Shown: positions 1-64,000 of the stretch, piece by piece
Layout of the letters: each line of letters begins with the position of its first letter
How positions within the stretch are numbered: the stretch's first letter is position 1
From: Candidatus Omnitrophota bacterium
Lineage (GTDB): Bacteria; Omnitrophota; Gorgyraeia; Zapsychrales; Zapsychraceae
NCBI GenBank assembly: GCA_015233405.1
Contig: JADFXT010000002.1
Coordinates: 132,451-196,450, forward strand
Direction: 5' to 3'
DNA length: 64,000 nt
Program-made: the position numbers and the translations under genes
The notes under the pieces: generated by a model
Database searches by the model: none
Told to the model about the DNA's origin: nothing
The model's input: only the letters and a program-made list of their open reading frames with translations

Positions 1-390
1 TTGACATATCGTTGAATCACCGCTTCCTTTTACGCAGGAAATGGTTCCATTATCAAATATTTCCAGGGAATACGTTCCGGTATTCCTTTGGATGGCCGCG
101 ATGAGGTTCCCATTGATATCTATTGCCGGTGGGGAAAAGTTTGCAGAATTTGGAATCTGAACGTCCAAAGCGTCAACATTTAAAGCATAAGCGTCATGAT
201 CAAGCTTATAAACTTTTTGGGCATTTAATAAGCTTAATAATATTTGTTTTCCTTCTGAACTTTTTGTTTTTTCTATGATGTAGCTTATATTAGGCAAGGC
301 AAATGCAGCAACGAAACCAATAATGATGACAACAACAATGATTTCTATGAGGGTAAAACCTTTTTGATGGGTGGAATAGTTGTTTTTCAT
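1..390 (-). CDS. prepilin-type (type IV pilin/pseudopilin-like) protein, 3' end cut by window edge
   Basis: Absent from the ORF track because it runs off the window. My translation of the reverse strand from the ATG at 388-390 gives MKNNYSTHQKGFTLIEIIVVVIIIGFVAAFALPNISYIIEK... This is a short basic leader, then G|FTLIE, then a ~20-residue hydrophobic helix (prepilin cleavage/methylation motif). The frame is open for 130 codons down to position 1. Confidence 0.8.
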   Translation of the reverse strand, partial: MKNNYSTHQKGFTLIEIIVVVIIIGFVAAFALPNISYIIEKTKSSEGKQILLSLLNAQKVYKLDHDAYALNVDALDVQIPNSANFSPPAIDINGNLIAAIQRNTGTYSLEIFDNGTISCVKGSGDSTICQ

Positions 391-402
391 TTTGATTAAG
401 CA

Positions 403-440
403 GGAAACGGCAGCTTTTAGACTGCCGTTTCCATTTTTTT
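403..440. terminator. intercistronic stem-loop between pilin gene 1 and the downstream prepilin gene
   Basis: GGAAACGGCAG (403-413) pairs with CTGCCGTTTCC (422-432): an 11-bp perfect stem with an 8-nt loop. The T7 run (434-440) follows the stem on the + strand only. On the minus-strand pilin mRNA it is therefore a stem-loop without a U-tract, more likely a stabiliser or partial terminator. Confidence 0.4.
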
Positions 441-465
441 CTTTTATTAATAAATTGTCAAACTT

Positions 466-888
466 TTATTTGATGCCAGCAAAAGAAGTGGTTCCTGAAC
501 GAGTTACGGTTCCGGTGGTAGCTGTTAAAACAACAGTATCGCCACTTGTCCCACCATCAACAGTATTTCTTGTAGCTGTAATGGTCATGGTTCCAGCAGA
601 ATCGACGTTAGTAATGGCATAAGTAAAGTGTGCGCCACCTGAATTACCCGGGTTAGCAACATCAAGGTTACCTATGGTAACACATTGTGTACCAGCAGAA
701 GAAGTTGCCATAAGTGCGCAGCGTTCTACTGATTGACGAAGGGTGCTAAGCGCTGTTAAAGCTTCTGAGCTTCTTGAAAATTCGACTGTTTTAAAGAAGC
801 GAGGCAAAGCTAAGCTGGCGAGGACGCCAATGATAATGATGACGATGATGATTTCCAAAAGCGTAAAACCTTTTTTGTTGAGTTTCAT
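466..888 (-). CDS. type IV pilin-like protein, paralogue 1 (140 aa)
   Basis: MKLNKKG|FTLLEIIIVIIIIGVLASLALPRF: a class III signal peptide with the conserved Glu5 and hydrophobic alpha1 helix. AAGGAGA lies 8 nt upstream of the ATG. The C-terminal half is Thr/Ser/Gly-rich and there are two Cys (ERCALMATSSAGTQC). Confidence 0.9.
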   Translation of the reverse strand: MKLNKKGFTLLEIIIVIIIIGVLASLALPRFFKTVEFSRSSEALTALSTLRQSVERCALMATSSAGTQCVTIGNLDVANPGNSGGAHFTYAITNVDSAGTMTITATRNTVDGGTSGDTVVLTATTGTVTRSGTTSFAGIK

Positions 889-973
889 TTTTTCATCTCC
901 TTTTTTGTTAATGGTTCTTTGTTTTCTTGATTTCTAATTTTAGTTTCCTTCTCAAAATCAACTTGTTTTTAAT

Positions 974-1218
974 AAAAAAACCTATTCCACGCTTTCCGTA
1001 GAATAGGTCCACAATAAGAGTTTAAGCTCTCACTAAAGATTTTTGGCAACTGGCTACCCAACATCTATATGAAATCAGAAAAATCTCTGATTATCTATCT
1101 CTCTGGGCCCTCTAGTTTTGTGTCCTACCCTTACGGGCAGTTTACCTTTTTCAATCTTTCAGGACAACGCAATATTTGTATCTACTGAAAGTATGGCATA
1201 TAAAAAATGAATTGTCAA
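974..1218 (-). promoter_or_regulatory. conserved pilin upstream module, copy 1 (promoter + structured leader + intrinsic terminator)
   Basis: Read on the minus strand: TTGACA (1213-1218), 17 nt, CATACT (1190-1195). GNRA hairpin CTGCCC-GTAA-GGGTAG (1125-1140). 7-bp inverted repeat AATCAGA-N6-TCTGATT (~1072-1091). Sigma54-like TGGGTAGCCAGTTGCC (1045-1060). Terminator CCTATTCTAC-GGAAAGC-GTGGAATAGG (981-1007) followed by U7 (974-980). The module is near-identical to copy 2 at 1980-2225. Confidence 0.6.
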
Positions 1219-1519
1219 ATAGCCTAAAAAAGAAACAAGTTTTATGTATTTAATTTAACTTAAATTTTATAAAAAAGAAAGCTAAATCTTATAAAAATAA
1301 GGCCTCTTTAAATGGGTCAATTTGTTTATTTTGTCGTCGAGAATGACTAGGGCATGTATTAACAGATGTATAAGAATTATTAGAAAAACATAAAATAATC
1401 TTGCCTAATAAATAATCGCAGTCTGGCAAGGGGTCTTTTTCTGTTAGATTAGTTCGAAAGTTCAGTAAATGTTTTTAGAGATATTTGTCTGGGAATGGAT
1501 TGATTTTTGGTTCTTTTTA

Positions 1520-1942
1520 TTATTTTATACCGGAGAAGTTTCCTGTCCCTGAACGGGTTATACTAGCGGTGGTAGCGGTTAAAGTGATAGTGTCGCCATT
1601 TGTCCCGCCATCAACAGTGTTTCTTGTTGCGACAACCGTAATAGTTCCTGCGGAATCTGCGGTGGTTATTGAATAAGTAAAATGAGTACCAGCAGAGCTA
1701 CCTGGATTAGCAATGTCAAGATTGGTGATGTTATTACATTGGGTTCCGGTGTTAGAACCGGCCATAAGAGCACAACGTTCCACTGATCTGCGGATCGTGC
1801 CAAGGGAATTCAGGGCTTCTGCGCTTCTGGAAAATTCAACAGTTTTAAAGAAGCGGGGCAAAGCCATGCTGGCAAGCACACCAATGATGATAATCACAAT
1901 GATGAGCTCTAACAGCGTAAACCCTTTTTTATTTAGTTTCAT
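1520..1942 (-). CDS. type IV pilin-like protein, paralogue 2 (140 aa)
   Basis: MKLNKKG|FTLLELIIVIIIIGVLASMALPRF. It has the same length and architecture as paralogue 1, and the first ~55 aa are nearly identical. Confidence 0.9.
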   Translation of the reverse strand: MKLNKKGFTLLELIIVIIIIGVLASMALPRFFKTVEFSRSAEALNSLGTIRRSVERCALMAGSNTGTQCNNITNLDIANPGSSAGTHFTYSITTADSAGTITVVATRNTVDGGTNGDTITLTATTASITRSGTGNFSGIK

Positions 1943-1979
1943 TTTTTATCCTTACGTAATGTTTCTTATCAAATTTAAT

Positions 1980-2225
1980 AAAAAACCTATTCCACATTTT
2001 CCGTAGAATAGGTCCACAATAGGAATTGCCCTTACTATTTAAAATCTCTTGGCAACTGGCTGCCCAAACTTTTATATAAATCAGAATAATCTGATTAGCC
2101 TATATCTCTGGGCCCTTTAGTTTTGTGTCCTACCCTTACGGGCAGTTTACCTTTTCCAACCATCCAAAACAGGGCGACATTTGTATCTCTACGAAAAGTA
2201 TGGCACATAAAAAATAAGTTGTCAA
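1980..2225 (-). promoter_or_regulatory. conserved pilin upstream module, copy 2
   Basis: TTGACA (2220-2225), 17 nt, CATACT (2197-2202). GNRA hairpin (2130-2145). Inverted repeat AATCAGA-N4-TCTGATT (~2079-2096). Sigma54-like TGGGCAGCCAGTTGCC (2051-2066). Terminator stem 1986-2012 plus U6 (1980-1985). The 50-nt core AAAAGGTAAACTGCCCGTAAGGGTAGGACACAAAACTARAGGGCCCAGAGA is essentially identical in both copies. Confidence 0.6.
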
Positions 2226-2289
2226 ATAACCCGAAAAAGAAACCTTGTTTATTAATTTAATCTAAATCAATTTAAGAAGCAATGCCTAA

Positions 2290-4407
2290 TTATTTTTTTT
2301 GTTTTAAAACGGCTTTCGTTTTGTTTATATATTCTTGAAAGAGTTTATTTCCAGGCGACAGATTCTTTCCTGTTGTCCAAAGTTTAATTGCCTCATTTGA
2401 AAGTCCAAACTTTAACGCAATTTTTCCTGATTCTAAATAGGCCAAGGAATTTTTGGGATCCAGTTTCAATGTTTTCTCAAAGAACTCTAGGGCAATTTCG
2501 TTTAGGTTGTGATTGGAATAAAGTTCGCCTAATTCATTTAATATCTTGGAGTTTCGGCATTTTAAAAGGGCTATTTTGGAGATTTTTTTGGCCTGTTTAT
2601 ATCTTTTTTGATCTAAATAAACTCTGGAAAGATCGGCAAACGTGTCCCAATTCCGGGATTCTTTTAGAATAATTTTATTATAAAATACGATTAGTTTGTG
2701 AATTTCTCCGGTCTTAAGATATAGCGCCGTAAGACCACGTTTGGCTTGTATTAATCCAGGGTTGATTTTAATAGCGCGCAAAAAAGCTTTTTCAGCCTCT
2801 TTTGTGTCTCCCTTTCCTGATAAGAAAGTACCTAAATTATTATATAGTGCCGCATCTCCAGGTGTGATTTTAATGGCACTGCGAATTTCAGAAACAGCTA
2901 AGTCATAACGTTTTTCATAGTAATATATAACGGCTTTATGAAAATGATACTCTGTGTCATGAGGAGGATTAAGTTCCAGAGCGCTATGATAGTCTTTAAT
3001 GGCTAAATTAACCTCTCCGATGGTGTGATAAGCCAGCCCTCTTCTGTAATAAGATAAGTAGTTTTTCTTTTCTTTTAGGTAATTGTCGAATTGTGTAAAG
3101 GTCGAAATGCCTTTATTCTCTGGAGTGTTATCGGTATAGATTCTCCCTAATTCAAGCCAAGGAGACGCATTAATAGGATTGGCCTTGATCCAATAAAGAG
3201 AATAGGTGGATTCCCCTTCCCATTTCTTGTTTTCAGTTCGGGTTAGAAAAATGGATGTGGCTAGAAGGCAAAAAATCATAATATACCAGAGCTTCAGAGG
3301 AATATGTTTTTTTATGGATAATAATACGCATGCGAGTAATAAAAAGAATCCCATAAGGGGAAAAGTCATCCAATGCGGCGCAATATAAGCAGTTTGTATG
3401 AGTGGTGTATAGGTAAAACTAGAAACGGTTATGGGGATGAATCCTACTATAAATAGATTAAAGCTAAAGGCTTTTAAGTCCTTCCTTCCCTTCCATAAAT
3501 TAAAAATGAGGAAGCTTAAAAGAATTAACCAGAATAGCCAATTCCAAAATAAGAAAGTGTTTTTTGCAATGGGTTCGTCCCAATCAAGCAAGATGTTTTT
3601 AGGATAAAACAGTTTTGATATGTACCAAAAGATCAGATTTGTAAAAGTATTAAAATATTGGTTAAAAGACAACTTTGTTTTTAATACTCCATTGAGAGCG
3701 ATTGAGCCCGCGATGTTTAAGCGAATCCATAAATATAAAGCAAATGGGATGACAAAAGGCAAAAGGTATAAAACGTTTTTCTTAAGATTCGACTCTTTGG
3801 AAAAATATAATATTAAAAGTAAATATAGCGGCAAGATAAAACTGATCTCATGGCAAAGCAAGGCCAATAAATAGCTGATCAGGGCTAGAAAATAATACGT
3901 CTTTTTATGCTCGGCAGTGAATTTGAGAAATAAAAATGTGCTTATCTGCATGAATAATGCAAAAAGGATTAAACATGCGCCGGTTTTATAATTGATGAGC
4001 AGGCTATGAATCGGGTGCGTTATAAATAAACAGGTGGCTAAAAATGAGAGTTGATGGTTTTTGGATAGATTTCTAAGAATGAGGAAAGTAAATAATCCCA
4101 AGAGATAAAATAGAAAAAGATTTACGACGTTATATCCAATAGGGTTCGCTTCGAATAAGAAAAATTCTGCTTTTAGAAGCAGCAGCCAAACAGGACGATA
4201 ACAGTCTTTTATTCCATAAATTAAAATGTCTTTTACAGATGTTTGGGTTAGGCTGTTATCATTAAACAAAAACTTGAAATCATCCATTATAAAAGCACTG
4301 TTAAGGGCATTACTGTAACAAATAATGCACAACAGCATAATGGCTAAGAGCGAAAAAGTAGTCTTATTTTTAAAGATGAAGTTTTTAATGTTAACAGGTA
4401 TGAACAC
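2290..4407 (-). CDS. GT-C fold membrane glycosyltransferase (PMT/TMTC-like) with C-terminal TPR domain
   Basis: The N-terminal ~400 aa hold more than 10 predicted TM helices. The first loop carries an Asp-Asp motif (FIMDDFKF; D42-D43 = 4279-4284) followed by YRPVW, as in PMT/TMTC/ArnT-type GT-C enzymes. The C-terminal ~280 aa (about 2293-3150) form repeated 34-aa TPR units, e.g. AIKDYHSALELNP and AEKAFLRAIKINP. Confidence 0.65.
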   Translation of the reverse strand: MFIPVNIKNFIFKNKTTFSLLAIMLLCIICYSNALNSAFIMDDFKFLFNDNSLTQTSVKDILIYGIKDCYRPVWLLLLKAEFFLFEANPIGYNVVNLFLFYLLGLFTFLILRNLSKNHQLSFLATCLFITHPIHSLLINYKTGACLILFALFMQISTFLFLKFTAEHKKTYYFLALISYLLALLCHEISFILPLYLLLILYFSKESNLKKNVLYLLPFVIPFALYLWIRLNIAGSIALNGVLKTKLSFNQYFNTFTNLIFWYISKLFYPKNILLDWDEPIAKNTFLFWNWLFWLILLSFLIFNLWKGRKDLKAFSFNLFIVGFIPITVSSFTYTPLIQTAYIAPHWMTFPLMGFFLLLACVLLSIKKHIPLKLWYIMIFCLLATSIFLTRTENKKWEGESTYSLYWIKANPINASPWLELGRIYTDNTPENKGISTFTQFDNYLKEKKNYLSYYRRGLAYHTIGEVNLAIKDYHSALELNPPHDTEYHFHKAVIYYYEKRYDLAVSEIRSAIKITPGDAALYNNLGTFLSGKGDTKEAEKAFLRAIKINPGLIQAKRGLTALYLKTGEIHKLIVFYNKIILKESRNWDTFADLSRVYLDQKRYKQAKKISKIALLKCRNSKILNELGELYSNHNLNEIALEFFEKTLKLDPKNSLAYLESGKIALKFGLSNEAIKLWTTGKNLSPGNKLFQEYINKTKAVLKQKK

Positions 4408-4489
4408 GTTTGGTGGTGTTGACGTGCTGAATCTTTTTAAGGAAAGTGTGATTTTAAAGCTCGAGGTTGTTGATTAAAGATTTTTTATT

Positions 4490-4560
4490 AAGTATTCACC
4501 CTGGATCTAGGATAACACAAATCCAGGGTGAATACTTGAAAGCTTTTCTAGTGAAAAGCT
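4490..4560 (-). terminator. tandem hairpins downstream of pilin paralogue 3
   Basis: A 17-bp perfect stem AAGTATTCACCCTGGAT (4490-4506) / ATCCAGGGTGAATACTT (4521-4537), plus AGCTTTT/AAAAGCT (4541-4560). In minus orientation the large hairpin is followed by AATAAAAAATC. Its loop (CTAGGATAAC) resembles the dispersed repeat family seen at 23589. Confidence 0.5.
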
Positions 4561-4577
4561 AAAAGAGTTCTTTTTTG

Positions 4578-5000
4578 TTATTTGATGCCAGAAAAAGAAG
4601 ATGATCCAGCGCGAGTTACGCTTCCAGTAGTAGCTGTTAAAGTAATGGTAGATGACCCATCCCCACCATCAACAGTATTTCTTGTTGCTTCAACTGTGAT
4701 TTGTCCAGCAGAATCTGCGCTACTAATTGCATAGCTAAAGTGCGCGCCACCAGATGTAGCAGGATCAACGACATCGAGATTGGAAAGGTTAGTACACGCT
4801 GTACTGGTTGAAGCAGCGGCTGAAAGAGAGCAACGTTCAACAGATTGACGAAGAGAGCTGAGAGCAATTAAAGCTTCGGTGCTTCTTGAGAATTCAACGG
4901 TCTTAAAGAAGCGTGGCAAAGCCAAAGCGGCTAAAACACCGATGATGATAATGACGATGATGATTTCTAAGAGCGTAAAACCTTTCTTGTTTAGTTTCAT
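4578..5000 (-). CDS. type IV pilin-like protein, paralogue 3 (140 aa from the internal start)
   Basis: The ORF track starts at 5039, but AAGGAGA lies 8 nt before the ATG at 4998-5000. That start gives MKLNKKG|FTLLEIIIVIIIIGVLAALALPRF, collinear with paralogues 1 and 2. Confidence 0.85.
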   Translation of the reverse strand: MKLNKKGFTLLEIIIVIIIIGVLAALALPRFFKTVEFSRSTEALIALSSLRQSVERCSLSAAASTSTACTNLSNLDVVDPATSGGAHFSYAISSADSAGQITVEATRNTVDGGDGSSTITLTATTGSVTRAGSSSFSGIK

Positions 5001-5258
5001 TTTCTTGTCTCCTTTGTTTTTTGTTTTCTTGATTTTCATTTTAAAATTAAGAGCTTATTCTGTTTTATGGGTTATCGGTTAGGTTGCCGCAAAAAATACA
5101 TTTTCCATTATATCAGAATAGCCTTTTCTTATTATATTTTTTTGGATTTTTGATGCGTATTTCTATGTCAAAAAGCTTAAAAATTCCTTATGAAATTAAT
5201 TTTACATGATTTAATTTAAAAAGAAATATAATTCTTTAAAAAAATATTTTGAAATAAT

Positions 5259-6494
5259 TTAGCCTCCTCCCAGCTGTGCGATATTAAACATGGGTAGGAA
5301 CATGGCTAAAACAATAGTTCCAATGACCACACCCATAAAAACAAGCATAAAAGGTTCAATGACGGTAGAGAAACGTTTCATGAATGTTGTGACAGTCTCT
5401 TGATAAAAATCCGCAACGTGTTTAAGCATCTTGCTTAATTCCCCGGTCTCTTCTCCCACTAAAATCATTTGAATGGCCATGGGAGGGAAAAATCCGCTTT
5501 CTTGCATTTGATCAACTAAAAGAGATCCTTTCTTAACGCCTTCTTTAATATTATTTATGACGTTGCCGCAAGTGATGTTGTCAACGAGTTTTTCTGTTAT
5601 GTCTAAAGCGTAAAGGATGGGGACCCCTGCATCGATTAAAATGGCCATTTGGGACGCGAAGCGTTCGACAATAATAAATTTAAAGATTTCACCTGCTGTG
5701 GGAAGGTTAAAAAGGAAATTTTCAAAAGCCAATTTTCCGGAGTATGTTTTAAGATTTTTTTTAATAATAAAAAAAGCAATTGTTACGACTATGACAAGCA
5801 AAAGGAAATTTTTTCTAATAAATGCGAAGGTTGAAAGAAGTACAACGGTGATCATCGGTAATTGTGCTCCTAGAGATTCAAAAACCGCTTGAAATCGGGG
5901 GCCTACGAATAAGGCGAAAAACATCACCGCTCCCATGGAAACACCGAATAGTATGGTTGGATAAATAATTCCGGAGATGATCGCTGATTTAAACTCCTCT
6001 TCTTGCTTAAGATAAGCCCCGAGTCTATTTAAAACCGCTGGCATGGTTCCAGACGACTCTCCGACTTCGACAAGGCTGATCCAAAATTGATTAAAGGCTT
6101 GCGGATATTTAGCTAACGCGTGGCTTAAACTTTGTCCTTGTTCTACGTCACTTTTGACTTGTCGAAGTATTTTGGATAATTGTTCGCTTTGAATTTGGGT
6201 TTCAATAACAGTAAGGCTTCGAATTAAAGTTACGCCAGATTCAAGCATTGTTGCCAGCTGTTTGGAAAACGTCAGAAGATCGTCTAACTGGACTTTTTTG
6301 TGAGTGTACTTTCTCTGTTCAGACTGCTTTTTTTTGAAACTGGTTACATCAGCAAGTTTGATTTCTTTGATGCTGATGATGAAGAACCCTTGGGATTGAA
6401 GTCGAGCAACTAAAGTAGCTTGGCTCGTTTCTTCCATGATGTCTCTAATCGTTTTTCCATTGCTATCTTTGACGATGAATGAAAATTTTGGCAT
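5259..6494 (-). CDS. pilC: type IV pilus/T2SS inner-membrane platform protein (PilC/GspF family)
   Basis: 411 aa with two repeated T2SS-F halves, each a cytoplasmic helical domain followed by TM segments. The C-terminus ends ...MFLPMFNIAQLGGG. It lies directly downstream of the ATPase. Confidence 0.85.
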   Translation of the reverse strand: MPKFSFIVKDSNGKTIRDIMEETSQATLVARLQSQGFFIISIKEIKLADVTSFKKKQSEQRKYTHKKVQLDDLLTFSKQLATMLESGVTLIRSLTVIETQIQSEQLSKILRQVKSDVEQGQSLSHALAKYPQAFNQFWISLVEVGESSGTMPAVLNRLGAYLKQEEEFKSAIISGIIYPTILFGVSMGAVMFFALFVGPRFQAVFESLGAQLPMITVVLLSTFAFIRKNFLLLVIVVTIAFFIIKKNLKTYSGKLAFENFLFNLPTAGEIFKFIIVERFASQMAILIDAGVPILYALDITEKLVDNITCGNVINNIKEGVKKGSLLVDQMQESGFFPPMAIQMILVGEETGELSKMLKHVADFYQETVTTFMKRFSTVIEPFMLVFMGVVIGTIVLAMFLPMFNIAQLGGG

Positions 6495-6511
6495 TTGAGG
6501 GCTCCTTCAAA

Positions 6512-8242
6512 TTATATGTTGACGCTGACGCGGCAAATTTCTTCAAAGCTGGTCACTCCGTGTTCAACAAGTTTTATCCCGGAGTCAAAAATAGTTAACA
6601 TGCCGTTTTTTCGTGCGGCATCATTGATTTCAGCGGAAGATGCATTTTTAGAAATTATCTCGCGGATTTTATTGTCAACCACCAAAATTTCGGGAACGAC
6701 CACGCGGCCTTTATATCCGTGATGATTACAGTTGTCACAACCCTTTGCTCTATAAATTAAATCGCTTTTGAACTGAATTCCTCCATGCTGGTCGGCAAGA
6801 GGCTCATAGGGCTCTTTGCAGTCCTGGCATAATCGTTTGGCCAAACGTTGGGCGATAATTAAAATGAGTGATGGTGTTAGTAAATAGCTTGGAATACCAA
6901 TGTCGAGAAGTCGTGAGATGGCCGACGCTGCATCGTTAGTGTGCAGAGTACTTAGAACAAGGTGACCGGTTAAAGCCGCGCGCACGCAAATAGAAGCCGT
7001 ATCGAGATCGCGGACCTCTCCGACCATGATCACATCTGGATCTTGACGTAAAAACGCTTTGAGCGCAGTGGCAAATGTTAATCCGATCGTAGACCGGATA
7101 TTGACTTGATTGATCCCTTCTATTTTATATTCAACAGGGTTTTCGGCGGTCATAATATTTTTAGTCGAATCGATACATTCATTTAACGCGGCGTAAAGCG
7201 TGGTAGATTTTCCGCTTCCCGTTGGGCCTGTAACGAAAATTAATCCGTAAGGAGATTTTAAAGCTGTTCGAACGGTGTCCATTTGCTGAGTGTCAAAACC
7301 CAATGCGGGCAACTCAAGTTTGATGGCCCCTTTATCTAAAATACGCATAACGACTTTTTCTCCCCAAATGGTTGGGATCGTCGAAATACGAATATCCACC
7401 CCTCTGTCTTCCAGTTTGGCTGTAATGTTGCCGTCTTGAGGAAGCCGTTTTTCGGCAATATCAAGCTTGGCAAGAATTTTTATACGAGACACAATCGGTA
7501 AATGTAAATGCGGCGCCGGCGGAGGAATTGTATAAAGAGTCCCGTCGATACGGTAACGCAAAATACTTTTGTTTTCAAAAGGCTCAATATGGATGTCGCT
7601 GGCTCGTTCATCAATGGCTTGCCGGATGATTAAGTCTACTAATTTAATGACAGGCGCTTCGCCTGCTTTTGCGATGAGGCTGTCGAGACTAAGTTCTGCT
7701 GTTGCGGAATCGCTTTTTTGAATATTGACAAAAGAAGACTCGCTTCCTGTTTGCAAATAGGATTTTTCGACCGCTTTATCGAGCATTGACGCCTTGTTCT
7801 CTCCAAAATAAAAATTGCTGATAGCTTTTTGGATGGCTGTTTTTGTTGCTAAAACCAAGTTGATTTCGCAGCCTGTAATCCTCTTTAAATTGTCGAGGAG
7901 CATAAGATCAAGAGGATCATTAACCGCACACGTTAATGAATTCATGTGCTTAGATAGCGGAAGAACATTATTCTTTCTGGCGAAGTCATTAGAAATGATT
8001 TTATCCAGGTCTTGATCAGGATTAGGATTTAGGATCTCCGGCTTATCGGAAGAGTAATACGGGATGCCGAGTTGGTTTCCGAGGGCAGATACCATATTTT
8101 CTTCGGAGAGATAACCTTTAGCGACAAGGATTTCTCCGACGCGCCCGCCTTCTTTTTTTTGCGTGGCGATGGCTTCTTCAATTTGCTGTTCAGTCACAAG
8201 GCCTTTTTTTAATAGCAATTGGCCTAATTTTAATTTCATCAT
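6512..8242 (-). CDS. pilB: type IV pilus assembly ATPase (PilB/GspE family) with MshEN-type N-terminal domain
   Basis: Walker A GPTGSGKST, an Asp box and a His box, and a tetracysteine cluster CQDC...CDNC. The N-terminus has two 24-aa motifs, KLGQLLLKKGLVTEQQIEEAIATQ and RVGEILVAKGYLSEENMVSALGNQ, separated by 5 residues. Confidence 0.9.
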   Translation of the reverse strand: MMKLKLGQLLLKKGLVTEQQIEEAIATQKKEGGRVGEILVAKGYLSEENMVSALGNQLGIPYYSSDKPEILNPNPDQDLDKIISNDFARKNNVLPLSKHMNSLTCAVNDPLDLMLLDNLKRITGCEINLVLATKTAIQKAISNFYFGENKASMLDKAVEKSYLQTGSESSFVNIQKSDSATAELSLDSLIAKAGEAPVIKLVDLIIRQAIDERASDIHIEPFENKSILRYRIDGTLYTIPPPAPHLHLPIVSRIKILAKLDIAEKRLPQDGNITAKLEDRGVDIRISTIPTIWGEKVVMRILDKGAIKLELPALGFDTQQMDTVRTALKSPYGLIFVTGPTGSGKSTTLYAALNECIDSTKNIMTAENPVEYKIEGINQVNIRSTIGLTFATALKAFLRQDPDVIMVGEVRDLDTASICVRAALTGHLVLSTLHTNDAASAISRLLDIGIPSYLLTPSLILIIAQRLAKRLCQDCKEPYEPLADQHGGIQFKSDLIYRAKGCDNCNHHGYKGRVVVPEILVVDNKIREIISKNASSAEINDAARKNGMLTIFDSGIKLVEHGVTSFEEICRVSVNI

Positions 8243-8245
8243 AAG

Positions 8246-9787
8246 TTAGAACCTTGAATTATCATCAAAACGGGTCATTTCTCTATTAACGGCACTAAGT
8301 TTAGTTAATGGGCTTTGTTCGCGAACGATGCGTGGGCGAACAGATTCATTACGCTCAAGGTCTTCCTGGACAATATGAGGCGTAATAAAAACAATAAGCT
8401 CCCTTTGTTTTTCCTCAGTATCTTTGTGTTTAAATGCCCATCCGACGATGGGGATTTGGCTTAAAAGCGGGACTTTTGTATTTACGTTGGAACTGTCATT
8501 TCTTAAAAGACCCGCAATAATAACAGTGTCTCCATCTTTAATGCGAAGAAGGGATTTCGATCCCCGCTCTTCTGTATCAAAGAATGTTGTATTATTAAAA
8601 GTTCCTCCTTTTGAAGCTTGAATGACTTTTGGTTCAACCGCCAATGTAATTTCTTTGGTTTGAACATTAGCCTGAGGTGTGACTCTTAAGAAAACCCCTG
8701 TCTTAGCGCGCTCTGCTGAGACGTTGCTTTGTCCCACGTTGCCTGCTCCGGAGGTTGTTTGTGTCGTTCCAATAGCTTGGTCTGTTGCAATTTCAATTTC
8801 AGCGGTCTGATTATTAAGAGTAAGAATACGCGGCCGGGCAAGATTTTTAGTGTCTGTCTGTGTTCTTAAGAATTGCAGCATATAAGTCAGGCCGCTAAAA
8901 TTAATGGCGGCTGTTGTGGCGTTACTGCCGCCAGATCCTCCTGCGACATAACTTATTGGGTCAGCCCCATCAGCAATGGCTTTTTTGGATTCAAAAGGAG
9001 CATAGCTGGATTTTTGAGCTCCGGTGAAAGTTAATGGTGTGTCCCCCCATTTAAGCCCGATAAGCTCCGTGGAATCTTTTGTCACGTCCAGCATTTCTAC
9101 TTCAATAAGGATTTGAGGGGTCCGAATATCTAATCGGGCAAGTGTCTGCTCGATAGATGGGAAAACATCTGGAATATCGGTAACAATAATACTATTGGTC
9201 CTTGGATCCTCAGTGAGGCTTCCGGATTTCGTCATTAAAGATTTTATAGCTGAAATAATGCCGCTGCCGGAGTTGGATCCGCCGGATTTTTTTTCGGAAC
9301 TGCCTTCGCTTCCTTGGGAAGACCCGGAGGATGAGCCGCCACCGCTAAAATCATTAATTTTTGCAGACGAGACTGACGCGAATTTTAGCGGATAAATGCG
9401 CGTTGTTAATTGTTGCTCGGGCTTTTCTTGTTTTTTGACAAGAAAGATGTTGCTGCCGGGCGAGATTTCATAGGTTAAGCTATTTGCCGACAAGATTTTT
9501 TCAAGGGCTTCTTCCACCGGGACTTTATCAAGGTATAAATTTATTTTCATATTGGAAATGCCGCTTGAGGCGATAAAATTCAATCCTGATTGTTGGGAGA
9601 AAATCTTTAAGATGTCATTTAAAGATGCATCCCTGAAATCCATGGAAATAGTTTTTTCATGGCCGTCAGGATAAATATATTGATCCACATTGGGAATTTC
9701 AAAGGCGATCGCAGCATTTGGGATAAAGAATCCTAATAGAATTGTTATAGCAAAGAATGCTGTTAAATAAAACATTTTTATTCTCAT
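8246..9787 (-). CDS. pilQ: secretin (PilQ/GspD family)
   Basis: I moved the start to the ATG at 9785-9787 (MRIKMFYLTAFFAITILL..., AAGGAGA upstream), which removes the overlap with the upstream gene. It has a signal peptide, N0/N1-like repeats and a G/S-rich linker (GGGSSSGSSQGSEGSS). The C-terminal secretin core includes VPLLSQIPIVGWAFK and RELIVFITPHIV. Confidence 0.85.
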   Translation of the reverse strand: MRIKMFYLTAFFAITILLGFFIPNAAIAFEIPNVDQYIYPDGHEKTISMDFRDASLNDILKIFSQQSGLNFIASSGISNMKINLYLDKVPVEEALEKILSANSLTYEISPGSNIFLVKKQEKPEQQLTTRIYPLKFASVSSAKINDFSGGGSSSGSSQGSEGSSEKKSGGSNSGSGIISAIKSLMTKSGSLTEDPRTNSIIVTDIPDVFPSIEQTLARLDIRTPQILIEVEMLDVTKDSTELIGLKWGDTPLTFTGAQKSSYAPFESKKAIADGADPISYVAGGSGGSNATTAAINFSGLTYMLQFLRTQTDTKNLARPRILTLNNQTAEIEIATDQAIGTTQTTSGAGNVGQSNVSAERAKTGVFLRVTPQANVQTKEITLAVEPKVIQASKGGTFNNTTFFDTEERGSKSLLRIKDGDTVIIAGLLRNDSSNVNTKVPLLSQIPIVGWAFKHKDTEEKQRELIVFITPHIVQEDLERNESVRPRIVREQSPLTKLSAVNREMTRFDDNSRF

Positions 9788-9800
9788 AAGATTCTCCTTT

Positions 9801-10274
9801 TTATGGTGTAATTGTCCAAGTTTTATCTTGATATAAAACCTCAATACCTGTTTTATGAATTTGTTTTATTTTTATTTCTGTTTTCTCATCCGAGTCAAGA
9901 ATGACGTCTCCGAGGCCAAGGATCTGATCGTTAATAATTGCTTGCGGCTTATCTGAGTTCCAAACAATTCCTGTAATCTTCAATTTAGGGGGCCTTTTTT
10001 CAACAGGAGGTTGAGAAACAGGTTGGATTTTGGTCGTAATGGAAGGCTTATTTCTGTTGTGCTCTTTTGGAATTTGTTTTATAGGGCTTACCTGTTCAAC
10101 CGGTTTTTTAGGAGGTTCAGGATGTTTTTGTTCAACCTCTTCTACTGGAAATCTGGAAATAAATGGATTTGGAATCACTGCATTTGCTGTTGAGTCAGTC
10201 GTCAGCGCTCTACTGTTCATAGAAAAAAAGAGCCCGATAAGGAATATGAGAGTTATGGTTAAATTCCTAATCAT
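9801..10274 (-). CDS. PilP-like pilus assembly protein (signal peptide, Pro-rich linker, small beta domain)
   Basis: It has an N-terminal hydrophobic signal and a Pro/Lys-rich linker (PEPPKKPVEQVSPIKQIP). The C-terminal stretch ITGIVWNSDKPQAIINDQILGLGDVI resembles the PilP/GspC beta domain. Its position between the pilO-like gene and pilQ supports the call. Confidence 0.45.
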   Translation of the reverse strand: MIRNLTITLIFLIGLFFSMNSRALTTDSTANAVIPNPFISRFPVEEVEQKHPEPPKKPVEQVSPIKQIPKEHNRNKPSITTKIQPVSQPPVEKRPPKLKITGIVWNSDKPQAIINDQILGLGDVILDSDEKTEIKIKQIHKTGIEVLYQDKTWTITP

Positions 10275-10899
10275 TTTTTAGTCTCACAGAAGTAATGTTG
10301 ATGTTAAACCTCATGGCTTCTTGCCCTTGTGAGGGGTTTAACTCCCCTCCCCATCGGTCTACTCGAAGGGCATACTTGGAGTTTTCTATGTTATGGATGA
10401 ACCTGACCATGGCGGTGTAGTCTTTGGCTGTCACGGTAATGCCCACATTTATTGTTTGCCATAGATCAGAATTCTTTTCTTCTGCTGGCGAAAAGTTTGT
10501 GATTTGAACTTTATTTTGAGCCGCAATGTCTGACAATGTATCTAAAAGCTCGTAACTAGGAATTCCTTGCGGGAAGTTTTTTATAAAATCGTCATGGCTT
10601 TTTTTTGTCTCGGTATACTCAGTGATAACGCTTAATAATTTTTCTTCTTGCGCGATTTCATTGGTTAACAGATCGGCTTTTTGTTTGTGACTATAGAAAA
10701 AATGCAAAGCCATAAAGATTGTTATAATAATGATAACCGATTTAATAGCTGAATCAGGATTAGACAGAATAAATTCTTTGATCTGTTCCGGGTTAATGTT
10801 TTTTAGGTTTTCCGGATTAAGATATTCTTTCAGCTGTTCAACATTGATTGAGTTGAGCTTTGCCAAAAAATTTGTGCTGGACGATTTTGTCGGTTTCAT
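10267..10899 (-). CDS. PilO-like pilus assembly protein
   Basis: 210 aa with a single TM helix (AIKSVIIIITIFMALHFF), then a coiled-coil segment and a ~100-aa alpha/beta domain. It sits at the canonical pilO position. Confidence 0.5.
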   Translation of the reverse strand: MKPTKSSSTNFLAKLNSINVEQLKEYLNPENLKNINPEQIKEFILSNPDSAIKSVIIIITIFMALHFFYSHKQKADLLTNEIAQEEKLLSVITEYTETKKSHDDFIKNFPQGIPSYELLDTLSDIAAQNKVQITNFSPAEEKNSDLWQTINVGITVTAKDYTAMVRFIHNIENSKYALRVDRWGGELNPSQGQEAMRFNINITSVRLKND

Positions 10900-10908
10900 A
10901 GTTTTTAT

Positions 10909-12432
10909 TTACCTGCAACTAATGGAAAAGCGGGTTACGCTATATTTTTCTGCTTTTTCTGCTTGGGCGTTTAGTAATATGATCCTTTCAAAATGATCAG
11001 CAAAGGTTTTATTTTCTTTAACGGTATTTAGGAATTTGTTGACTAATCGAAACTGTTCGTTGGCTTCTTTGGCATAGGCAAGCCCGGTCAGGCTTATGTT
11101 AGGGCTTGGCAAAGAGTTTCTTTGTATGTAATCAATGCTGAGGTTGGTAAGCCAAACGCTTTTTGGAAGCATTTGGGGAATGGCCGTTAGAAGATATGAA
11201 ATCTCACTTTTTATATAAACGCCTTGAATAGAAGAAAGCTTGTCTTTAAGCTCTTTATTTTTTCCCTCTAAAGATGTGCTGCTAGCTCCTTCATAAGTTC
11301 CGATTTTTTCTTTTAATACAGCTAATTTATTTTTCTCTTTTTCAATTAAAGCGTTAGAAAGCAGTGGTGACGCGATGAGAATTGTGGCGCAGATAGCAAC
11401 AACCGGCAATAAAGATTTAATATCAATGCTTTTAAAAGCTGTTTTCATATAAAAATCTGGAGCTTGCTGTTTTTTGCCGGAAAGATCAAAGCTTGCATTA
11501 GAAGGAATTTCTTTATGCAAGTTGATGCCTAGAGCGTTTAAGTATCCGATTTTTTTAGATCCAGGGATTAACAAGGTTTCGCTGTTGATGTAAACGACAT
11601 CAATCTCGAGGCTTTCTTGCAGTTTTTTAGCCAGAGTCTCTTTATCGGAAGACGTGAGGAAAATAATTTGGTCAATTTCCTGAGGGTTCCCGATGCGATT
11701 AAAATAGTCTAAAGAAATCTGGATTTCATTAAGAAGCCGCGTCGTGATGGCTTCTGGAGAAATTTCTTCTTGGTCTGAGGATGCGATTCGCAAATTAAAA
11801 TCCCGGACAAACTGGGGAATCCCGTCAGCAATAATAGTGATTTTTCCGTATTCCTCTTCTTTTTCAACAATAGCATATTGCTCTTTGGGAAGAGCCTTAT
11901 TTCTAAAGCGCAATGTTCTTAAGAGGCATGTCGGGGTAGGTTCGACAATGTCAACAGTTAAGGACGCCTCAGTTAAAATGCGTTTATAGTTCTCCAGCGT
12001 AGACTTTTTGATAGCAACAAAGATAATGCGGAGTCTTTTAATGCCGTTTTGAGTAATAACAATTGGATAAAAAGTATAAGATAGCTCGTTTAAAGAAAAC
12101 GGTAAATATTTTACCGCTTCAAATTCAACCACTTTTTGTGTCTCATTGGGCGGCATCCAAGGAATAGTAAAAGTTCTGAAGATGATGTCTTTTGTCGGAA
12201 GAGATAAGTTGATCGTAAAATTTGTAATATGGTGTTCTTTAAGGGCTTTCTGGATATCGATAACAAGGCGTTTCTCTTCTTCCGGACTATTGTCTTTAAT
12301 AGGGATAAGACCATGGGGATTTTCTCCTTTAATGGGAACACTAAAAAATCGCAGGCTCTCTTTTCCGGCGCTTTCAGAAAAATATAGCTCTGTGTCTCCC
12401 CAAAAAAGTCCTAATTGTTTTACTCCAGACAT
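10909..12432 (-). CDS. PilM-PilN fusion protein (actin-like ATPase fold + TM/coiled-coil PilN-like tail)
   Basis: 507 aa. The first ~330 aa have the length and pattern of PilM (FtsA/actin-like). They are followed by one TM helix (LLPVVAICATILIASPLL), a coiled coil and a ~120-aa periplasmic domain, as in PilN. No separate pilN ORF is present. Confidence 0.6.
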   Translation of the reverse strand: MSGVKQLGLFWGDTELYFSESAGKESLRFFSVPIKGENPHGLIPIKDNSPEEEKRLVIDIQKALKEHHITNFTINLSLPTKDIIFRTFTIPWMPPNETQKVVEFEAVKYLPFSLNELSYTFYPIVITQNGIKRLRIIFVAIKKSTLENYKRILTEASLTVDIVEPTPTCLLRTLRFRNKALPKEQYAIVEKEEEYGKITIIADGIPQFVRDFNLRIASSDQEEISPEAITTRLLNEIQISLDYFNRIGNPQEIDQIIFLTSSDKETLAKKLQESLEIDVVYINSETLLIPGSKKIGYLNALGINLHKEIPSNASFDLSGKKQQAPDFYMKTAFKSIDIKSLLPVVAICATILIASPLLSNALIEKEKNKLAVLKEKIGTYEGASSTSLEGKNKELKDKLSSIQGVYIKSEISYLLTAIPQMLPKSVWLTNLSIDYIQRNSLPSPNISLTGLAYAKEANEQFRLVNKFLNTVKENKTFADHFERIILLNAQAEKAEKYSVTRFSISCR

Positions 12433-12459
12433 ATTTGAACCCTCATAATGGTCTTGTTT

Positions 12460-12645
12460 TTATCCTGATTTTGATGCTTTTATTGCTTGAGACCTAAGCC
12501 ATTTGTCTACTTCTTTTTTATCAAACCGCCAGACCCCGCCTATTTTAATCCCAGAAATTTTTCTTTGATTAAGCCAGTTATAAATGGTTTGTTTTTGAAG
12601 TTTTAAATATTTTGCTAAATCGTCGACGTCTAAGAGATTTTTCAT
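12460..12645 (-). CDS. small helix-turn-helix DNA-binding protein (excisionase/MerR-like HTH_17 type)
   Basis: 61 aa: DDLAKYLKLQKQTIYNWLNQRKISGIKIGGVWRFDKKEVDKWL, the typical HTH_17 pattern. It is the first gene of the pilM-to-pilin gene string. Confidence 0.7.
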   Translation of the reverse strand: MKNLLDVDDLAKYLKLQKQTIYNWLNQRKISGIKIGGVWRFDKKEVDKWLRSQAIKASKSG

Positions 12646-12939
12646 TTTTGTTTTTTATCCTGACTTTTAAAATAAATAGCAATTGTCGTCAAGATTTCTC
12701 CAGGGAGAATAAAAATTGGCTTTATAATTTGTTCAAACAGAATGATTTACAAATTCAAGACCACTTATTATATAAAGAATTAGTTCCGTTTATAAAGCAC
12801 TTACCTAAACTTAATTAAACTATAATAAACTTACTTTGTCAATAATTTTATAACTTACTTTATTTTCAAGAGTTACAGCTTTTTTGGGTTATATTTCTGA
12901 GGTGAGAATTAAAATGATTTTTTTTGTCGACGGGAAGAA

Positions 12940-13278
12940 TTAATAATCAACGTTAATAGTGAGATTTTCGCTGATTTTATTGTCGAACGCGGTGTTGATA
13001 GAAAAGGTGGTTCCATCAATGGTTTCTGTCAGGGGATTCCCTCCTGAATAAAGGATGGCATTATTGGTGGCGAGAACGGAATAGGAATAGTCCAGAGCTC
13101 CCATGGCCAATGTTTCTGCCTGAATCCTTTTGACTTCGGATTCAACGGAGGTGACTTGAGAGGTATTAATGCTAATAATGCTAATGACCAAAATCATCAT
13201 GACAATAATAACAGAGACAACAAGGATAAAAACAACCCCTTTTTCGTTTTCTTTTAGTTCTTTAAGGTTTCTTAACAT
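12940..13278 (-). CDS. membrane-anchored hypothetical protein, PilX-N-like N-terminus
   Basis: 112 aa. EKGVVFILVVSVIIVMMILVISIISI resembles the PilX_N-type anchor (charged residue, Gly, long hydrophobic helix) but lacks the canonical GFTLxE motif. Confidence 0.35.
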   Translation of the reverse strand: MLRNLKELKENEKGVVFILVVSVIIVMMILVISIISINTSQVTSVESEVKRIQAETLAMGALDYSYSVLATNNAILYSGGNPLTETIDGTTFSINTAFDNKISENLTINVDY

Positions 13279-13284
13279 GGAGTC

Positions 13285-13509
13285 TTAATCGCTTTCTCCT
13301 ATATAACTTTTACATTGTGGACATTGTTGAGCGGCTTTTTCATTATAAACAGAAAACATGAATGTGCAATAAGGGCATTGTTTCAGCTGTTTAGAATCAA
13401 TTATAAAGCGCTCCGCCTTTTCTTTATAAAATAGCCAGAACATAAGAATAAAGAAAATAGGAACTGTTACTGCCGTTAATATAAATATACTAACATTTAG
13501 TTTTAGCAT
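13285..13509 (-). CDS. small membrane protein with C-terminal zinc-ribbon (CPYC...CPQC)
   Basis: 74 aa with an N-terminal TM helix and two CxxC pairs 19 residues apart. Confidence 0.5.
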   Translation of the reverse strand: MLKLNVSIFILTAVTVPIFFILMFWLFYKEKAERFIIDSKQLKQCPYCTFMFSVYNEKAAQQCPQCKSYIGESD

Positions 13510-13519
13510 TTTACAGGAG

Positions 13520-13960
13520 TTAATGCAAGTTCAAAGGTTGATAAGATTCCGGTTCCTCTATCCCCAGTTTTTTTAGAATTTCGGTTTTATCGGCTTTAGG
13601 ATTCTCTCGCTCTTTTAAGAAGGAAGACTTTATGATGTGTTTCTGACCAGGTAAAAGATTTCCATTTGAAAATGATGGCTTACGAACATCCGTGTCTGCA
13701 ATAGAAACATTAGGATCTTTAATGATGTTGTTGGGGACGTTCTGAGATTCTTCAATATTTACCTTCGATATTTTTTTTGAGCCCACAGGCAATACATCCC
13801 TTTGTTTTAAAATGGCGCCGAGAAAAATAAGATTCGGCCTTAAGGAAGAAGCGCGGACGGAGAATGTGAGGATGAAAAGGCTGAAAATTATTAAATGGAT
13901 AAAGAGTGATGTTAAAAGAGATTTATGATAAAGAGAATTAATTTTGAAGGTTTCAGCCAT
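13520..13960 (-). CDS. TonB/TolA-like membrane anchor protein (short; no recognisable C-terminal TonB domain)
   Basis: The single N-terminal TM helix carries the SxxxH signature (TSLFIHLIIFS) used by TonB/TolA to couple to ExbB/TolQ. It lies immediately downstream of exbD/tolR. The rest of the protein is low-complexity and charged. Confidence 0.45.
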   Translation of the reverse strand: MAETFKINSLYHKSLLTSLFIHLIIFSLFILTFSVRASSLRPNLIFLGAILKQRDVLPVGSKKISKVNIEESQNVPNNIIKDPNVSIADTDVRKPSFSNGNLLPGQKHIIKSSFLKERENPKADKTEILKKLGIEEPESYQPLNLH

Positions 13961-13966
13961 GGCTTT

Positions 13967-14365
13967 TTATTGGTTTGTGGCAATGTTGATTTTTTCTATT
14001 CCGGAATTTCGGCATAGGTTCCAAATATCGACGACACGTCCAACCGAAGAGCGGCGATCTGCTTTAATCAAAAGAGATCGGTTTTTCTTTTGGACTTTGC
14101 TCAGGTTTTTTTGGAGTTCTTTAAACGTGGAAATTTTTCCATTGAGATAAATAACGTTCTCGCTGGTGATGGTCACGACCACGTTTTCTTCTTTAAGTAC
14201 GTCGCTGGTGATGGCTTTCGGGAATTTGACATTCATGCCGCGTTCAAAAGTCAAAGAGAATGAAAAGAGGAAAAATATCAGCAACAGAAGTGCGACGTTG
14301 ACGATGGCGGCGAGATTAATTTGTTCAGAGGCGTATTCCAGTTTTTTATATTTCTTGAATTGCAT
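13967..14365 (-). CDS. biopolymer transport protein ExbD/TolR
   Basis: 132 aa. The N-terminal TM helix is preceded by INLAAIVNVALLLLIFFL, and the periplasmic domain shows the typical ...VVVTITSENVIYLNGK...LLIKADRRSSVGRVVDIW pattern. Confidence 0.8.
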   Translation of the reverse strand: MQFKKYKKLEYASEQINLAAIVNVALLLLIFFLFSFSLTFERGMNVKFPKAITSDVLKEENVVVTITSENVIYLNGKISTFKELQKNLSKVQKKNRSLLIKADRRSSVGRVVDIWNLCRNSGIEKINIATNQ

Positions 14366-14385
14366 ACTTGAACAACCTTATGATT

Positions 14386-15042
14386 TTAATTAGAAGTCCC
14401 GGTTATTTGGCAGATAAAATTTACCAGCTCCGTGGCTGTGCGCTCCATATCGAGGACAAAATGATTCACGCGATTGACATAGTAATTATAAAATGTGAGC
14501 GCCGGGATGGCGACGATCAATCCCGCGGCGGTCGTGATGAGGGCTTGTCCTATTCCTCCGGCGAGATCCTCGATTGTGACAGGGCTCAGGGCCGCGGATT
14601 TTACTTCAATCGTATGAAAACAAATGACCATGCCGGTCACTGTTCCTAAAAGTCCTAATAAGGGGGTGATTTGCGCAATGGTGGATAAGGCGCCGAGGCG
14701 GCTTTCGAGTTTTGGGATTTCAAAAAGACTTACCTCTTCTATGCTTTGGGTGATCTCTTCTTTCGATGACCCGAATTTTCCTAGACCGGCTTTTAGGATT
14801 TTGGCGATGGGCGAATTGGCGGTCTCGCAAAGCAAAATGGCGTCGGGAATCTTATTTGTTTTGATGAGGTTAAAGATTTTTGTCTTAAGTTCTAAGATGT
14901 TTGTTTTGATGCTGTGGAAATAAAGCATTTTTTCTATGATGATGGCCAGCGCAAAAAAAGAACATAACAGAATGGGCACCATGATGGGCCCGCCGAGAAA
15001 GATCACTTTCCAAAAATTCATTTCCCCCATTTCGCCGTTCAT
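14386..15042 (-). CDS. MotA/TolQ/ExbB proton-channel protein
   Basis: 218 aa with three TM helices and the conserved C-terminal block TIAQITPLLGLLGTVTGMV...ALITTAAGLIVAIPA. The true start may be the internal MNFWKV. Confidence 0.85.
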   Translation of the reverse strand: MNGEMGEMNFWKVIFLGGPIMVPILLCSFFALAIIIEKMLYFHSIKTNILELKTKIFNLIKTNKIPDAILLCETANSPIAKILKAGLGKFGSSKEEITQSIEEVSLFEIPKLESRLGALSTIAQITPLLGLLGTVTGMVICFHTIEVKSAALSPVTIEDLAGGIGQALITTAAGLIVAIPALTFYNYYVNRVNHFVLDMERTATELVNFICQITGTSN

Positions 15043-15053
15043 TAATTAAAGCC

Positions 15054-17540
15054 TCACTTTTTCTGGCCGACGTTTTCCTTGATCCAGTCCAAACGTTCTT
15101 TGGCGAATTTGGATTCGTCGGTCTGAAGGTTGATGATTTTATTATAAATGGTCGTTGCCTCCTCCCACTTCTCCGCGTCTTCAAATATCCGCCCGATGCG
15201 CAAATATGCTTTGACAATCCAGCTGACGGAGTTCTCGTAGAGATAAGGGATTTTTAAATATTCTTCAATGGCTTTGTCTTGCTGATTGGAGATCTGATAA
15301 GCGTCGGCGATGTTAAATTGGATCTCCGGATTTTCCGTCTGGCTTAAGCCCTTTTCAGCTTGCAATGCTTTTTGATAAAACTCAATGGCCTTTTGATAAT
15401 CGTTCGAATTTTTATAAACCTCGGCGATTTTGCTGTAAGCGTCGCGTTTAAATTCAGGAGAGGAGTTAATAATGTTCTGATAAGTTTCAATCGCTTTCTG
15501 CGGGTCGAGGTCTTTGGAGAAAATATTGGCGATAATAAGGCTCGCCTTGGCGAACAAGTTTTTGTCTTCCCTATTAATGCTTTTTAAGATGTTAATGGCT
15601 TCTCCGAATTTGTCCGACGATTGATACGCCTGACCGAGCTGATAGCGAATCAAATTGACTTTGTCGCTGTTCGGGAATTTGGCAATAAAATCGGTATAAT
15701 ACGTGATAGCTGTATCAAAATCATGGGTTTCGAAATAATAATCCCCAAGCCAGATGAGGGCATCTTGGGTGATTTCCGTTATCGGAGAAGTCTCGACCAG
15801 GGCCTTGAATCGCCGCACCGCTTCTTTAGAGTCCTTCATCTTATAATAACACTTGGCGATGTTGATCAAGGCTGTCTGAATGAGCTCGACTTGGTTGGTA
15901 TAATTTTTGATAATAGCGTCAAAACTTTTAAGGGCCTCGCCGTAGTTTTCGAGATTGTACTCTGAAAGCCCTAAAATCGAATAAGCCTCGGGTAAGAATT
16001 CATGTGTTCGCGGGCTGATTTTAATAAATTCCATGACTTGTTCTTTTGCTGCTTTCCAATCTTCCTTCTTAAAGTAAGCTACTGCCAAGTAATATTTGCT
16101 GTCCGTGATGTATTTGCTGTCCGGAAAATTGGTCTGAAGGCCTTGGAAGGACAAGGCCGCCGCGTCGATCTTATCCATCTTCAAAAGCGCGATTCCTTGA
16201 CGGTATTGCACGTAATCTGTATAAGGGTTCTTCGGATAATCACTCAAGAGTTTGTCGTAAATCTGAAGAGCTTCGTCTAATTTGTTAGTGTCTTGATAAG
16301 CGTCGCCGATTTGGACCATGGCGCTGATTTCCACCGTCGGACTATGCGCTTTACTCTTGATGGTTTCAAAGGTTTTGACGCTAGAGGCCAGATCATTAGA
16401 TTTAAAATAAGACCAGCCTAACCCGAAATATGCTTTCTCCAGAATGTCCTCGTAATCCTTATTGTCCTGGAATTTGTCAATCAAGGCCTGATAAGCCTTG
16501 CCCGCGTCGGGATATTTCTCCATCTGATAAAGAATATTGGCTTTCCCCAGATAAGCCTCGGGAAGCCGCTGGCTTTGAGGAGCGTTCTCGATAAGGTCTG
16601 AGTATGCTTTAAGTGCCAGGGCCTGCTCTCCTGTTTCGGAATAAAGGGTCGCTTGTCCTAAGAAAACATCGTCGGCAGCAATCCCTTTTTCTTGAGCAAC
16701 CTTAAGCGCTTGGTCGAAACTGTCTTTCGCCAAATTGGTTTTTCCTAATTTTAAATAACTCCATCCCATGCTCACCTTAGACATAACAATAAGTTTGTCG
16801 TCATAAGCCAGATCCGCGGCCTTGGCATAATAGGTGATGGCGGTTAAATAGTCTTCCAGATTATACCGGGATTCCGCCATATAAAAATACGCTTGCGCCT
16901 GACGGCTGGACTGAGGATAGGTCTGGAGATATTTTTCAAAATTTTGTTCGGCGTTTTTATAATTCTGGAGATTGAATTCAATTTCGCCAAGTTTAAAAGC
17001 GGCGTCTTCGGTCAATTGATGCGCCGGGAACAAAAGAATGAGTTTCGAGAAGAATTCTTTAGCCTGGTCAAATTTGTTTTGATCAAAATAGGTCCAACCT
17101 AAGGAATAATAGGCTTGAGGCGTATAGGCCGAGGTCGGAAAGACTTCGATGAGCTGGCGGTATTCTTGTTCCGCTTGCTTATAGTCCGCGCCTTTCAGAT
17201 AAGTCTCGCCGAGCCAAAAAAGCGTGGCGTCTTTAAATTCTTGATACGGCAAGAGGCTTTGAAAGACATCATAGGCTTTTAGATACTGGGCTTTAAAGAA
17301 ATAACATTGGCCCAGTAATAAGTTGGCTTGCACGCGCTTGTCCGTCTGGGGATAGTCGGTTAGAAGCTGATTGATGTAGCGCATGGCTACATCATAGAAG
17401 CCGTCTTCAAAGGCTTTCTGGGCGATGGAAAAGACCTCGCCTTCCTTCTCGTTTTGGGCCCAGGAAATCGGATGGCTTAATAATAAGAATATTAATACTA
17501 AAAAAATTATTTTTCGGATTGTCCTTCTGGGGAAAATCAT
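15054..17540 (-). CDS. secreted multi-TPR protein (about 10 YbgF/CpoB/BamD-like TPR units)
   Basis: It has a signal peptide (IIFLVLIFLLLSHPISWA|Q). The body repeats ~70-aa units of the form A...F..L...YP.S.....A.Y.LG..Y, e.g. LLTDYPQTDKRVQANLLLGQCYF, LIEVFPTSAYTPQAYYSLGWTYF and YLQTYPQSSRQAQAYFYMAESRY. Confidence 0.7.
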   Translation of the reverse strand: MIFPRRTIRKIIFLVLIFLLLSHPISWAQNEKEGEVFSIAQKAFEDGFYDVAMRYINQLLTDYPQTDKRVQANLLLGQCYFFKAQYLKAYDVFQSLLPYQEFKDATLFWLGETYLKGADYKQAEQEYRQLIEVFPTSAYTPQAYYSLGWTYFDQNKFDQAKEFFSKLILLFPAHQLTEDAAFKLGEIEFNLQNYKNAEQNFEKYLQTYPQSSRQAQAYFYMAESRYNLEDYLTAITYYAKAADLAYDDKLIVMSKVSMGWSYLKLGKTNLAKDSFDQALKVAQEKGIAADDVFLGQATLYSETGEQALALKAYSDLIENAPQSQRLPEAYLGKANILYQMEKYPDAGKAYQALIDKFQDNKDYEDILEKAYFGLGWSYFKSNDLASSVKTFETIKSKAHSPTVEISAMVQIGDAYQDTNKLDEALQIYDKLLSDYPKNPYTDYVQYRQGIALLKMDKIDAAALSFQGLQTNFPDSKYITDSKYYLAVAYFKKEDWKAAKEQVMEFIKISPRTHEFLPEAYSILGLSEYNLENYGEALKSFDAIIKNYTNQVELIQTALINIAKCYYKMKDSKEAVRRFKALVETSPITEITQDALIWLGDYYFETHDFDTAITYYTDFIAKFPNSDKVNLIRYQLGQAYQSSDKFGEAINILKSINREDKNLFAKASLIIANIFSKDLDPQKAIETYQNIINSSPEFKRDAYSKIAEVYKNSNDYQKAIEFYQKALQAEKGLSQTENPEIQFNIADAYQISNQQDKAIEEYLKIPYLYENSVSWIVKAYLRIGRIFEDAEKWEEATTIYNKIINLQTDESKFAKERLDWIKENVGQKK

Positions 17541-17546
17541 GAAAAT

Positions 17547-17574
17547 ATTGTAGCAGGTTTATGTTGTTTTGCAA
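17547..17574 (-). promoter_or_regulatory. candidate sigma70 promoter of the TPR-tolQR operon; predicts a leaderless or near-leaderless mRNA
   Basis: Minus strand: TTGCAA (17569-17574), 16 nt, TACAAT (17547-17552). Only 6 nt separate the -10 element from the ATG at 17538-17540, and there is no Shine-Dalgarno sequence. Confidence 0.35.
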
Positions 17575-17595
17575 TCTTCAACTAGGGAAAAAATA

Positions 17596-18162
17596 TTAAT
17601 TCCGGCTGAACCAGCTTTTGTAAGCGTTAAAGGAAAAGACCCAGACGTTTTGGCAATATTTTTGCTGGGCATTAAAGGCGCCGGAGATTTGGTAGTGGTC
17701 TTCCTGGTTTAATTGAAACTTGATGGTTTCTCCGTCCCATGGTCCATTATAAACATAATTGGGTTGTTCGTTCGGATGGCATGTCACCGGAGTCCCGAAA
17801 CTTTGCGCGACTATTTTTAAGACCGGTTCTATCTTCATGTCTCGATTGATGACGCCGGCGGGTAATCGTTCTTTTATTTCCAGCGCAAACGTGGCATTGA
17901 TTTCCTGGATTTCTAGAGAAGCCTTCTTTAGGTTCTCCGGACTATCGTCGGGTGTTGTGGTTTGAAAATGATGTTTTGTGACGATGCCGCTGACGAAAAG
18001 GATGCGATTATTTTCAAACCATTTGAGGGCATAAATCTGAAACGGATTGGAACGCACCAGCATCGCCTGGGTGGGTTGTTGAAATGTCGACATGATCCTC
18101 TGCGGCAAGATTTCAAGCCTCGTCGAAAAATCGGTGCATTCTTTGGAAAGAGTGATGAGCAT
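17596..18162 (-). CDS. hypothetical protein (188 aa), no recognisable motif
   Basis: A long ORF in the same orientation as its neighbours. No signal peptide and no motif that I can identify. Confidence 0.4.
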   Translation of the reverse strand: MLITLSKECTDFSTRLEILPQRIMSTFQQPTQAMLVRSNPFQIYALKWFENNRILFVSGIVTKHHFQTTTPDDSPENLKKASLEIQEINATFALEIKERLPAGVINRDMKIEPVLKIVAQSFGTPVTCHPNEQPNYVYNGPWDGETIKFQLNQEDHYQISGAFNAQQKYCQNVWVFSFNAYKSWFSRN

Positions 18163-18301
18163 AAGTGTTTATATAATGTATGTGTTAAACCCGAAGCATG
18201 AATATCGAAATCCGAAACAAAGCTTAAAGACCAAAATCCAATGCCTCAAATTTTTAAATTTTTTGATTTCGAATTTGTTTCGGGTTTCGTATTTTGGATT
18301 T

Positions 18302-21088
18302 TTATAAAAAGTGTTTCAGGTATTCTCCCGTATACGACGTTTTATGTTTGATTATTTCTTCGGGCGTTCCTGCAAAAACGACCTCGCCTCCCTTGTCTCC
18401 TCCGTCGGGCCCAAGGTCGATGATGTAATCAGCGTTCTTGACCATATCAAGATTGTGCTCGATGACGATAACCGTATTTCCTTTATCCACAAGCCGCTGA
18501 AGCACCGCAAGTAATTTATCCACGTCGGCAAAATGAAGTCCGGTGGTCGGTTCGTCTAGGATATAAAGGGTTTTTCCCGTGGCTACTTTGCACAGTTCGC
18601 TGGACAGTTTGACGCGCTGGGCCTCGCCGCCGGACAACGTGGTCGCCGGTTGTCCTAATTTGATGTAACCTAATCCCACATCGTTTAAGGTCTCAAGAAT
18701 TTTGTGGACCTTAGGGATGTTTTCAAAAACATCCAGGGCTTCCACGACGGAAAGGTTTAAGATGTCGGAAATATTCTTGCCTTTAAATTCAACTTCGAGC
18801 GTCTGTTCGGTAAATCGTTTGCCGTGGCAGACATCGCATTCGACGTAGACATCGGGGAGAAAATGCATCTCGATTTTTTTGATCCCATCGCCGCGGCAGG
18901 CCTCGCAGCGCCCGCCTTTGACGTTAAAGCTGAACCGCCCGGGTTTATATCCGCGCATCTTAGATTCCGGAAGCTGGGTGAATAAATTACGGACAGGATC
19001 AAAGATGCCCGTATAGGTCGCCGGATTAGACCGCGGCGTGCGCCCAATGGGCGACTGGTCGACCTCGATGATTTTATCAATTAATTCTATTCCTGAAATA
19101 GATTTGAATTTTCCTGGCTTTTCCTTGGAACGGTAAATTTTATGCGCTAAGGCTTTATAGAGGATGTCGTTGACGAACGTCGATTTTCCGGAGCCGGACA
19201 CGCCGGTGACGCAAATAAAAGTCCCCAGAGGAATCGTGACGTCGATCTTTTTTAAATTATGCTCCTCGGCGCCTGAAATTTTAATCGCGTTCTTGGGATT
19301 GATGACGCGTCGTTTTTGAGGAATGGGAATCTGAAGTTTTCCGCTTAAATATTGGCCAGACAAAGATGTTTCACATTTGAGTAGCCCGTCCACGTCGCCG
19401 GCATAAACCACGCTTCCTCCGTGTTCCCCGGCGCCGGGCCCAAGGTCAATGACGTAATCGCTTCGCCGGATCGTAGTCTCGTCGTGCTCAACGACAATTA
19501 AGGTGTTGCCCAAATCTCTTAAGGAATGAAGTGTCGCTAAAAGCCGGTCATTATCTTTTTGATGAAGCCCGATGCTCGGTTCATCCAAAATATAGATAAC
19601 ACCGACTAGACCGGAGCCGACCTGCGTAGCGAGTCGGATACGTTCCGCTTCTCCGCCGGACAAACTCGAGCTGCGGCGGTCAAGCGTCAAATAATCCAAA
19701 CCCACATTCACGCAGAAATTAAGCCGTCGGTCGATTTCTTTGAGGACTTGCTCTCCGATCGTCCTCTGGTCTTTTGTCAATTTTAAGTTGGTAAAAAACA
19801 GTTTGGCTTCCTTAATGGATAAGACGGAAACCTCGGCGATGTTGTATCCGTTTATTTTGACCGATAAGGATTCTTTCTTTAGCCGCGTCCCTTTACAGGC
19901 CGGACACGGTAGGACCGACATATAATTGGACAGCTCATCCTTAAGCCAGTCGCTGTCGGTTTCCCGGAACATTCGCTCGAGATAAGGAATAACGCCTTCA
20001 AAGGTTCTGCCCCAGATCTCGTCTTCGGAGCCATGAAAAAGGATCTTTTTAAATGAGGATTTTAATTCGTTAAATGGCGTATACGGGTCGACGTCATAAA
20101 GGCCGGCGACTTCGCGCAGCACGGCCCGGTAATACATCAGATAATGCCGCCTTCCATGTTTTTGAGGAATAATGGCGTTGATCCACGGCTTTGTATCGTC
20201 GGGAATAAGCAAATTGTGGTCCATTTTCATGAGCGTTCCTAAGCCATTACAATCGGGACAGGCACCATAAGGGGCATTAAACGAAAAAATTCTCGGCTCA
20301 ATTTCCGGCAGGCTCACCCCGCAATCTACACAGGCATAATTTTCACTAAAGGTTTGTTCGGGAAATTTTCCCTGGAAATCGACGATGAGAATCCCTTTGC
20401 CGATCTGTAGGGCAGTCTCGACGGAATCCGTAAGACGTTTCTTGATGCTGGGGCTGATCGTTAACCGGTCAATGACCACTTCAATGTTATGCGTTTTATA
20501 TTTATCAAGCTTGATGGGATCTTGCGTTTCATAAATTTTTCCGTTGACGCGTAACCGCGCAAAGCCCGCTTTGGCCACTTGGCTGCCGATGGAGCGGTAT
20601 TCTCCCTTCTTTCCTCTAATAAGAGGCGCCAGAAGGATGATGGACGTATTTTCCGCGTAATTTAAGATTTGCTGGACTACCTCGGAAGCGGTTTGCCGCT
20701 CGATTTTTTTCCCGCACTCTGGGCAATAAGGTGTGCCGATGCGCGCGAATAAAAGTCTTAAGTAATCGTAAATTTCCGTCTGGGTCGCAACCGTTGAGCG
20801 CGGGTTGTGGCTGATGGTTTTTTGTTCAATGGAAATGGTCGGAGATAAGCCTTCGATATATTCAACGTCCGGCTTTTGCAGTTGTTCTAAGAATTGCCGG
20901 GCATAAGCGGAGAGGCTTTCGACGTAGCGGCGCTGGCCTTCGGCGTAAATGGTATCAAATGCCAAAGAGGATTTTCCCGAGCCGCTTAATCCTGTCACGA
21001 CGACAAATTTATTGCGCGGGATCTCTAGATGGATATTTTTAAGATTGTGCTCTTTTGCACCGTGGATGATGATTTTGTCGGCAGTCAT
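18302..21088 (-). CDS. uvrA: excinuclease ABC subunit A
   Basis: 928 aa with two ABC ATPase modules ([12 protein letters not shown] and [11 protein letters not shown]; [12 protein letters not shown] and [11 protein letters not shown]) and zinc-finger CxxC pairs. Confidence 0.97.
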
Positions 21089-21104
21089 AGAATGGACCTA
21101 TCAG

Positions 21105-21148
21105 AAACTACAAGACACATGTACTTGCATACATGTGTCTTGTAGTTT
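21105..21148. terminator. perfect 19-bp hairpin between the small basic protein gene and uvrA
   Basis: AAACTACAAGACACATGTA (21105-21123), loop CTTGCA, TACATGTGTCTTGTAGTTT (21130-21148). It is flanked by A-rich sequence on the 5' side and T-rich sequence on the 3' side, giving a bidirectional terminator-like shape. Confidence 0.5.
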
Positions 21149-21168
21149 TTATTTCAACACGAATGAAA

Positions 21169-21432
21169 CTATTTCTTTTTCGCGACTTTTTTTGCAGCTT
21201 TCTTCTTTTTACCACCTCGGACCATCTTCGCGCAAGAAATATCTCCTTGCTTGTCGATGAAGTATAAGAATCCGGATTGTTTCTTGACGCCGACCTTAGC
21301 GACTTTCTTGGCAGCTCCGCCTTTTTTATTACCGCGGGCCATTTTTGCACAAGAAATATCTCCTTGTTTGTCGACGAAATACAAGCAACCGCCTTCTTTC
21401 TTTACTCCCACCTTTGCGACTTTAGTAGCCAT
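21169..21432 (-). CDS. small lysine-rich protein made of two tandem ~43-aa repeats
   Basis: [43 protein letters not shown] followed by [44 protein letters not shown]. The duplication is also visible at DNA level (about 126-bp units). The predicted protein is strongly basic. Confidence 0.6.
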
Positions 21433-21465
21433 ACATTCACCCCCTTTCGTTTGTTATTATGAAAT

Positions 21466-22290
21466 TTATGTTCCGATAAAAACACCGGAACAAAATTGTT
21501 TGATCGTCTGAATGACCGACAAGACCGCTAAATAGCTTGTTTTGGGATTATCTGGACAAACGACGTTGACCGTTTTTGTTAAGATGCGGCCAAAATCACC
21601 GACCATCTCGATCTCATGAGAATTTTCTTTATATTCAGGCGAGGTAATGATCTTGACTCGCACTTTCTTTTTGTTTTGGCATGCTAACGAAAGGGTCGCA
21701 GCGACGTTGATGTTACGGGGGAATGCTTTGACCGCCTGGTCGACGGTTCCATCAAACAATACGGTTTCCTGGGTGATTTGAGAAACATCGATTCCTTTTT
21801 TAAGGAGATACGGGTCATTCTTAAAACCGGCCAAAGGTTTGCGCGTCGTATGTGTCAAGAAAGAGAATTTTACCAAATGCCCGGCCTTGATGGCGTCAAC
21901 ACCGGCAATCGCACCGGAAGGAATGAGGATCCGGCAGTTATTTTTCTTGGCTAATTCAAAAAGGTTTTCAGCATTTAACATCTGGCCGATGCTCATCACA
22001 AGGACGTTTTTCTTGGCCTTAAGCACTTGTTGGACAATATCTCTGGCTTGAGTGGTATTAATGGATTCGATGATAAGGTCGGCAGATTTGATCAGTTCTT
22101 TAATGGAAGGCTTGACGACGTTTTTAACTAAAAGAGATTGAGCAAGCTTTTGAACTTTTTGTGCGTCCACATCAAAAATTCCAGCAAGCTGGCAGTCGTC
22201 TTTAAGGTCTTTAAAAAGGCTTTGGGCGACACGGGAACCAATAGCACCGCAACCGATGATTCCAACTTTTACTTTATTTTTTCTAACCAT
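21466..22290 (-). CDS. nadX: L-aspartate dehydrogenase
   Basis: An N-terminal Rossmann motif VGIIGCGAIG, plus IPSGAIAGVDA, FPRNINVAATL and NPKTSYLAVLS. These match the blocks I recall from Thermotoga NadX (FPSGAIGGLD, FPRNINVA, NPKTS). Confidence 0.8.
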   Translation of the reverse strand: MVRKNKVKVGIIGCGAIGSRVAQSLFKDLKDDCQLAGIFDVDAQKVQKLAQSLLVKNVVKPSIKELIKSADLIIESINTTQARDIVQQVLKAKKNVLVMSIGQMLNAENLFELAKKNNCRILIPSGAIAGVDAIKAGHLVKFSFLTHTTRKPLAGFKNDPYLLKKGIDVSQITQETVLFDGTVDQAVKAFPRNINVAATLSLACQNKKKVRVKIITSPEYKENSHEIEMVGDFGRILTKTVNVVCPDNPKTSYLAVLSVIQTIKQFCSGVFIGT

Positions 22291-22295
22291 GATTT

Positions 22296-23141
22296 TTATG
22301 CTTGAACCACAATGTTATCGATGAGCCGGACGGCCCCGAACCTGACGGCCAACGCTATCATGACAGACCCTTGGATAAATTGCAAGGAAGATAATGTCCG
22401 ACGGTCGACGCAGGAAATATAATCGATTTTTCCGGAACTTTCTTTGGTTATAAGAGAACGAATGCTTTGAACGATTGTTTGAGCGTCGCGCTCCCCGGCT
22501 TTGATAGCTTTTTTTGCTGTTTGTAACGCCTTGTATAAAATGGGGGCTTCTCGTCGCTGGCTTTCTGTCAAAAAAACATTCCTGGAGCTTAACGCTAACC
22601 CGTCTTTTTCTCGCAGTGTGGGGCAAATCTTGACTTTGACATCGTAGTCGAGGTCTTCGACCATCTTCGTTAAGATCATGGCCTGCTGTCCGTCTTTCTG
22701 CCCGAGGTAAAGATTGTCGGGAGTAACGCAATTTAACAGCTTAGCAACGACGGTGGTAACACCTTTAAAATGGCCGGGTCTAAATTCGCCACATAAAATG
22801 TTCCCTAATTTCACGGTCTCAACGTATGTCAAATATCCGTCGGGGTACATCTCTTCTTCCGACGGATGCCACATTATGTCAATTTTTTCTTTTTTTGTCA
22901 ATAATTCATCTTTTTTTTTCTGACGAGGATAACGGGTGAAATCTTCGTTGGGCCCGAACTGTTTGGGGTTAATGAAAATGCTTACGACGACAATGTCGCA
23001 TTCCCGTCGAGCTTTGCGCATTAAAGACAAATGCCCTTCATGAAGCGCGCCCATCGTCGGGACAAAACCGATGGTCTTCCCTTGCTGTTTTAAAGGCTTG
23101 AGAATTTTTCTTAAGGATTTGATCGTGGTTACGGTTTGCAT
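22296..23141 (-). CDS. panC: pantoate--beta-alanine ligase
   Basis: GFVPTMGALHEGHLSLM (HIGH-type motif), FVNPxQF-like SIFINPKQFGP and GQKDGQQ. Confidence 0.95.
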   Translation of the reverse strand: MQTVTTIKSLRKILKPLKQQGKTIGFVPTMGALHEGHLSLMRKARRECDIVVVSIFINPKQFGPNEDFTRYPRQKKKDELLTKKEKIDIMWHPSEEEMYPDGYLTYVETVKLGNILCGEFRPGHFKGVTTVVAKLLNCVTPDNLYLGQKDGQQAMILTKMVEDLDYDVKVKICPTLREKDGLALSSRNVFLTESQRREAPILYKALQTAKKAIKAGERDAQTIVQSIRSLITKESSGKIDYISCVDRRTLSSLQFIQGSVMIALAVRFGAVRLIDNIVVQA

Positions 23142-23554
23142 TGGTTTATGATTTCCGGAGCGATCTCGCTTAAAGGTTTTAGAACAAATTCGCGTTCAAA
23201 CATCCTCGGGTGAGGAATGGTTAATTCCGGCATCGATATTCTTAAATCGTCATAGAGCAGGATGTCGATGTCTATCGTCCTTGGACCGTTAATGACGGTT
23301 TTTAATCTTCCCAATTTTTTCTCGATGGTTTGGGTTTCTTTAAGCAACTTTTCGGGCGTTAGCAATGTTTCGGCTTTGGCAACGGCATTTAAGAATTTTC
23401 CCTGCGGTGGTCCACCGACGGGTTCGGTCTCGATGATCGTTGAACATTTTTGGATATGAACACCGCAGCATTCCAATGAATCCAGAGCGTCGGTTATGTT
23501 CTTTTGACGGATTCCGATGTTAGAGCCAAGGCCAAGGAAAACAATGGACATCAA
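23129..23554 (-). CDS. folK: 2-amino-4-hydroxy-6-hydroxymethyldihydropteridine diphosphokinase
   Basis: LGLGSNIG, FLNAV, GPRTIDIDILLYDD and TIPHPRMFEREFVLKPL are classical HPPK blocks. Confidence 0.9.
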   Translation of the reverse strand: MMSIVFLGLGSNIGIRQKNITDALDSLECCGVHIQKCSTIIETEPVGGPPQGKFLNAVAKAETLLTPEKLLKETQTIEKKLGRLKTVINGPRTIDIDILLYDDLRISMPELTIPHPRMFEREFVLKPLSEIAPEIINQCKP

Positions 23555-23588
23555 TTACTCAGCTTTTCCATTCCCCCGTTGTCCTTTT

Positions 23589-23689
23589 TGTCATCCCCGC
23601 GAAAGCGGGGATCTAGGATAACGGGTTTTCCGATTTGAAGAAAATTTTAAATTCGGTTACTGGATTCCCGCTTGCGCGGGAATGACATC
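23589..23689. repeat. MITE-like paired palindromic repeat (GTCATYCCCGC family), copy A
   Basis: The left end is TGTCATCCCCGCGAAAGCGGGGATCTAGG. The right end is CTGGATTCCCGCTTGCGCGGGAATGACA, its inverted counterpart. It is intergenic between folK and dapL. Confidence 0.7.
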
Positions 23690-23706
23690 AAAAAATAGAA
23701 AGTTTT

Positions 23707-24867
23707 TCAAAGGATCTTTTTTAATCGTTCAACAGCTTCCAGCAGCCGCTTCTTCTCGACGGTCAAGGTCATGCGAATATAGCCTTCCCCGTATTCGCCG
23801 AAGCCGGAGCCGGGTGTGGCTACAATATCGGCCTTGTCCAAAAACGCCTTGGCGGTTTCCATAGAGTTCTTAAACCCTTTCGGGATTCTCGCCCAGACGT
23901 AAAATGTCGCTTTGGGCTTGGGAACATTCCAGCCGATCTTTTTTAATCCGTCGATAAACGTGTCCCTTCTGTCCTGATAAAGAGCTCGCATGTTTTCCGT
24001 GATTTTTGCCGGACTTTGAAGTGCGGTGATGCCTGCAACCTGGATTGCCTGGAAAATGCCGGAGTCAAAGTTTGATTTGACTTTAGCGAGCGCTGCGACG
24101 AGCGTTGGATTTCCGCAGGCCCAGCCGATACGCCAGCCGGTCATATAATATGTCTTCGATAGCGAATGAAATTCAATGGCCACGTCCTTGCCGCCTTCCA
24201 CTTCCAGGATGCTGACTGGTTTTAGACCGTCATAATAAACCTCTGAATACGCCAAATCCGAGACGATAAAGAATCCCTTCTCTTTGGCTAAGGAGATCAA
24301 GTCTTGATAAAATTTCTTTGTTGCAACGGCAGCTGTTGGATTATTCGGGTAATTCACGAGGAGCATTTTGATATTTTTAAGCTTTTTGATGTCTGCTATC
24401 TCTGGTAGGAATCCGGTCTCTTCTTTTAAGGGAAGATAAACGATTTTTCCGCCGGCAAATTCAATGGACGGCCGGTAGGCTGGATATGCCGGATTGGTTA
24501 GCGCGACCACGTCGCCAGGATTGATGACGCCCAGCGGCAAATGCGCCAAGCCTTCTTTGGAACCGATCAAAGGATAGATTTCCGTGTCCGAATTAAGGTC
24601 CATGTTAAAACGTTCTTTTGACCAAACGGCAATGGCTTTGCGTAATTCCGGCAAGCCCGCGTCAAAGGCGTAATGATGATTATTGCCGTCTTCGACGGCC
24701 TTTTTCATGGCGTCGATAATATGTTTCGGTGTCGCTGAGTCCGGGTCGCCGACGCCTAAATTGATGACGTCACGGCCTTGCGCGATAGCGGCCCGTTTGG
24801 CCTTATCGATCTCGACGAACAAGTATGGTGGTAGATTTTTTAATCTGTCTGAAAACTCGATGCTCAT
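23707..24867 (-). CDS. dapL: class I/II aminotransferase, probable LL-diaminopimelate aminotransferase
   Basis: NYPNNPT and SLSKTYYMTGWRIGW (PLP-lysine block), with N-terminal LPPYLFVEIDKAKR. The gene sits in a dapB-dapA-dapF-lysA string that lacks dapC/D/E. Confidence 0.6.
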   Translation of the reverse strand: MSIEFSDRLKNLPPYLFVEIDKAKRAAIAQGRDVINLGVGDPDSATPKHIIDAMKKAVEDGNNHHYAFDAGLPELRKAIAVWSKERFNMDLNSDTEIYPLIGSKEGLAHLPLGVINPGDVVALTNPAYPAYRPSIEFAGGKIVYLPLKEETGFLPEIADIKKLKNIKMLLVNYPNNPTAAVATKKFYQDLISLAKEKGFFIVSDLAYSEVYYDGLKPVSILEVEGGKDVAIEFHSLSKTYYMTGWRIGWACGNPTLVAALAKVKSNFDSGIFQAIQVAGITALQSPAKITENMRALYQDRRDTFIDGLKKIGWNVPKPKATFYVWARIPKGFKNSMETAKAFLDKADIVATPGSGFGEYGEGYIRMTLTVEKKRLLEAVERLKKIL

Positions 24868-25721
24868 TTCGAATCGGTCCTTTCTATATCATTATTTCGG
24901 AATACAAAGTAATTAATCGGAAGATGGTCTGATGGTTGAGGGTTTGGGGTAACAACGTCATACTTAACATTTCCACCCGAGACCTCTTTTGTGTAATGAA
25001 GTTTGTTTTCTATGCCAGAGAAGGAAATGCTTGGGACTAAAGGATAATGCTCTTCAAAAAGCAACTTTCCATCCGGAGCATAATCAGCCCAATAGACTAA
25101 ACGCCCTTGTTTAAATTCTTGTTTGCGGGCAATTTTTGTTTCTATTGTATGCATTTTAGTCATTTCATAAACAGGCCCTGTTTCGGTTATCTTAGTATTA
25201 GAGGTAGTATCTATATCGCTTTTAAAATTGTTAAATTTATCAGCAGGCACTTGCCTGCCGAGTCTCTCCACCAATGGAAGCCAAACGCCCTTATAATACG
25301 GGAACTCATATCCAACAGCGCCCACTTTCTCGCCTTTGGCGTTGGTCAACGAGGAAGGATTGTTTTGTGGATAAAAGACATACGTCCCGGTAAGCAGGCC
25401 ATCTTCCATCATACCTTCGGCTTTGATATCGCCGTTCTCATAGTATTCAGTAAACCGAGTGATGTCTGCTTTGGGGAATTTTTTCTCGATATAACGAGCT
25501 TTGCCGTTAGGGTAATACCATTCCCTTGTCGTGAGAACATCTACTTCGTTAAAGACACTTCCTGAACTTACCAATTTCCCTGATTTATCGTAATGTTTGT
25601 GAATGAAGTGTACAGGTAGAGCATTATCCAAGCTGATATGCCGTTCGGTGTAAAGAATCCCGAGAAAAATGCCCAAAGCGAACACGAAGACGCCAAATAA
25701 AAAAGATTTGAGTTTCTTCAT
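24864..25721 (-). CDS. membrane-anchored MORN/YwqK-like repeat protein
   Basis: It has an N-terminal TM helix (FLFGVFVFALGIFLGILY). Degenerate repeats of the type YYPNGKARYIE / YYENGDIKAEG / GLLTGTYVFY follow. Its stop overlaps the dapL start (ATGA). Confidence 0.4.
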   Translation of the reverse strand: MKKLKSFLFGVFVFALGIFLGILYTERHISLDNALPVHFIHKHYDKSGKLVSSGSVFNEVDVLTTREWYYPNGKARYIEKKFPKADITRFTEYYENGDIKAEGMMEDGLLTGTYVFYPQNNPSSLTNAKGEKVGAVGYEFPYYKGVWLPLVERLGRQVPADKFNNFKSDIDTTSNTKITETGPVYEMTKMHTIETKIARKQEFKQGRLVYWADYAPDGKLLFEEHYPLVPSISFSGIENKLHYTKEVSGGNVKYDVVTPNPQPSDHLPINYFVFRNNDIERTDSK

Positions 25722-25752
25722 TACGGATCCTTTCTGATCAGGGAATTTTTAA

Positions 25753-26475
25753 TTAGTTCAATCCTAAAACGTCTTGCATATTGAACAATCCTGCTTTGCG
25801 CTTACCGGCGATGAACTTGGCAGCGACTAAAGCGCCTTTGGCGAAAATATCGCGGTTCTTGGCGTGATGAGAAAGCTTGATGATGTCTTGCTCGCTTTCA
25901 AAGATAACGTCATGGTCTCCGACAATTTCTCCTTCGCGGATGGAATTGATTTTCGTTACCTCACGGTCGCCGGCCTTCTCTGCAATTTGTTCTAAGGTCT
26001 TGGCCGTCCCGGAAGGAGAATCTTTCTTGTGAATATGGTGCGCCTCAGTGATGACGATGGAATAAGAATGCCCTGTTTTCTGAGCGGCAATATCAGTCAG
26101 TTTAAAAAGGACATTCACACCGACGGACATGTTGGAAGAATAGACAATAGGAATCTTTTTAGAAGCCTTCTTGATTTCTTCAACTTGCTCATGGCTAAGG
26201 CCGGTCGTGCCGATGACCATCCGCACCCCGTGCTCGCAGCAGGCTTGCAGGTTTTTGATTGTTGCTTCGGGCGTCGTAAATTCAATTAAGACATTACACC
26301 CTTTGATGTCGTTGATATCGGTCGAGATCTGGATATCGTTAATCTTTGCGTTGGCTTGCGGGTGGTCTTTATTTTCCAAAAGCGTTTTGATGGCGAAGTT
26401 TTTATCTTCTGAGGCAAGACGAATAATGCTTTGCCCCATCCGTCCCTGACAGCCACTGATGGCGAGTTGGATCAT
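25753..26475 (-). CDS. dapB: 4-hydroxy-tetrahydrodipicolinate reductase
   Basis: ISGCQGRMG (NAD(P) binding), VIGTTG and EAHHIHKKDSPSGTA (the E-x-HH-x-K-DAPSGTA block). Confidence 0.93.
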   Translation of the reverse strand: MIQLAISGCQGRMGQSIIRLASEDKNFAIKTLLENKDHPQANAKINDIQISTDINDIKGCNVLIEFTTPEATIKNLQACCEHGVRMVIGTTGLSHEQVEEIKKASKKIPIVYSSNMSVGVNVLFKLTDIAAQKTGHSYSIVITEAHHIHKKDSPSGTAKTLEQIAEKAGDREVTKINSIREGEIVGDHDVIFESEQDIIKLSHHAKNRDIFAKGALVAAKFIAGKRKAGLFNMQDVLGLN

Positions 26476-26542
26476 GTATTATTCCTTTTTATTAGTTGTC
26501 CCGCGTTTTAAGGAACGCGGGATTTCGCCCCGTAAACGGGAC

Positions 26543-27421
26543 TCATTTTAACAGTCCGTAATCTTTAAGTGCATCTTTTAATTTGTCTTTATTAGCGGCG
26601 GACATTTCGCAGAGAGGTAAACGCAGCTCACCTGAACACATGCCTAAAAGTTCCATGGCAGTTTTGACGCACGTGGGATTGCTTTCTAGAAACATGGCCT
26701 TGATCAATGGAAGCATCTGAAAATGTAGCTGGCGCGCTTCATTAAGTTTGCCTTGTGCGAATAACTGAACAGCCCTGGCGGTATCCGACGGGATAATATT
26801 GGCAACAACGGAAATGATGCCCGCCCCGCCGATCGCCATCAATGGTAATGTTAAGGCGTCATCGCCGGATAAAAGGATAAAATCTTTCGGGCAGGCGAGT
26901 TTAACCGCCATCATTTGATCGAGCGAGCCTGAGGCTTCCTTAACGCCGACGATATTCTTGCAATCTTTGGCGAGCCGTGCCACGGTCGGGGTCTCGATGT
27001 TACAGGCGCAGCGGCTGGCAATATTATAAAGGATGATCGGGATGTTGACGCTATTGGCAACGGCCTTAAAATGGCGGTAGACCCCTTCTTGCGTCGGGCG
27101 GTTGTAATATGGGGTAACGACAAGCGCTCCGTTTGCGCCGGCTTTAGCCGCATGTTTGGTCAGTTCAATAGCCTCAGCGGTTGAATTCGAACCTGTTCCT
27201 GCAATAATCGGCACGCGGCCTTTGGCGGCCTGGATACAAATATCGATGACCTGGTTATGTTCGTCGAAGGAAAGCGTCGGCGATTCTCCGGTCGTTCCGC
27301 AGGGAACGATCCCATTGGTTCCTGCTTTAATATGAAATTCGACGAGCTCTTTGATTTTTCCCTCATCGATCTTGTCGTTTTTAAAAGGTGTGACTAAGGC
27401 TACGATTGAACCTTTGAACAT
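26543..27421 (-). CDS. dapA: 4-hydroxy-tetrahydrodipicolinate synthase
   Basis: GTTGESPTLS, YNRP, the Schiff-base lysine context VGVKEASG and the typical 292-aa length. Confidence 0.95.
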   Translation of the reverse strand: MFKGSIVALVTPFKNDKIDEGKIKELVEFHIKAGTNGIVPCGTTGESPTLSFDEHNQVIDICIQAAKGRVPIIAGTGSNSTAEAIELTKHAAKAGANGALVVTPYYNRPTQEGVYRHFKAVANSVNIPIILYNIASRCACNIETPTVARLAKDCKNIVGVKEASGSLDQMMAVKLACPKDFILLSGDDALTLPLMAIGGAGIISVVANIIPSDTARAVQLFAQGKLNEARQLHFQMLPLIKAMFLESNPTCVKTAMELLGMCSGELRLPLCEMSAANKDKLKDALKDYGLLK

Positions 27422-27447
27422 CTTTTTCTCCTTTTTAATAAGAAATC

Positions 27448-28287
27448 CTAAGCACGAAGTTCAAAATAAAATTCTCCCTTGGCTATGAATTTGGCGCTTC
27501 CCGTGAGCCAAACGTTGGTAATTTTTTCGTTATGAATATCAAAAGTGACCTTCAAAGTTTCCCCGCTTTTGGTTTTGACGTCCATAGCCGCGCCGGTTTT
27601 ATTTTTTACATCCGGATGGACTTTAAAATAAGTGATGATGGCTGAAGCAACACTTCCCGTGCCGCAAGCCTTGGTCTCGTCTTCCACTCCGCGCTCATAA
27701 GTGCGGTTGGCAACTAAGTGGTCATTGATCTGCTCGACGAAATTGACGTTAGTTCCTTTAGGTAAAAATGTATTGTGATAACGAATTATACGTCCGATTT
27801 TGGAAACGTCAATAGTTTCAAGCTGGTCGACAAAGACAATCGTGTGCGGTACTCCGGTATCAATGAACGCGACGCTGATTTCCCTGCCATTGATGTCTAT
27901 GGGAATGCTGGCCCGGTATCCTTTCGGATCGCTTAAGCGGATATGCGCAATCTCGCCTTTGGCTTCGCAGAGGATAATTCCAGCGAGCGTATCCAAAGAA
28001 AAAGATTTTTTAGTCGTCTTTTTGTTCTGGACAATATAGGCCGCCATACACCGAGCACCGTTACCGCACATCTCAGCTTCAGACCCGTCGGCATTGATGA
28101 TGCGCATGCGATAATCTGCTTTAGAGGATTTATCCAGAACTAAAAGCCCGTCGGCACCGATGCCATTGGTGCGGTCGCAAACCTGCCGGCCCAGTTTTAT
28201 GAGGTTGATGCCTTTTAAAGCCGCGGCTTCGACGACAATAAAGTCGTTGCCTGCCCCTGCCATTTTTGTAAAGGTGATTGTTTTCAT
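27448..28287 (-). CDS. dapF: diaminopimelate epimerase
   Basis: FTKMAGAGNDF, the catalytic cysteines in MCGNGARC and ACGTGSVA. I moved the start to MKTITF (28285-28287), because the longer ORF runs towards a repeat element. Confidence 0.93.
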   Translation of the reverse strand: MKTITFTKMAGAGNDFIVVEAAALKGINLIKLGRQVCDRTNGIGADGLLVLDKSSKADYRMRIINADGSEAEMCGNGARCMAAYIVQNKKTTKKSFSLDTLAGIILCEAKGEIAHIRLSDPKGYRASIPIDINGREISVAFIDTGVPHTIVFVDQLETIDVSKIGRIIRYHNTFLPKGTNVNFVEQINDHLVANRTYERGVEDETKACGTGSVASAIITYFKVHPDVKNKTGAAMDVKTKSGETLKVTFDIHNEKITNVWLTGSAKFIAKGEFYFELRA

Positions 28288-28301
28288 TTTATTTGTCCCG
28301 C

Positions 28302-28438
28302 TGTTATTCCCGCGCAAGCGGGAATCCAGTTAATTCTTGATTTAAAATTTGAAATCTAATTCCAAAGCGTTTCTGGATCCCCGCCTTGGCTCGCCCTTCG
28401 CTTACCATCCCGCTTATGCGGGATCGCCGAGGATGACA
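28302..28438. repeat. MITE-like paired palindromic repeat (GTCATYCCCGC family), copy B
   Basis: TGTTATTCCCGCGCAAGCGGGAATCCAGT (28302-28330) ... CTGGATCCCCGCC...CCATCCCGCTTATGCGGGATCGCCGAGGATGACA (28374-28438). It is intergenic between dapF and lysA. Confidence 0.65.
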
Positions 28439-28455
28439 ACAATAAGCAGTGCTGC

Positions 28456-29712
28456 TCATTTCAGAAATTTTGGTATTGTTTCTCCGCGAACAAGGTCGCT
28501 GAAGGTTTCTCTTTGTTTAATGATTTCCCACGTAGCACCTTTGACCATGACTTCGGCAACCCGAGGACGGATATTATAATTGCTCGACATGGCATATCCG
28601 TACGCTCCTGCGCTCATGACCGCCACTAATTCGCCGGATTTGAGTTCCGGAAACGGTCTATCCTTCGCAAAAAAGTCTCCGCTCTCACAAATTGGCCCGA
28701 CGATGTCCATGACGCTTTCTTTGACTTTGGTTTTTTTGACTGGGACAATATTATGGTAAGCGTTATATAATGACGGACGGATAAGGTCGTTCATCCCTGC
28801 GTCGACGATCAGGAATTTTTTGGCGCCATTGTCTTTAAGGTACAAGGTTTTGGCAACGAGAATTCCGGCGTTGCCGCAGATAAATCGGCCCGGCTCTAGG
28901 ACGATCTTCATGCCGGTTTGTTTTAATAACGGCACCATTTCTTGAGCGAACTCTTCAGCCGTTGGGGTTTGCATTTGATAATACATGATTCCCATCCCAC
29001 CGCCGATGTCGAAATATTCTAGGCGTACACCGCGCGTTTCAAGATCTTTTAAGAAGACAATCATCTTTTTGATGGCGTCCACGAACGGCTGGACTTTGAT
29101 GATCTGCGATCCGATATGGATATGGATCCCTTTAAAATTGACGGATGGATATTTCTTTTGCGACGTCAGGATCGCTCTTGCGGTCTTAAGGTCAATACCG
29201 AATTTGTTCTTTAATGTCCCGGTTGTAATGGCTTTGTGCGTAGGCGCTTCTACGTCGGGATTAATACGCAAAGCCACCGGTGCTTTCTTGCTGAGCTTTT
29301 TGGCGATTAGATTAATGCGTTCCAATTCCGGCAGTGATTCGACGTTAAAAAATAAAATACCTGCTTTTAACGCCAAAACAATTTCTTCGTCAGTTTTTCC
29401 GACGGATGCATAAGCGATTTTTTTTGGGTCAGCGTAGACTTTAAGGACCTTCTTTAGTTCTCCGCCGGAAACCACGTCAAATCCTGCGCCTTCGTCCGCC
29501 AATGTTTTTAAGACCGCTAGGTTCCCATTGGCCTTGACCGCAAAACAGACGATTGGATTGACCGCTTCAAAGGCCTTTTGGACTTTGCGAAAATGGTCAA
29601 CAAGTGTCTTGTGGCTGTAAAGGTAAAATGGTGTCCCGACGGATTTAGCGACCGTGGAAACTTTCACCCCTTCACAATAAAGTTCATTGGCCTTAAAATT
29701 AAAATCATGCAT
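28456..29712 (-). CDS. lysA: diaminopimelate decarboxylase
   Basis: FAVKANGN (PLP lysine), HIHIGSQ, GGGMG and the EPGR and CESGD blocks. I set the start at MHDFNFK (29710-29712). The ORF-track extension reads through the palindrome GGGGCGGTTCGCGAACCGCCCC (29737-29758). Confidence 0.93.
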   Translation of the reverse strand: MHDFNFKANELYCEGVKVSTVAKSVGTPFYLYSHKTLVDHFRKVQKAFEAVNPIVCFAVKANGNLAVLKTLADEGAGFDVVSGGELKKVLKVYADPKKIAYASVGKTDEEIVLALKAGILFFNVESLPELERINLIAKKLSKKAPVALRINPDVEAPTHKAITTGTLKNKFGIDLKTARAILTSQKKYPSVNFKGIHIHIGSQIIKVQPFVDAIKKMIVFLKDLETRGVRLEYFDIGGGMGIMYYQMQTPTAEEFAQEMVPLLKQTGMKIVLEPGRFICGNAGILVAKTLYLKDNGAKKFLIVDAGMNDLIRPSLYNAYHNIVPVKKTKVKESVMDIVGPICESGDFFAKDRPFPELKSGELVAVMSAGAYGYAMSSNYNIRPRVAEVMVKGATWEIIKQRETFSDLVRGETIPKFLK

Positions 29713-29775
29713 GAGGTTGTTCTCGAATTGTTGTAGGGGCGGTTCGCGAACCGCCCCCACGGGTTGCTGAAATTT

Positions 29776-31152
29776 TTATGCGCCGAGGGCTTTCTTCCAT
29801 CCCTTGATCTGCTCTTTTACCAATTCCGGCGACGTAGAACCGAATGATTTTTTGATTCTGACCGAAGTCTCGGCGTTAAGCAGTTTTAGCGCATCCATTT
29901 CGAATTTTTCGCTGTATTTTTTTAACTCCTGCTTACTAAGGCCTGAGATCTTTTGGCCCTTGTCCAGACAATCCTTGACCATTTTTCCGATGGTGTCATG
30001 AGCGTCTCGGTAAGAAACGCCTTTTTTGATGAGGTATTCCATCAAGTCGACGGTAAAGAAAGATTCATCCTGGATGCGTTTGGTTAAAATGTCGCGTTTG
30101 ACCTTGAGCGTTTCAAAAAGATTCGTTAAAAGCTGCAGGATGAGTTTCACCTTATCGACGGACTCGAACAATGGCGGTTTATCAAGCTGCAGGTCGCGGT
30201 TGTACGTTAAAGGCAACCCTTTGACCAAAACGAGCACACGGTTAAGATTGTTATATAATGTCCCTGTTTCCCCGCGGACAAGCTCGAGAATGTCCGGGTT
30301 CTTTTTATGCGGCATGATCGAGGAGCCAGTGCACAAGGACCAGTCGATGTTGATAAAATTAAACTCGCTCGTCGACCAAATAATGAAATCTTCGGCCATC
30401 CGGGAGAAATGCATGCCCATCATTGCCAAGGCAGACAGCGTCTCAACAAGAAAGTCTCGGTCGCTGACGGAGTCAATACTGTTTCGTGTGACTTGAAGGA
30501 ACCCAAGTTGTTTGGCTACGAAGTTGCGGTCCGTCGGTAATGATGTTCCGGATAACGCGCAGCTCCCGAGCGGCATGGCATCGGTCCGCATAAAACTATC
30601 CATCAAGCGGCCCTTGTCCCGTTCCAGCATCTCGACGTAGGCGAGCATATGGTGCGCCAAAACCACGACTTGCGCGGCCTGAAGGTGTGTGTAGGCCGGG
30701 ATGATGACGTCGACATTCTTTTCAGCAAATTTAAGGACGGATTTCTGTAATCCGACGGTTAAATCCAGGATCTCGGTCAGTTCCGCCAGGCAGTACATTT
30801 TGACATCTAAAGCGATCTGGTCGTTACGGGAGCGCGCCGTATGGAGTTTGTCCGCGGCCGGGCCGATAAGTTTCTTAAGTTCGGTCTGGATATTGGTATG
30901 AATATCCTCGGCTTTGGCGTCGAAACGAAACGTCCCCTTTTCGATTTTTGCGCCGATGGTCTTTAGTCCGGAAACGATCTTCGCCGCATCCTTCTTGTCG
31001 ATGATGCCCCGTTTTCCGAGCATCGCGGCGTGCGCCATGCTGCCTAAAACATCATATTTCGCTAAGCGTTTGTCGTAGGAGATACTAAAACTGAATTGAT
31101 CAGCGAGTTTGCTCGTGGATTTTTCGAATCGGCTTCCCCAGAGTTTTTTCAT
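29776..31152 (-). CDS. argH: argininosuccinate lyase
   Basis: MKKLWGSRF start, TARSRNDQ, GSSIMPHKKNPD (fumarate-lyase signature) and a 458-aa length. Confidence 0.96.
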   Translation of the reverse strand: MKKLWGSRFEKSTSKLADQFSFSISYDKRLAKYDVLGSMAHAAMLGKRGIIDKKDAAKIVSGLKTIGAKIEKGTFRFDAKAEDIHTNIQTELKKLIGPAADKLHTARSRNDQIALDVKMYCLAELTEILDLTVGLQKSVLKFAEKNVDVIIPAYTHLQAAQVVVLAHHMLAYVEMLERDKGRLMDSFMRTDAMPLGSCALSGTSLPTDRNFVAKQLGFLQVTRNSIDSVSDRDFLVETLSALAMMGMHFSRMAEDFIIWSTSEFNFINIDWSLCTGSSIMPHKKNPDILELVRGETGTLYNNLNRVLVLVKGLPLTYNRDLQLDKPPLFESVDKVKLILQLLTNLFETLKVKRDILTKRIQDESFFTVDLMEYLIKKGVSYRDAHDTIGKMVKDCLDKGQKISGLSKQELKKYSEKFEMDALKLLNAETSVRIKKSFGSTSPELVKEQIKGWKKALGA

Positions 31153-31168
31153 AGATCCCCTTTTCTTG

Positions 31169-32341
31169 TTACTTCATAAATGGCGTTGCCCAAAGAGCAT
31201 TAAATCCCGCGGCAAGTTTCTGGTCAAAGACGTCGCCTTTGCCGTAAGTCGCGAGTTTTTCTTTGTAACGGGAATACGGTGATTTTCGGCCGACGACGGT
31301 GCAATTGCCCTTGTATAATTTCAGCCGTACGGTCCCGGTCGTATTCTCATGGACTTTATTAAAATAAGCGTCGAGTTGTTCTTTGAGAGGGGTAAACCAT
31401 AGACCATAGTAGATCATCTCGGCGTATTTCTGCGATAATTGTGGTTTATAGTGCAATGTCTCTCGATCGAGGACAAGGCTTTCTAAGTCGTTAAGCGCTG
31501 TATGAAGAATGGTGCCCGCCGGGTTTTCATAATTCTCGCGCGACTTGATGCCAACCAAGCGGTTCTCGATCATGTCGACACGCCCGACGCCATTTTTGCC
31601 GCCGATCTCATTTAAAGCTTTCACGATTTCAACCGAGCCATAGGATTTTCCGTTGATCTTTTTAGGAAGCCCCTTCACAAAATCAAGTTCAATATATGTT
31701 GGCTTGTTCGGTGCTTTAAGTGGGCTAACGGTCAGGGCATAAATATCTTCCGGGGGTTCGTTCCACGGATTCTCTAAGATGCCGCATTCAATAGCTCGAC
31801 CATAAACGTTGGTGTCGATGCTGTACGGACTTTTTTTGGTGACGGCAACGGGAACGCCTTTTTTCTTGGCATAATCCATCTCTTCTTCCCTCGTCTTAAA
31901 TTCCCAAATGCGGACAGGCGCGATAATTTCCAATTGCGGAGCCATTAAACGGAACGTCGTCTCAAAACGGACTTGGTCGTTGCCTTTTCCCGTGCAGCCG
32001 TGGGCGAGTGCGTCAGCTTTTTCTTTGATCGCGATTTCCGCTTGATGTTTGGCAATCACTGGTCGTGATAGCGCACAAGCGAGATTATATTTCCCTTCGT
32101 AAAGCGCGCCGGCTTTAAGAGCCAAAAATGCATAGTCTTCAATCAATTCTTTTTGAAGGTTGAGGCAATACGCTTTTGTGGCGCCGGACTTGAGGGCTTT
32201 TTCCTTAACTTTTTCAAAGTCTCCGCCTTGCCCGACGTCGCCGATAACGGCGATGGTTTCGTAACCTTTATCTTTGAGCCACGGGATAATGCATGACGTA
32301 TCCAGCCCGCCGGAATATGCTAAAACAACTTTTTTTGCCAT
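31169..32341 (-). CDS. argG: argininosuccinate synthase
   Basis: VLAYSGGLDTS (PP-loop), AHGCTGKGNDQVRFE and GRVDMIENRLVGIKSRE. Confidence 0.96.
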   Translation of the reverse strand: MAKKVVLAYSGGLDTSCIIPWLKDKGYETIAVIGDVGQGGDFEKVKEKALKSGATKAYCLNLQKELIEDYAFLALKAGALYEGKYNLACALSRPVIAKHQAEIAIKEKADALAHGCTGKGNDQVRFETTFRLMAPQLEIIAPVRIWEFKTREEEMDYAKKKGVPVAVTKKSPYSIDTNVYGRAIECGILENPWNEPPEDIYALTVSPLKAPNKPTYIELDFVKGLPKKINGKSYGSVEIVKALNEIGGKNGVGRVDMIENRLVGIKSRENYENPAGTILHTALNDLESLVLDRETLHYKPQLSQKYAEMIYYGLWFTPLKEQLDAYFNKVHENTTGTVRLKLYKGNCTVVGRKSPYSRYKEKLATYGKGDVFDQKLAAGFNALWATPFMK

Positions 32342-32451
32342 GTCTAAACTCCTTATTTCTTTGAAGGTGTCATTGCGAACGATTTTTGCGAAGTAATCTT
32401 TTTTAAATGGATTGCCGCGTCGGGCTAAAGCCCTCCTCGCCAGGACATGTT

Positions 32452-33366
32452 TTATTTAAATAAAAACGTCATGATCGCTTTTTGTGTGTGTAGACGGTTT
32501 TCCGCTTGGTCGAAAATGATCGAGTTGGAACCGTCCATAATCTCATCGGTAACTTCCTGCCCGCGATGTGCCGGCAAACAGTGCATAAAAACGCAATTTT
32601 TTTGTGCAAGCTTCATAAGGTTTTTATTGACCTGAAAGCTCTGAAATACTTTTAGCCGTTCCTTGGTTTCATCTTCCTGGCCCATACTGACCCAAGTGTC
32701 CGTGTAAATTACATCAGCGCCTTTAACTGCCTCTTCAGGCAAAAGGGTAAATAAAAGTTTCGCGCCGGATTTCTTGGCGTTCTTCTTAGCGTTGTCGACG
32801 ATGTCTGTGGCGACTTCATAACCTTTGGGGGTTGCCACATTCATGTCGATCCCGATCTTGGAGCATCCGATTAAAAGTGAATTACAGACATTATTGCCAT
32901 CCCCGACATAGGCGACGGTCTTATTTTTTAGCGTGCCGAAATGTTCTTTAATAGTAAAGATATCCGTCAGTGCTTGGCAGGGATGTGTAAGGTCGGACAA
33001 CCCGTTTATGACGGGGATCTTTGCATATTTTGCCAAGTCAACGACCGTTTGGTGCGTGTAAGTCCGCGCAACAATACCGTCTAAATAGCGACTGAGGGTG
33101 TTGCTGACGTCGGACACGGCTTCCCGTTCACCAATTTTTATTTCTTTAGGACCTAGATAAATACAATTTCCGCCGAGCTGGTAAATTCCGACCTCAAATG
33201 ATACTCGCGTGCGGTTAGAGGATTTCTGGAACAAAAGTCCGATGGATTTGCCTTTGAGGACCGGCTTCGTCGCCTTTTTTCCGGCTTTGATTTTTTTCGT
33301 CAATTCAAGTAAAAGCAGAATCTCGTCGGGAGTAAAATCTTGTAATGCTAGAAAGTCACGTTTCAT
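32452..33366 (-). CDS. argF: ornithine carbamoyltransferase
   Basis: SNRTRVSFE (STRTR-type carbamoyl-phosphate site), DLTHPCQ and HCLPAHRGQEV. Confidence 0.93.
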   Translation of the reverse strand: MKRDFLALQDFTPDEILLLLELTKKIKAGKKATKPVLKGKSIGLLFQKSSNRTRVSFEVGIYQLGGNCIYLGPKEIKIGEREAVSDVSNTLSRYLDGIVARTYTHQTVVDLAKYAKIPVINGLSDLTHPCQALTDIFTIKEHFGTLKNKTVAYVGDGNNVCNSLLIGCSKIGIDMNVATPKGYEVATDIVDNAKKNAKKSGAKLLFTLLPEEAVKGADVIYTDTWVSMGQEDETKERLKVFQSFQVNKNLMKLAQKNCVFMHCLPAHRGQEVTDEIMDGSNSIIFDQAENRLHTQKAIMTFLFK

Positions 33367-33370
33367 AGGG

Positions 33371-34558
33371 CTATTGTCCTGTTACGGTTTTTAAGGATTT
33401 TTCAAGGATATAGATGGCTTTATCAGCCTGTTTTTTTGTGACCGTTAATGCCGGCATTAGGCGTAAGACATTTCCTTGCGTGCAATTGATCACGAGACCA
33501 TTTTTAAGGCATTCTTCAAAAACAGCTTTCCCTTCCATCGTAAGCTCGACGCCGATCATAAGCCCTAAGCCGCGAACTTGAGATATGCACGGAAGTTTTT
33601 CTTTAAGCCCGTCTAATTTTTTCATCAGATATTCGCCCATGGTCTTGGCGTTCTTAAGCATTTTATCGGCGACAATGGCTTTAAAAGCACCTAAAGAGGC
33701 TTTGCAAATTAACGGGCTTCCGCCGAACGTCGAGGCGTGCATGCCGGGTTTAAGCGTATCGGTAAATTTCTCGCCGACAACCAAAGCTCCGATCGGTAAC
33801 CCTCCGCCCAAGGCCTTGGCCAGGACCATCAAATCTGGCGTGATGCCATAATGTTTAAAGGCGAACATCTCGCCGGTCCGTCCCATACCGGTCTGGACCT
33901 CATCGAAAATAAGCAAAATGTTTTTCTGGTCACAGAGCGTGCGAATTTCTTTTACGTAATCTTTATCGGCGATATTAATTCCGCCTTCCCCTTGAACAGG
34001 TTCAAACATGATGGCAATCGTCTTATCCGTGACGGCTGCTTTAAGGGCGTTGATATCATTAAAGGCAATCGTTTTAAATCCTTCTAATAAAGGAGCAAAA
34101 CCTTTTTGGTATTTTTCTTGCCCCGTCGCTGTCAGAGCTCCCAAAGTCCTTCCGTGGAAAGAATTTTTCATGGTGATGATTTCAAAGCGTTCGCCTTTTC
34201 CGTAAGCCCGCGCGAGTTTAATTGCCGCTTCGCAGCCCTCAGCGCCGCTATTACAGAAAAAGACTTTTCCTGGAAAAGACCAGCGGATAATTTCTTTGGC
34301 GAGCTTGGCCTGGTTTGGATGGTAGAAATTGTTCGGAACGTGGATGAGTTTGCCGATCTGGTCGCGCACGCCGGCCATGACCTTCGGATGGCAGTGCCCC
34401 ATGTTGCTCACACCCCAGCCAGGGAAAAAGTCGAGGTATTTTTTTCCGTCGATATCAACGAGCGTCATCCCTTTGCCTTTGACAAAGACGACAGGGTTTC
34501 GGCTGTAGGTCGACAGGATATATTTATCGTAATTTTGGAAAACTTCTTCTTTTTTCAT
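33371..34558 (-). CDS. argD: acetylornithine aminotransferase
   Basis: A class III aminotransferase: NSGAEGCEAA, LIFDEVQTGMGRTG and the PLP-lysine region LAKALGGG. Confidence 0.9.
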   Translation of the reverse strand: MKKEEVFQNYDKYILSTYSRNPVVFVKGKGMTLVDIDGKKYLDFFPGWGVSNMGHCHPKVMAGVRDQIGKLIHVPNNFYHPNQAKLAKEIIRWSFPGKVFFCNSGAEGCEAAIKLARAYGKGERFEIITMKNSFHGRTLGALTATGQEKYQKGFAPLLEGFKTIAFNDINALKAAVTDKTIAIMFEPVQGEGGINIADKDYVKEIRTLCDQKNILLIFDEVQTGMGRTGEMFAFKHYGITPDLMVLAKALGGGLPIGALVVGEKFTDTLKPGMHASTFGGSPLICKASLGAFKAIVADKMLKNAKTMGEYLMKKLDGLKEKLPCISQVRGLGLMIGVELTMEGKAVFEECLKNGLVINCTQGNVLRLMPALTVTKKQADKAIYILEKSLKTVTGQ

Positions 34559-35409
34559 CCCTTTAAAATTTGTGTCCCGATACCACGGTTGGTAAAGAAC
34601 TCGAGAAGTAAGGCGTGCTGGATACGGGCATCGACAATGTGAGTTTTTTTGACCCCGGAGTTTAAAGCTTCAATGCAGGAATTGACTTTGGGGATCATTC
34701 CACCGTCGATGACATTCAGTTTTATCAGGTTATCAATTTCATCAATCGTCAGAGTGGAAATCAGAGAATCCGGGTCTTCAGGATTACGCATAACACCCTG
34801 GACGTTCGTTAAAAGGACCAGCTTCTCCGCCTCCATGGAATGGGCGATGGCGCTCGCGACCTCGTCAGCATTAACGTTGTGCGGTTGGTTATCGCTGCTT
34901 ATTCCCATAGGAGCAAGAACGGTGATATGCCCTTTTTTAAGATGTTTCTCCAGCGTTTCTTTATCAATAGAGGTGACGGTTCCCACATACCCTAAGTCTT
35001 TGGATGCTTTTCTTTTCTCGACGTGAACAATGTCTTCATGTCCTTTTAGGCCGGTGACGTCGCCTTTGAGTTCCTTGATTTCCGCCACGATTTTGTCATT
35101 TAATTTTTCCAGTTCTTCAATGACGATTTGTAAGGTTTCTTTGTCTGTGATGCGGATCCCTTCATGAAACTCGGATTTTAATCCGGCTTCCTTCATGCGT
35201 GCCGTGATATTGGGCCCGCCGCCGTGGACAAGAATGGTATGAATGCCAACGTAGCTTAAAAAAACGATATCCGTCAGGACATTTTTACGGATCTGGTCAT
35301 TGTCGAGAATGCTGCCGCCGTATTTGATGACGAACAGCTTTTTACGGAACGCGTGAATATACGGAATAGCTTCAATCAAGACACTAGCTTTTTTTATGAC
35401 ATCTTCCAT
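34555..35409 (-). CDS. argB: acetylglutamate kinase
   Basis: FVIKYGGS, LVHGGGP and the amino-acid-kinase fold length. It overlaps argD by 4 nt. Confidence 0.93.
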   Translation of the reverse strand: MEDVIKKASVLIEAIPYIHAFRKKLFVIKYGGSILDNDQIRKNVLTDIVFLSYVGIHTILVHGGGPNITARMKEAGLKSEFHEGIRITDKETLQIVIEELEKLNDKIVAEIKELKGDVTGLKGHEDIVHVEKRKASKDLGYVGTVTSIDKETLEKHLKKGHITVLAPMGISSDNQPHNVNADEVASAIAHSMEAEKLVLLTNVQGVMRNPEDPDSLISTLTIDEIDNLIKLNVIDGGMIPKVNSCIEALNSGVKKTHIVDARIQHALLLEFFTNRGIGTQILKG

Positions 35410-35464
35410 GGGTTTTCCTTTAGGTTCCTCCGCGGGAAAGAATTCCTTGAAACGGCCCGAGAGG

Positions 35465-36604
35465 TCAATTGTATTCTGCGTTGATCTTAACGTAGTCGTA
35501 GGACAAGTCGCAGGTAAAGACCTGAGCTTTTTGTTTTCCTAATCCGACGTCGACGCTGATAGAAATTTCTTTTTTATCGAACGGACTGAATTTGATCTTA
35601 AGGTTCTTCTCGGTGATTTGTTTAATGCCTAATGCTCCGATGGCTTGTGCCACGCGTCCCCAGTTGGGATTGCTGCCGAAGGCGGCCGTCTTTACCAGCA
35701 TGGAATTCGCGATCGCTAGCGCCATGGTGCGTGCCTGTGCCTGGCTTGGGGCGCCGGTGACTTCAATGGTAATAAATTTTGTCGCCCCTTCTCCATCGAG
35801 GACAATTTTTTTGGCCAAATCAAGGCAGACATGTTTAAGCGCGTCTAAAAATGTTTTATAATCTTTTCCTGCCGAGGTAATGGTTTTATTTTTTGCCTGG
35901 CCGTTGGCCATGACCACGACCATATCGTTGGTGCTCATGCATCCGTCGACGGTAATGGAATTAAAGGAGTGGTCACAAGATTCTTTTAAAGCCTGTTTTA
36001 ACATCTTTGCGTTGATCGCCGCATCGGTGGTGACAAAACCCAACATGGTGGCCATATTAGGCGCTATCATGCCTGAACCCTTTGCGCAACCGGTGACAGT
36101 AATTTTTTTGCCGCCGAGAGTCGTTTCGACCGAGATTTGTTTCTTGCTTAAGTCTGTCGTTAAAATCGCTTTGGCAGCCATGTCAAAGCCGTTTTTGCTT
36201 AAACTTTTAACTAACTCCGGCGCGGCTTTTTTGATTTTATCGAACGGTAAAGGTTTGCCGATAATTCCGGTCGACGTGACAATCACATCGCTTTTGGAAA
36301 TATTTAAAAGTTTGGCAAAAACCTCCGTCGTCTCTTGGGCGTGGCGAAGCCCTGGCGTTCCCGTAAAACAATTGGCGTTACCGCTATTGACGACAATGGC
36401 TTGGGCTTTATTATTCTGCAGATTTTTGATGCTGACTAAAAGAGGCGCGGCCTTGACGGAATTTTTGGTAAAAACTCCTGCGCTTACCGCCGGAGTTTCA
36501 CTAAAAATAAGGGCCAGGTCCGGCTTGCCGGAACGTTTGATGCCGGAGCACAGTCCGTTGGCTTTAAATCCTAAAGGTTGCGTGACATCGTTGAGGATTT
36601 TCAT
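35465..36604 (-). CDS. argJ: bifunctional ornithine acetyltransferase / N-acetylglutamate synthase
   Basis: The autoprocessing site is in GMIAPNMATMLGFVTTDA. I set the start at MKILNDV (36602-36604), 1 nt after the argC stop. The ORF-track start would overlap argC. Confidence 0.92.
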   Translation of the reverse strand: MKILNDVTQPLGFKANGLCSGIKRSGKPDLALIFSETPAVSAGVFTKNSVKAAPLLVSIKNLQNNKAQAIVVNSGNANCFTGTPGLRHAQETTEVFAKLLNISKSDVIVTSTGIIGKPLPFDKIKKAAPELVKSLSKNGFDMAAKAILTTDLSKKQISVETTLGGKKITVTGCAKGSGMIAPNMATMLGFVTTDAAINAKMLKQALKESCDHSFNSITVDGCMSTNDMVVVMANGQAKNKTITSAGKDYKTFLDALKHVCLDLAKKIVLDGEGATKFITIEVTGAPSQAQARTMALAIANSMLVKTAAFGSNPNWGRVAQAIGALGIKQITEKNLKIKFSPFDKKEISISVDVGLGKQKAQVFTCDLSYDYVKINAEYN

Positions 36605-36605
36605 A

Positions 36606-37625
36606 TCAGAGCAACCCTTCCGTTTCTTTAAAGCCATACATGAGATTCATGTTCTGGACAGCTTGGCCTGCAGCGCCTTTGAGAAGGTTGTCGATCGCAC
36701 TCGTGATGACGAGAAGTTTTTTGTCTTTTCGTAAGGCAAGGCCAATATCGCAATAGTTCGTCTTACACACATTTTTAAGTTCCGGTTGATTGCCTAATTT
36801 CAACACCCGGACAAATGGTTCGGTCTTATAAAATCGCAGGTAGGCTTGATGGATTTGGTTTAAAGAAATTTTATCGTTTAATGTCACATAAATAGTTTCT
36901 AAAATTCCGCGATTGACCGGTAATAAATGCGGTACGAAATCGACGGAGATTTTCTGTTTGGCCATCTTGGATAAATAGCTTTCGATTTCCGGTGTATGCT
37001 GATGGTTTAGGACTTTGTAGGCCTTAAAGTTTTCATTGACCTCGCAGAAATGAAGCCCTAATTCGGCTTTCCGTCCGGCGCCTGTAACGCCGGATTTGGC
37101 GTCGATAATGATAGAATCAATAATGTTCGCATGAAAAGAAACCAGCGGTCCTAAGGCCAACAGCGCGGCCGTCGGATAACATCCTGGATTGGAAAGAAGT
37201 TTTGCTTTCTTGATGTCTTCGCGGAAAAATTCTGGAAGACCATAAACAGCTTTTTTGAGATTCGCGGGATCAGCGTGCTGTTCGTGATACCATTTTTTAT
37301 ATTGGGAAATGTTTTTAAGACGATAATCGCCACTAATGTCGATGACTTTTAGCCCCGCCTTAAGAAGTTCCGGAGCTATTTTCATGGCGGCCGTGTGCGG
37401 TGTTGCTAAAAACATCACATCGCAAGATTGAATGGCTTTTTTGCTATCAAATGCCTCGCAGTAAAGCGGGGTTTTTCCGGCCAGGTCCGGCCAGATATCC
37501 GCAATTTTTCCGGTTGTATTATTGGCGGCTGCATAGGTGACGCGCACCTCAGGGTGGCTTAATAAAATTTCCAAAGCCTCTTTTCCTGAGTACCCGCTAA
37601 CACCAAGAATCCCTGCTTTGATCAT
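36606..37625 (-). CDS. argC: N-acetyl-gamma-glutamyl-phosphate reductase
   Basis: GILGVSGYSG and the catalytic Cys in SNPGCYPTA; 339 aa. Confidence 0.95.
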   Translation of the reverse strand: MIKAGILGVSGYSGKEALEILLSHPEVRVTYAAANNTTGKIADIWPDLAGKTPLYCEAFDSKKAIQSCDVMFLATPHTAAMKIAPELLKAGLKVIDISGDYRLKNISQYKKWYHEQHADPANLKKAVYGLPEFFREDIKKAKLLSNPGCYPTAALLALGPLVSFHANIIDSIIIDAKSGVTGAGRKAELGLHFCEVNENFKAYKVLNHQHTPEIESYLSKMAKQKISVDFVPHLLPVNRGILETIYVTLNDKISLNQIHQAYLRFYKTEPFVRVLKLGNQPELKNVCKTNYCDIGLALRKDKKLLVITSAIDNLLKGAAGQAVQNMNLMYGFKETEGLL

Positions 37626-37686
37626 GTTCGCTCCCTATAGTTATATTATGAATTTCACGACGACAATAAGAGCCTTATCATAAAAT

Positions 37687-37771
37687 AAAAAACCCATCTC
37701 GTCAACTCTTTTATCACGGAAAAAATGATTTTTTCGTGATGGCTTTTGGCCTTTAGAGGATCAGAGATGGG
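37687..37771 (-). terminator. branched terminator downstream of rpsI, upstream of the arg operon
   Basis: Minus strand: CCCATCTC (37771-37764), inner hairpin ATCACG/CGTGAT (37740-37713), GAGATGGG (37700-37693), then U6 (37692-37687). Confidence 0.5.
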
Positions 37772-37806
37772 TGATTAATCAATTGTTTATTTTTGAAATT
37801 ATGGGT

Positions 37807-38202
37807 TTATCGTTTGACCCATTGGAATTTTCTACGAGCGCCCTTCTGACCCGGTTTCTTTCTTTCCTTCATTCTTGGGTCACGGCTTAAAAGGGATGCT
37901 TTCTTTAACACTGTTTTGTTTTCAGCGTCAAACAAAGATAAGGCGCGTGCTAACGCGAGGCGTAGCGCTCCAGCTTGGCCGGTTGAACCGCCGCCGGTGA
38001 TCTTGGCCTCCACATTGAATTTGTCTTTTGTGTTGGTCAGGTTAAGCGGCTCTACGATAATTATGCGGTCTGTTTCCCGAGGAAAATAATTTTCAAATGT
38101 TCGCTTGTTCACGCGGATAACGCCATTGCCTGGGGTTAATATTATCCGAGCAACGGAACTTTTTCGTCGACCTGTAGCACCATATTTAACGACTTCTACC
38201 AT
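37807..38202 (-). CDS. rpsI: 30S ribosomal protein S9
   Basis: GGGSTGQAGALRLALARAL and the C-terminus ...GQKGARRKFQWVKR. Confidence 0.97.
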   Translation of the reverse strand: MVEVVKYGATGRRKSSVARIILTPGNGVIRVNKRTFENYFPRETDRIIIVEPLNLTNTKDKFNVEAKITGGGSTGQAGALRLALARALSLFDAENKTVLKKASLLSRDPRMKERKKPGQKGARRKFQWVKR

Positions 38203-38217
38203 AAGGCTATTTCTCCT

Positions 38218-38652
38218 TTAAATATCTAAAACAATAGGTTGTTGTGCGGTATGGGGATGTTTATCTCCCGCGTAAATCTTTAACTTCCGTTTGACTTGAT
38301 TTCCTAACGGGCCGCTAGGGATCATGCGATTGACGGCTAGCTTAAGAACTTGGGTCGGTTTGTTTTTCAGCATGTCCCCAAGTTTTACAAGTTTTAACCC
38401 TGAATGATATCCGGAATAGCGCATGTAGGTCTTTTGGTCTAATTTTTTTCCGGTTACCTTAATTTTATCGGCGTTAATAATGACCACCATATCTCCGGTG
38501 TCAATATTCGGAGTATATGTGGTTTTATGTTTGCCTCGTAGAATGGTTGCCGCTTTGGCAGCCACACGACCGAGGATTTTATCTTTGGCGTCGATGAGGT
38601 AACATTTGCAGATAACGTCTTTTTCTTTAGCGATATAAGATTTTTGAATCAT
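38218..38652 (-). CDS. rplM: 50S ribosomal protein L13
   Basis: WYLIDA-type start (CYLIDAKDKILGRVA), RGKHKTTYTP and MLPKN-like MIPSGPLG. Confidence 0.97.
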   Translation of the reverse strand: MIQKSYIAKEKDVICKCYLIDAKDKILGRVAAKAATILRGKHKTTYTPNIDTGDMVVIINADKIKVTGKKLDQKTYMRYSGYHSGLKLVKLGDMLKNKPTQVLKLAVNRMIPSGPLGNQVKRKLKIYAGDKHPHTAQQPIVLDI

Positions 38653-38698
38653 TTCGTTTTTTATCCCTTTTTAAATAAAATTTCTAATTTGAGCTAAA

Positions 38699-38726
38699 AG
38701 TATAACATTAAATGATATATTGTCAA
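38699..38726 (-). promoter_or_regulatory. candidate sigma70 promoter of rplM-rpsI
   Basis: Minus strand: TTGACA (38721-38726), 16 nt, TATACT (38699-38704), 47 nt upstream of the rplM ATG. Confidence 0.5.
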
Positions 38727-38745
38727 ATGATTTTCTCGGCGATTT

Positions 38746-39495
38746 TTAGTATTTTGTCTCCCAGAGGCATAAACCTTTTGCCGGGGCTGTAGGGCTGGCA
38801 CAAGAACGGTCTTTGGCGCTAAGGATCTTCTTCATCGATCCTTTGGCGAGTTTGCCGCGGCCGACTTCAATCAGGGTTCCGACGATGCTGCGGACCATTT
38901 TATATAAGAAGCCATCCGCTTCAATATCAATGGTGATACGCCCGTCTTTTTTCTTGATATCCAATCGTTTAATGGTTCGGACGGAGTCCTCTCCTCTTTC
39001 CGGCCTCGCTGGGTCAGTGGATTGGAAAGATTTAAAGTTGTGTTTACCGACGAGGACTTTGGCTTCTTCTTTCATGACTTTAAGGTTTAATTTGTAAGGA
39101 TAAAACAAACAAAAATTTCTTTGCTGGGGACTACGGCTTGGGCGGTTAAGAATGGTATAGCGGTAGGTCTTGGTTTTAATCCCGTATTGCGCGTGGAATT
39201 TTAATGGCATCTCTTCGACGTTTATAATAGAAATGTCGTCAGGAAGATTAGCGTTTAAGGCCCTGAGGATTTCATCCGTGGGCATCGCAGTTTTAATTTT
39301 AAGATGGGCGGTTTGTCCTAAGGCATGGACCCCGCTGTCCGTACGGCCGGACCCGATCAAGGTAATATTTTTCTTGAAAATTATTTTGAGGGCTTTTTGG
39401 ATTTCGCCTTGGACGGTACGGCAATTTTGGGCCTGAGTTTGCCAGCCATTAAAATTCGTGCCGTCGTATTCGATGGTGAGCCTGAAATTTTGCAT
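38746..39495 (-). CDS. truA: tRNA pseudouridine(38-40) synthase
   Basis: YDGTNFNGWQ, the catalytic Asp in GSGRTDSGVHA, and FLYKMVR. Confidence 0.93.
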   Translation of the reverse strand: MQNFRLTIEYDGTNFNGWQTQAQNCRTVQGEIQKALKIIFKKNITLIGSGRTDSGVHALGQTAHLKIKTAMPTDEILRALNANLPDDISIINVEEMPLKFHAQYGIKTKTYRYTILNRPSRSPQQRNFCLFYPYKLNLKVMKEEAKVLVGKHNFKSFQSTDPARPERGEDSVRTIKRLDIKKKDGRITIDIEADGFLYKMVRSIVGTLIEVGRGKLAKGSMKKILSAKDRSCASPTAPAKGLCLWETKY

Positions 39496-39509
39496 GGTAA
39501 ATTTGACCG

Positions 39510-40535
39510 CTATTTTACGAGAATTTCCGCAATCTGGACGGCATTCGTGGCCGCGCCTTTTCGCAAATTATCAGCAACGACCCACAGCCATAATCCGTTT
39601 TTAACAAACGCATCATTACGGATACGGCCCACAAAAGTCTCGTCCTTGCCCTCGACATCTTTAGGCATGGGATAAAGGCCGGTTTTAGGATCGTCGACGA
39701 GAATCACGCCGGGCGCCTTGGATAGAAGTTTTTTGATTTGTGCTGCCGTGACAGGTTTTTTGGTTTCGATATAGACGGATTCCGAATGACCTGTCCTGAC
39801 TGGAACGCGCACGGTTGTTGCGGAAACTTTGAGCTTATTGTCGTGCATGATCTTATGTGTTTCCTTGACGAGCTTCCATTCTTCACTGGTATAATCGCCG
39901 TCGGTGAATCCGCCGATTTGAGGAAATACGTTATAAGCTAATTGCTGGGGCATGGATTTATTAGAAACGCTAGTATGGACATTGTTAAATCCGCCAGCTT
40001 GGATCTGATTAAGCTCTTCTTTTAATTGCTCAACAGCGCCTTTGCCTGCGCCGGAGGATGCTTGAAGCGTGGTCACAATGATCCTTTTGATGCCAAATTT
40101 TTTATGAATAGGCCAAAGCGCGACGACCATTTGTATCGTCGAGCAGTTGGGATTGGCGATAATGCCTTTATGTTTCTTGACGTCGCCGGCATTGACTTCC
40201 GGGACGACCAACGGAACGTCCTTTTCCATACGAAAATCGGCACCGTTATCAATCACAACGCATCCACGTTTGACCGCTTCTTGGGCGAACGTGACAGCCG
40301 CGCCCTTCTCTCCTTCGGTCCCGGCAAATAAGGCAATATCGACGCCGTCAAATGCTTCAGCGCTGATAGGTTCTACATTATAAATTGTTCCGTCGACATC
40401 TAATGGCCTCGCCGAACGGGCAAAGACTCGGATGTTGTCCGCCGGGAAATTGCGCTGTTTTAGCACACGTAACATTTCAACCCCGACAACACCCGCGCCG
40501 ATGACGGCTACGGTATATTTATTCTTCAATTTCAT
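39510..40535 (-). CDS. asd: aspartate-semialdehyde dehydrogenase
   Basis: VAVIGAGVVG, the catalytic Cys in NPNCSTIQMV, and SGAGKGA. Confidence 0.93.
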   Translation of the reverse strand: MKLKNKYTVAVIGAGVVGVEMLRVLKQRNFPADNIRVFARSARPLDVDGTIYNVEPISAEAFDGVDIALFAGTEGEKGAAVTFAQEAVKRGCVVIDNGADFRMEKDVPLVVPEVNAGDVKKHKGIIANPNCSTIQMVVALWPIHKKFGIKRIIVTTLQASSGAGKGAVEQLKEELNQIQAGGFNNVHTSVSNKSMPQQLAYNVFPQIGGFTDGDYTSEEWKLVKETHKIMHDNKLKVSATTVRVPVRTGHSESVYIETKKPVTAAQIKKLLSKAPGVILVDDPKTGLYPMPKDVEGKDETFVGRIRNDAFVKNGLWLWVVADNLRKGAATNAVQIAEILVK

Positions 40536-40622
40536 TGCTTGATTCTCCTATTATTCGTGAAACGTGAAGCGTAAAAAAAATTGGGTTTGCTTGCGTTTCA
40601 CCCTTCACGGTTAACGTTTCAC

Positions 40623-41681
40623 TTATTTTAAATGTTTGACCACCAAGTCCCCGACTTCCGTCGTGGAGTAGCCCATTTTTCCTGCAGCCAGGTCTTTTAA
40701 TTTTGTCAAAACGACTTCTTTGACGGAGTTTTCAATCATGTCGCCGGCCTTGACTTCGCCGATCTGGCGTAAAAGCATCGCTGCAGCGCAAATGGCAGCA
40801 AGCGGATTGATAACATTTTTACCCGTATATTTCGGAGCTGACCCGCCGATAGGCTCGAACATTGATACGCCTTCGGGATTGATGTTCCCGCCGGCAGCAA
40901 TGCCCATTCCCCCTTGGATCATGGCGCCTAAGTCCGTGATGATGTCGCCGAACATGTTGTCGGTGACGATGACATCAAACCATTCCGGGTTCTTGACGAA
41001 CCACATGGTGGTCGCATCGACGTGGGCATAATCGGTTTTGACGTCCGGGTATTCTTTGGCGACTTCATAAAACGTTCTTTCCCAAAGATCGAATGCAAAA
41101 GTTAAGACGTTGGTTTTTCCGCAAAGCGTTAATTGTTTTTTCTTGCCGTATTTTCGGGTGTATTCAAATGCGTAACGAAGGCATCGCTCAACGCCTTTTC
41201 GGGTATTATGCGAAACTTGGATAGCGACTTCGTCTTTGGTCCCTTTGTTCTGGAATTCGCCCAAGCCTTTATATAAGCCTTCGGAATTCTCACGCACGAC
41301 GGTAAAATTGATATCTTCTGGCTTTTTATTTTTGAGCGGGCAAAAGCGTTCGTCATAAAGTTTCACAGGACGCAAATTAATATATTGGTCCAGGTCGAAG
41401 CGTAGTTTAAGGAGAATCCCCTTCTCTAATATGCCGGGCTTCACATCCGGGTGTCCAATAGCGCCTAAGAAAATGGCATCATAGGTCTTAAGTTCGCTCA
41501 CCGCAGTTGCCGGCAGGACTTCATTGGTTCTTAAATAACGTTCGCCGCCGAAATCGTAGGTGTGCGTCTCATATTTAAAGTTGCATTTTTGTGCAACAGC
41601 CTGAAGGGCTTTTAAGCCTTCGTTAACGACTTCCGGCCCTGTCCCGTCGCCGGGAATCACAGCGATTTTATAGGTATTCAT
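40623..41681 (-). CDS. leuB: isopropylmalate/tartrate dehydrogenase family beta-decarboxylating dehydrogenase (LeuB-like)
   Basis: IAVIPGDGTGPEV, YINLRP, the NMFGDIITDL signature and IGGSAP. I cannot resolve the substrate (3-isopropylmalate, tartrate or homoisocitrate) by eye. Confidence 0.6.
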   Translation of the reverse strand: MNTYKIAVIPGDGTGPEVVNEGLKALQAVAQKCNFKYETHTYDFGGERYLRTNEVLPATAVSELKTYDAIFLGAIGHPDVKPGILEKGILLKLRFDLDQYINLRPVKLYDERFCPLKNKKPEDINFTVVRENSEGLYKGLGEFQNKGTKDEVAIQVSHNTRKGVERCLRYAFEYTRKYGKKKQLTLCGKTNVLTFAFDLWERTFYEVAKEYPDVKTDYAHVDATTMWFVKNPEWFDVIVTDNMFGDIITDLGAMIQGGMGIAAGGNINPEGVSMFEPIGGSAPKYTGKNVINPLAAICAAAMLLRQIGEVKAGDMIENSVKEVVLTKLKDLAAGKMGYSTTEVGDLVVKHLK

Positions 41682-41717
41682 GTCTTGTCCTTTATGTTTT
41701 TGTAAGGATTATAAATC

Positions 41718-42965
41718 TTATTCCTGGAATTTTTTAACGACCACCGTCGCGTTATGGCCACCAAAACCTAATGAGTTCGACATGGCGACGTTGACCTTGG
41801 CTCTGCGTGCAACGTTCGGCACATAATCTAGGTCGCAGTCCGGGTCCGGCGTTTCATAGTTGATCGTCGGTGGAATAATGTCATTCATGACGGCTAAGAC
41901 GCTTGCGGCAAATTCAACGCCGCCGGCAGCGCCTAAGAGATGTCCGGTCATGGATTTCGTCGAGCTGATCGGAACTTTTTTGGCTAAATCGCCAAAGACT
42001 CTTTTAATCGCCATGGTTTCAATTTTGTCATTTAATTTTGTGGATGTTCCGTGGGCATTAATATAGGAAATATCTTTCGGTGTTAATCCTGCATCATGAA
42101 TGGCCAACTCCATGGCCTTGGCGCCGCCGATCCCTTCAGGATGAGGCGCGGTAATATGATACGCATCACCGGTCCGTCCATATCCAACGAGCTCGCAGAG
42201 AATGGGTGCGCCGCGTTTTTTGGCATGGCTAAGTTCTTCTAGTATGGCAATTCCCGCTCCTTCGCCCATGACAAATCCGTCTCTGTCCATATCAAACGGT
42301 CGGGAGGCTTTTTGCGGGTCGTTGTTTCGTTTTGTAGACAAGGCTTTGAGTGCACAGAATCCGCCCATGCCGAGTTCCGTATTGGCGCTTTCTGTTCCAC
42401 CGGCGATCATCATATCTGCGTCACCATATTGGATAAAGCGCAGTGCGTCCCCGATGGCATTTGTGGCCGTCGAGCAAGCAGTCGCGACACAGGTATTAAT
42501 TCCGCGGGCGCCGCATTGAATAGAAACATGGCCAGCGGCTTCGTTGATGATCATCTTCGGAATAAAATGAGGAGAAATGCGGCTCGGTCCTTTTTCCATA
42601 AATTTTCTATGTTCTTCTTCAAAGGTCAAGATACTTCCGATCCCAGAACCGACAAGTACACCGACGCGGTCTAAGTCGACTTTTTGCGGGTCGAATTGGG
42701 CTGCGGCTAGTGCTTCTTTGGATGCGATACAGGCAAATTGAACGAAATCCGCAATGGTCCTGGCTTCCTTGGAATTAAAGTGATCGAGCGGGTTATAATT
42801 TGGAACCATTCCGGCGATTTGGCAGTCAAACAGGGTTGAGTCAAAATGCGTGATACGGACAATGCCGCTTCTGCCTTCTTTAAGTCCACTCCAGAATTCC
42901 GTGATTCCTGTCCCGAGGGGAGAAATCACGCCTAATCCTGTTACAACGACTCTTCTTTTATTCAT
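41718..42965 (-). CDS. fabF: beta-ketoacyl-ACP synthase II
   Basis: RRVVVTGLG, the active-site Cys in ATACSTATNA, the His-His pair (AYHITAP and INAHGTST), and GFGGHNA. Confidence 0.93.
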   Translation of the reverse strand: MNKRRVVVTGLGVISPLGTGITEFWSGLKEGRSGIVRITHFDSTLFDCQIAGMVPNYNPLDHFNSKEARTIADFVQFACIASKEALAAAQFDPQKVDLDRVGVLVGSGIGSILTFEEEHRKFMEKGPSRISPHFIPKMIINEAAGHVSIQCGARGINTCVATACSTATNAIGDALRFIQYGDADMMIAGGTESANTELGMGGFCALKALSTKRNNDPQKASRPFDMDRDGFVMGEGAGIAILEELSHAKKRGAPILCELVGYGRTGDAYHITAPHPEGIGGAKAMELAIHDAGLTPKDISYINAHGTSTKLNDKIETMAIKRVFGDLAKKVPISSTKSMTGHLLGAAGGVEFAASVLAVMNDIIPPTINYETPDPDCDLDYVPNVARRAKVNVAMSNSLGFGGHNATVVVKKFQE

Positions 42966-43062
42966 AAATATTAGTCCGTTTCTTAATTGATAATAGTAGA
43001 ATGCCTCGGTGTCACCACCGAGGCACTTTTAAACATTTGAAACGCTTGGAAGGAAAAAGATC

Positions 43063-43299
43063 TTACTTAGAACCTTTTTCATTGATATATTTGATGGCAT
43101 CGCCAACTTTTGTCATTTTTTCCGCATCTTCATCCGGAATTTCAACGCCGAATTCTTCTTCTAAAGCCATAATAAGCTCGACGGTATCCAAAGAGTCTGC
43201 GCCAAGATCATCAATAAAAGATGCTTCAGGAGTCACCTCTTCGATTTTAACGCCTAATTGTTCCGCGATGATTGATTTGATTTTTTCTTCTGCTGCCAT
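43063..43299 (-). CDS. acpP: acyl carrier protein
   Basis: 78 aa with the phosphopantetheine site [19 protein letters not shown]. Confidence 0.97.
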
Positions 43300-43344
43300 G
43301 TGTATTTCCTCCTTTTGTGGACCTTAATTAGCTTCCCTATATAT

Positions 43345-44085
43345 TTATATCGCCATACCGCCGTCAACCACGATAACTTGCCCGGTGATGTAATCGGCTT
43401 TGCTGGATGCTAAAAATAAGCATACGCCAGCGACATCCTGAGGGCTTCCTAATTTCCCCAGCGGAATGGTTTTAAAAATTTCTTCTTTAGCTTTTTCATT
43501 GAGTTTATCAGTCATATCTGACTGAATGTAGCCAGGGGCAACGGCATTCGATGTGATACCCCGTGAGGCAAATTCTTTAGCAATTGATTTTGTAAACCCA
43601 ATAATACCGGCTTTACTTGCTGAATAATTCGCCTGCCCTGCGTTTCCGACAATGCCAATGATCGAAGCGATATTAATGATTTTTCCTTTTCGGGCCTTCA
43701 TCATGGGTTTAACGATGGTTTTAGTACAGATGAAGACACCTTTAAGGTTAATATCTAAGACGGCATCCCAGTCGGATTCATTCATGCGAAGCAATAAATT
43801 ATCTCTGGTGATGCCTGCGTTGTTAACTAATATATCAATGCGATTGTATTTGTCAAGAATTTTGTCCGTCATTTCTTCGACGCTTTTTAAGTCTGTGACG
43901 TTGCAGGCAAAACTGTCGGCCTTAAAGCCTTGGGCCTTAAGTTCTTCACAGGTTTTAGCTGCCATTTCAGCGTTAATATCAGAAATAATGACGGTCGCGC
44001 CTTCCTTGGCAAAGCTTTCTGCAATGGCCCGGCCGATGCCGCGCGCTGAACCTGTGATAAGAGTTACTTGGTCTTTTAACTCCAT
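43345..44085 (-). CDS. fabG: 3-oxoacyl-ACP reductase
   Basis: An SDR enzyme with TGSARGIGRAIA, NNAG and YSASKAG; it lies adjacent to acpP and fabF. Confidence 0.9.
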   Translation of the reverse strand: MELKDQVTLITGSARGIGRAIAESFAKEGATVIISDINAEMAAKTCEELKAQGFKADSFACNVTDLKSVEEMTDKILDKYNRIDILVNNAGITRDNLLLRMNESDWDAVLDINLKGVFICTKTIVKPMMKARKGKIINIASIIGIVGNAGQANYSASKAGIIGFTKSIAKEFASRGITSNAVAPGYIQSDMTDKLNEKAKEEIFKTIPLGKLGSPQDVAGVCLFLASSKADYITGQVIVVDGGMAI

Positions 44086-44104
44086 TCCGTCTCCTTATCT
44101 TTTC

Positions 44105-44180
44105 TGTCATCCTCGCAATCTTTTAGCGGGGATCCAGTGTTTTCATCTGGATTGGATTCCCGCTTCCGCGGGAATGACAT
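44105..44180. repeat. MITE-like paired palindromic repeat (GTCATYCCCGC family), copy C
   Basis: TGTCATCCTCGCAATCTTTTAGCGGGGATCCAG ... CTGGATTGGATTCCCGCTTCCGCGGGAATGACA. It is intergenic between fabG and fxsA. Confidence 0.65.
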
Positions 44181-44230
44181 CTGTAATCGCACCTATGTTA
44201 CCAATACTTTTTATGATTGCAAGAAAAAAT

Positions 44231-44659
44231 TTAGGAAATGTCAATATCATCATAATGAGTGTCTTCTCGAAGAGATGGCCCCCAGTGAACAGTCTGTCCT
44301 TGTTGCATCATTTTATTAAGTTTCCGTTTTAAGAAAAAATTGACGATAAATCGTGTTGGCGGTAAAAGCAAAATGAGTCCGAAGACGTCAGTAATAAACC
44401 CGGGAACCACTAAAAGGATCCCGCCAAGCCAAATCAAAACGCCGTCTAAAAGTTCCGCACTGGGCATGGCGCCTTCGTTTAAAGTTTGCTGGATTTTCTG
44501 AAAAACAAAGAAACCTTGAAGTCTTGCTAAGAAAGATCCTAGAATTGCCGTTAAGATCAGAATAAAAATAACGTTGAGCGCTCCGATCATGGCGCTGACC
44601 TTCACCAGGATGATGATCTCCAGGATAGGCAGAATGATAAGAAAGAAAATAAATAGCAT
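44231..44659 (-). CDS. fxsA: FxsA family membrane protein
   Basis: LLVVPGFITDVFGLILLLPPTR is the FxsA signature; three TM helices. Confidence 0.8.
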   Translation of the reverse strand: MLFIFFLIILPILEIIILVKVSAMIGALNVIFILILTAILGSFLARLQGFFVFQKIQQTLNEGAMPSAELLDGVLIWLGGILLVVPGFITDVFGLILLLPPTRFIVNFFLKRKLNKMMQQGQTVHWGPSLREDTHYDDIDIS

Positions 44660-44710
44660 AGTGGTTTTTGGCCTTTAGTCTCCGCCAAAGGCGGATATGG
44701 TCTATTGTTT

Positions 44711-45259
44711 TTAGGTAATCAGAGTGAGGAATTCTGAACGGGTAGAGATGTTTTTCCGAAAGGCGCCAAGCATATAAGACGTTTTCATGACGGAGTTTTG
44801 TTTCTCAACGCCGCGCATCATGGTACATAAATGCCGGGCTTCGATAACAACGCCAACGCCCTGGGCATTGGTAAATTTTTGGATGGTCTCGGCAATCTGT
44901 TTGGTTAAATTCTCCTGGACCTGTAACCTCCGCGCGAAAATATCGACGATCCGAGAAATTTTAGAAAGACCCATGATTTTTCCATTTGGCAGGTATCCGA
45001 CGTGGCATTTGCCAAAGAAAGGTAATAAATGATGTTCGCACAAGGAATACAGTTCGATGTCCTTGACGATGACCATTTCATCGTTATCGGACTCAAAGAT
45101 CGCGCCGTTAACGACTTCCTCTATATTCTCGTGGTAGCCTTTGGTCAGATATTGAAACGCCTCGGCCGCGCGTTTGGGCGTATCTTTAAGCCCTTGACGG
45201 TCGGTGTTCTCTCCGATGGATTTGATGAGTTCTTTATAAAATTTTTCCATGACGCGCAT
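44711..45259 (-). CDS. folE: GTP cyclohydrolase I
   Basis: [19 protein letters not shown] and RLQVQE. Confidence 0.93.
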
Positions 45260-45303
45260 AATAACACAGGGAACTGGTCATGTCAAATGGCAGAAATCTC
45301 CCA

Positions 45304-48300
45304 TTAGCGCAGGCTCAGCTTTTCTGGCGGATTTTGAGCCATCCCTAAGAACATCGGCACGGTTGTCGTCATGGGACGGATATCAATGATGACGGGCGTT
45401 AAGCCGGAAGCGTTTTGTAATTGTTCGATCATCGCGGGATCGAATTTGAATTGAATCCCCTCGCCCTCATTCTGAACTTGCACATTCATCTTGTCGCCGG
45501 TGAGGTCAATACCACCGGGAGATTTATTTTCGGATGAGGAACTCATCGCAGCGTCAGGGCCGGTTATTTTATCCAATATTTCATAATCAATGTATTTAAA
45601 GTTGCGTAATGTCGGTTTATTGGATATGACAATGCACTTCACTTTTCCTATAAGATCGTTACCATGTCCTAAGAGCCCGCTGGCCTCCAATTCGGCATAT
45701 CTTTTCTTAATGTTTTCTTTCGTTCCTAAGAAAATGATTTTGAAATTATCTCCCTGAGGGTATTTGATCCTCTCTCGAGCCATTTCGTCCATAAAGCTGG
45801 CATATTTCGCTTCGCCTTCTCGTTCAATTGTTGCGCCGGTATTATTTGCATCTACGGGCAGAATTTGCATTCCTTTGGGCAATCGACCCAGGTTTTTAAG
45901 AAGATAAAAAACCGTGGTCCTGAGTTTTCGTTGCGTTTTGACTTTAGGGTATGCTTTTGTATTGATGATCTTGTAGATCTTTCCCAAGAGTGCATTTTTA
46001 TCTTTAAAATTTGATTCCCATTCTGGTTTTGCGGCAAAATTATATTTCATTAATGGGCACAAATCTGGGAATAAATACTCCAGCAATCGTCTGTTCAGTT
46101 TTCTTTTGGCATATTCTTTGGGATTCGCCGTGGCCTTTTGAATTAGATTCATTAATCCTAAGCCCATCTTGCTATTGAGCGGAATCTTTCTAGGATCATA
46201 GAGATTTTCTTTCTTTAATAATTCATTCAGCCAGGCGGCCCCATTAAGTTTTTCCAGGCTTTCATCTTTGATGACCTCTTTAAAACTTTCTTCTCTCTTT
46301 ATGGCGTTGATCAACGGCGCTATGTTGTCATCGTCCGTAAAATTCGGGTTTATGAATTTATCGCCGAGGCTTAACGATTGAGGCGATGCGTCATAGTCAT
46401 CAGAGTTGTAGTCTTGAGCAAGCTTATTAAGCTCCCCTTCCAGAATGTTCAATCTTTCTTTCCCAAGCGCGTCTGTCGTTATTTGATTACCTTTTCCTTG
46501 GATGCCTATGAATGCATCTAAGGTGGCAATGACAACCCGTCGGGGTTTAAAAATATATCCGATCCCAAAAGCGCAATTTTCACAGCTTTCTAATGAAATA
46601 TATACGTCCGTATTTTTCATCTCCCATCCGTTTGATGCTGCCCGACTTAGCGCATTCATTTCTGCGTGTTCTTCCGTATCCATTTTTACAAAATTTTTAT
46701 CTTTCGGCCAAACGTCGATTAGCCCGATCCTTTCTTTATAAGAATCTGGCCAATTCTGCCCTGGAATAAATTGATGTTTGGGGCGATTTGACACAATGGT
46801 TTTCCAATCCTCATTGTTTACAGTTATTGCAAAAACCGGCGCAGTTTTATCCGGATTGAGTTCTTTTTCGCGAACAAGATATAAAGTCGCTCCTATGACC
46901 AAGATATCTCGGAGTTTTTGATTTTTTCGAAATGCTTCTGGAATCTCTGCCTGATAGCCCTTTTCCCTCCCGAGCACTCTATCAACAAATCCTTGAATAT
47001 TTTCTTCAGTATAATTACCAAATTCCGTTGAGACGTTGGCTAGTTCTCTTCCGATAGCTTTTAATAATATTTTTTTGTCCTGTTTCTCCCACTTCTCTCT
47101 TTTCATCCGTTCCATCAAAAGCGCATCAAGATCAATGCCGATCTTTTTGGCGATATTTTCTTCATATCCGACCGCGGCCAGATAGCGACGAGCCTGAAGT
47201 GCTTGCTCAAAAGTAGCTGCCCGAAAAATGATTTTCCGAGTTGTTTCTTTATCTAGATTAAAAGGAGCAATGTCCTCAAAAAACCTTCTGGCCCGCTCAA
47301 TATTACCTGTTTTGATGATCTCTTCAATTTCTCGTAGATTGGATTCTTGATTCTTATGCGTCAAGATTGTTTTCATTTCATTAAGCAAACTTTCGTTTAC
47401 CATGCCGCTTGCCAGCATCGCCCGATATTTCGGCGCAAAATCAATCCATTTCCAATTCCATGAATAATATGGCGTACGCGTTCGATCTTTATAAATGTTT
47501 TCCACTATTTCTTTGGTTTCATCGTCGAATTTCAGCCCATATTCAAATTTATATCCGATAGTCCTTAAGACTCCATGCGGCGTCAGTTTAAGTTTCCAGT
47601 CATCCCCCGCACCCTGACGTTTTTTTAAGCGCGCAATTTTGTTGATCAACAAATCCTCAATTCCTCCGTCGGGAGCATAAATAACGCCGCTACTATCTAC
47701 CCACATCTCCGCGATAGGTTCAACGGCGGTCGAGAATAGATTCGCCTTATATTTTACCGTTAAAGTTTTTGTGTCGTAAACCCCGAGATAATCAAGATGA
47801 ATGCCATGCCATACCCAGGATTCTTGGGGCTCCGTAATGTTTTTGACCTCGTTTTGTCCTCCTAAGGTTTGACGTAAGGCGTCTAAGACTTTCCTACCCA
47901 GAACCTCTTTGTTCGGGTCATCTTCAGACAAACCGATAAACATGTCCAAGTCCGCACCTTCCCGAAGAGTTTCCTCACCCGTTAATAGGCGACGCACAGT
48001 TCCTCCGGCCATGACGATGGTTCCCGACGGCCAGCCGTGCTCCTTTTCAATATTCCTGATCAATTCCAGCACGTCTTTGACTGTCGTCTTCCCTGGAACG
48101 GACCGCAAGCCATCGATCCCACCCGGCAGAGGTATTTCTCGTAACCGATTGTTGTTATAGAATGCCATGACCAGCGAAAATTGTTTGTTGAGTAGTGCAT
48201 CGGGGTCAGCCATAAGCTGTAAATTTTCCTGCCAGGATTGCATCTGTGGGCTGGTCTCTCCATAAGTTTCTGCTATCAAGGCCTTAATCTGATCTAAATG

Positions 48301-51300
48301 TTTCTGAATTTGGCGGATCTGATAAAGATAGGTGTTTCTGTATTGGGTGAACAATTTGTTACGTCCAGCTTCGGTCGAGAACTCCGACAGCGCAGTTAAA
48401 ATATCCAACTCCGCATTGCCATTTAAGAAACCGCTGATCATCTGCGAACTTTTTTGAAGCAGAAAATCATGGTCGACGGCAAGCAATTCCACAGAATTCT
48501 TATTCTTGGAGAGTATCATATAATTTGCCGGAAATCCGTGATGGACGTTCTGTACTACTTTTCGGTCTGAACGGCCTAAGAAATCCCCAACGGCCGCCCA
48601 TCGGGCCAGCGATTCAATGATCTGCTCCTTTTTAGGGAAGACGTTCTCTTTGAATCGGTATCGTCGTTCGAAAAGATCAAAGAAAGTCTGAGTATCTGAT
48701 CCAGAGATTTCTTCCATCAAAGTCATTCCGTGGATTCCCTTTTGCTTAAGTGGATAAAATTCCGCCGTAATAGACGGAAGACCCAGCAACCGAGTTATCT
48801 TGTAGAAAAATGTTTCATTGTATTGGACTCCAGGGGGCATTTTTTCTCTGACTGCCGATGTTTTTAGAAAGAACCGAATTTCATTTCCATCCACATTTCG
48901 CAAAGTAATTCGATAGACGATTTGGTTTGCTGTCATTATGCGTCCTGAGCTGAAATCTTCGATCTTGGATAGCTTCACTCCCTGAGGCTCCAAATCCTGG
49001 TTGAAATGAAGTTTTTCTAGAAAGGACCGTTGCTGAGCACTGAGGGTCGATCCTTTTGTCAAAAAGTCAGACAAGAAAGATCGGATATTTTTTTCAACCT
49101 CGCCGGATAGAATTTTCGATGAGAAAATTTTTATTCTTATTCCCATAGGAATATCGTTGATCAGGTCTCGCTGTATAACCATGAAATTTTGGAACATGCC
49201 GGGATTCAGTTTTTCTTTCTGCGGATATCCTGTAAATGGAAGAGCCAACAACTTTTTATCAACCATGGACTCGACCAAAAGTCGGGGATCTGCATCCACC
49301 GCTGTTTTATTTTTTTTCACAAAATTATAAACATGCCGCACAAGCCAAACTGCGTCTTGTTCGACTAGACCAAATTCCTTAAGTAAACGGACATTTTCTT
49401 TCATCTCTGACGACGGGATTGCGTCGTTATTTTTCTCTCCACCAGCCGGAGCACCAGTCGTCATCGCTTGATCCAAAACGCCTTGTGCGTTGTTCTGAAT
49501 GGGAGATGCGCTTGTTTTCACAAGATCTTTTTTCTTCACGGTATAATAGAGCTGCTGTGAAAACTTTATGTTGCCGCCCAGCCTCGTAATAAGATCCCGT
49601 TCGCCTACCCTTTTAAATAGATGTTCATCCCCTTTATCGGTCTTTACCGCGATCCGCACTGTATTGCCTTGATCTAATATTCCTGCATTTTTTGCGCCCA
49701 GCTGCTTCATAAGCTGGTAAGCGCTTCTGATCGTCGGCCCGTATTTTTGTTTCTCACCGTCGACGGCTACGTCTATAATTGTGCCGTCTTCTTTTGTTCC
49801 AATAATATGGAAAGGAAAGTTATTCTCTTTAAAAAAGATCTCTATCTCTCCGCTTCCCAAATTTATTTTATAATCGCCACGATTAACGACGGATTCATCC
49901 TCTTTCGTCTTTTCTGTATATCTAAGAGCGTTTAATTTTTCCGTTAATTTATTAGCTAACAATTTTTCTTGATCTCTGATATTGCCGTTCCTAAATTCAT
50001 CTATCGGCAAGGATAATTTTAATTGCACAGAATGATTGACGGCTTGTTTCAATAATTCTTTATTTTCCAGCAACTGATCAATGCCAAAAGACAACCCGCC
50101 ACTTGCGCCAACCCGAATGCCATTAAAATCTTTATCATCAAAATAAGCCGTCGAAATCAAATGTTTCACATCATCATACCAGTCAATGCTGGCAGCACTT
50201 TCATTCGGCTTAACAAAAGCGCCGTTACGCATAATCAACTGAACGAATGTCGCACTTCTTACTCTATCTGTAACCGGTTGTTTTCCTTCCTTTTCAATGT
50301 ATATATCGGTCTCAGTTGTTCCCAACCCTGATTTGAGCTTAAAGGTCACGTTCTCTTCGATCGTTGGCGGCTTGTCTTTCCACATAATTAATATGGGACA
50401 TTTACGGCTTTCGACGTCATAAAATGTCCCATCCGTCTTCATGGCATACAACAGTTTTCCGTCGACAAGAGAGACGATGGGCTTATTAACATACAAATTA
50501 TCTGCGCTGGATGAGGCCACAATATCGCGTCCTTTTGCCTCCTCTTTACTCCGTAACTCTTCTTGGATCACTTCAAAAGTCTTCATATGATCTCTGCGGA
50601 TATCCAGTTCTTTTGTCGATAACACCGTTTTTCCCTTCCGATAAACTATTTGATTGGTCTTTCGATCAATGGCAGACAGCAGCCCAAAAAAACTGTCATC
50701 AACGTACAATCCCATCTCTATGCCGCTATCCGGCGGAATTTCCAAAATGGCGATGGCTACTGCCTCCTTATCATTTTTATTTGCTCTGACCCAATGCCCA
50801 TTACTAAAGGTTCCATATCCTTTTGTCTGCTTTAAGGTGCCTGTTGCCATGGCTTTATCTGCTGGTCCTACACTATTTTCTTTGACCATGGCATCAATGA
50901 TTTGAGCAAGATTCTGTCTAATAACTAATATCGTTTTTTCGTTATGGCCTGGCGACGTGACCCAAGCTTTCCATTGATCAAAAAAACTTTCTAATTTATT
51001 TAAAAGTTCCGTCCGTTCCTCGCCATTCATGACAGATATTCTCGCCAGAGATGGCCGCTCCTTGTCCAGTGCAAAAATCTTAAGTCTGCTATAATACGGG
51101 TCTTTCTCGTCGATCAAGAATCGAAGGATCTCTTTTGTTGTTTTCATTTGACCGATCAAGACAGAATATTTCTGGATCAGACCGTTCTCATCAACATTCC
51201 TATCTTCCCGCGTCGGTTCAAAAGAACCCATCATCCCGTCGTACATGCCTTTAAAAATATTTAGAAAGATCAGGTCCAGATCAATGCTATTCGGCTTTTG

Positions 51301-54300
51301 TCTCTTGATGACTTCCCGTATGCGGTCAAAAACGCTCCCGGTGATTTGATTATTGCCCCATTTTGATTTCATTAGGGAAGGTCCCAACAGACGGTAAAGG
51401 GAATAATAATCAAAAACTTTCCATGCCGGATCTTGTTCCGATTTCTGCCAGAACTTTTCTGCCAGTAAAAAAGAATTCTTCCATAAGAAATATTGATTGC
51501 GCGGTTTATGGATATAATCGAAACGTCCATGAAAGACCGCGGTGTTGGCAATGATCGCTTGTTTGAATCCTGTTCGGCGCAATAAATAAGACGCGTCATC
51601 TTCATCCTTGTACATGAACAATCTCGAATCAAACCCGCCGCTTAAATGAAGCACATTAGCGCGAAGCATCATCGCCATGCCTTGCAATGCCGGAACACGA
51701 TGAAATAGATCAGGATCTTGCGGGTCCAAGAATCCTTCATCATGACTTAATCCTTTTCTTAATTCGTCACTTGCTTTGATTTCGGCTTTGATCAATGGTT
51801 CAGATATGTTGCCAGTTTTCCCGACTTCGTTCATGCTTTCTTCAAGCTCAGGGCTTAAAGCGACCAGCAAGGATTGCAGCGCTCCCACATCCGGACGAGA
51901 TCGGAATTTCGTTATCATTTTTTCCAAGGCCTTTGGGTCCAAGACAGAATCATTGTTCAGAAAAAACACAAACTCGCTTCCTCCCCTCATGGCGATGTGG
52001 GCCGCTTGATTATTCCCGCCGGTAAAACTGATGTTGGATCTATTTCTGACAAGTTTTATTTTGTCACGGATCCTTTCGGGAAGCGCGGGACGAAGTTCTG
52101 TCTCAAAATGGTCAGAAAATTTATCCGGAGAGTTATTGTCGACAAGAACGACCTCGAAATTCTCATAGGTTTGTCTGGCAAGCGTGTTTAACAATCGCAC
52201 TGTGCTTTCTGGAGTCATGCCGTAATGAAGGACAACAATGGAAACTTTTGGATTTGTCGCAAAAGTTTCTATATTCTTCTCATGCTCTTCATAGGTTCCG
52301 CTGACGGATGGATGATCTTTAAACCACTGTGCGTCTTCTTTAAGATATTTGAGCGCGTCGATATCTTGGGGGCTTCGTAGCTCTAACCGCTCTTTTAGGA
52401 TATCGGCTGTGAGCGGATGGTTTTTGCGGACATCTTCAATGATGGTGAGAATATCTTGTTTTAGAATTACGGTCTCAAGTCCAGTTTCACTAAAACTTTC
52501 CAAGATCTTATCGACCTTCTCCAAGCTATCTACAACAACACGCGCTCCTGCTTTTAACAGTTCTTCCTTGGAAGATTTTCCTGTCGTCGCGGCAAATCCA
52601 ACGGTAGGTATGCCTGCCTCAGTTGCCATTTGAGCCGCTTTTATATCGCTTACTGCGTCTCCTCCCATAGCAACAAAGACTTTTTTTGCTTCTTTACCAG
52701 ACTGATTGGCAATTGATTTACGCACATAAGCAGCAATATAGTTTGCCTTAAATGATCCGGCATCACCGAATCCCATCTTTTTGTAATCCCACGGGATTCC
52801 TCGCGCTACTTCGAACTTAAGACCATACTCTTGAACTCGCAGATCAACCTCTAATTGGGTCGCATGGCTCAAAAGAATCAAATGAATGGGAAACCCTTCC
52901 TGTCGTTTCTTCTCAAGACTAACAAAAAATTCGTCGACACCGGGCATTTTTCGTGTTGTTTCTTTAAAGCCGGCCTTAAACAATCGTTCAAATAATGACT
53001 GATATTCGGCGATAGTATTTTTTGGCGTCCACGAAGAGCCTTTTTCCTGCTTCAATTCATGAATGATCTCTGGGATATGATCAGGCCCTAAAAGATGTGT
53101 ATGGCTGCGATGGTACTCTCGGCCCTGTTTTAAATCAGCATCAGATAGTTCTATAGGGGTATTGACGTCAATGTCATTTTTTATTCTCCAATAAATTTCC
53201 CCATAAATATTGTCGACCAAATCCCATCCTTTCCATAAAAAGTTATCCGCATCGAGAAAAATATAGTTTTCGCTTTCTTTGCTCCAACTCATGGGAAAAG
53301 TCGGACCTATCTTGGAGTTTTCCTTTACAGGCCTAATCGGGTTTACCGGAGAGAAATTCGATTCCACAACCATCGCCCGATCGGAAATGCCTTCAGGCAG
53401 CGTGGCAAGGTCGGTGGTTTTACGATAAACTTTTCTGATCTGGTTTAACCCTGCTCCTCCGGAGAAATATTTTTTTGGCACAATCTGCTGCGTTACCGGG
53501 TCATAATCTTCCTTAATATAGTTGTAGGCGCCTTTCTTAAAAGTCTCGACGTATTGTGCCCAAATTTTGTCCTTGGCCGCTTTATCCGGGATATCGACGC
53601 CGTCAATCTTATTTTGGTCGACGTAAGCCTTACCCAAAAGGCTTTCTTTGACCTTGTCTTTAAACCAAACCGCCAGAATAAGCGAATGATAGACTTGGCG
53701 TAATTGCGCAAAGTTCTTGCCTGTGTTGACTTCTTTTTCAATGGCGGGGATAATTATTTGACGGATGACCATAGACGATAGACCAGAGACCATAGACCTT
53801 TTTTCAGCCGAAGGCTGGTCTATAGTCTTTTGTCTATGGTCTTTTGTCTGTTCTAGCGCTTCGTATTCTTCCTCCAACATCACCTTCAACTTCGCCTCGA
53901 CAACGTAAGCGGAGTCTTTGTTTTCATATACAACAGCTTTTTCCGGCACGATCCAAACCTTATTAAATGTGTCGACGGGAATATCGGTTGTGCCGAAACG
54001 GTTTTTAGCTTCGGCATAAATTTTATTCCAGAATTCTTTTCCTATTTTGCCTTCCGGATACATCAAAGATGCTGTGATTTGTTTTAAAATATAATCTTGC
54101 GCCAAAAGGTCGCGGCCCATTTCCGTTACGCCGAACGCATCCGGGATGATGCGGTTCTTTTCGTGCGGGGAAAGATTGACCCAAAGGTCTTTTTCAGGAA
54201 CCGTCAGCGAGGCGAGAAAATATTTAATTAGGCGAGTGGATTCCATTTTTAATTGTTCCGCTCCATTATTCAAATCGCCTTTATCTAAAATAAATTCAAG

Positions 54301-54513
54301 ATGAAATGGATTGTCGGGATGAATTTTAACGCCTTTAAGAAGCGGCGGGATATAAGTTGGTGACAGATTAACTTTTGTTCCAGGCGCCGGCAGGTTCAAT
54401 GTCTGCGCGTAGCTCGGCGGGACAATGGATGTAAACGTAAACGCAAGAAGAATAAAGACACAGATGCCCTTGATATATAATTTCTTTTGAATTTTGGGTA
54501 ACGCGTTCTTCAT
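45304..54513 (-). CDS. giant exported multi-enzyme protein (3069 aa): signal peptide, conserved N-module, HAD, GT2, unassigned module, kinase-like, pol-beta NTase, CDA-like deaminase, conserved C-module
   Basis: One uninterrupted 9.2-kb ORF with a Sec-type signal peptide (KKLYIKGICVFILLAFTFTSIVPPSYA|Q).
- HAD: LDADNF (D421/D423, nt 53245-53253) and GGDAVSD (D619).
- GT2: residues ~757-1000 (VVLVDNNSPD, FFLNNDS, DEDD 970-973), nt 51514-52251.
- Kinase-like: FFLKT, LMEEISG, SDRKVVQN (D1983..N1989) and VDHDF (2014-2016), nt ~48334-48996.
- NTase: AGGTVRRLL...ADLDMF (G2170-G2171, D2188/D2190), nt ~47644-48096.
- Deaminase: HAE (2616-2618, nt 46660-46668) and SCENC (C2644/C2647).
- The N-module (residues 37-377) and C-module (2991-3069) are shared with the neighbouring gene. 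Confidence 0.85.
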   Translation of the reverse strand: MKNALPKIQKKLYIKGICVFILLAFTFTSIVPPSYAQTLNLPAPGTKVNLSPTYIPPLLKGVKIHPDNPFHLEFILDKGDLNNGAEQLKMESTRLIKYFLASLTVPEKDLWVNLSPHEKNRIIPDAFGVTEMGRDLLAQDYILKQITASLMYPEGKIGKEFWNKIYAEAKNRFGTTDIPVDTFNKVWIVPEKAVVYENKDSAYVVEAKLKVMLEEEYEALEQTKDHRQKTIDQPSAEKRSMVSGLSSMVIRQIIIPAIEKEVNTGKNFAQLRQVYHSLILAVWFKDKVKESLLGKAYVDQNKIDGVDIPDKAAKDKIWAQYVETFKKGAYNYIKEDYDPVTQQIVPKKYFSGGAGLNQIRKVYRKTTDLATLPEGISDRAMVVESNFSPVNPIRPVKENSKIGPTFPMSWSKESENYIFLDADNFLWKGWDLVDNIYGEIYWRIKNDIDVNTPIELSDADLKQGREYHRSHTHLLGPDHIPEIIHELKQEKGSSWTPKNTIAEYQSLFERLFKAGFKETTRKMPGVDEFFVSLEKKRQEGFPIHLILLSHATQLEVDLRVQEYGLKFEVARGIPWDYKKMGFGDAGSFKANYIAAYVRKSIANQSGKEAKKVFVAMGGDAVSDIKAAQMATEAGIPTVGFAATTGKSSKEELLKAGARVVVDSLEKVDKILESFSETGLETVILKQDILTIIEDVRKNHPLTADILKERLELRSPQDIDALKYLKEDAQWFKDHPSVSGTYEEHEKNIETFATNPKVSIVVLHYGMTPESTVRLLNTLARQTYENFEVVLVDNNSPDKFSDHFETELRPALPERIRDKIKLVRNRSNISFTGGNNQAAHIAMRGGSEFVFFLNNDSVLDPKALEKMITKFRSRPDVGALQSLLVALSPELEESMNEVGKTGNISEPLIKAEIKASDELRKGLSHDEGFLDPQDPDLFHRVPALQGMAMMLRANVLHLSGGFDSRLFMYKDEDDASYLLRRTGFKQAIIANTAVFHGRFDYIHKPRNQYFLWKNSFLLAEKFWQKSEQDPAWKVFDYYSLYRLLGPSLMKSKWGNNQITGSVFDRIREVIKRQKPNSIDLDLIFLNIFKGMYDGMMGSFEPTREDRNVDENGLIQKYSVLIGQMKTTKEILRFLIDEKDPYYSRLKIFALDKERPSLARISVMNGEERTELLNKLESFFDQWKAWVTSPGHNEKTILVIRQNLAQIIDAMVKENSVGPADKAMATGTLKQTKGYGTFSNGHWVRANKNDKEAVAIAILEIPPDSGIEMGLYVDDSFFGLLSAIDRKTNQIVYRKGKTVLSTKELDIRRDHMKTFEVIQEELRSKEEAKGRDIVASSSADNLYVNKPIVSLVDGKLLYAMKTDGTFYDVESRKCPILIMWKDKPPTIEENVTFKLKSGLGTTETDIYIEKEGKQPVTDRVRSATFVQLIMRNGAFVKPNESAASIDWYDDVKHLISTAYFDDKDFNGIRVGASGGLSFGIDQLLENKELLKQAVNHSVQLKLSLPIDEFRNGNIRDQEKLLANKLTEKLNALRYTEKTKEDESVVNRGDYKINLGSGEIEIFFKENNFPFHIIGTKEDGTIIDVAVDGEKQKYGPTIRSAYQLMKQLGAKNAGILDQGNTVRIAVKTDKGDEHLFKRVGERDLITRLGGNIKFSQQLYYTVKKKDLVKTSASPIQNNAQGVLDQAMTTGAPAGGEKNNDAIPSSEMKENVRLLKEFGLVEQDAVWLVRHVYNFVKKNKTAVDADPRLLVESMVDKKLLALPFTGYPQKEKLNPGMFQNFMVIQRDLINDIPMGIRIKIFSSKILSGEVEKNIRSFLSDFLTKGSTLSAQQRSFLEKLHFNQDLEPQGVKLSKIEDFSSGRIMTANQIVYRITLRNVDGNEIRFFLKTSAVREKMPPGVQYNETFFYKITRLLGLPSITAEFYPLKQKGIHGMTLMEEISGSDTQTFFDLFERRYRFKENVFPKKEQIIESLARWAAVGDFLGRSDRKVVQNVHHGFPANYMILSKNKNSVELLAVDHDFLLQKSSQMISGFLNGNAELDILTALSEFSTEAGRNKLFTQYRNTYLYQIRQIQKHLDQIKALIAETYGETSPQMQSWQENLQLMADPDALLNKQFSLVMAFYNNNRLREIPLPGGIDGLRSVPGKTTVKDVLELIRNIEKEHGWPSGTIVMAGGTVRRLLTGEETLREGADLDMFIGLSEDDPNKEVLGRKVLDALRQTLGGQNEVKNITEPQESWVWHGIHLDYLGVYDTKTLTVKYKANLFSTAVEPIAEMWVDSSGVIYAPDGGIEDLLINKIARLKKRQGAGDDWKLKLTPHGVLRTIGYKFEYGLKFDDETKEIVENIYKDRTRTPYYSWNWKWIDFAPKYRAMLASGMVNESLLNEMKTILTHKNQESNLREIEEIIKTGNIERARRFFEDIAPFNLDKETTRKIIFRAATFEQALQARRYLAAVGYEENIAKKIGIDLDALLMERMKREKWEKQDKKILLKAIGRELANVSTEFGNYTEENIQGFVDRVLGREKGYQAEIPEAFRKNQKLRDILVIGATLYLVREKELNPDKTAPVFAITVNNEDWKTIVSNRPKHQFIPGQNWPDSYKERIGLIDVWPKDKNFVKMDTEEHAEMNALSRAASNGWEMKNTDVYISLESCENCAFGIGYIFKPRRVVIATLDAFIGIQGKGNQITTDALGKERLNILEGELNKLAQDYNSDDYDASPQSLSLGDKFINPNFTDDDNIAPLINAIKREESFKEVIKDESLEKLNGAAWLNELLKKENLYDPRKIPLNSKMGLGLMNLIQKATANPKEYAKRKLNRRLLEYLFPDLCPLMKYNFAAKPEWESNFKDKNALLGKIYKIINTKAYPKVKTQRKLRTTVFYLLKNLGRLPKGMQILPVDANNTGATIEREGEAKYASFMDEMARERIKYPQGDNFKIIFLGTKENIKKRYAELEASGLLGHGNDLIGKVKCIVISNKPTLRNFKYIDYEILDKITGPDAAMSSSSENKSPGGIDLTGDKMNVQVQNEGEGIQFKFDPAMIEQLQNASGLTPVIIDIRPMTTTVPMFLGMAQNPPEKLSLR

Positions 54514-54683
54514 TCTGTTTCAATCTCCAAATAATTTCTTTGAACTTGAAATCCAAGTAAGAAAAACAAAGTTGCGTCCGCTCTTTATTGATTTAAGAGG
54601 CTATCTTTTATGGCTGGATATGCCTTTGTTAAAAGGCGAAAGGGAAAGATAGTGGCAACCCTTTTATTAATAATTATATTAAA

Positions 54684-54712
54684 AGTATGCCATATAATAT
54701 GAGAAAAACAAG
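54684..54712 (-). promoter_or_regulatory. candidate promoter of the giant gene
   Basis: Minus strand: TTGTTT (54706-54711), 16 nt, CATACT (54684-54689). The same CATACTTTT -10 context occurs at the pilin module promoters. The -35 element is weak. Confidence 0.3.
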
Positions 54713-54736
54713 GTCAGGAGGATTTTAAGGCGGTTT

Positions 54737-57700
54737 TTAACTTCGCGAGCCTAATAATAGAAATGATTTTTGAATAGGATTAATATTAATTATAATGGGT
54801 GAAAAGCCTTCGAATTCATCTTCCAGGAGATGGTTGATCTGTGCTGGATCGAACTGAACATGAATGACGTTTCCTTGGCGCTGAATATTGATTGCATTTA
54901 AATCAACGCCTCCGACGTTATTAACGGCCATTGCCGAGTCTTTCTTGGGGCCGAGCCCTTCTCTTGTTTCGTGAATGATATTTGAAAGGGACGTCCCATC
55001 AAAAAGCCTCTGGTCTTGTTGTTGATTTTGTGCATGGGCCACCAGCGTTTTTAGAAAAGCCGCTGTGCCGACGTGTTCGTGGCCAATAGAGTTTTCCGAC
55101 AGGCCGTTAGGAATTTCTTTGCTCGAATTTGTTGAGACACTAATCGCTCTATTCAATCCGATCTTCTTAAAAGCGGGCATATCATTTCCATATTCTTTTT
55201 CATCATCTCCGAGATAGACGGCGTCGATTTCATTGACCTTCCCCGTATCTAATTGTATTAAGGCCTCGTCTTTGTACCGTTCAATTTCCACTAAATTCCC
55301 TTGGGGGTCGATAAAAAATAGATTTCCTCCTCCGTTAGCAGAGATAAGAAATCGATTCCTAAGATGAGCGGGTATTCCTTTCCCTGCGATTAGCCTGTCT
55401 TTTGTCGCCTGGATATCGTTTCCGGTCACTAAGATATAAACGCCACCAGCTTTAAGATATTCAATAAAAGAATTATACCCTTCGCTCTCTTCCAGATTGG
55501 GATTTGCCGTTGCGGTTGGTTTTCCATACAATGTCCCATCGCCGTCAGAGAAAATAATTGTTTTTGTCTTCCTTGAATTGATGGAAGGTCCTGGAGTATA
55601 ACCGATGGTTTCTAATATGACGTCAAAGTTTTCAGCAACGTATTTGATCGGAAGTGATTTATCCACGCCCACGGCATTGATCTCAAGCGTCATGTATCCT
55701 CCCTCTCGAATAGAAAGATTTTCTAACCCCGCCGTAGATCTTAGGGTGTTTGCCGCTTTTATTCGATATTCCAGAGGAATGCCTGTGACCTTCACTTGAG
55801 TAGATCGACCAGTATTTTGATCAACGCCCAGCAAAGTAATATTCGGAAATGAGGCCCTTTTTAATAAATTCGCATCTGAGAATTCTTCCGGGGACTCCTG
55901 AAATTGCTGGGCGGCTTTCCAAATAGCATTGCTAGTAATATTTTTATATGGAGAGTTCTGGGGGTCTTTGGCGTACTGGGAAAGTTCTCCATAAAACTGC
56001 CGCAATTGTTCGGCGGCATTTGCTATCAACTGATGTTCTGTTTCTTTCGGAATCAGGATGCTGCGGTCTATGGCATTTTGGGCCATTTTTCTATACGATT
56101 TCGCCACAGCTTTCCAGCTTTCGCTTAATTGTTCTGGGCTGTCTTCTGAAATAATCGGCAGGGTGACTTCTCCAAAATATTGTTCCCGTATTTTATCCAG
56201 CTCGTCGCGCATATCCGTTATCCTTTTCAAGAGATCATCACTTATTCCCTGATCTTTTAAAATGTGGCGAATTTTTTCAGAGGAATTGAAATTATCTCCC
56301 GGCCATCTTCTGTTTACCATAATTTGTAAAACATTCCGTATTTCGTTAGCTAAGAAAAAGGAATCTTCTAATGTCTGGACTTGTTCTTTGGTTAGCCGTC
56401 CAGGCTCTAGGAATTGGGCAAAATGGCTCTCGTCGTAAATGCCATGGCCGATATTAAATTTCAAGGATAAGGCTTTCATCAGCATATCGATGGGGCTGTA
56501 AAGGTTTTCTTTAATTCCAGCGATTAGACTGTCCGGAGTTTCATTTTTCCAGTTCAAACGATCTTTAATGGCGTCATTGTACATGTTTAAGATCGCTGTT
56601 TTTCGCGTATTGATCTGCTCGATTTGCTGAACATAAAATGTTTCAAAATTCCCGTGGTTGATGTTGATTGAAAGAATATTTCCTCCATAAAAACTCTCAG
56701 GACTTTTTTCCTGTTTGGGATCATTGATGTTGTAGGTATCCATAAGCATGGTCCAGAAGTCAACCTTAATGCCGACAACGAAAAATAATTTGACTAAAAG
56801 CTCGTCGACATCTTCGAGCTTTGGACCTTGATAAATCAGATCAAGATCTGAAGCGATTGACTTGGTGTCATGAAAATAAATAAAGGCATCTTGATCTGCG
56901 GGGATGCCAAGTTGTGCCCAGGCGATTGTTAAGATCCGCTGGCTCAATGCGGCAAGAAAGTTATTATTGGTGATTTGAATTTCTCTGGCGATTTCATGAT
57001 AATTTTTTGTCGAACGTATCAAATTTTCTTGTTCAGCTTTAAATTCTCTATATTTTTTTCTTAATTCGATTAACGAATCCTGAGGTGTAATTTCTGGCAT
57101 CGCTATGGAGAAAGGATTATTGGAGAGATTGATTTTTCGGTCTTCTCCGATTCGCACAACAGGTCTTAAATGAGATAAATCTCTTCCTAAAAGGCTTGTG
57201 CCTAAATGGCTAACAATATCAGAAAGGGTTTGACTCGTGATCCATGGATCGCTGACATCGACGCCTAATCCGATTAAAATATCAATTAATCGGAATAACT
57301 CCGTATAAGTAACTCCTTGATAGAATAATTTTTCAAAAATATCATAAATATACGGAGAATCCCATGACTCTTGAAGTAAAGCCTTGATTTCTAAATCTTT
57401 GATTCCCATTATGCGTGTTTGGGCATAATTTTTAAAAGATTGCTGTAACTGCTCTTTATCTTGCTCAGTCCTAGCCGGAGTAATGATGATTGTTAAGCTC
57501 AACATTTCCCCAGAGATTGTAACTGCCGACATTGCAGCGTCGGTGTCAACATGATCGGGCATTATCCTGCTAATTCCACCGGAAAAATATTTTTTCGGAA
57601 TGATTTGACCGTCCGGCGTTGCGCTTTCTTTAATATAATTAAATGCGCCTTTCTTATAAGCCTGTAAGTAACGGTTATAAATTTCTTCTTTGACCGTCGG

Positions 57701-58585
57701 ATCGTTTAAGTGAACGCCGGCGACTTTCTTCTTATTTATATAGATGGTATCCAAAAGGCCATTTTGAATGGTTTGTTTATACCATTTGGCCAGAATGAGC
57801 GCTTCGTAAATCTGGCGTAGCGGAGCAAAATTTTTGCCTGTATTGACTTCTTTTTCAATCTCGGGAAGAATGATTTCACGGACAATTTGGGATGAAATAC
57901 TTGATGATTGGAGGGTTTGATTTTTTTGTTTGGCCACGTAATCTTCGTCCAGCAGGACCTTTAATGTCGATTTCGTTACGTAAGCAGAATTTCCATTTTC
58001 AAACACCTGCGCCTCATTAGGCAAAATCCAGACCTTATTGAAAACATTGGTCGGAATGTTCGTCGTGCCGAATTGCCGTTGGGCCTTTTCATAAATTTTA
58101 TTCCAGAATTCTTTGCCTAAATTTTTCTCCGGATATAAAAGGGATGCGGTTAACTGTTTAAGAATATAGTCTTGGGCTAATAAATCTCGGCCAAGTTCGG
58201 TTTGGCCTAACGATGGAGACGTGATCCGGTCTTTCTCGTAAGGCGAAAGGTTTACCCACAAGTCCCCTTCCGGCATAGTTAAACCTGCTAAGAAATATTT
58301 CGCAAGTCTAGTGGCCTCTTCTTTGACCGCCGTCATATCTTGCGAGCCGCGTCGTCCAGTGTCCACAATGAACTGAAATTCCAAAGGATTCTTGGGATTA
58401 ACAACGAGCCCTTTGATGAGGACGGGGGAAAAGGCTTCAGAAACGCTGACCATCGTCCCGGGTTCGGGAAGAGTTGAAACAAAGATGTTCTGGGAGTAGC
58501 TGGCTGTTGGACTAAAAGCCAGAAAGATGACTAGAACAAAACTGATGATTCTTCGACTAATCCTAAAAAAGAAGCCCCCTTGCAT
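54737..58585 (-). CDS. large exported multi-domain protein (1282 aa), paralogue of the giant protein: signal peptide, conserved N-module, GlnD/GlnE-like NTase region, HAD-IIB phosphatase, conserved C-module
   Basis: Signal peptide RRIISFVLVIFLAFSPTASYS|Q. The N-module (residues ~32-348) is collinear with the giant protein; shared strings include DLWVNLSP, GRDLLAQDYILKQ, KEFWNKIY, FNKVWI, IEKEVNTGKNFA, KKGA.NYIKE and PKKYFSGG. An SDLDLIY motif (D580/D582, nt 56840-56848) is followed by a helical region. HAD: FSDGDGTL (D1014/D1016, nt 55538-55546) and YLGDDEKEYGND. The C-module is residues 1220-1282. Confidence 0.85.
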   Translation of the reverse strand: MQGGFFFRISRRIISFVLVIFLAFSPTASYSQNIFVSTLPEPGTMVSVSEAFSPVLIKGLVVNPKNPLEFQFIVDTGRRGSQDMTAVKEEATRLAKYFLAGLTMPEGDLWVNLSPYEKDRITSPSLGQTELGRDLLAQDYILKQLTASLLYPEKNLGKEFWNKIYEKAQRQFGTTNIPTNVFNKVWILPNEAQVFENGNSAYVTKSTLKVLLDEDYVAKQKNQTLQSSSISSQIVREIILPEIEKEVNTGKNFAPLRQIYEALILAKWYKQTIQNGLLDTIYINKKKVAGVHLNDPTVKEEIYNRYLQAYKKGAFNYIKESATPDGQIIPKKYFSGGISRIMPDHVDTDAAMSAVTISGEMLSLTIIITPARTEQDKEQLQQSFKNYAQTRIMGIKDLEIKALLQESWDSPYIYDIFEKLFYQGVTYTELFRLIDILIGLGVDVSDPWITSQTLSDIVSHLGTSLLGRDLSHLRPVVRIGEDRKINLSNNPFSIAMPEITPQDSLIELRKKYREFKAEQENLIRSTKNYHEIAREIQITNNNFLAALSQRILTIAWAQLGIPADQDAFIYFHDTKSIASDLDLIYQGPKLEDVDELLVKLFFVVGIKVDFWTMLMDTYNINDPKQEKSPESFYGGNILSININHGNFETFYVQQIEQINTRKTAILNMYNDAIKDRLNWKNETPDSLIAGIKENLYSPIDMLMKALSLKFNIGHGIYDESHFAQFLEPGRLTKEQVQTLEDSFFLANEIRNVLQIMVNRRWPGDNFNSSEKIRHILKDQGISDDLLKRITDMRDELDKIREQYFGEVTLPIISEDSPEQLSESWKAVAKSYRKMAQNAIDRSILIPKETEHQLIANAAEQLRQFYGELSQYAKDPQNSPYKNITSNAIWKAAQQFQESPEEFSDANLLKRASFPNITLLGVDQNTGRSTQVKVTGIPLEYRIKAANTLRSTAGLENLSIREGGYMTLEINAVGVDKSLPIKYVAENFDVILETIGYTPGPSINSRKTKTIIFSDGDGTLYGKPTATANPNLEESEGYNSFIEYLKAGGVYILVTGNDIQATKDRLIAGKGIPAHLRNRFLISANGGGNLFFIDPQGNLVEIERYKDEALIQLDTGKVNEIDAVYLGDDEKEYGNDMPAFKKIGLNRAISVSTNSSKEIPNGLSENSIGHEHVGTAAFLKTLVAHAQNQQQDQRLFDGTSLSNIIHETREGLGPKKDSAMAVNNVGGVDLNAINIQRQGNVIHVQFDPAQINHLLEDEFEGFSPIIININPIQKSFLLLGSRS

Positions 58586-58753
58586 AAATTCCTTCCTTTT
58601 TATGGAAAGTAAATTTTATTGGCCAAGGTTAAGGCCAAATAACCTTGATAAAAGTATAAAACATTTATATATAATTTGCCACCTTAAGGCGGGTTTTGAT
58701 TTCATAAAGAAACAGGTAAAAATTTGGTCGAAAAAATCTGCTGTTCTGTTAAG

Positions 58754-59590
58754 ATGGAAAATATGGAATTTTCTAAAACAAAAAAAATACTTCCCATTAG
58801 CGATTACCACATACACACCTATCTCTGCGGGCACGCGGACGGCACGCCGGAGGAATATGTCAAACAGGCGATCAAGCGCGGTCTCAAAGAGATCGGGTTT
58901 TCCGACCATGCTCCCTTTCTTTCTCATGAGGACCCAAGCGTCACCATGAGCCTAAAGCAGTTTCCAGACTATTTTAAATTGGTTGATGCCCTTAAAAGGA
59001 AGTACAAAAAACAGATCGTCATTAAAACTGGGATTGAGGCGGATTTTATGGTCGGATATGAGAAAAAAACCGAGGAGCTTTTATCTCGCTATAAGTTTGA
59101 TTATATTATTGGTTCGGTTCATTTTATTAATGAATGGGCGTTTGATGATCCTAAAGAGCGGCCTAAGTGGCAGGGGCAGGACATTAACGGGATCTATGGG
59201 ACATACCATAAACTTCTTCGGAAGGCTGCGGGGTCAAAGATGTTCGATATTATGGCGCATGTGGATTTACTCAAAAAATTTGGCGACCGCCCGACGGAAG
59301 ATTTGTCTAAGGAAGTCCAGAAAACCGCGCGGGTTTTTAAGAAGTGCGGCGTGGCTGTCGAGATCAACAGTTCCGGATTACGCAAGCCCGTCAAAGAAAT
59401 TTATCCCTCCCTGCATGATTTAAAGATCTATTGTCAAGAAGGCGTCCCTATTGTCTTCGGTTCGGATTCCCACGAGCCCAACCAGGTCGCAATGGATTTT
59501 GATAAAGCGATTCAGTGGGCGAAAATGGCGGGATACAAACGATACATTACCTTGAGGTCTCGGAAAGTCGAACGGGTTATTAAAATCTAG
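58754..59590 (+). CDS. PHP-family histidinol-phosphatase (HisJ/HisK type)
   Basis: ISDYHIHTYLCGHADG (metal-binding HxH), GFSDHAP, GSVHF, AHVDL and GSDSH. The start is uncertain; I chose MENMEF at 58754, but 58724 and 58763 are possible. Confidence 0.75.
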   Translation: MENMEFSKTKKILPISDYHIHTYLCGHADGTPEEYVKQAIKRGLKEIGFSDHAPFLSHEDPSVTMSLKQFPDYFKLVDALKRKYKKQIVIKTGIEADFMVGYEKKTEELLSRYKFDYIIGSVHFINEWAFDDPKERPKWQGQDINGIYGTYHKLLRKAAGSKMFDIMAHVDLLKKFGDRPTEDLSKEVQKTARVFKKCGVAVEINSSGLRKPVKEIYPSLHDLKIYCQEGVPIVFGSDSHEPNQVAMDFDKAIQWAKMAGYKRYITLRSRKVERVIKI

Positions 59591-60207
59591 AAAAGAGTTT
59601 CCTGCTTTGCGTTTTCAATCTTAAAATTTGGTTTCTGCACGCTGAATTTTTCAAAAATGTCCTGAAATTTCTCCAGTTTTTGTTCTTCCGCCATATCCAA
59701 AAGACGAAGAAAGATATTTGCCGTGAGCTGAACGTCGGCTAACGCGCGGTGGGTTTCTTTGATCTTAATGCCAAAGGAAAGTGTGACAGAAGACAAGGTG
59801 TAACTGCTTAAATGCGGCAGAAAATGTTTTGCCATCTTTATCGTATCAATGGCGGGGTTCCCCGATTGAAGTTTTCTTCCGAGTAAAGAAAGTTGGTAGC
59901 AGACGAAGTCTAGATCGAATTTAATATTGTGCCCGACAATGCAGGCCCCGCCGACAAAATCAATGATTTCTGGTAAAATTTGACCAGCCTTAGGGGCGTT
60001 TTTGATCATGTCTTTGGTGATGCCATGAATATTTACCGCGCCGGCTGGGATAGGACACTCCGGATTGATCAGCGATTCAAAAGTTTGAGCCACTTCCCCA
60101 TTTTTGATTCGCATCGCGGCAATTTCGACGATCCTGTCCCCGTTTAAGGGCGATAGCCCGGTTGTCTCGACGTCTATAATGACAAATTCAGCTTGTTTTG
60201 ATTTCAT
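59587..60207 (-). CDS. DEDDh 3'-5' exonuclease (DNA polymerase III epsilon-like)
   Basis: ExoI FVIIDVETTGL, ExoII GHNIKFDLDF and ExoIII HRALADV. Confidence 0.8.
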   Translation of the reverse strand: MKSKQAEFVIIDVETTGLSPLNGDRIVEIAAMRIKNGEVAQTFESLINPECPIPAGAVNIHGITKDMIKNAPKAGQILPEIIDFVGGACIVGHNIKFDLDFVCYQLSLLGRKLQSGNPAIDTIKMAKHFLPHLSSYTLSSVTLSFGIKIKETHRALADVQLTANIFLRLLDMAEEQKLEKFQDIFEKFSVQKPNFKIENAKQETLF

Positions 60208-60271
60208 GTTTTGATTCCAATATTCTCTTTGCCGTTCCTGTTTCGTGTGTTTGTCATCCCTGCCATCTTTA

Positions 60272-60377
60272 TGTCATCCCCGCAAAAGCGGGGATCCAGG
60301 AAATGCTTTTAAGATTTCTTATCGTTACTAGAAATTCAACCCTTGGTACCTGGATTCCCGCTTTCGCGGGAATGACA
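60272..60377. repeat. MITE-like paired palindromic repeat (GTCATYCCCGC family), copy D
   Basis: TGTCATCCCCGCAAAAGCGGGGATCCAGG (60272-60300) ... CCTGGATTCCCGCTTTCGCGGGAATGACAGG (60349-60380). An extra half-site TGTCATCCCTGCC lies at 60252. It is intergenic between the exonuclease gene and ispG. Confidence 0.7.
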
Positions 60378-60384
60378 GGACTTT

Positions 60385-61593
60385 TTAAGAGTACTGTTCT
60401 CGTATGTGATTATTTAAAATTGATAAAAATTTTTTATTGATATTCTTGCCGTCCAGCTTCGCGATAAGTTCTCCTTTGGCAAAAACCAGCGCTTGAGGCT
60501 TATCGGATGCGCCGGGTAAGCTTATACCGATATCTGCATGTTTGCTTTCGCCGGGGCCGTTAACGACGCAGCCCATTACCGCGACCGTCATGGTTTCAAT
60601 GCCGGGATATTTTTTTTGCCAGTCAGGCATATTTTTCTTGATATATGATTTTACATCATCGGCAAGATGGATAAATTCATCGCTTTTGGTCCGTCCGCAT
60701 CCTGGACAGCTTGTGACTTTGGGAATAAAGTGCCGGAATCCCAGAGACTGGAGAACGGCTTTACATACCTCCACTTCACGAGCCCGTGAAACGTTGGGTT
60801 GGGGCGTTAGCGATACGCGAATCGTGTCGCCGATGCCTTGTTGTAGCAGAATTCCTAAAGCTGCCGACGAGGCGCTGATGCCTTCGATATCGCTTCCGGC
60901 TTCGGTCAGCCCCAAATGAAATGGATAAAAGCAACGTTTAGCGAGTTTTTCATTTAAAGTAATCAAATCCTGAAGGTCAGAGGACTTTACGCTTAGAATG
61001 ATCTTATTTTTAGGAAGGCCTAATTTCTCGGCGCAAGCAGCACTTTTAAGGGCGCTTTGAATGAGCGCTTCATACCAGACCTCTTTGATTTCAACAGGCT
61101 TCTTACGTTTCTGATTTTGTTCTTTTAAAGCAGAAAAAAGTTCCTGGTCGAGCGAACCGGCATTCACTCCGATACGGACCGGCTTTTTATTTTGAATGGC
61201 GATTTTGATGATTTGGGCGAAGTTGTCTAAATGGCTTTCCCCTTTGCCAATATTGCCGGGATTGATGCGATATTTATCCAATAGCTTTGCTGTTTCTGGG
61301 AATTTTTGCAAAAGCATGTGCCCGTTATAATGAAAATCGCCGATGATCGGCGTCGCATATTTTTTCTGTCGGAGTTTTTTGATGATGGAAACAGCCGCTT
61401 TTGCTGCTTGTTCGTCTTTAATGGTGATGCGGACCATCTCGCTACCGGCTTCAATAAGCTCAATAATCTGGCAAATGGTCGCGGCAACATCTTCCGTCGG
61501 AGTATTCGTCATGGATTGGATGACAATCGGGTAATCGCTTCCGATAAAAATATTTCCGACTTTAACTGCGTGAGTTTTTCGTCTGGCGTGCAT
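60385..61593 (-). CDS. ispG: 4-hydroxy-3-methylbut-2-en-1-yl diphosphate synthase
   Basis: VGNIFIGSDYPIVIQSMTNT, RINPGNIG and the [4Fe-4S] cysteines in TSCPGCGRT...GCVVNGPGE. Confidence 0.95.
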   Translation of the reverse strand: MHARRKTHAVKVGNIFIGSDYPIVIQSMTNTPTEDVAATICQIIELIEAGSEMVRITIKDEQAAKAAVSIIKKLRQKKYATPIIGDFHYNGHMLLQKFPETAKLLDKYRINPGNIGKGESHLDNFAQIIKIAIQNKKPVRIGVNAGSLDQELFSALKEQNQKRKKPVEIKEVWYEALIQSALKSAACAEKLGLPKNKIILSVKSSDLQDLITLNEKLAKRCFYPFHLGLTEAGSDIEGISASSAALGILLQQGIGDTIRVSLTPQPNVSRAREVEVCKAVLQSLGFRHFIPKVTSCPGCGRTKSDEFIHLADDVKSYIKKNMPDWQKKYPGIETMTVAVMGCVVNGPGESKHADIGISLPGASDKPQALVFAKGELIAKLDGKNINKKFLSILNNHIREQYS

Positions 61594-61703
61594 AAGATGT
61601 GTATGTTTTTTGATTTACTTCAAAGGTATTCATGATAAAATAACGACCAACTTGGTTCAATCTTAAAATAAACACACCACAATTGCAAGCCAAATAACAA
61701 AAT

Positions 61704-62627
61704 ATGGAAATTTATTTAGCAAAAACTCAAGGATTTTGTGCCGGGGTTTCCTTTGCGATTGATATCGTCGAGAAAGCCCTCAAGAAATATGGCATGCCTA
61801 TTTATGTTTTTCACGACATTGTTCATAATACCCATGTGGTGAATGATTTTCGCTCCCGGGGTGTTGTTTTTGTCGAGGATTTAGGCGCCGTCCCCGAAGG
61901 CGATCGGGTGATTTTTAGCGCACATGGCGTACCGCCGGAGATTGTCGAAGAGGCGAAAAAAAGAAATTTAAAGATCATTGATGCAACCTGCCCGCTGGTC
62001 GCCAAGGTGCATAAAGAAGCTATTCAATATTCTCAGGCGGGAATTCCGGTCGTCTTAATTGGCCATAAGAATCATCAGGAAATTATCGGCACCTCAGGGT
62101 ATGTCAATCCGAAGCTCTTACACATTATTCAAGATGCTAAAGATGTTGAAAGCCTTCAGTTGGGACCGGCACCGTCTAAGATCGGCGTGATTACGCAGAC
62201 CACTCTTTCGGTGGATGAGACCAGACAGATCATGGACTCCTTAAAGAAAAAATTCCCGGATTCTCAGCTGCTTTTAAAGGCGGACCTTTGTTATGCGACC
62301 CAGAACCGTCAGGATGCGGTCAAAGAGCTCGCACAGATTTGTGATTTGATCATCGTCTGCGGTTCGCGCAACAGTTCTAACAGCAACCGTCTTCGGGAAA
62401 CAGGCTCATCGTCCGGCGTAGAAACCGTTATTATTGATTCCGTCAATGAGCTCGACATGGAGATCTTGGAGAATAAAAATAAAATCGGTATTACTTCCGG
62501 CGCGTCAGTCCCTCGTTTTATCGTCGAAGATGTGGTCGAGACGATCCGAAATGTCTTTACGGATGTTAAGATCCACTCTTTCGAGAATCCGGAGAAAGAT
62601 ATTATCTTTAAATTGCCCGAGATCTAA
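61704..62627 (+). CDS. ispH: 4-hydroxy-3-methylbut-2-enyl diphosphate reductase
   Basis: GFCAGV, IVHN, ATCPLV, GHKNHQE and the SSNSNRL block. Confidence 0.95.
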   Translation: MEIYLAKTQGFCAGVSFAIDIVEKALKKYGMPIYVFHDIVHNTHVVNDFRSRGVVFVEDLGAVPEGDRVIFSAHGVPPEIVEEAKKRNLKIIDATCPLVAKVHKEAIQYSQAGIPVVLIGHKNHQEIIGTSGYVNPKLLHIIQDAKDVESLQLGPAPSKIGVITQTTLSVDETRQIMDSLKKKFPDSQLLLKADLCYATQNRQDAVKELAQICDLIIVCGSRNSSNSNRLRETGSSSGVETVIIDSVNELDMEILENKNKIGITSGASVPRFIVEDVVETIRNVFTDVKIHSFENPEKDIIFKLPEI

Positions 62628-62643
62628 TTCAAGGATTTTAAAA

Positions 62644-62898
62644 ATGGCACGGTTAATTATCAATGACATTCTTTATGACCTAAAAGACGGGGAACCCATC
62701 CGTGATATTTGTGCATCGGCAGGGGTTCCTCTTAATTGTAACTCGGGCGTTTGCGGATCTTGTCTGGTCAAAGTTTTAGAAGGCGCTCAAAACCTTAATC
62801 CGTTAACGGATGAAGAAAAAGATTTGAGCCTGGACGTCAACAGCCGTTTAGCCTGTATGTGCGTTATTCGTCAGGGAATGGTAAAAATAGTTTTTTAA
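62644..62898 (+). CDS. small 2Fe-2S ferredoxin-like protein (84 aa)
   Basis: The internal start MARLIIND lies 14 nt after the ispH stop. The plant-type cluster motif is CNSGVCGSC (C-x4-C-x2-C) plus the downstream Cys in LACMC. Confidence 0.6.
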   Translation: MARLIINDILYDLKDGEPIRDICASAGVPLNCNSGVCGSCLVKVLEGAQNLNPLTDEEKDLSLDVNSRLACMCVIRQGMVKIVF

Positions 62899-62906
62899 AA
62901 TGCTCT

Positions 62907-63422
62907 ATGTCTAAAATGATTATTAAAAAAAGCGATAAAGGAATCACCTCTCTTTGCTTCGGCGGACAGATCTCCAAAGGTTCGCTTCGAATGGATGCCG
63001 TCGGTGATTTGGATGAACTGATGGGCGCTCTTGGTGTGGCCCGCGCGCTTATAAAAGAGAAGTTTCTAAAAGATGAGCTTCTGGAAATCCAAAAAATGCT
63101 TATTGTGGTTTCTGCAGAACTCGCCACGCTTAAAAAGAATTTGTCCCAAATCAAGGGTCGCATCAGTGAGAAGGATTTAGAACTGTTAGACAAGAAAATA
63201 AGCTTTTTGAATAAAAAAGTTTCTCTGCCAAAGTGTTTTATTATTCCCGGCGAAAGCCTTGCCTCGGCACAGTTGAATCTCGCCCGGGCCATCGCTCGTC
63301 GTAGTGAACGAAAGATCGTCAGGCTTTTTGAGGAAAAACAACTCCTCAATAGATGCCTGTTGGCGTGGATGAATCGCTTGTCGCAATATCTATTTTTATT
63401 GTCACAATGTAATCAACATTAA
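62907..63422 (+). CDS. ATP:cob(I)alamin adenosyltransferase, PduO type
   Basis: KGDKG-like SDKGITSL, the MDAVGDLDELMGALGVAR block, and FIIPGESLASAQLNLARAIARRSER. Confidence 0.8.
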   Translation: MSKMIIKKSDKGITSLCFGGQISKGSLRMDAVGDLDELMGALGVARALIKEKFLKDELLEIQKMLIVVSAELATLKKNLSQIKGRISEKDLELLDKKISFLNKKVSLPKCFIIPGESLASAQLNLARAIARRSERKIVRLFEEKQLLNRCLLAWMNRLSQYLFLLSQCNQH

Positions 63423-63431
63423 GGAACAGTT

Positions 63432-64000
63432 ATGGATTTTGCTTATTTCAAAGAGTTGGAAATTAAGATCTTGGAGCATCCACGGCTTTCAGAATTCACG
63501 ACTTTTAAGCTTGGCGGGCCGTGCCCTCTTCTTTTTGAGTGTGAGAATTCGGAACAATTGGAAGCAGTGATCTATGGCCTTAGAGAAGAAGGCAAAGAGT
63601 TTATGGTGATCGGCCAAGGGTCGAACCTGATTGTTTCCGACGATGGCGTGAACGTGGATGTTATCCGTTATATGACGGAACGCCCTGAAATTGTTCGGGT
63701 GGGTAATGATGTGTTTGTTTCCGGCGCAACCCTTCTAGATGATTTGGTGCTATTTTGTGCTAAGGAAGGCCTGGAAGGAATGAATTATGCTTCAGGGATC
63801 CCCGGCACGGTGGCAGGGGCCATTGTCGGTAATGCTGGAGCTTTTGGCAAGCAAATGGCCGACTCTCTCGTTGGTGTTGATCTTTTAACTCCTTTAACCG
63901 TAGAAAAAAGACAGGCTGAACCGAAAGAATTGGGGTTTTCTTACCGAGAGTCGTCTTTGAAGAGCTCCGGCGAGATTGTATTGTCGGCTCAATTGTCTTT
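63432..64000 (+). CDS. murB: UDP-N-acetylenolpyruvoylglucosamine reductase, 3' end outside window
   Basis: The ATG at 63432 gives MDFAYFKELEIKILEHPRLSEFTTFKLGGP...VIGQGSNLIVSDDG...GIPGTVAGAIVGNAGAFG (FAD-binding MurB blocks). The frame stays open to the window end. Confidence 0.88.
   Translation, partial: MDFAYFKELEIKILEHPRLSEFTTFKLGGPCPLLFECENSEQLEAVIYGLREEGKEFMVIGQGSNLIVSDDGVNVDVIRYMTERPEIVRVGNDVFVSGATLLDDLVLFCAKEGLEGMNYASGIPGTVAGAIVGNAGAFGKQMADSLVGVDLLTPLTVEKRQAEPKELGFSYRESSLKSSGEIVLSAQLS

Follow-up and report, generated by a model that had tools for sequence, protein, structure and literature searches.

What does a deaminase-type zinc motif do deep inside a giant, apparently exported bacterial protein, when no immunity-like gene stands beside it? 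Secreted deaminase toxins are exemplified by DddA, SsdA and the MafB19 class of polymorphic toxins, and this question was raised by an Omnitrophota locus in the 64,000-nucleotide stretch of DNA analysed here, referred to as the window. Omnitrophota are uncultured, ultra-small bacteria which are suspected of predation. Here we surveyed the motif, the domain and the protein that hold it, the relatives of both and the genes around them.

The motif and its open reading frame

The motif was located by translation of the minus strand, where one continuous reading frame contains DTEEHAEMNALSRAASNGWEMKNTDVYISLESCENCAFGI and the following features.

45304..54513, minus strand: giant ORF of 3069 aa, the single ORF hosting the deaminase and a member of the carrier family described below
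46660..46668, minus strand: H2616-A-E2618, predicted zinc-ligand His and catalytic Glu, with H and E invariant in 9/9 relatives
46573..46587, minus strand: S2643-C2644-E-N-C2647 (SCENC), predicted to supply both zinc-ligand Cys, an invariant pair

The HAE/CxxC motif of the first-pass annotation was thereby recovered at checked coordinates, its residue numbers (H2616, E2618, C2644 and C2647) are correct, and 25 residues do separate E2618 from C2644. The plus strand of the annotated interval is stop-ridden and is overlapped by no plus-strand ORF of 80 aa or longer. In 20,000 shuffles of the 3069-aa protein the pattern H[AC]E-x20-35-[PS]CxxC did not occur and the relaxed pattern HxE-x20-35-CxxC occurred once; chance is excluded as the source of the motif because the shuffled protein almost never yields the pattern. 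The Ser that replaces Pro before the first Cys is also as annotated, and it is found in 8/9 relatives too. The whole protein has six Cys (0.20%), C2644 and C2647 are two of the five in the mature chain, and they form its sole CxxC.

Fold and conservation of the deaminase domain

46405..46920, minus strand: CDA-fold deaminase domain, residues 2532-2703, placed by the AF2 model, Foldseek and profile matches
46684..46767, minus strand: 28-aa insertion between strand b2 and the HAE helix, residues 2583-2610, placed by alignment

The Pfam family dCMP_cyt_deam_1 (PF00383) reaches 26.8 bits (E 5e-6) over residues 2612-2663, where the gathering cut-off is 25; the match in the window sequence is confined to the C-terminal half of the model, and the relatives of the domain score 30-53 bits. 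A phmmer search of PDB with the window sequence returned T4 dCMP deaminase (7e-5) and TadA (1e-3), a profile of the relatives returned TadA (3e-17) and RibD (2.5e-12), and the best NCBIfam model for the family is likewise TadA. The AF2 model, which was built on a 9-sequence alignment and has a mean pLDDT of 60 (70-90 in the core), shows the order a1-b1-b2-(insert)-a2-b3-a3-b4-a4-b5-a5. Foldseek placed it at probability 1.0 with more than 30 deaminase chains of PDB, including dCMP deaminases, ADAT2 and RibD, at TM-scores (target) of 0.5-0.66, and at probability 1.0 with viral dCMP deaminases in a viral fold library that is rich in these enzymes and so biased towards such matches.

Only 9 relatives of the domain were found among 1.84 billion representative proteins, for which reason the conservation statistics are thin. 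The His and the Glu of the motif, both Cys and the Glu before the first Cys (E2642) are invariant in 9/9 of these relatives, which are otherwise 19-41% identical. The assignment to the zinc deaminases of the CDA superfamily, which the first-pass annotation proposed to check by structure prediction and by conservation of the HAE/CxxC residues, is thus supported by Pfam, by PDB sequence and profile searches and by the AF2 model with Foldseek, and it stands on both counts. Judged from sequence, residues ~2532-2703 look like a zinc-dependent and catalytically intact deaminase of this superfamily; activity is likely in view of the invariant H, E, C, C and E2642 and of a Cys pair kept in a protein of 0.2% Cys. 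In the model strands 4 and 5 are separated by helix 4, which would place the domain in the TadA / dCMP-deaminase / RibD branch.

It might be argued that only the remnant of a deaminase is present, inactive or with a structural or binding role, with which the Ser in place of Pro, the marginal Pfam score and the match to only half of the Pfam model would agree. We find this scarcely credible, since the catalytic and zinc residues and the flanking Glu have stayed invariant in such divergent relatives and in a Cys-purged protein, and the N-terminal half of the domain (a1, b1, b2) is not missing and can be aligned if room is left for the 28-aa insertion. This insertion is common only to the closest relative (P0001), and phmmer pairs it with the equivalent insert of T4 dCMP deaminase.

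A word-indexed protein search for closer orthologues added one partial relative and gave RibD proteins as the only matches outside the family. A metagenome scan with the deaminase and its following region (X, below) gave no match, and a second one with the core alignment as query returned only contigs already known. The domain represents a new and very rare subfamily within a familiar fold. The relatives P0006 and P0010 contain, in addition, LOG-like domains of nucleotide processing that score close to the Pfam threshold.

The X region and the C-terminus

45559..46404, minus strand: X region, residues 2704-2985, kept downstream of the deaminase in relatives
45307..45558, minus strand: C-module of the carrier family, residues 2986-3069 (GGIDL...FDPAM..LQNASGLTPVIIDIRPM...FLG)

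The first-pass annotation described the deaminase as internal, with ~420 aa after it; the count holds (422 residues C-terminal to the motif), and the oddity disappears, the tail being a regular partner (X) and then the C-module. X follows the deaminase in all 8 relatives that are long enough to show it, including P0002-4, P0006, P0008, P0010 and P0011, and it was not found in 79 carrier-family loci that have no deaminase. Its conserved core spans approximately residues 2830-2975 and the motifs QIxAxDxN and DxFKVVLxG recur in the relatives; X begins with a low-confidence insert of ~125 aa that only the window protein has. X has no significant Pfam or PDB match, and its AF2 model is b-a-b-a-b at pLDDT 63-83. 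The C-module, which has no Pfam match, is common to the upstream paralogue and to 48/79 related loci (tblastn), and it is visible in most complete ORFs of the family. Deaminase and X together make up a rare two-part cargo module just before the carrier C-module.

Comparison with housekeeping deaminases

The domain resembles TadA (NF008113; PDB 7cph, 2b3j, 1z3a) in its CDA fold with helix 4, in H-A-E and (P/S)CxxC, in an N-terminal helix and in the post-zinc segment RVVF..D...G.G. TadA is a stand-alone cytoplasmic enzyme of ~150-180 aa, one per genome, whereas this domain is found at ~2600 of a signal-peptide-bearing 3069-aa protein, has the 28-aa insertion before HAE and is followed by X. Against the equivalog cut-off of 150 bits for NF008113 the relatives score 22.9-45.3 bits, and the window module gives no match.

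Among single-sequence PDB matches the best (7e-5) belongs to the dCMP deaminase / ComEB group (T4 Cd 1vq2, human DCTD 2w4l, S. mutans 2hvv, PBCV-1 bi-DCD 7fh4). The HAE(L/M)NA(I/L) helix and the insert before it, by which dCMP deaminases are recognised, are both present by phmmer against 1vq2 and 2hvv, the HAEMNAL helix aligning residue for residue with S. mutans 2hvv and T4 1vq2, and dCMP deaminases head the Foldseek matches in the PDB and viral libraries. Identity to them is only 16-21%, however, and the family profile prefers TadA and RibD. The HAEMNAL helix, the insert and the structural matches, together with the LOG-like domains of P0006 and P0010, make us lean towards dCMP-like nucleotides as substrate, and this lean is weak because dCMP deaminase is further in sequence from the family profile than the tRNA enzyme TadA is.

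RibD/RibG (PDB 2b3z, 2g6v) also has a deaminase and then a second domain in one chain. The domain here differs in its tight CxxC, the RibD compared having EPCYH and no second Cys three residues on. The hhalign alignment to RibD is credible over the deaminase half only, RibD_C (PF01872) has no match in X from 8 proteins, and X as a diverged RibD reductase was dropped, hhalign and Pfam giving no support. An anti-phage defence identity was also tried and rejected, as matches to the PADLOC (dCTPase) and NCBIfam dCTP deaminase models do not extend beyond the zinc motif of 33 residues, and NF041025 (anti-phage dCTP deaminase) reaches 17 bits against a cut-off of 400 with no full-length match. The deaminase-X module is in any case far too rare for a housekeeping TadA, Dcd or RibD.

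The carrier family in Omnitrophota

54406..54513, minus strand: predicted Sec signal peptide, residues 1-36, with probable cleavage at SYA/Q, from charge and hydropathy
53455..54405, minus strand: N-module, residues 37-353, 51% identical to the tandem paralogue
51523..52251, minus strand: co-cargo glycosyltransferase family 2 domain, residues 755-997, from Pfam and PDB
49648..49845, minus strand: co-cargo NAGPA-like phosphodiester glycosidase segment, residues 1557-1622 (Pfam NAGPA 35.6-41 bits, cut-off 25)
54737..58585, minus strand: tandem paralogue of 1282 aa that shares both the N-module and the C-module, with another middle and 0 Cys

The 3069-aa protein belongs to a family whose plan, as read from sequence, is a Sec-type signal peptide, an N-module of ~320 aa, a hypervariable middle and a C-module of ~60 aa, both modules being conserved, and all of these parts are found in it. 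The family is confined to Omnitrophota, with more than 569 loci in the genome collection and at least 1619 proteins in the protein database, often in tandem. The N-module has no Pfam or NCBIfam match and no PDB sequence match, and its AF2 model (pLDDT 67) has no PDB fold match better than E 0.3. The middle domains of the protein are shared by 0/79 related genome loci. Its glycosyltransferase segment matches Pfam Glycos_transf_2 (E 1.8e-12) and Glyco_tranf_2_3, and heparosan synthase in PDB (E 1.8e-5). Residues ~2145-2204 were tried by eye as a CCA-adding/Pol-beta NTase (GG..R...D.D) and rejected; they were not used as evidence for a tRNA theme because Pfam gave only MdcG, at E 0.029.

The signal peptide has five K and then a hydrophobic region (Kyte-Doolittle 2.7 over 12 aa), which is the only strongly hydrophobic segment of the 3069-aa protein. 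Its cleavage was judged by eye and hydropathy; the pair A36-Q37 is at least 90% conserved across 72 carrier-family members, and a positive N-terminus, a hydrophobic region and then a conserved (Y/F)AQ recur in about 70. The first-pass annotation had called the host protein exported: a Sec-type signal peptide is indeed predicted, and export itself we infer. Cys makes up 0.12% of the carrier-family proteins and 1.02% of what the remaining ORFs at their loci encode (p = 3e-33), a roughly eight-fold depletion against neighbouring genes.

In a census of 57 members, the commonest Pfam families (the top 25 of each scan) include glycolysis-type cargo (PGK, PGI, enolase, GAPDH and hexokinase), methylmalonyl-CoA mutase with a B12 domain, acyl-CoA dehydrogenase, PPDK and Glu/Ala dehydrogenases, as well as methyltransferases, kinases, radical SAM, GNAT, PP2C and ankyrin or HEAT repeats. 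No toxin family is among these commonest families, a list from which rare toxin-like cargo could be missing.

Such a cargo bears on where the protein resides. ATP-, NAD-, CoA- and B12-dependent enzymes have no obvious cofactor supply in the periplasm or on the surface, which counts against export, so that either export is wrong or there is a further, undetected delivery step. The former would hold if the N-terminal hydrophobic segment were an uncleaved anchor and the enzyme string a cytoplasmic scaffold, the deaminase then doing ordinary salvage or modification. The need of the cargo enzymes for cytoplasmic cofactors favours such tethering, and for nearly half of the Omnitrophota proteins of at least 10,000 aa, inner-membrane-anchored cytoplasmic domains are considered in a 2026 bioRxiv preprint (10.64898/2026.06.07.730766). 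Yet the positive charges stand ahead of the hydrophobic region, and by the positive-inside rule the bulk of the protein should be outside; the conserved (Y/F)AQ after that region is typical of a signal-peptidase site; the Cys depletion is hard to explain for cytoplasmic enzymes; and the rarity of the module, noted above, does not suit a housekeeping role. Tethering therefore appears rather improbable to us.

The same preprint describes Omnitrophota proteins that have signal peptides and in which many enzyme domains with no relation to one another stand in series, including HAD, glycosyltransferase, methyltransferase, phosphoglucomutase, radical SAM, NUDIX and hexokinase (10.64898/2026.06.07.730766). 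These "multi-enzyme metabolic cluster" proteins have at least 10,000 aa, whereas the present one has 3069 aa and no internal TM helices. No mention of a deaminase or of conserved N- and C-modules was found where that text was searched, nor any of this deaminase or these modules in the Omnitrophota literature searched.

By analogy the architecture may also be set beside that of another group of large proteins. In MARTX toxins, a cassette of enzyme domains that varies is flanked by conserved regions at both termini. The carrier family shares this arrangement and differs in a cargo drawn largely from central metabolism, and RTX repeats, a cysteine-protease domain and a T1SS signal were not detected in the 3069-aa protein with Pfam and NCBIfam.

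Neighbouring genes and the toxin question

44711..45259, minus strand: folE (GTP cyclohydrolase I), Pfam GTP_cyclohydroI E 5.6e-75, 44 nt downstream of the giant ORF

The gene folE is not an immunity candidate. In six deaminase loci, that of the window and five related ones, no immunity-like or conserved neighbour was found, and what is encoded downstream is folE, a protein with a Glu_synthase domain, a methyltransferase, a PAS sensor, another giant protein and another carrier-family member. The annotated absence of an immunity neighbour, with folE downstream, thus holds here and extends to the related loci. A T2SS-like secretin and pseudopilins are encoded elsewhere in the window, at 5259..12432. 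The view of a toxin that lacks its immunity gene is probably wrong because the passengers of the carrier are ordinary metabolic and regulatory enzymes. The evidence would agree with either alternative offered in that annotation, a non-toxin role or self-protection of an unconventional kind.

That the domain is a polymorphic-toxin deaminase of the classical type, with an immunity gene that is fused (for example as X) or placed elsewhere, is very unlikely in our judgement. As in such toxins, the deaminase is found towards the end of a large protein which is modular and apparently secreted; here, unlike in them, it is not C-terminal, X and the C-module making up the 422 residues after the motif, its relatives belong to the housekeeping branch and the sibling proteins carry metabolic enzymes. 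Iyer et al. in 2011 and Zhang et al. in 2012 are reportedly the sources on polymorphic-toxin deaminases, and the former are said to place most toxin deaminases in the other branch, with a C-terminal hairpin; the b4-a4-b5 topology of our model would put the present domain in the housekeeping one. PF14437 (MafB19-deam) is above cut-off in the deaminase relatives, but it is listed for ordinary RibD proteins too and therefore is not toxin-specific, and the specific toxin-deaminase Pfam families gave only sub-threshold matches, in a single relative (P0010). X was tried as a fused Imm42 immunity domain on a weak, sub-threshold Pfam match (E 0.069, 14 bits) in the window X only, which was rejected as chance because it is absent from 7/7 homologous X regions. 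Trafficking and pre-toxin domains (Rhs, LXG, PAAR, CdiA, MafB-N and others) were not found in the whole protein with Pfam and NCBIfam, and the lack of a conserved neighbour in the six loci and the metabolic cargo of the siblings speak against this origin as well.

Proposed explanation

We propose, at a probability of about one half, that deaminase-X is a candidate active cargo of an Omnitrophota carrier which works outside the cytoplasm of its producer and needs no immunity protein. The carrier would probably leave the cytoplasm unfolded via Sec, and its signal peptide would probably be cut at the conserved YA/Q site. The middle of the carrier would be a freely exchangeable string of cytoplasm-type enzymes. 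The deaminase would bind zinc and, as it leaves unfolded, turn active only outside the producer's cytoplasm, which would make an immunity protein unnecessary. The deaminase may act in the periplasm or at the cell surface, and an attached prey cell is a speculative third site; the chemistry would most likely be hydrolytic deamination of a cytosine-type nucleotide or nucleoside, with tRNA or another nucleic acid as a possible substrate.

The prey cell may also be taken as the main target. The domain would then be a nucleic-acid-editing effector, a TadA-like deaminase delivered into archaeal or bacterial prey, where it damages tRNA, mRNA or DNA; no immunity would be required, since the prey is no kin and the enzyme would at no time fold inside the cell that makes it. 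TadA, a tRNA adenosine deaminase, is the best family-profile and NCBIfam match, the host protein is Cys-depleted and has a signal peptide, and Omnitrophota have been proposed as epibiotic predators or parasites (PMC10066038). By analogy, cargo such as ankyrin, HEAT, kinase-like, PP2C, GNAT, glycosyltransferase and NTase-like domains may resemble the repertoires of delivered effectors. Against this, NCBIfam TadA scores are 23-45 bits where the cut-off is 150, the active-site helix and insert are dCMP-deaminase-like, toxin-deaminase families appear only below threshold in P0010, most cargo of the family is central metabolism and not weaponry, and no translocation, pore-forming or autoprocessing domain was found in the 3069-aa protein (Pfam, NCBIfam and, for the N-module, a fold search). 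We regard this editing role as unlikely, if somewhat less so than tethering.

A wider and quite tentative suggestion is that Omnitrophota possess a cargo-display or delivery system not described before, in which the N- and C-modules bracket interchangeable cytoplasm-type enzymes that are exported by Sec and then passed on to the surface or into attached prey, so that host metabolism is rewired or drained. Nucleotide pools would be one example of a target, and the deaminase, as an effector of metabolic hijack, would require no immunity protein.

Value of the finding

The deaminase is of possible practical interest because base editors can be built from compact deaminases of the TadA-like or dCMP-like kind. 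The context of the deaminase matters more than the domain, as Omnitrophota encode thousands of carriers, cysteine-purged and with signal peptides, that string ordinary cytoplasmic enzymes between two conserved modules. If the carriers are exported, the question would be what purpose enzymes of glycolysis and enzymes dependent on CoA, B12 or nucleotides serve outside the cell, and the family may give a handle on how Omnitrophota exploit their hosts.

Deaminase domain and its relatives

The minus strand of 46444..46836 encodes part of one open reading frame of 3069 aa (45304..54513, minus strand; hereafter the giant); read on the plus strand, the interval is stop-ridden. The first-pass annotation had described here a deaminase-type zinc motif, and its quoted peptide was found with the two motif parts as follows:

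46660..46668, minus strand, HAE (residues 2616-2618)
46573..46587, minus strand, SCENC (residues 2643-2647)

The Glu is separated from the first Cys by 25 residues, and the unusual Ser in place of Pro ahead of this Cys recurs in 8 of 9 aligned sequences. The strict motif appeared in none of 20,000 shuffles of the giant and the relaxed form (HxE..CxxC) in one of 20,000; the motif is not due to chance. The giant has only six Cys in total, and its sole CxxC is that of the deaminase.

The domain (residues 2532-2703) scored 26.8 against Pfam dCMP_cyt_deam_1 (gathering score 25, E 5e-6), and a single-sequence PDB search matched T4 dCMP deaminase (7e-5), a TadA (1e-3) and the S. mutans dCMP deaminase. 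In this search the HAEMNAL active-site helix is the same as in dCMP deaminases, and the alignment with the T4 enzyme continues across the insert N-terminal to that helix. Exhaustive HMMER searching of 1.84 billion representative proteins gave 11 matches, eight of them true relatives (P0001, P0002, P0003, P0004, P0006, P0008, P0010 and P0011), which are 19-41% identical overall to the window domain. The H, E, C and C residues are invariant in the nine-sequence alignment, as are a few structural residues and the Glu just ahead of the first Cys. The family profile matched TadA (3e-17), RibD (2.5e-12) and T4 dCMP deaminase (2e-8), reached APOBEC at about E 1, and had no toxin deaminase among the matches listed. 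An AlphaFold2 model made from the same alignment (pLDDT 70-90 in the deaminase core) has the order a1-b1-b2-insert-a2(HAE)-b3-a3(CxxC)-b4-a4-b5-a5, the helix-4 layout known from the TadA/dCMP-deaminase/RibD branch. Foldseek returned T4 and human dCMP deaminases, ADAT2, PBCV-1 bi-DCD, yeast cytosine deaminase, RibG and viral dCMP deaminases, all at probability 1.0. Motif, Pfam score and fold all place the domain in the CDA superfamily; the first-pass annotation had proposed this and suggested fold and residue conservation as checks, and both checks agree with it.

Within the known superfamily the deaminase is a new subfamily in a new architecture. Its best NCBIfam model is TadA, yet the relatives score 23-45 bits, far under the equivalog cut-off of 150, and it is not a TadA equivalog. 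It has no reductase domain and hence is not RibD, nor is it an anti-phage dCTP deaminase.

The carrier family

Immediately upstream of the giant lies a paralogue of 1282 aa (54737..58585, minus strand), whose first ~350 residues are 51% identical to it; the two also have a C-terminal module in common and nothing alike in between. A search with the alignment of the N-terminal module (N-module, ~320 aa) gave more than 569 loci in species-representative genomes, several genomes contributing more than one. Nearly all of the 79 loci kept are titled Omnitrophota or Omnitrophica, the rest being "uncultured Planctomycetales" and a few other titles. Outside genomes with an Omnitrophota label the family is hardly seen. 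At E < 1e-10 the protein database has at least 1619 members; almost all of them are named hypothetical, and in none did Pfam place a domain over the N-module. Open reading frames rebuilt in the 79 loci are between ~400 and over 3600 aa long, the C-module (~60 aa) ends most complete members, and tandem arrays are frequent (four members in L052, three each in L054 and L023). The family is built of a predicted signal peptide, an N-module without a known fold, then a middle of enzymes that is hypervariable, and lastly the C-module. None of the middle segments of the giant is shared with any of the 79 loci.

Pfam censuses of the middles of 22 long and 35 shorter members showed cytoplasm-type enzymes and regulators as cargo. 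Among them are phosphoglycerate kinase, phosphoglucose isomerase, enolase, GAPDH, hexokinase, phosphoglucomutase, PPDK, UDP-glucose pyrophosphorylase, methylmalonyl-CoA mutase with B12 domain, acyl-CoA dehydrogenase and synthetase, phosphoribosyltransferase, Glu/Ala dehydrogenases, SAM methyltransferases, radical SAM and GNAT; PP2C, histidine phosphatase, response regulator, ankyrin, HEAT and SNF2 domains occur as well. None of the matches listed in these censuses was to a toxin, nuclease or adhesin family. In the giant itself there are a GT2 glycosyltransferase and a NAGPA-like segment, with weak signals of the HAD-like and NTase-like kinds. Central-metabolism cargo is well conserved (methylmalonyl-CoA mutase E 1.7e-147, PGI 2.8e-189, PGK 2.7e-107; likewise enolase, GAPDH and hexokinase), and L056:9983-20398 is one example locus, among others, where it stands behind a putative signal peptide.

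A 2026 preprint (bioRxiv 10.64898/2026.06.07.730766), in the parts searched, describes a "multi-enzyme metabolic cluster" class of Omnitrophota proteins with signal peptides; the giant fits this class in kind, although the class is of at least 10,000 aa and the giant of 3069. Neither the deaminase nor the N/C-module family is mentioned in the searched parts of this preprint, West-Roberts et al. 2023 or Seymour et al. 2023. No description of the family was found in the literature searched; an earlier one in Kizina et al. 2022 is possible.

The deaminase in its chain and neighbourhood

A conserved region that we call X (window residues 2704-2985) follows the deaminase in every case, with the motifs QIxAxDxN and DxFKVVLxG and a b-a-b-a-b model of moderate confidence. 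Neither Pfam nor the PDB gave a significant relative for it, and it was not found in the 79 related loci, which lack the deaminase; since X always follows the deaminase and is missing there, the two are taken as a two-part module. The window X matched Imm42 weakly (E 0.069), but seven homologues did not, and the match was rejected. In the window, P0003 (whose cargo has kinase-like domains) and P0004, deaminase-X leads directly into the C-module (GGIDL...FDPAM..LQNA.G..PVII.I.P....FLG). The deaminase had been called internal; 422 residues do follow its motif, but the oddity is explained, because this tail is X and the C-module that closes the chain.

A window-specific D/N/E/K-rich stretch of ~125 aa (46026..46404, minus strand, residues ~2704-2830; pLDDT below 50) separates the deaminase from the conserved X core and resembles either a linker without order or an insertion of recent date. 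P0006 and P0010 (L082-L086), carriers of ~2000 aa, have besides deaminase-X a second, divergent deaminase (HTHxE...PCANC) near residue 450 and LOG-like domains (PF03641) near the Pfam threshold, a nucleotide-metabolism-centred combination. P0011 (L084:115-10209, GCA_016929115.1; 3364 aa) has deaminase-X, duplicated radical-SAM regions, methyltransferase, HD and HAD domains and no N-module, so the deaminase-X module exists outside the N/C carrier frame too.

folE begins 44 nt past the stop codon of the giant. The corresponding genes in the related loci are a Glu_synthase-domain gene (P0003), another carrier (P0004), a PAS sensor (P0006), a methyltransferase (P0010) and a giant with phosphoglucomutase domains (P0011); the contig of P0008 stops ~220 nt past its stop codon. 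No downstream neighbour is conserved across the window and these five loci, which bears out the earlier remark that there is no obvious immunity partner. The deaminase differs from polymorphic-toxin deaminases in three defining features, namely terminal position, immunity gene and trafficking domain.

Other features of the window

A type II secretion/type IV pilus-like cluster (5259..12432, minus strand; GspF/PilC, GspE/PilB, secretin, PilO, PilM-like) lies ~33 kb from the giant; giant genes of Omnitrophota are published as often close to T2SS-like genes. At 46001..54000, only across the giant gene, GC skew on the plus strand falls clearly below zero (-0.07 to -0.16), against about 0 to +0.1 over same-coding-strand neighbours including the paralogue; amino-acid composition or foreign origin could account for this. 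G+C is lower at 1..6000 and 12001..14000 (0.34-0.37 against 0.41-0.48 in the rest). Biosynthesis genes of the housekeeping type form a long run in one direction (21466..44085, minus strand; among them ArgJ, ArgD-like, ArgG and ArgH of the arginine pathway, LysA-like, DapA, PanC, Asd, LeuB-like, FabF, FabG and TruA), so the organism has substantial metabolism of its own.

Predicted export and proposed role

The N-termini of 72 carriers have a positive start (typically 2-6 K/R against 0-1 D/E), next a stretch of 12 strongly hydrophobic residues and, after it, a conserved (Y/F/H)-A-Q; such a build is that of a predicted Sec signal peptide with a putative signal peptidase I site, for which SYA|Q37 is the candidate in the giant (A36 and Q37 at least 90% conserved). 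No other hydrophobic segment of the giant exceeds Kyte-Doolittle 1.5. Median Cys content is 0.12% in carriers against 1.02% in other open reading frames of the same loci (p = 3e-33); in the window it is 0.20% in the giant, 0% in the paralogue and 1-2% in most neighbouring genes. Cys depletion is typical of proteins acting outside the cytoplasm, and we read it as a sign of such function for the family. That a CxxC is kept in a Cys-depleted protein in turn speaks for a need for it.

Carrier export, as predicted from N-terminal charge, hydropathy, conservation and Cys content, is well supported. Its main difficulty is that cofactor supply outside the cytoplasm is hard for ATP-, NAD-, CoA- and B12-dependent cargo, and we therefore keep alive the alternative of a membrane-tethered string of enzymes in the cytoplasm. 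Our main explanation, to which we give a probability of about one half, is that the deaminase is cargo of an exported carrier and acts outside the producer cytoplasm. The giant would be made with a signal peptide and pass the inner membrane unfolded, and the deaminase would fold and bind zinc only after leaving the cytoplasm, so that the producer's nucleotides and nucleic acids would never be exposed and no immunity protein would be required. Its place of action, shared with the sibling enzymes, would be the periplasm, the surface or, speculatively, an attached host cell. The N- and C-modules would give a handling step common to all carriers, for instance anchoring, secretion or assembly. For the substrate we lean to a cytosine nucleotide or nucleoside, on account of the HAEMNAL helix, the insert resembling that of T4, the structural neighbours and a carrier cargo of small-molecule character; tRNA or another nucleic acid may also be in play, given the TadA preference of the family profile.

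The first-pass annotation had noted a deaminase with no adjacent immunity-like gene and taken this to point to a non-toxin role or to unconventional self-protection. The puzzle of a toxin without immunity mostly disappears if the deaminase is taken for a single passenger within a modular, probably exported enzyme-carrier family, and this family is more surprising than the deaminase itself.
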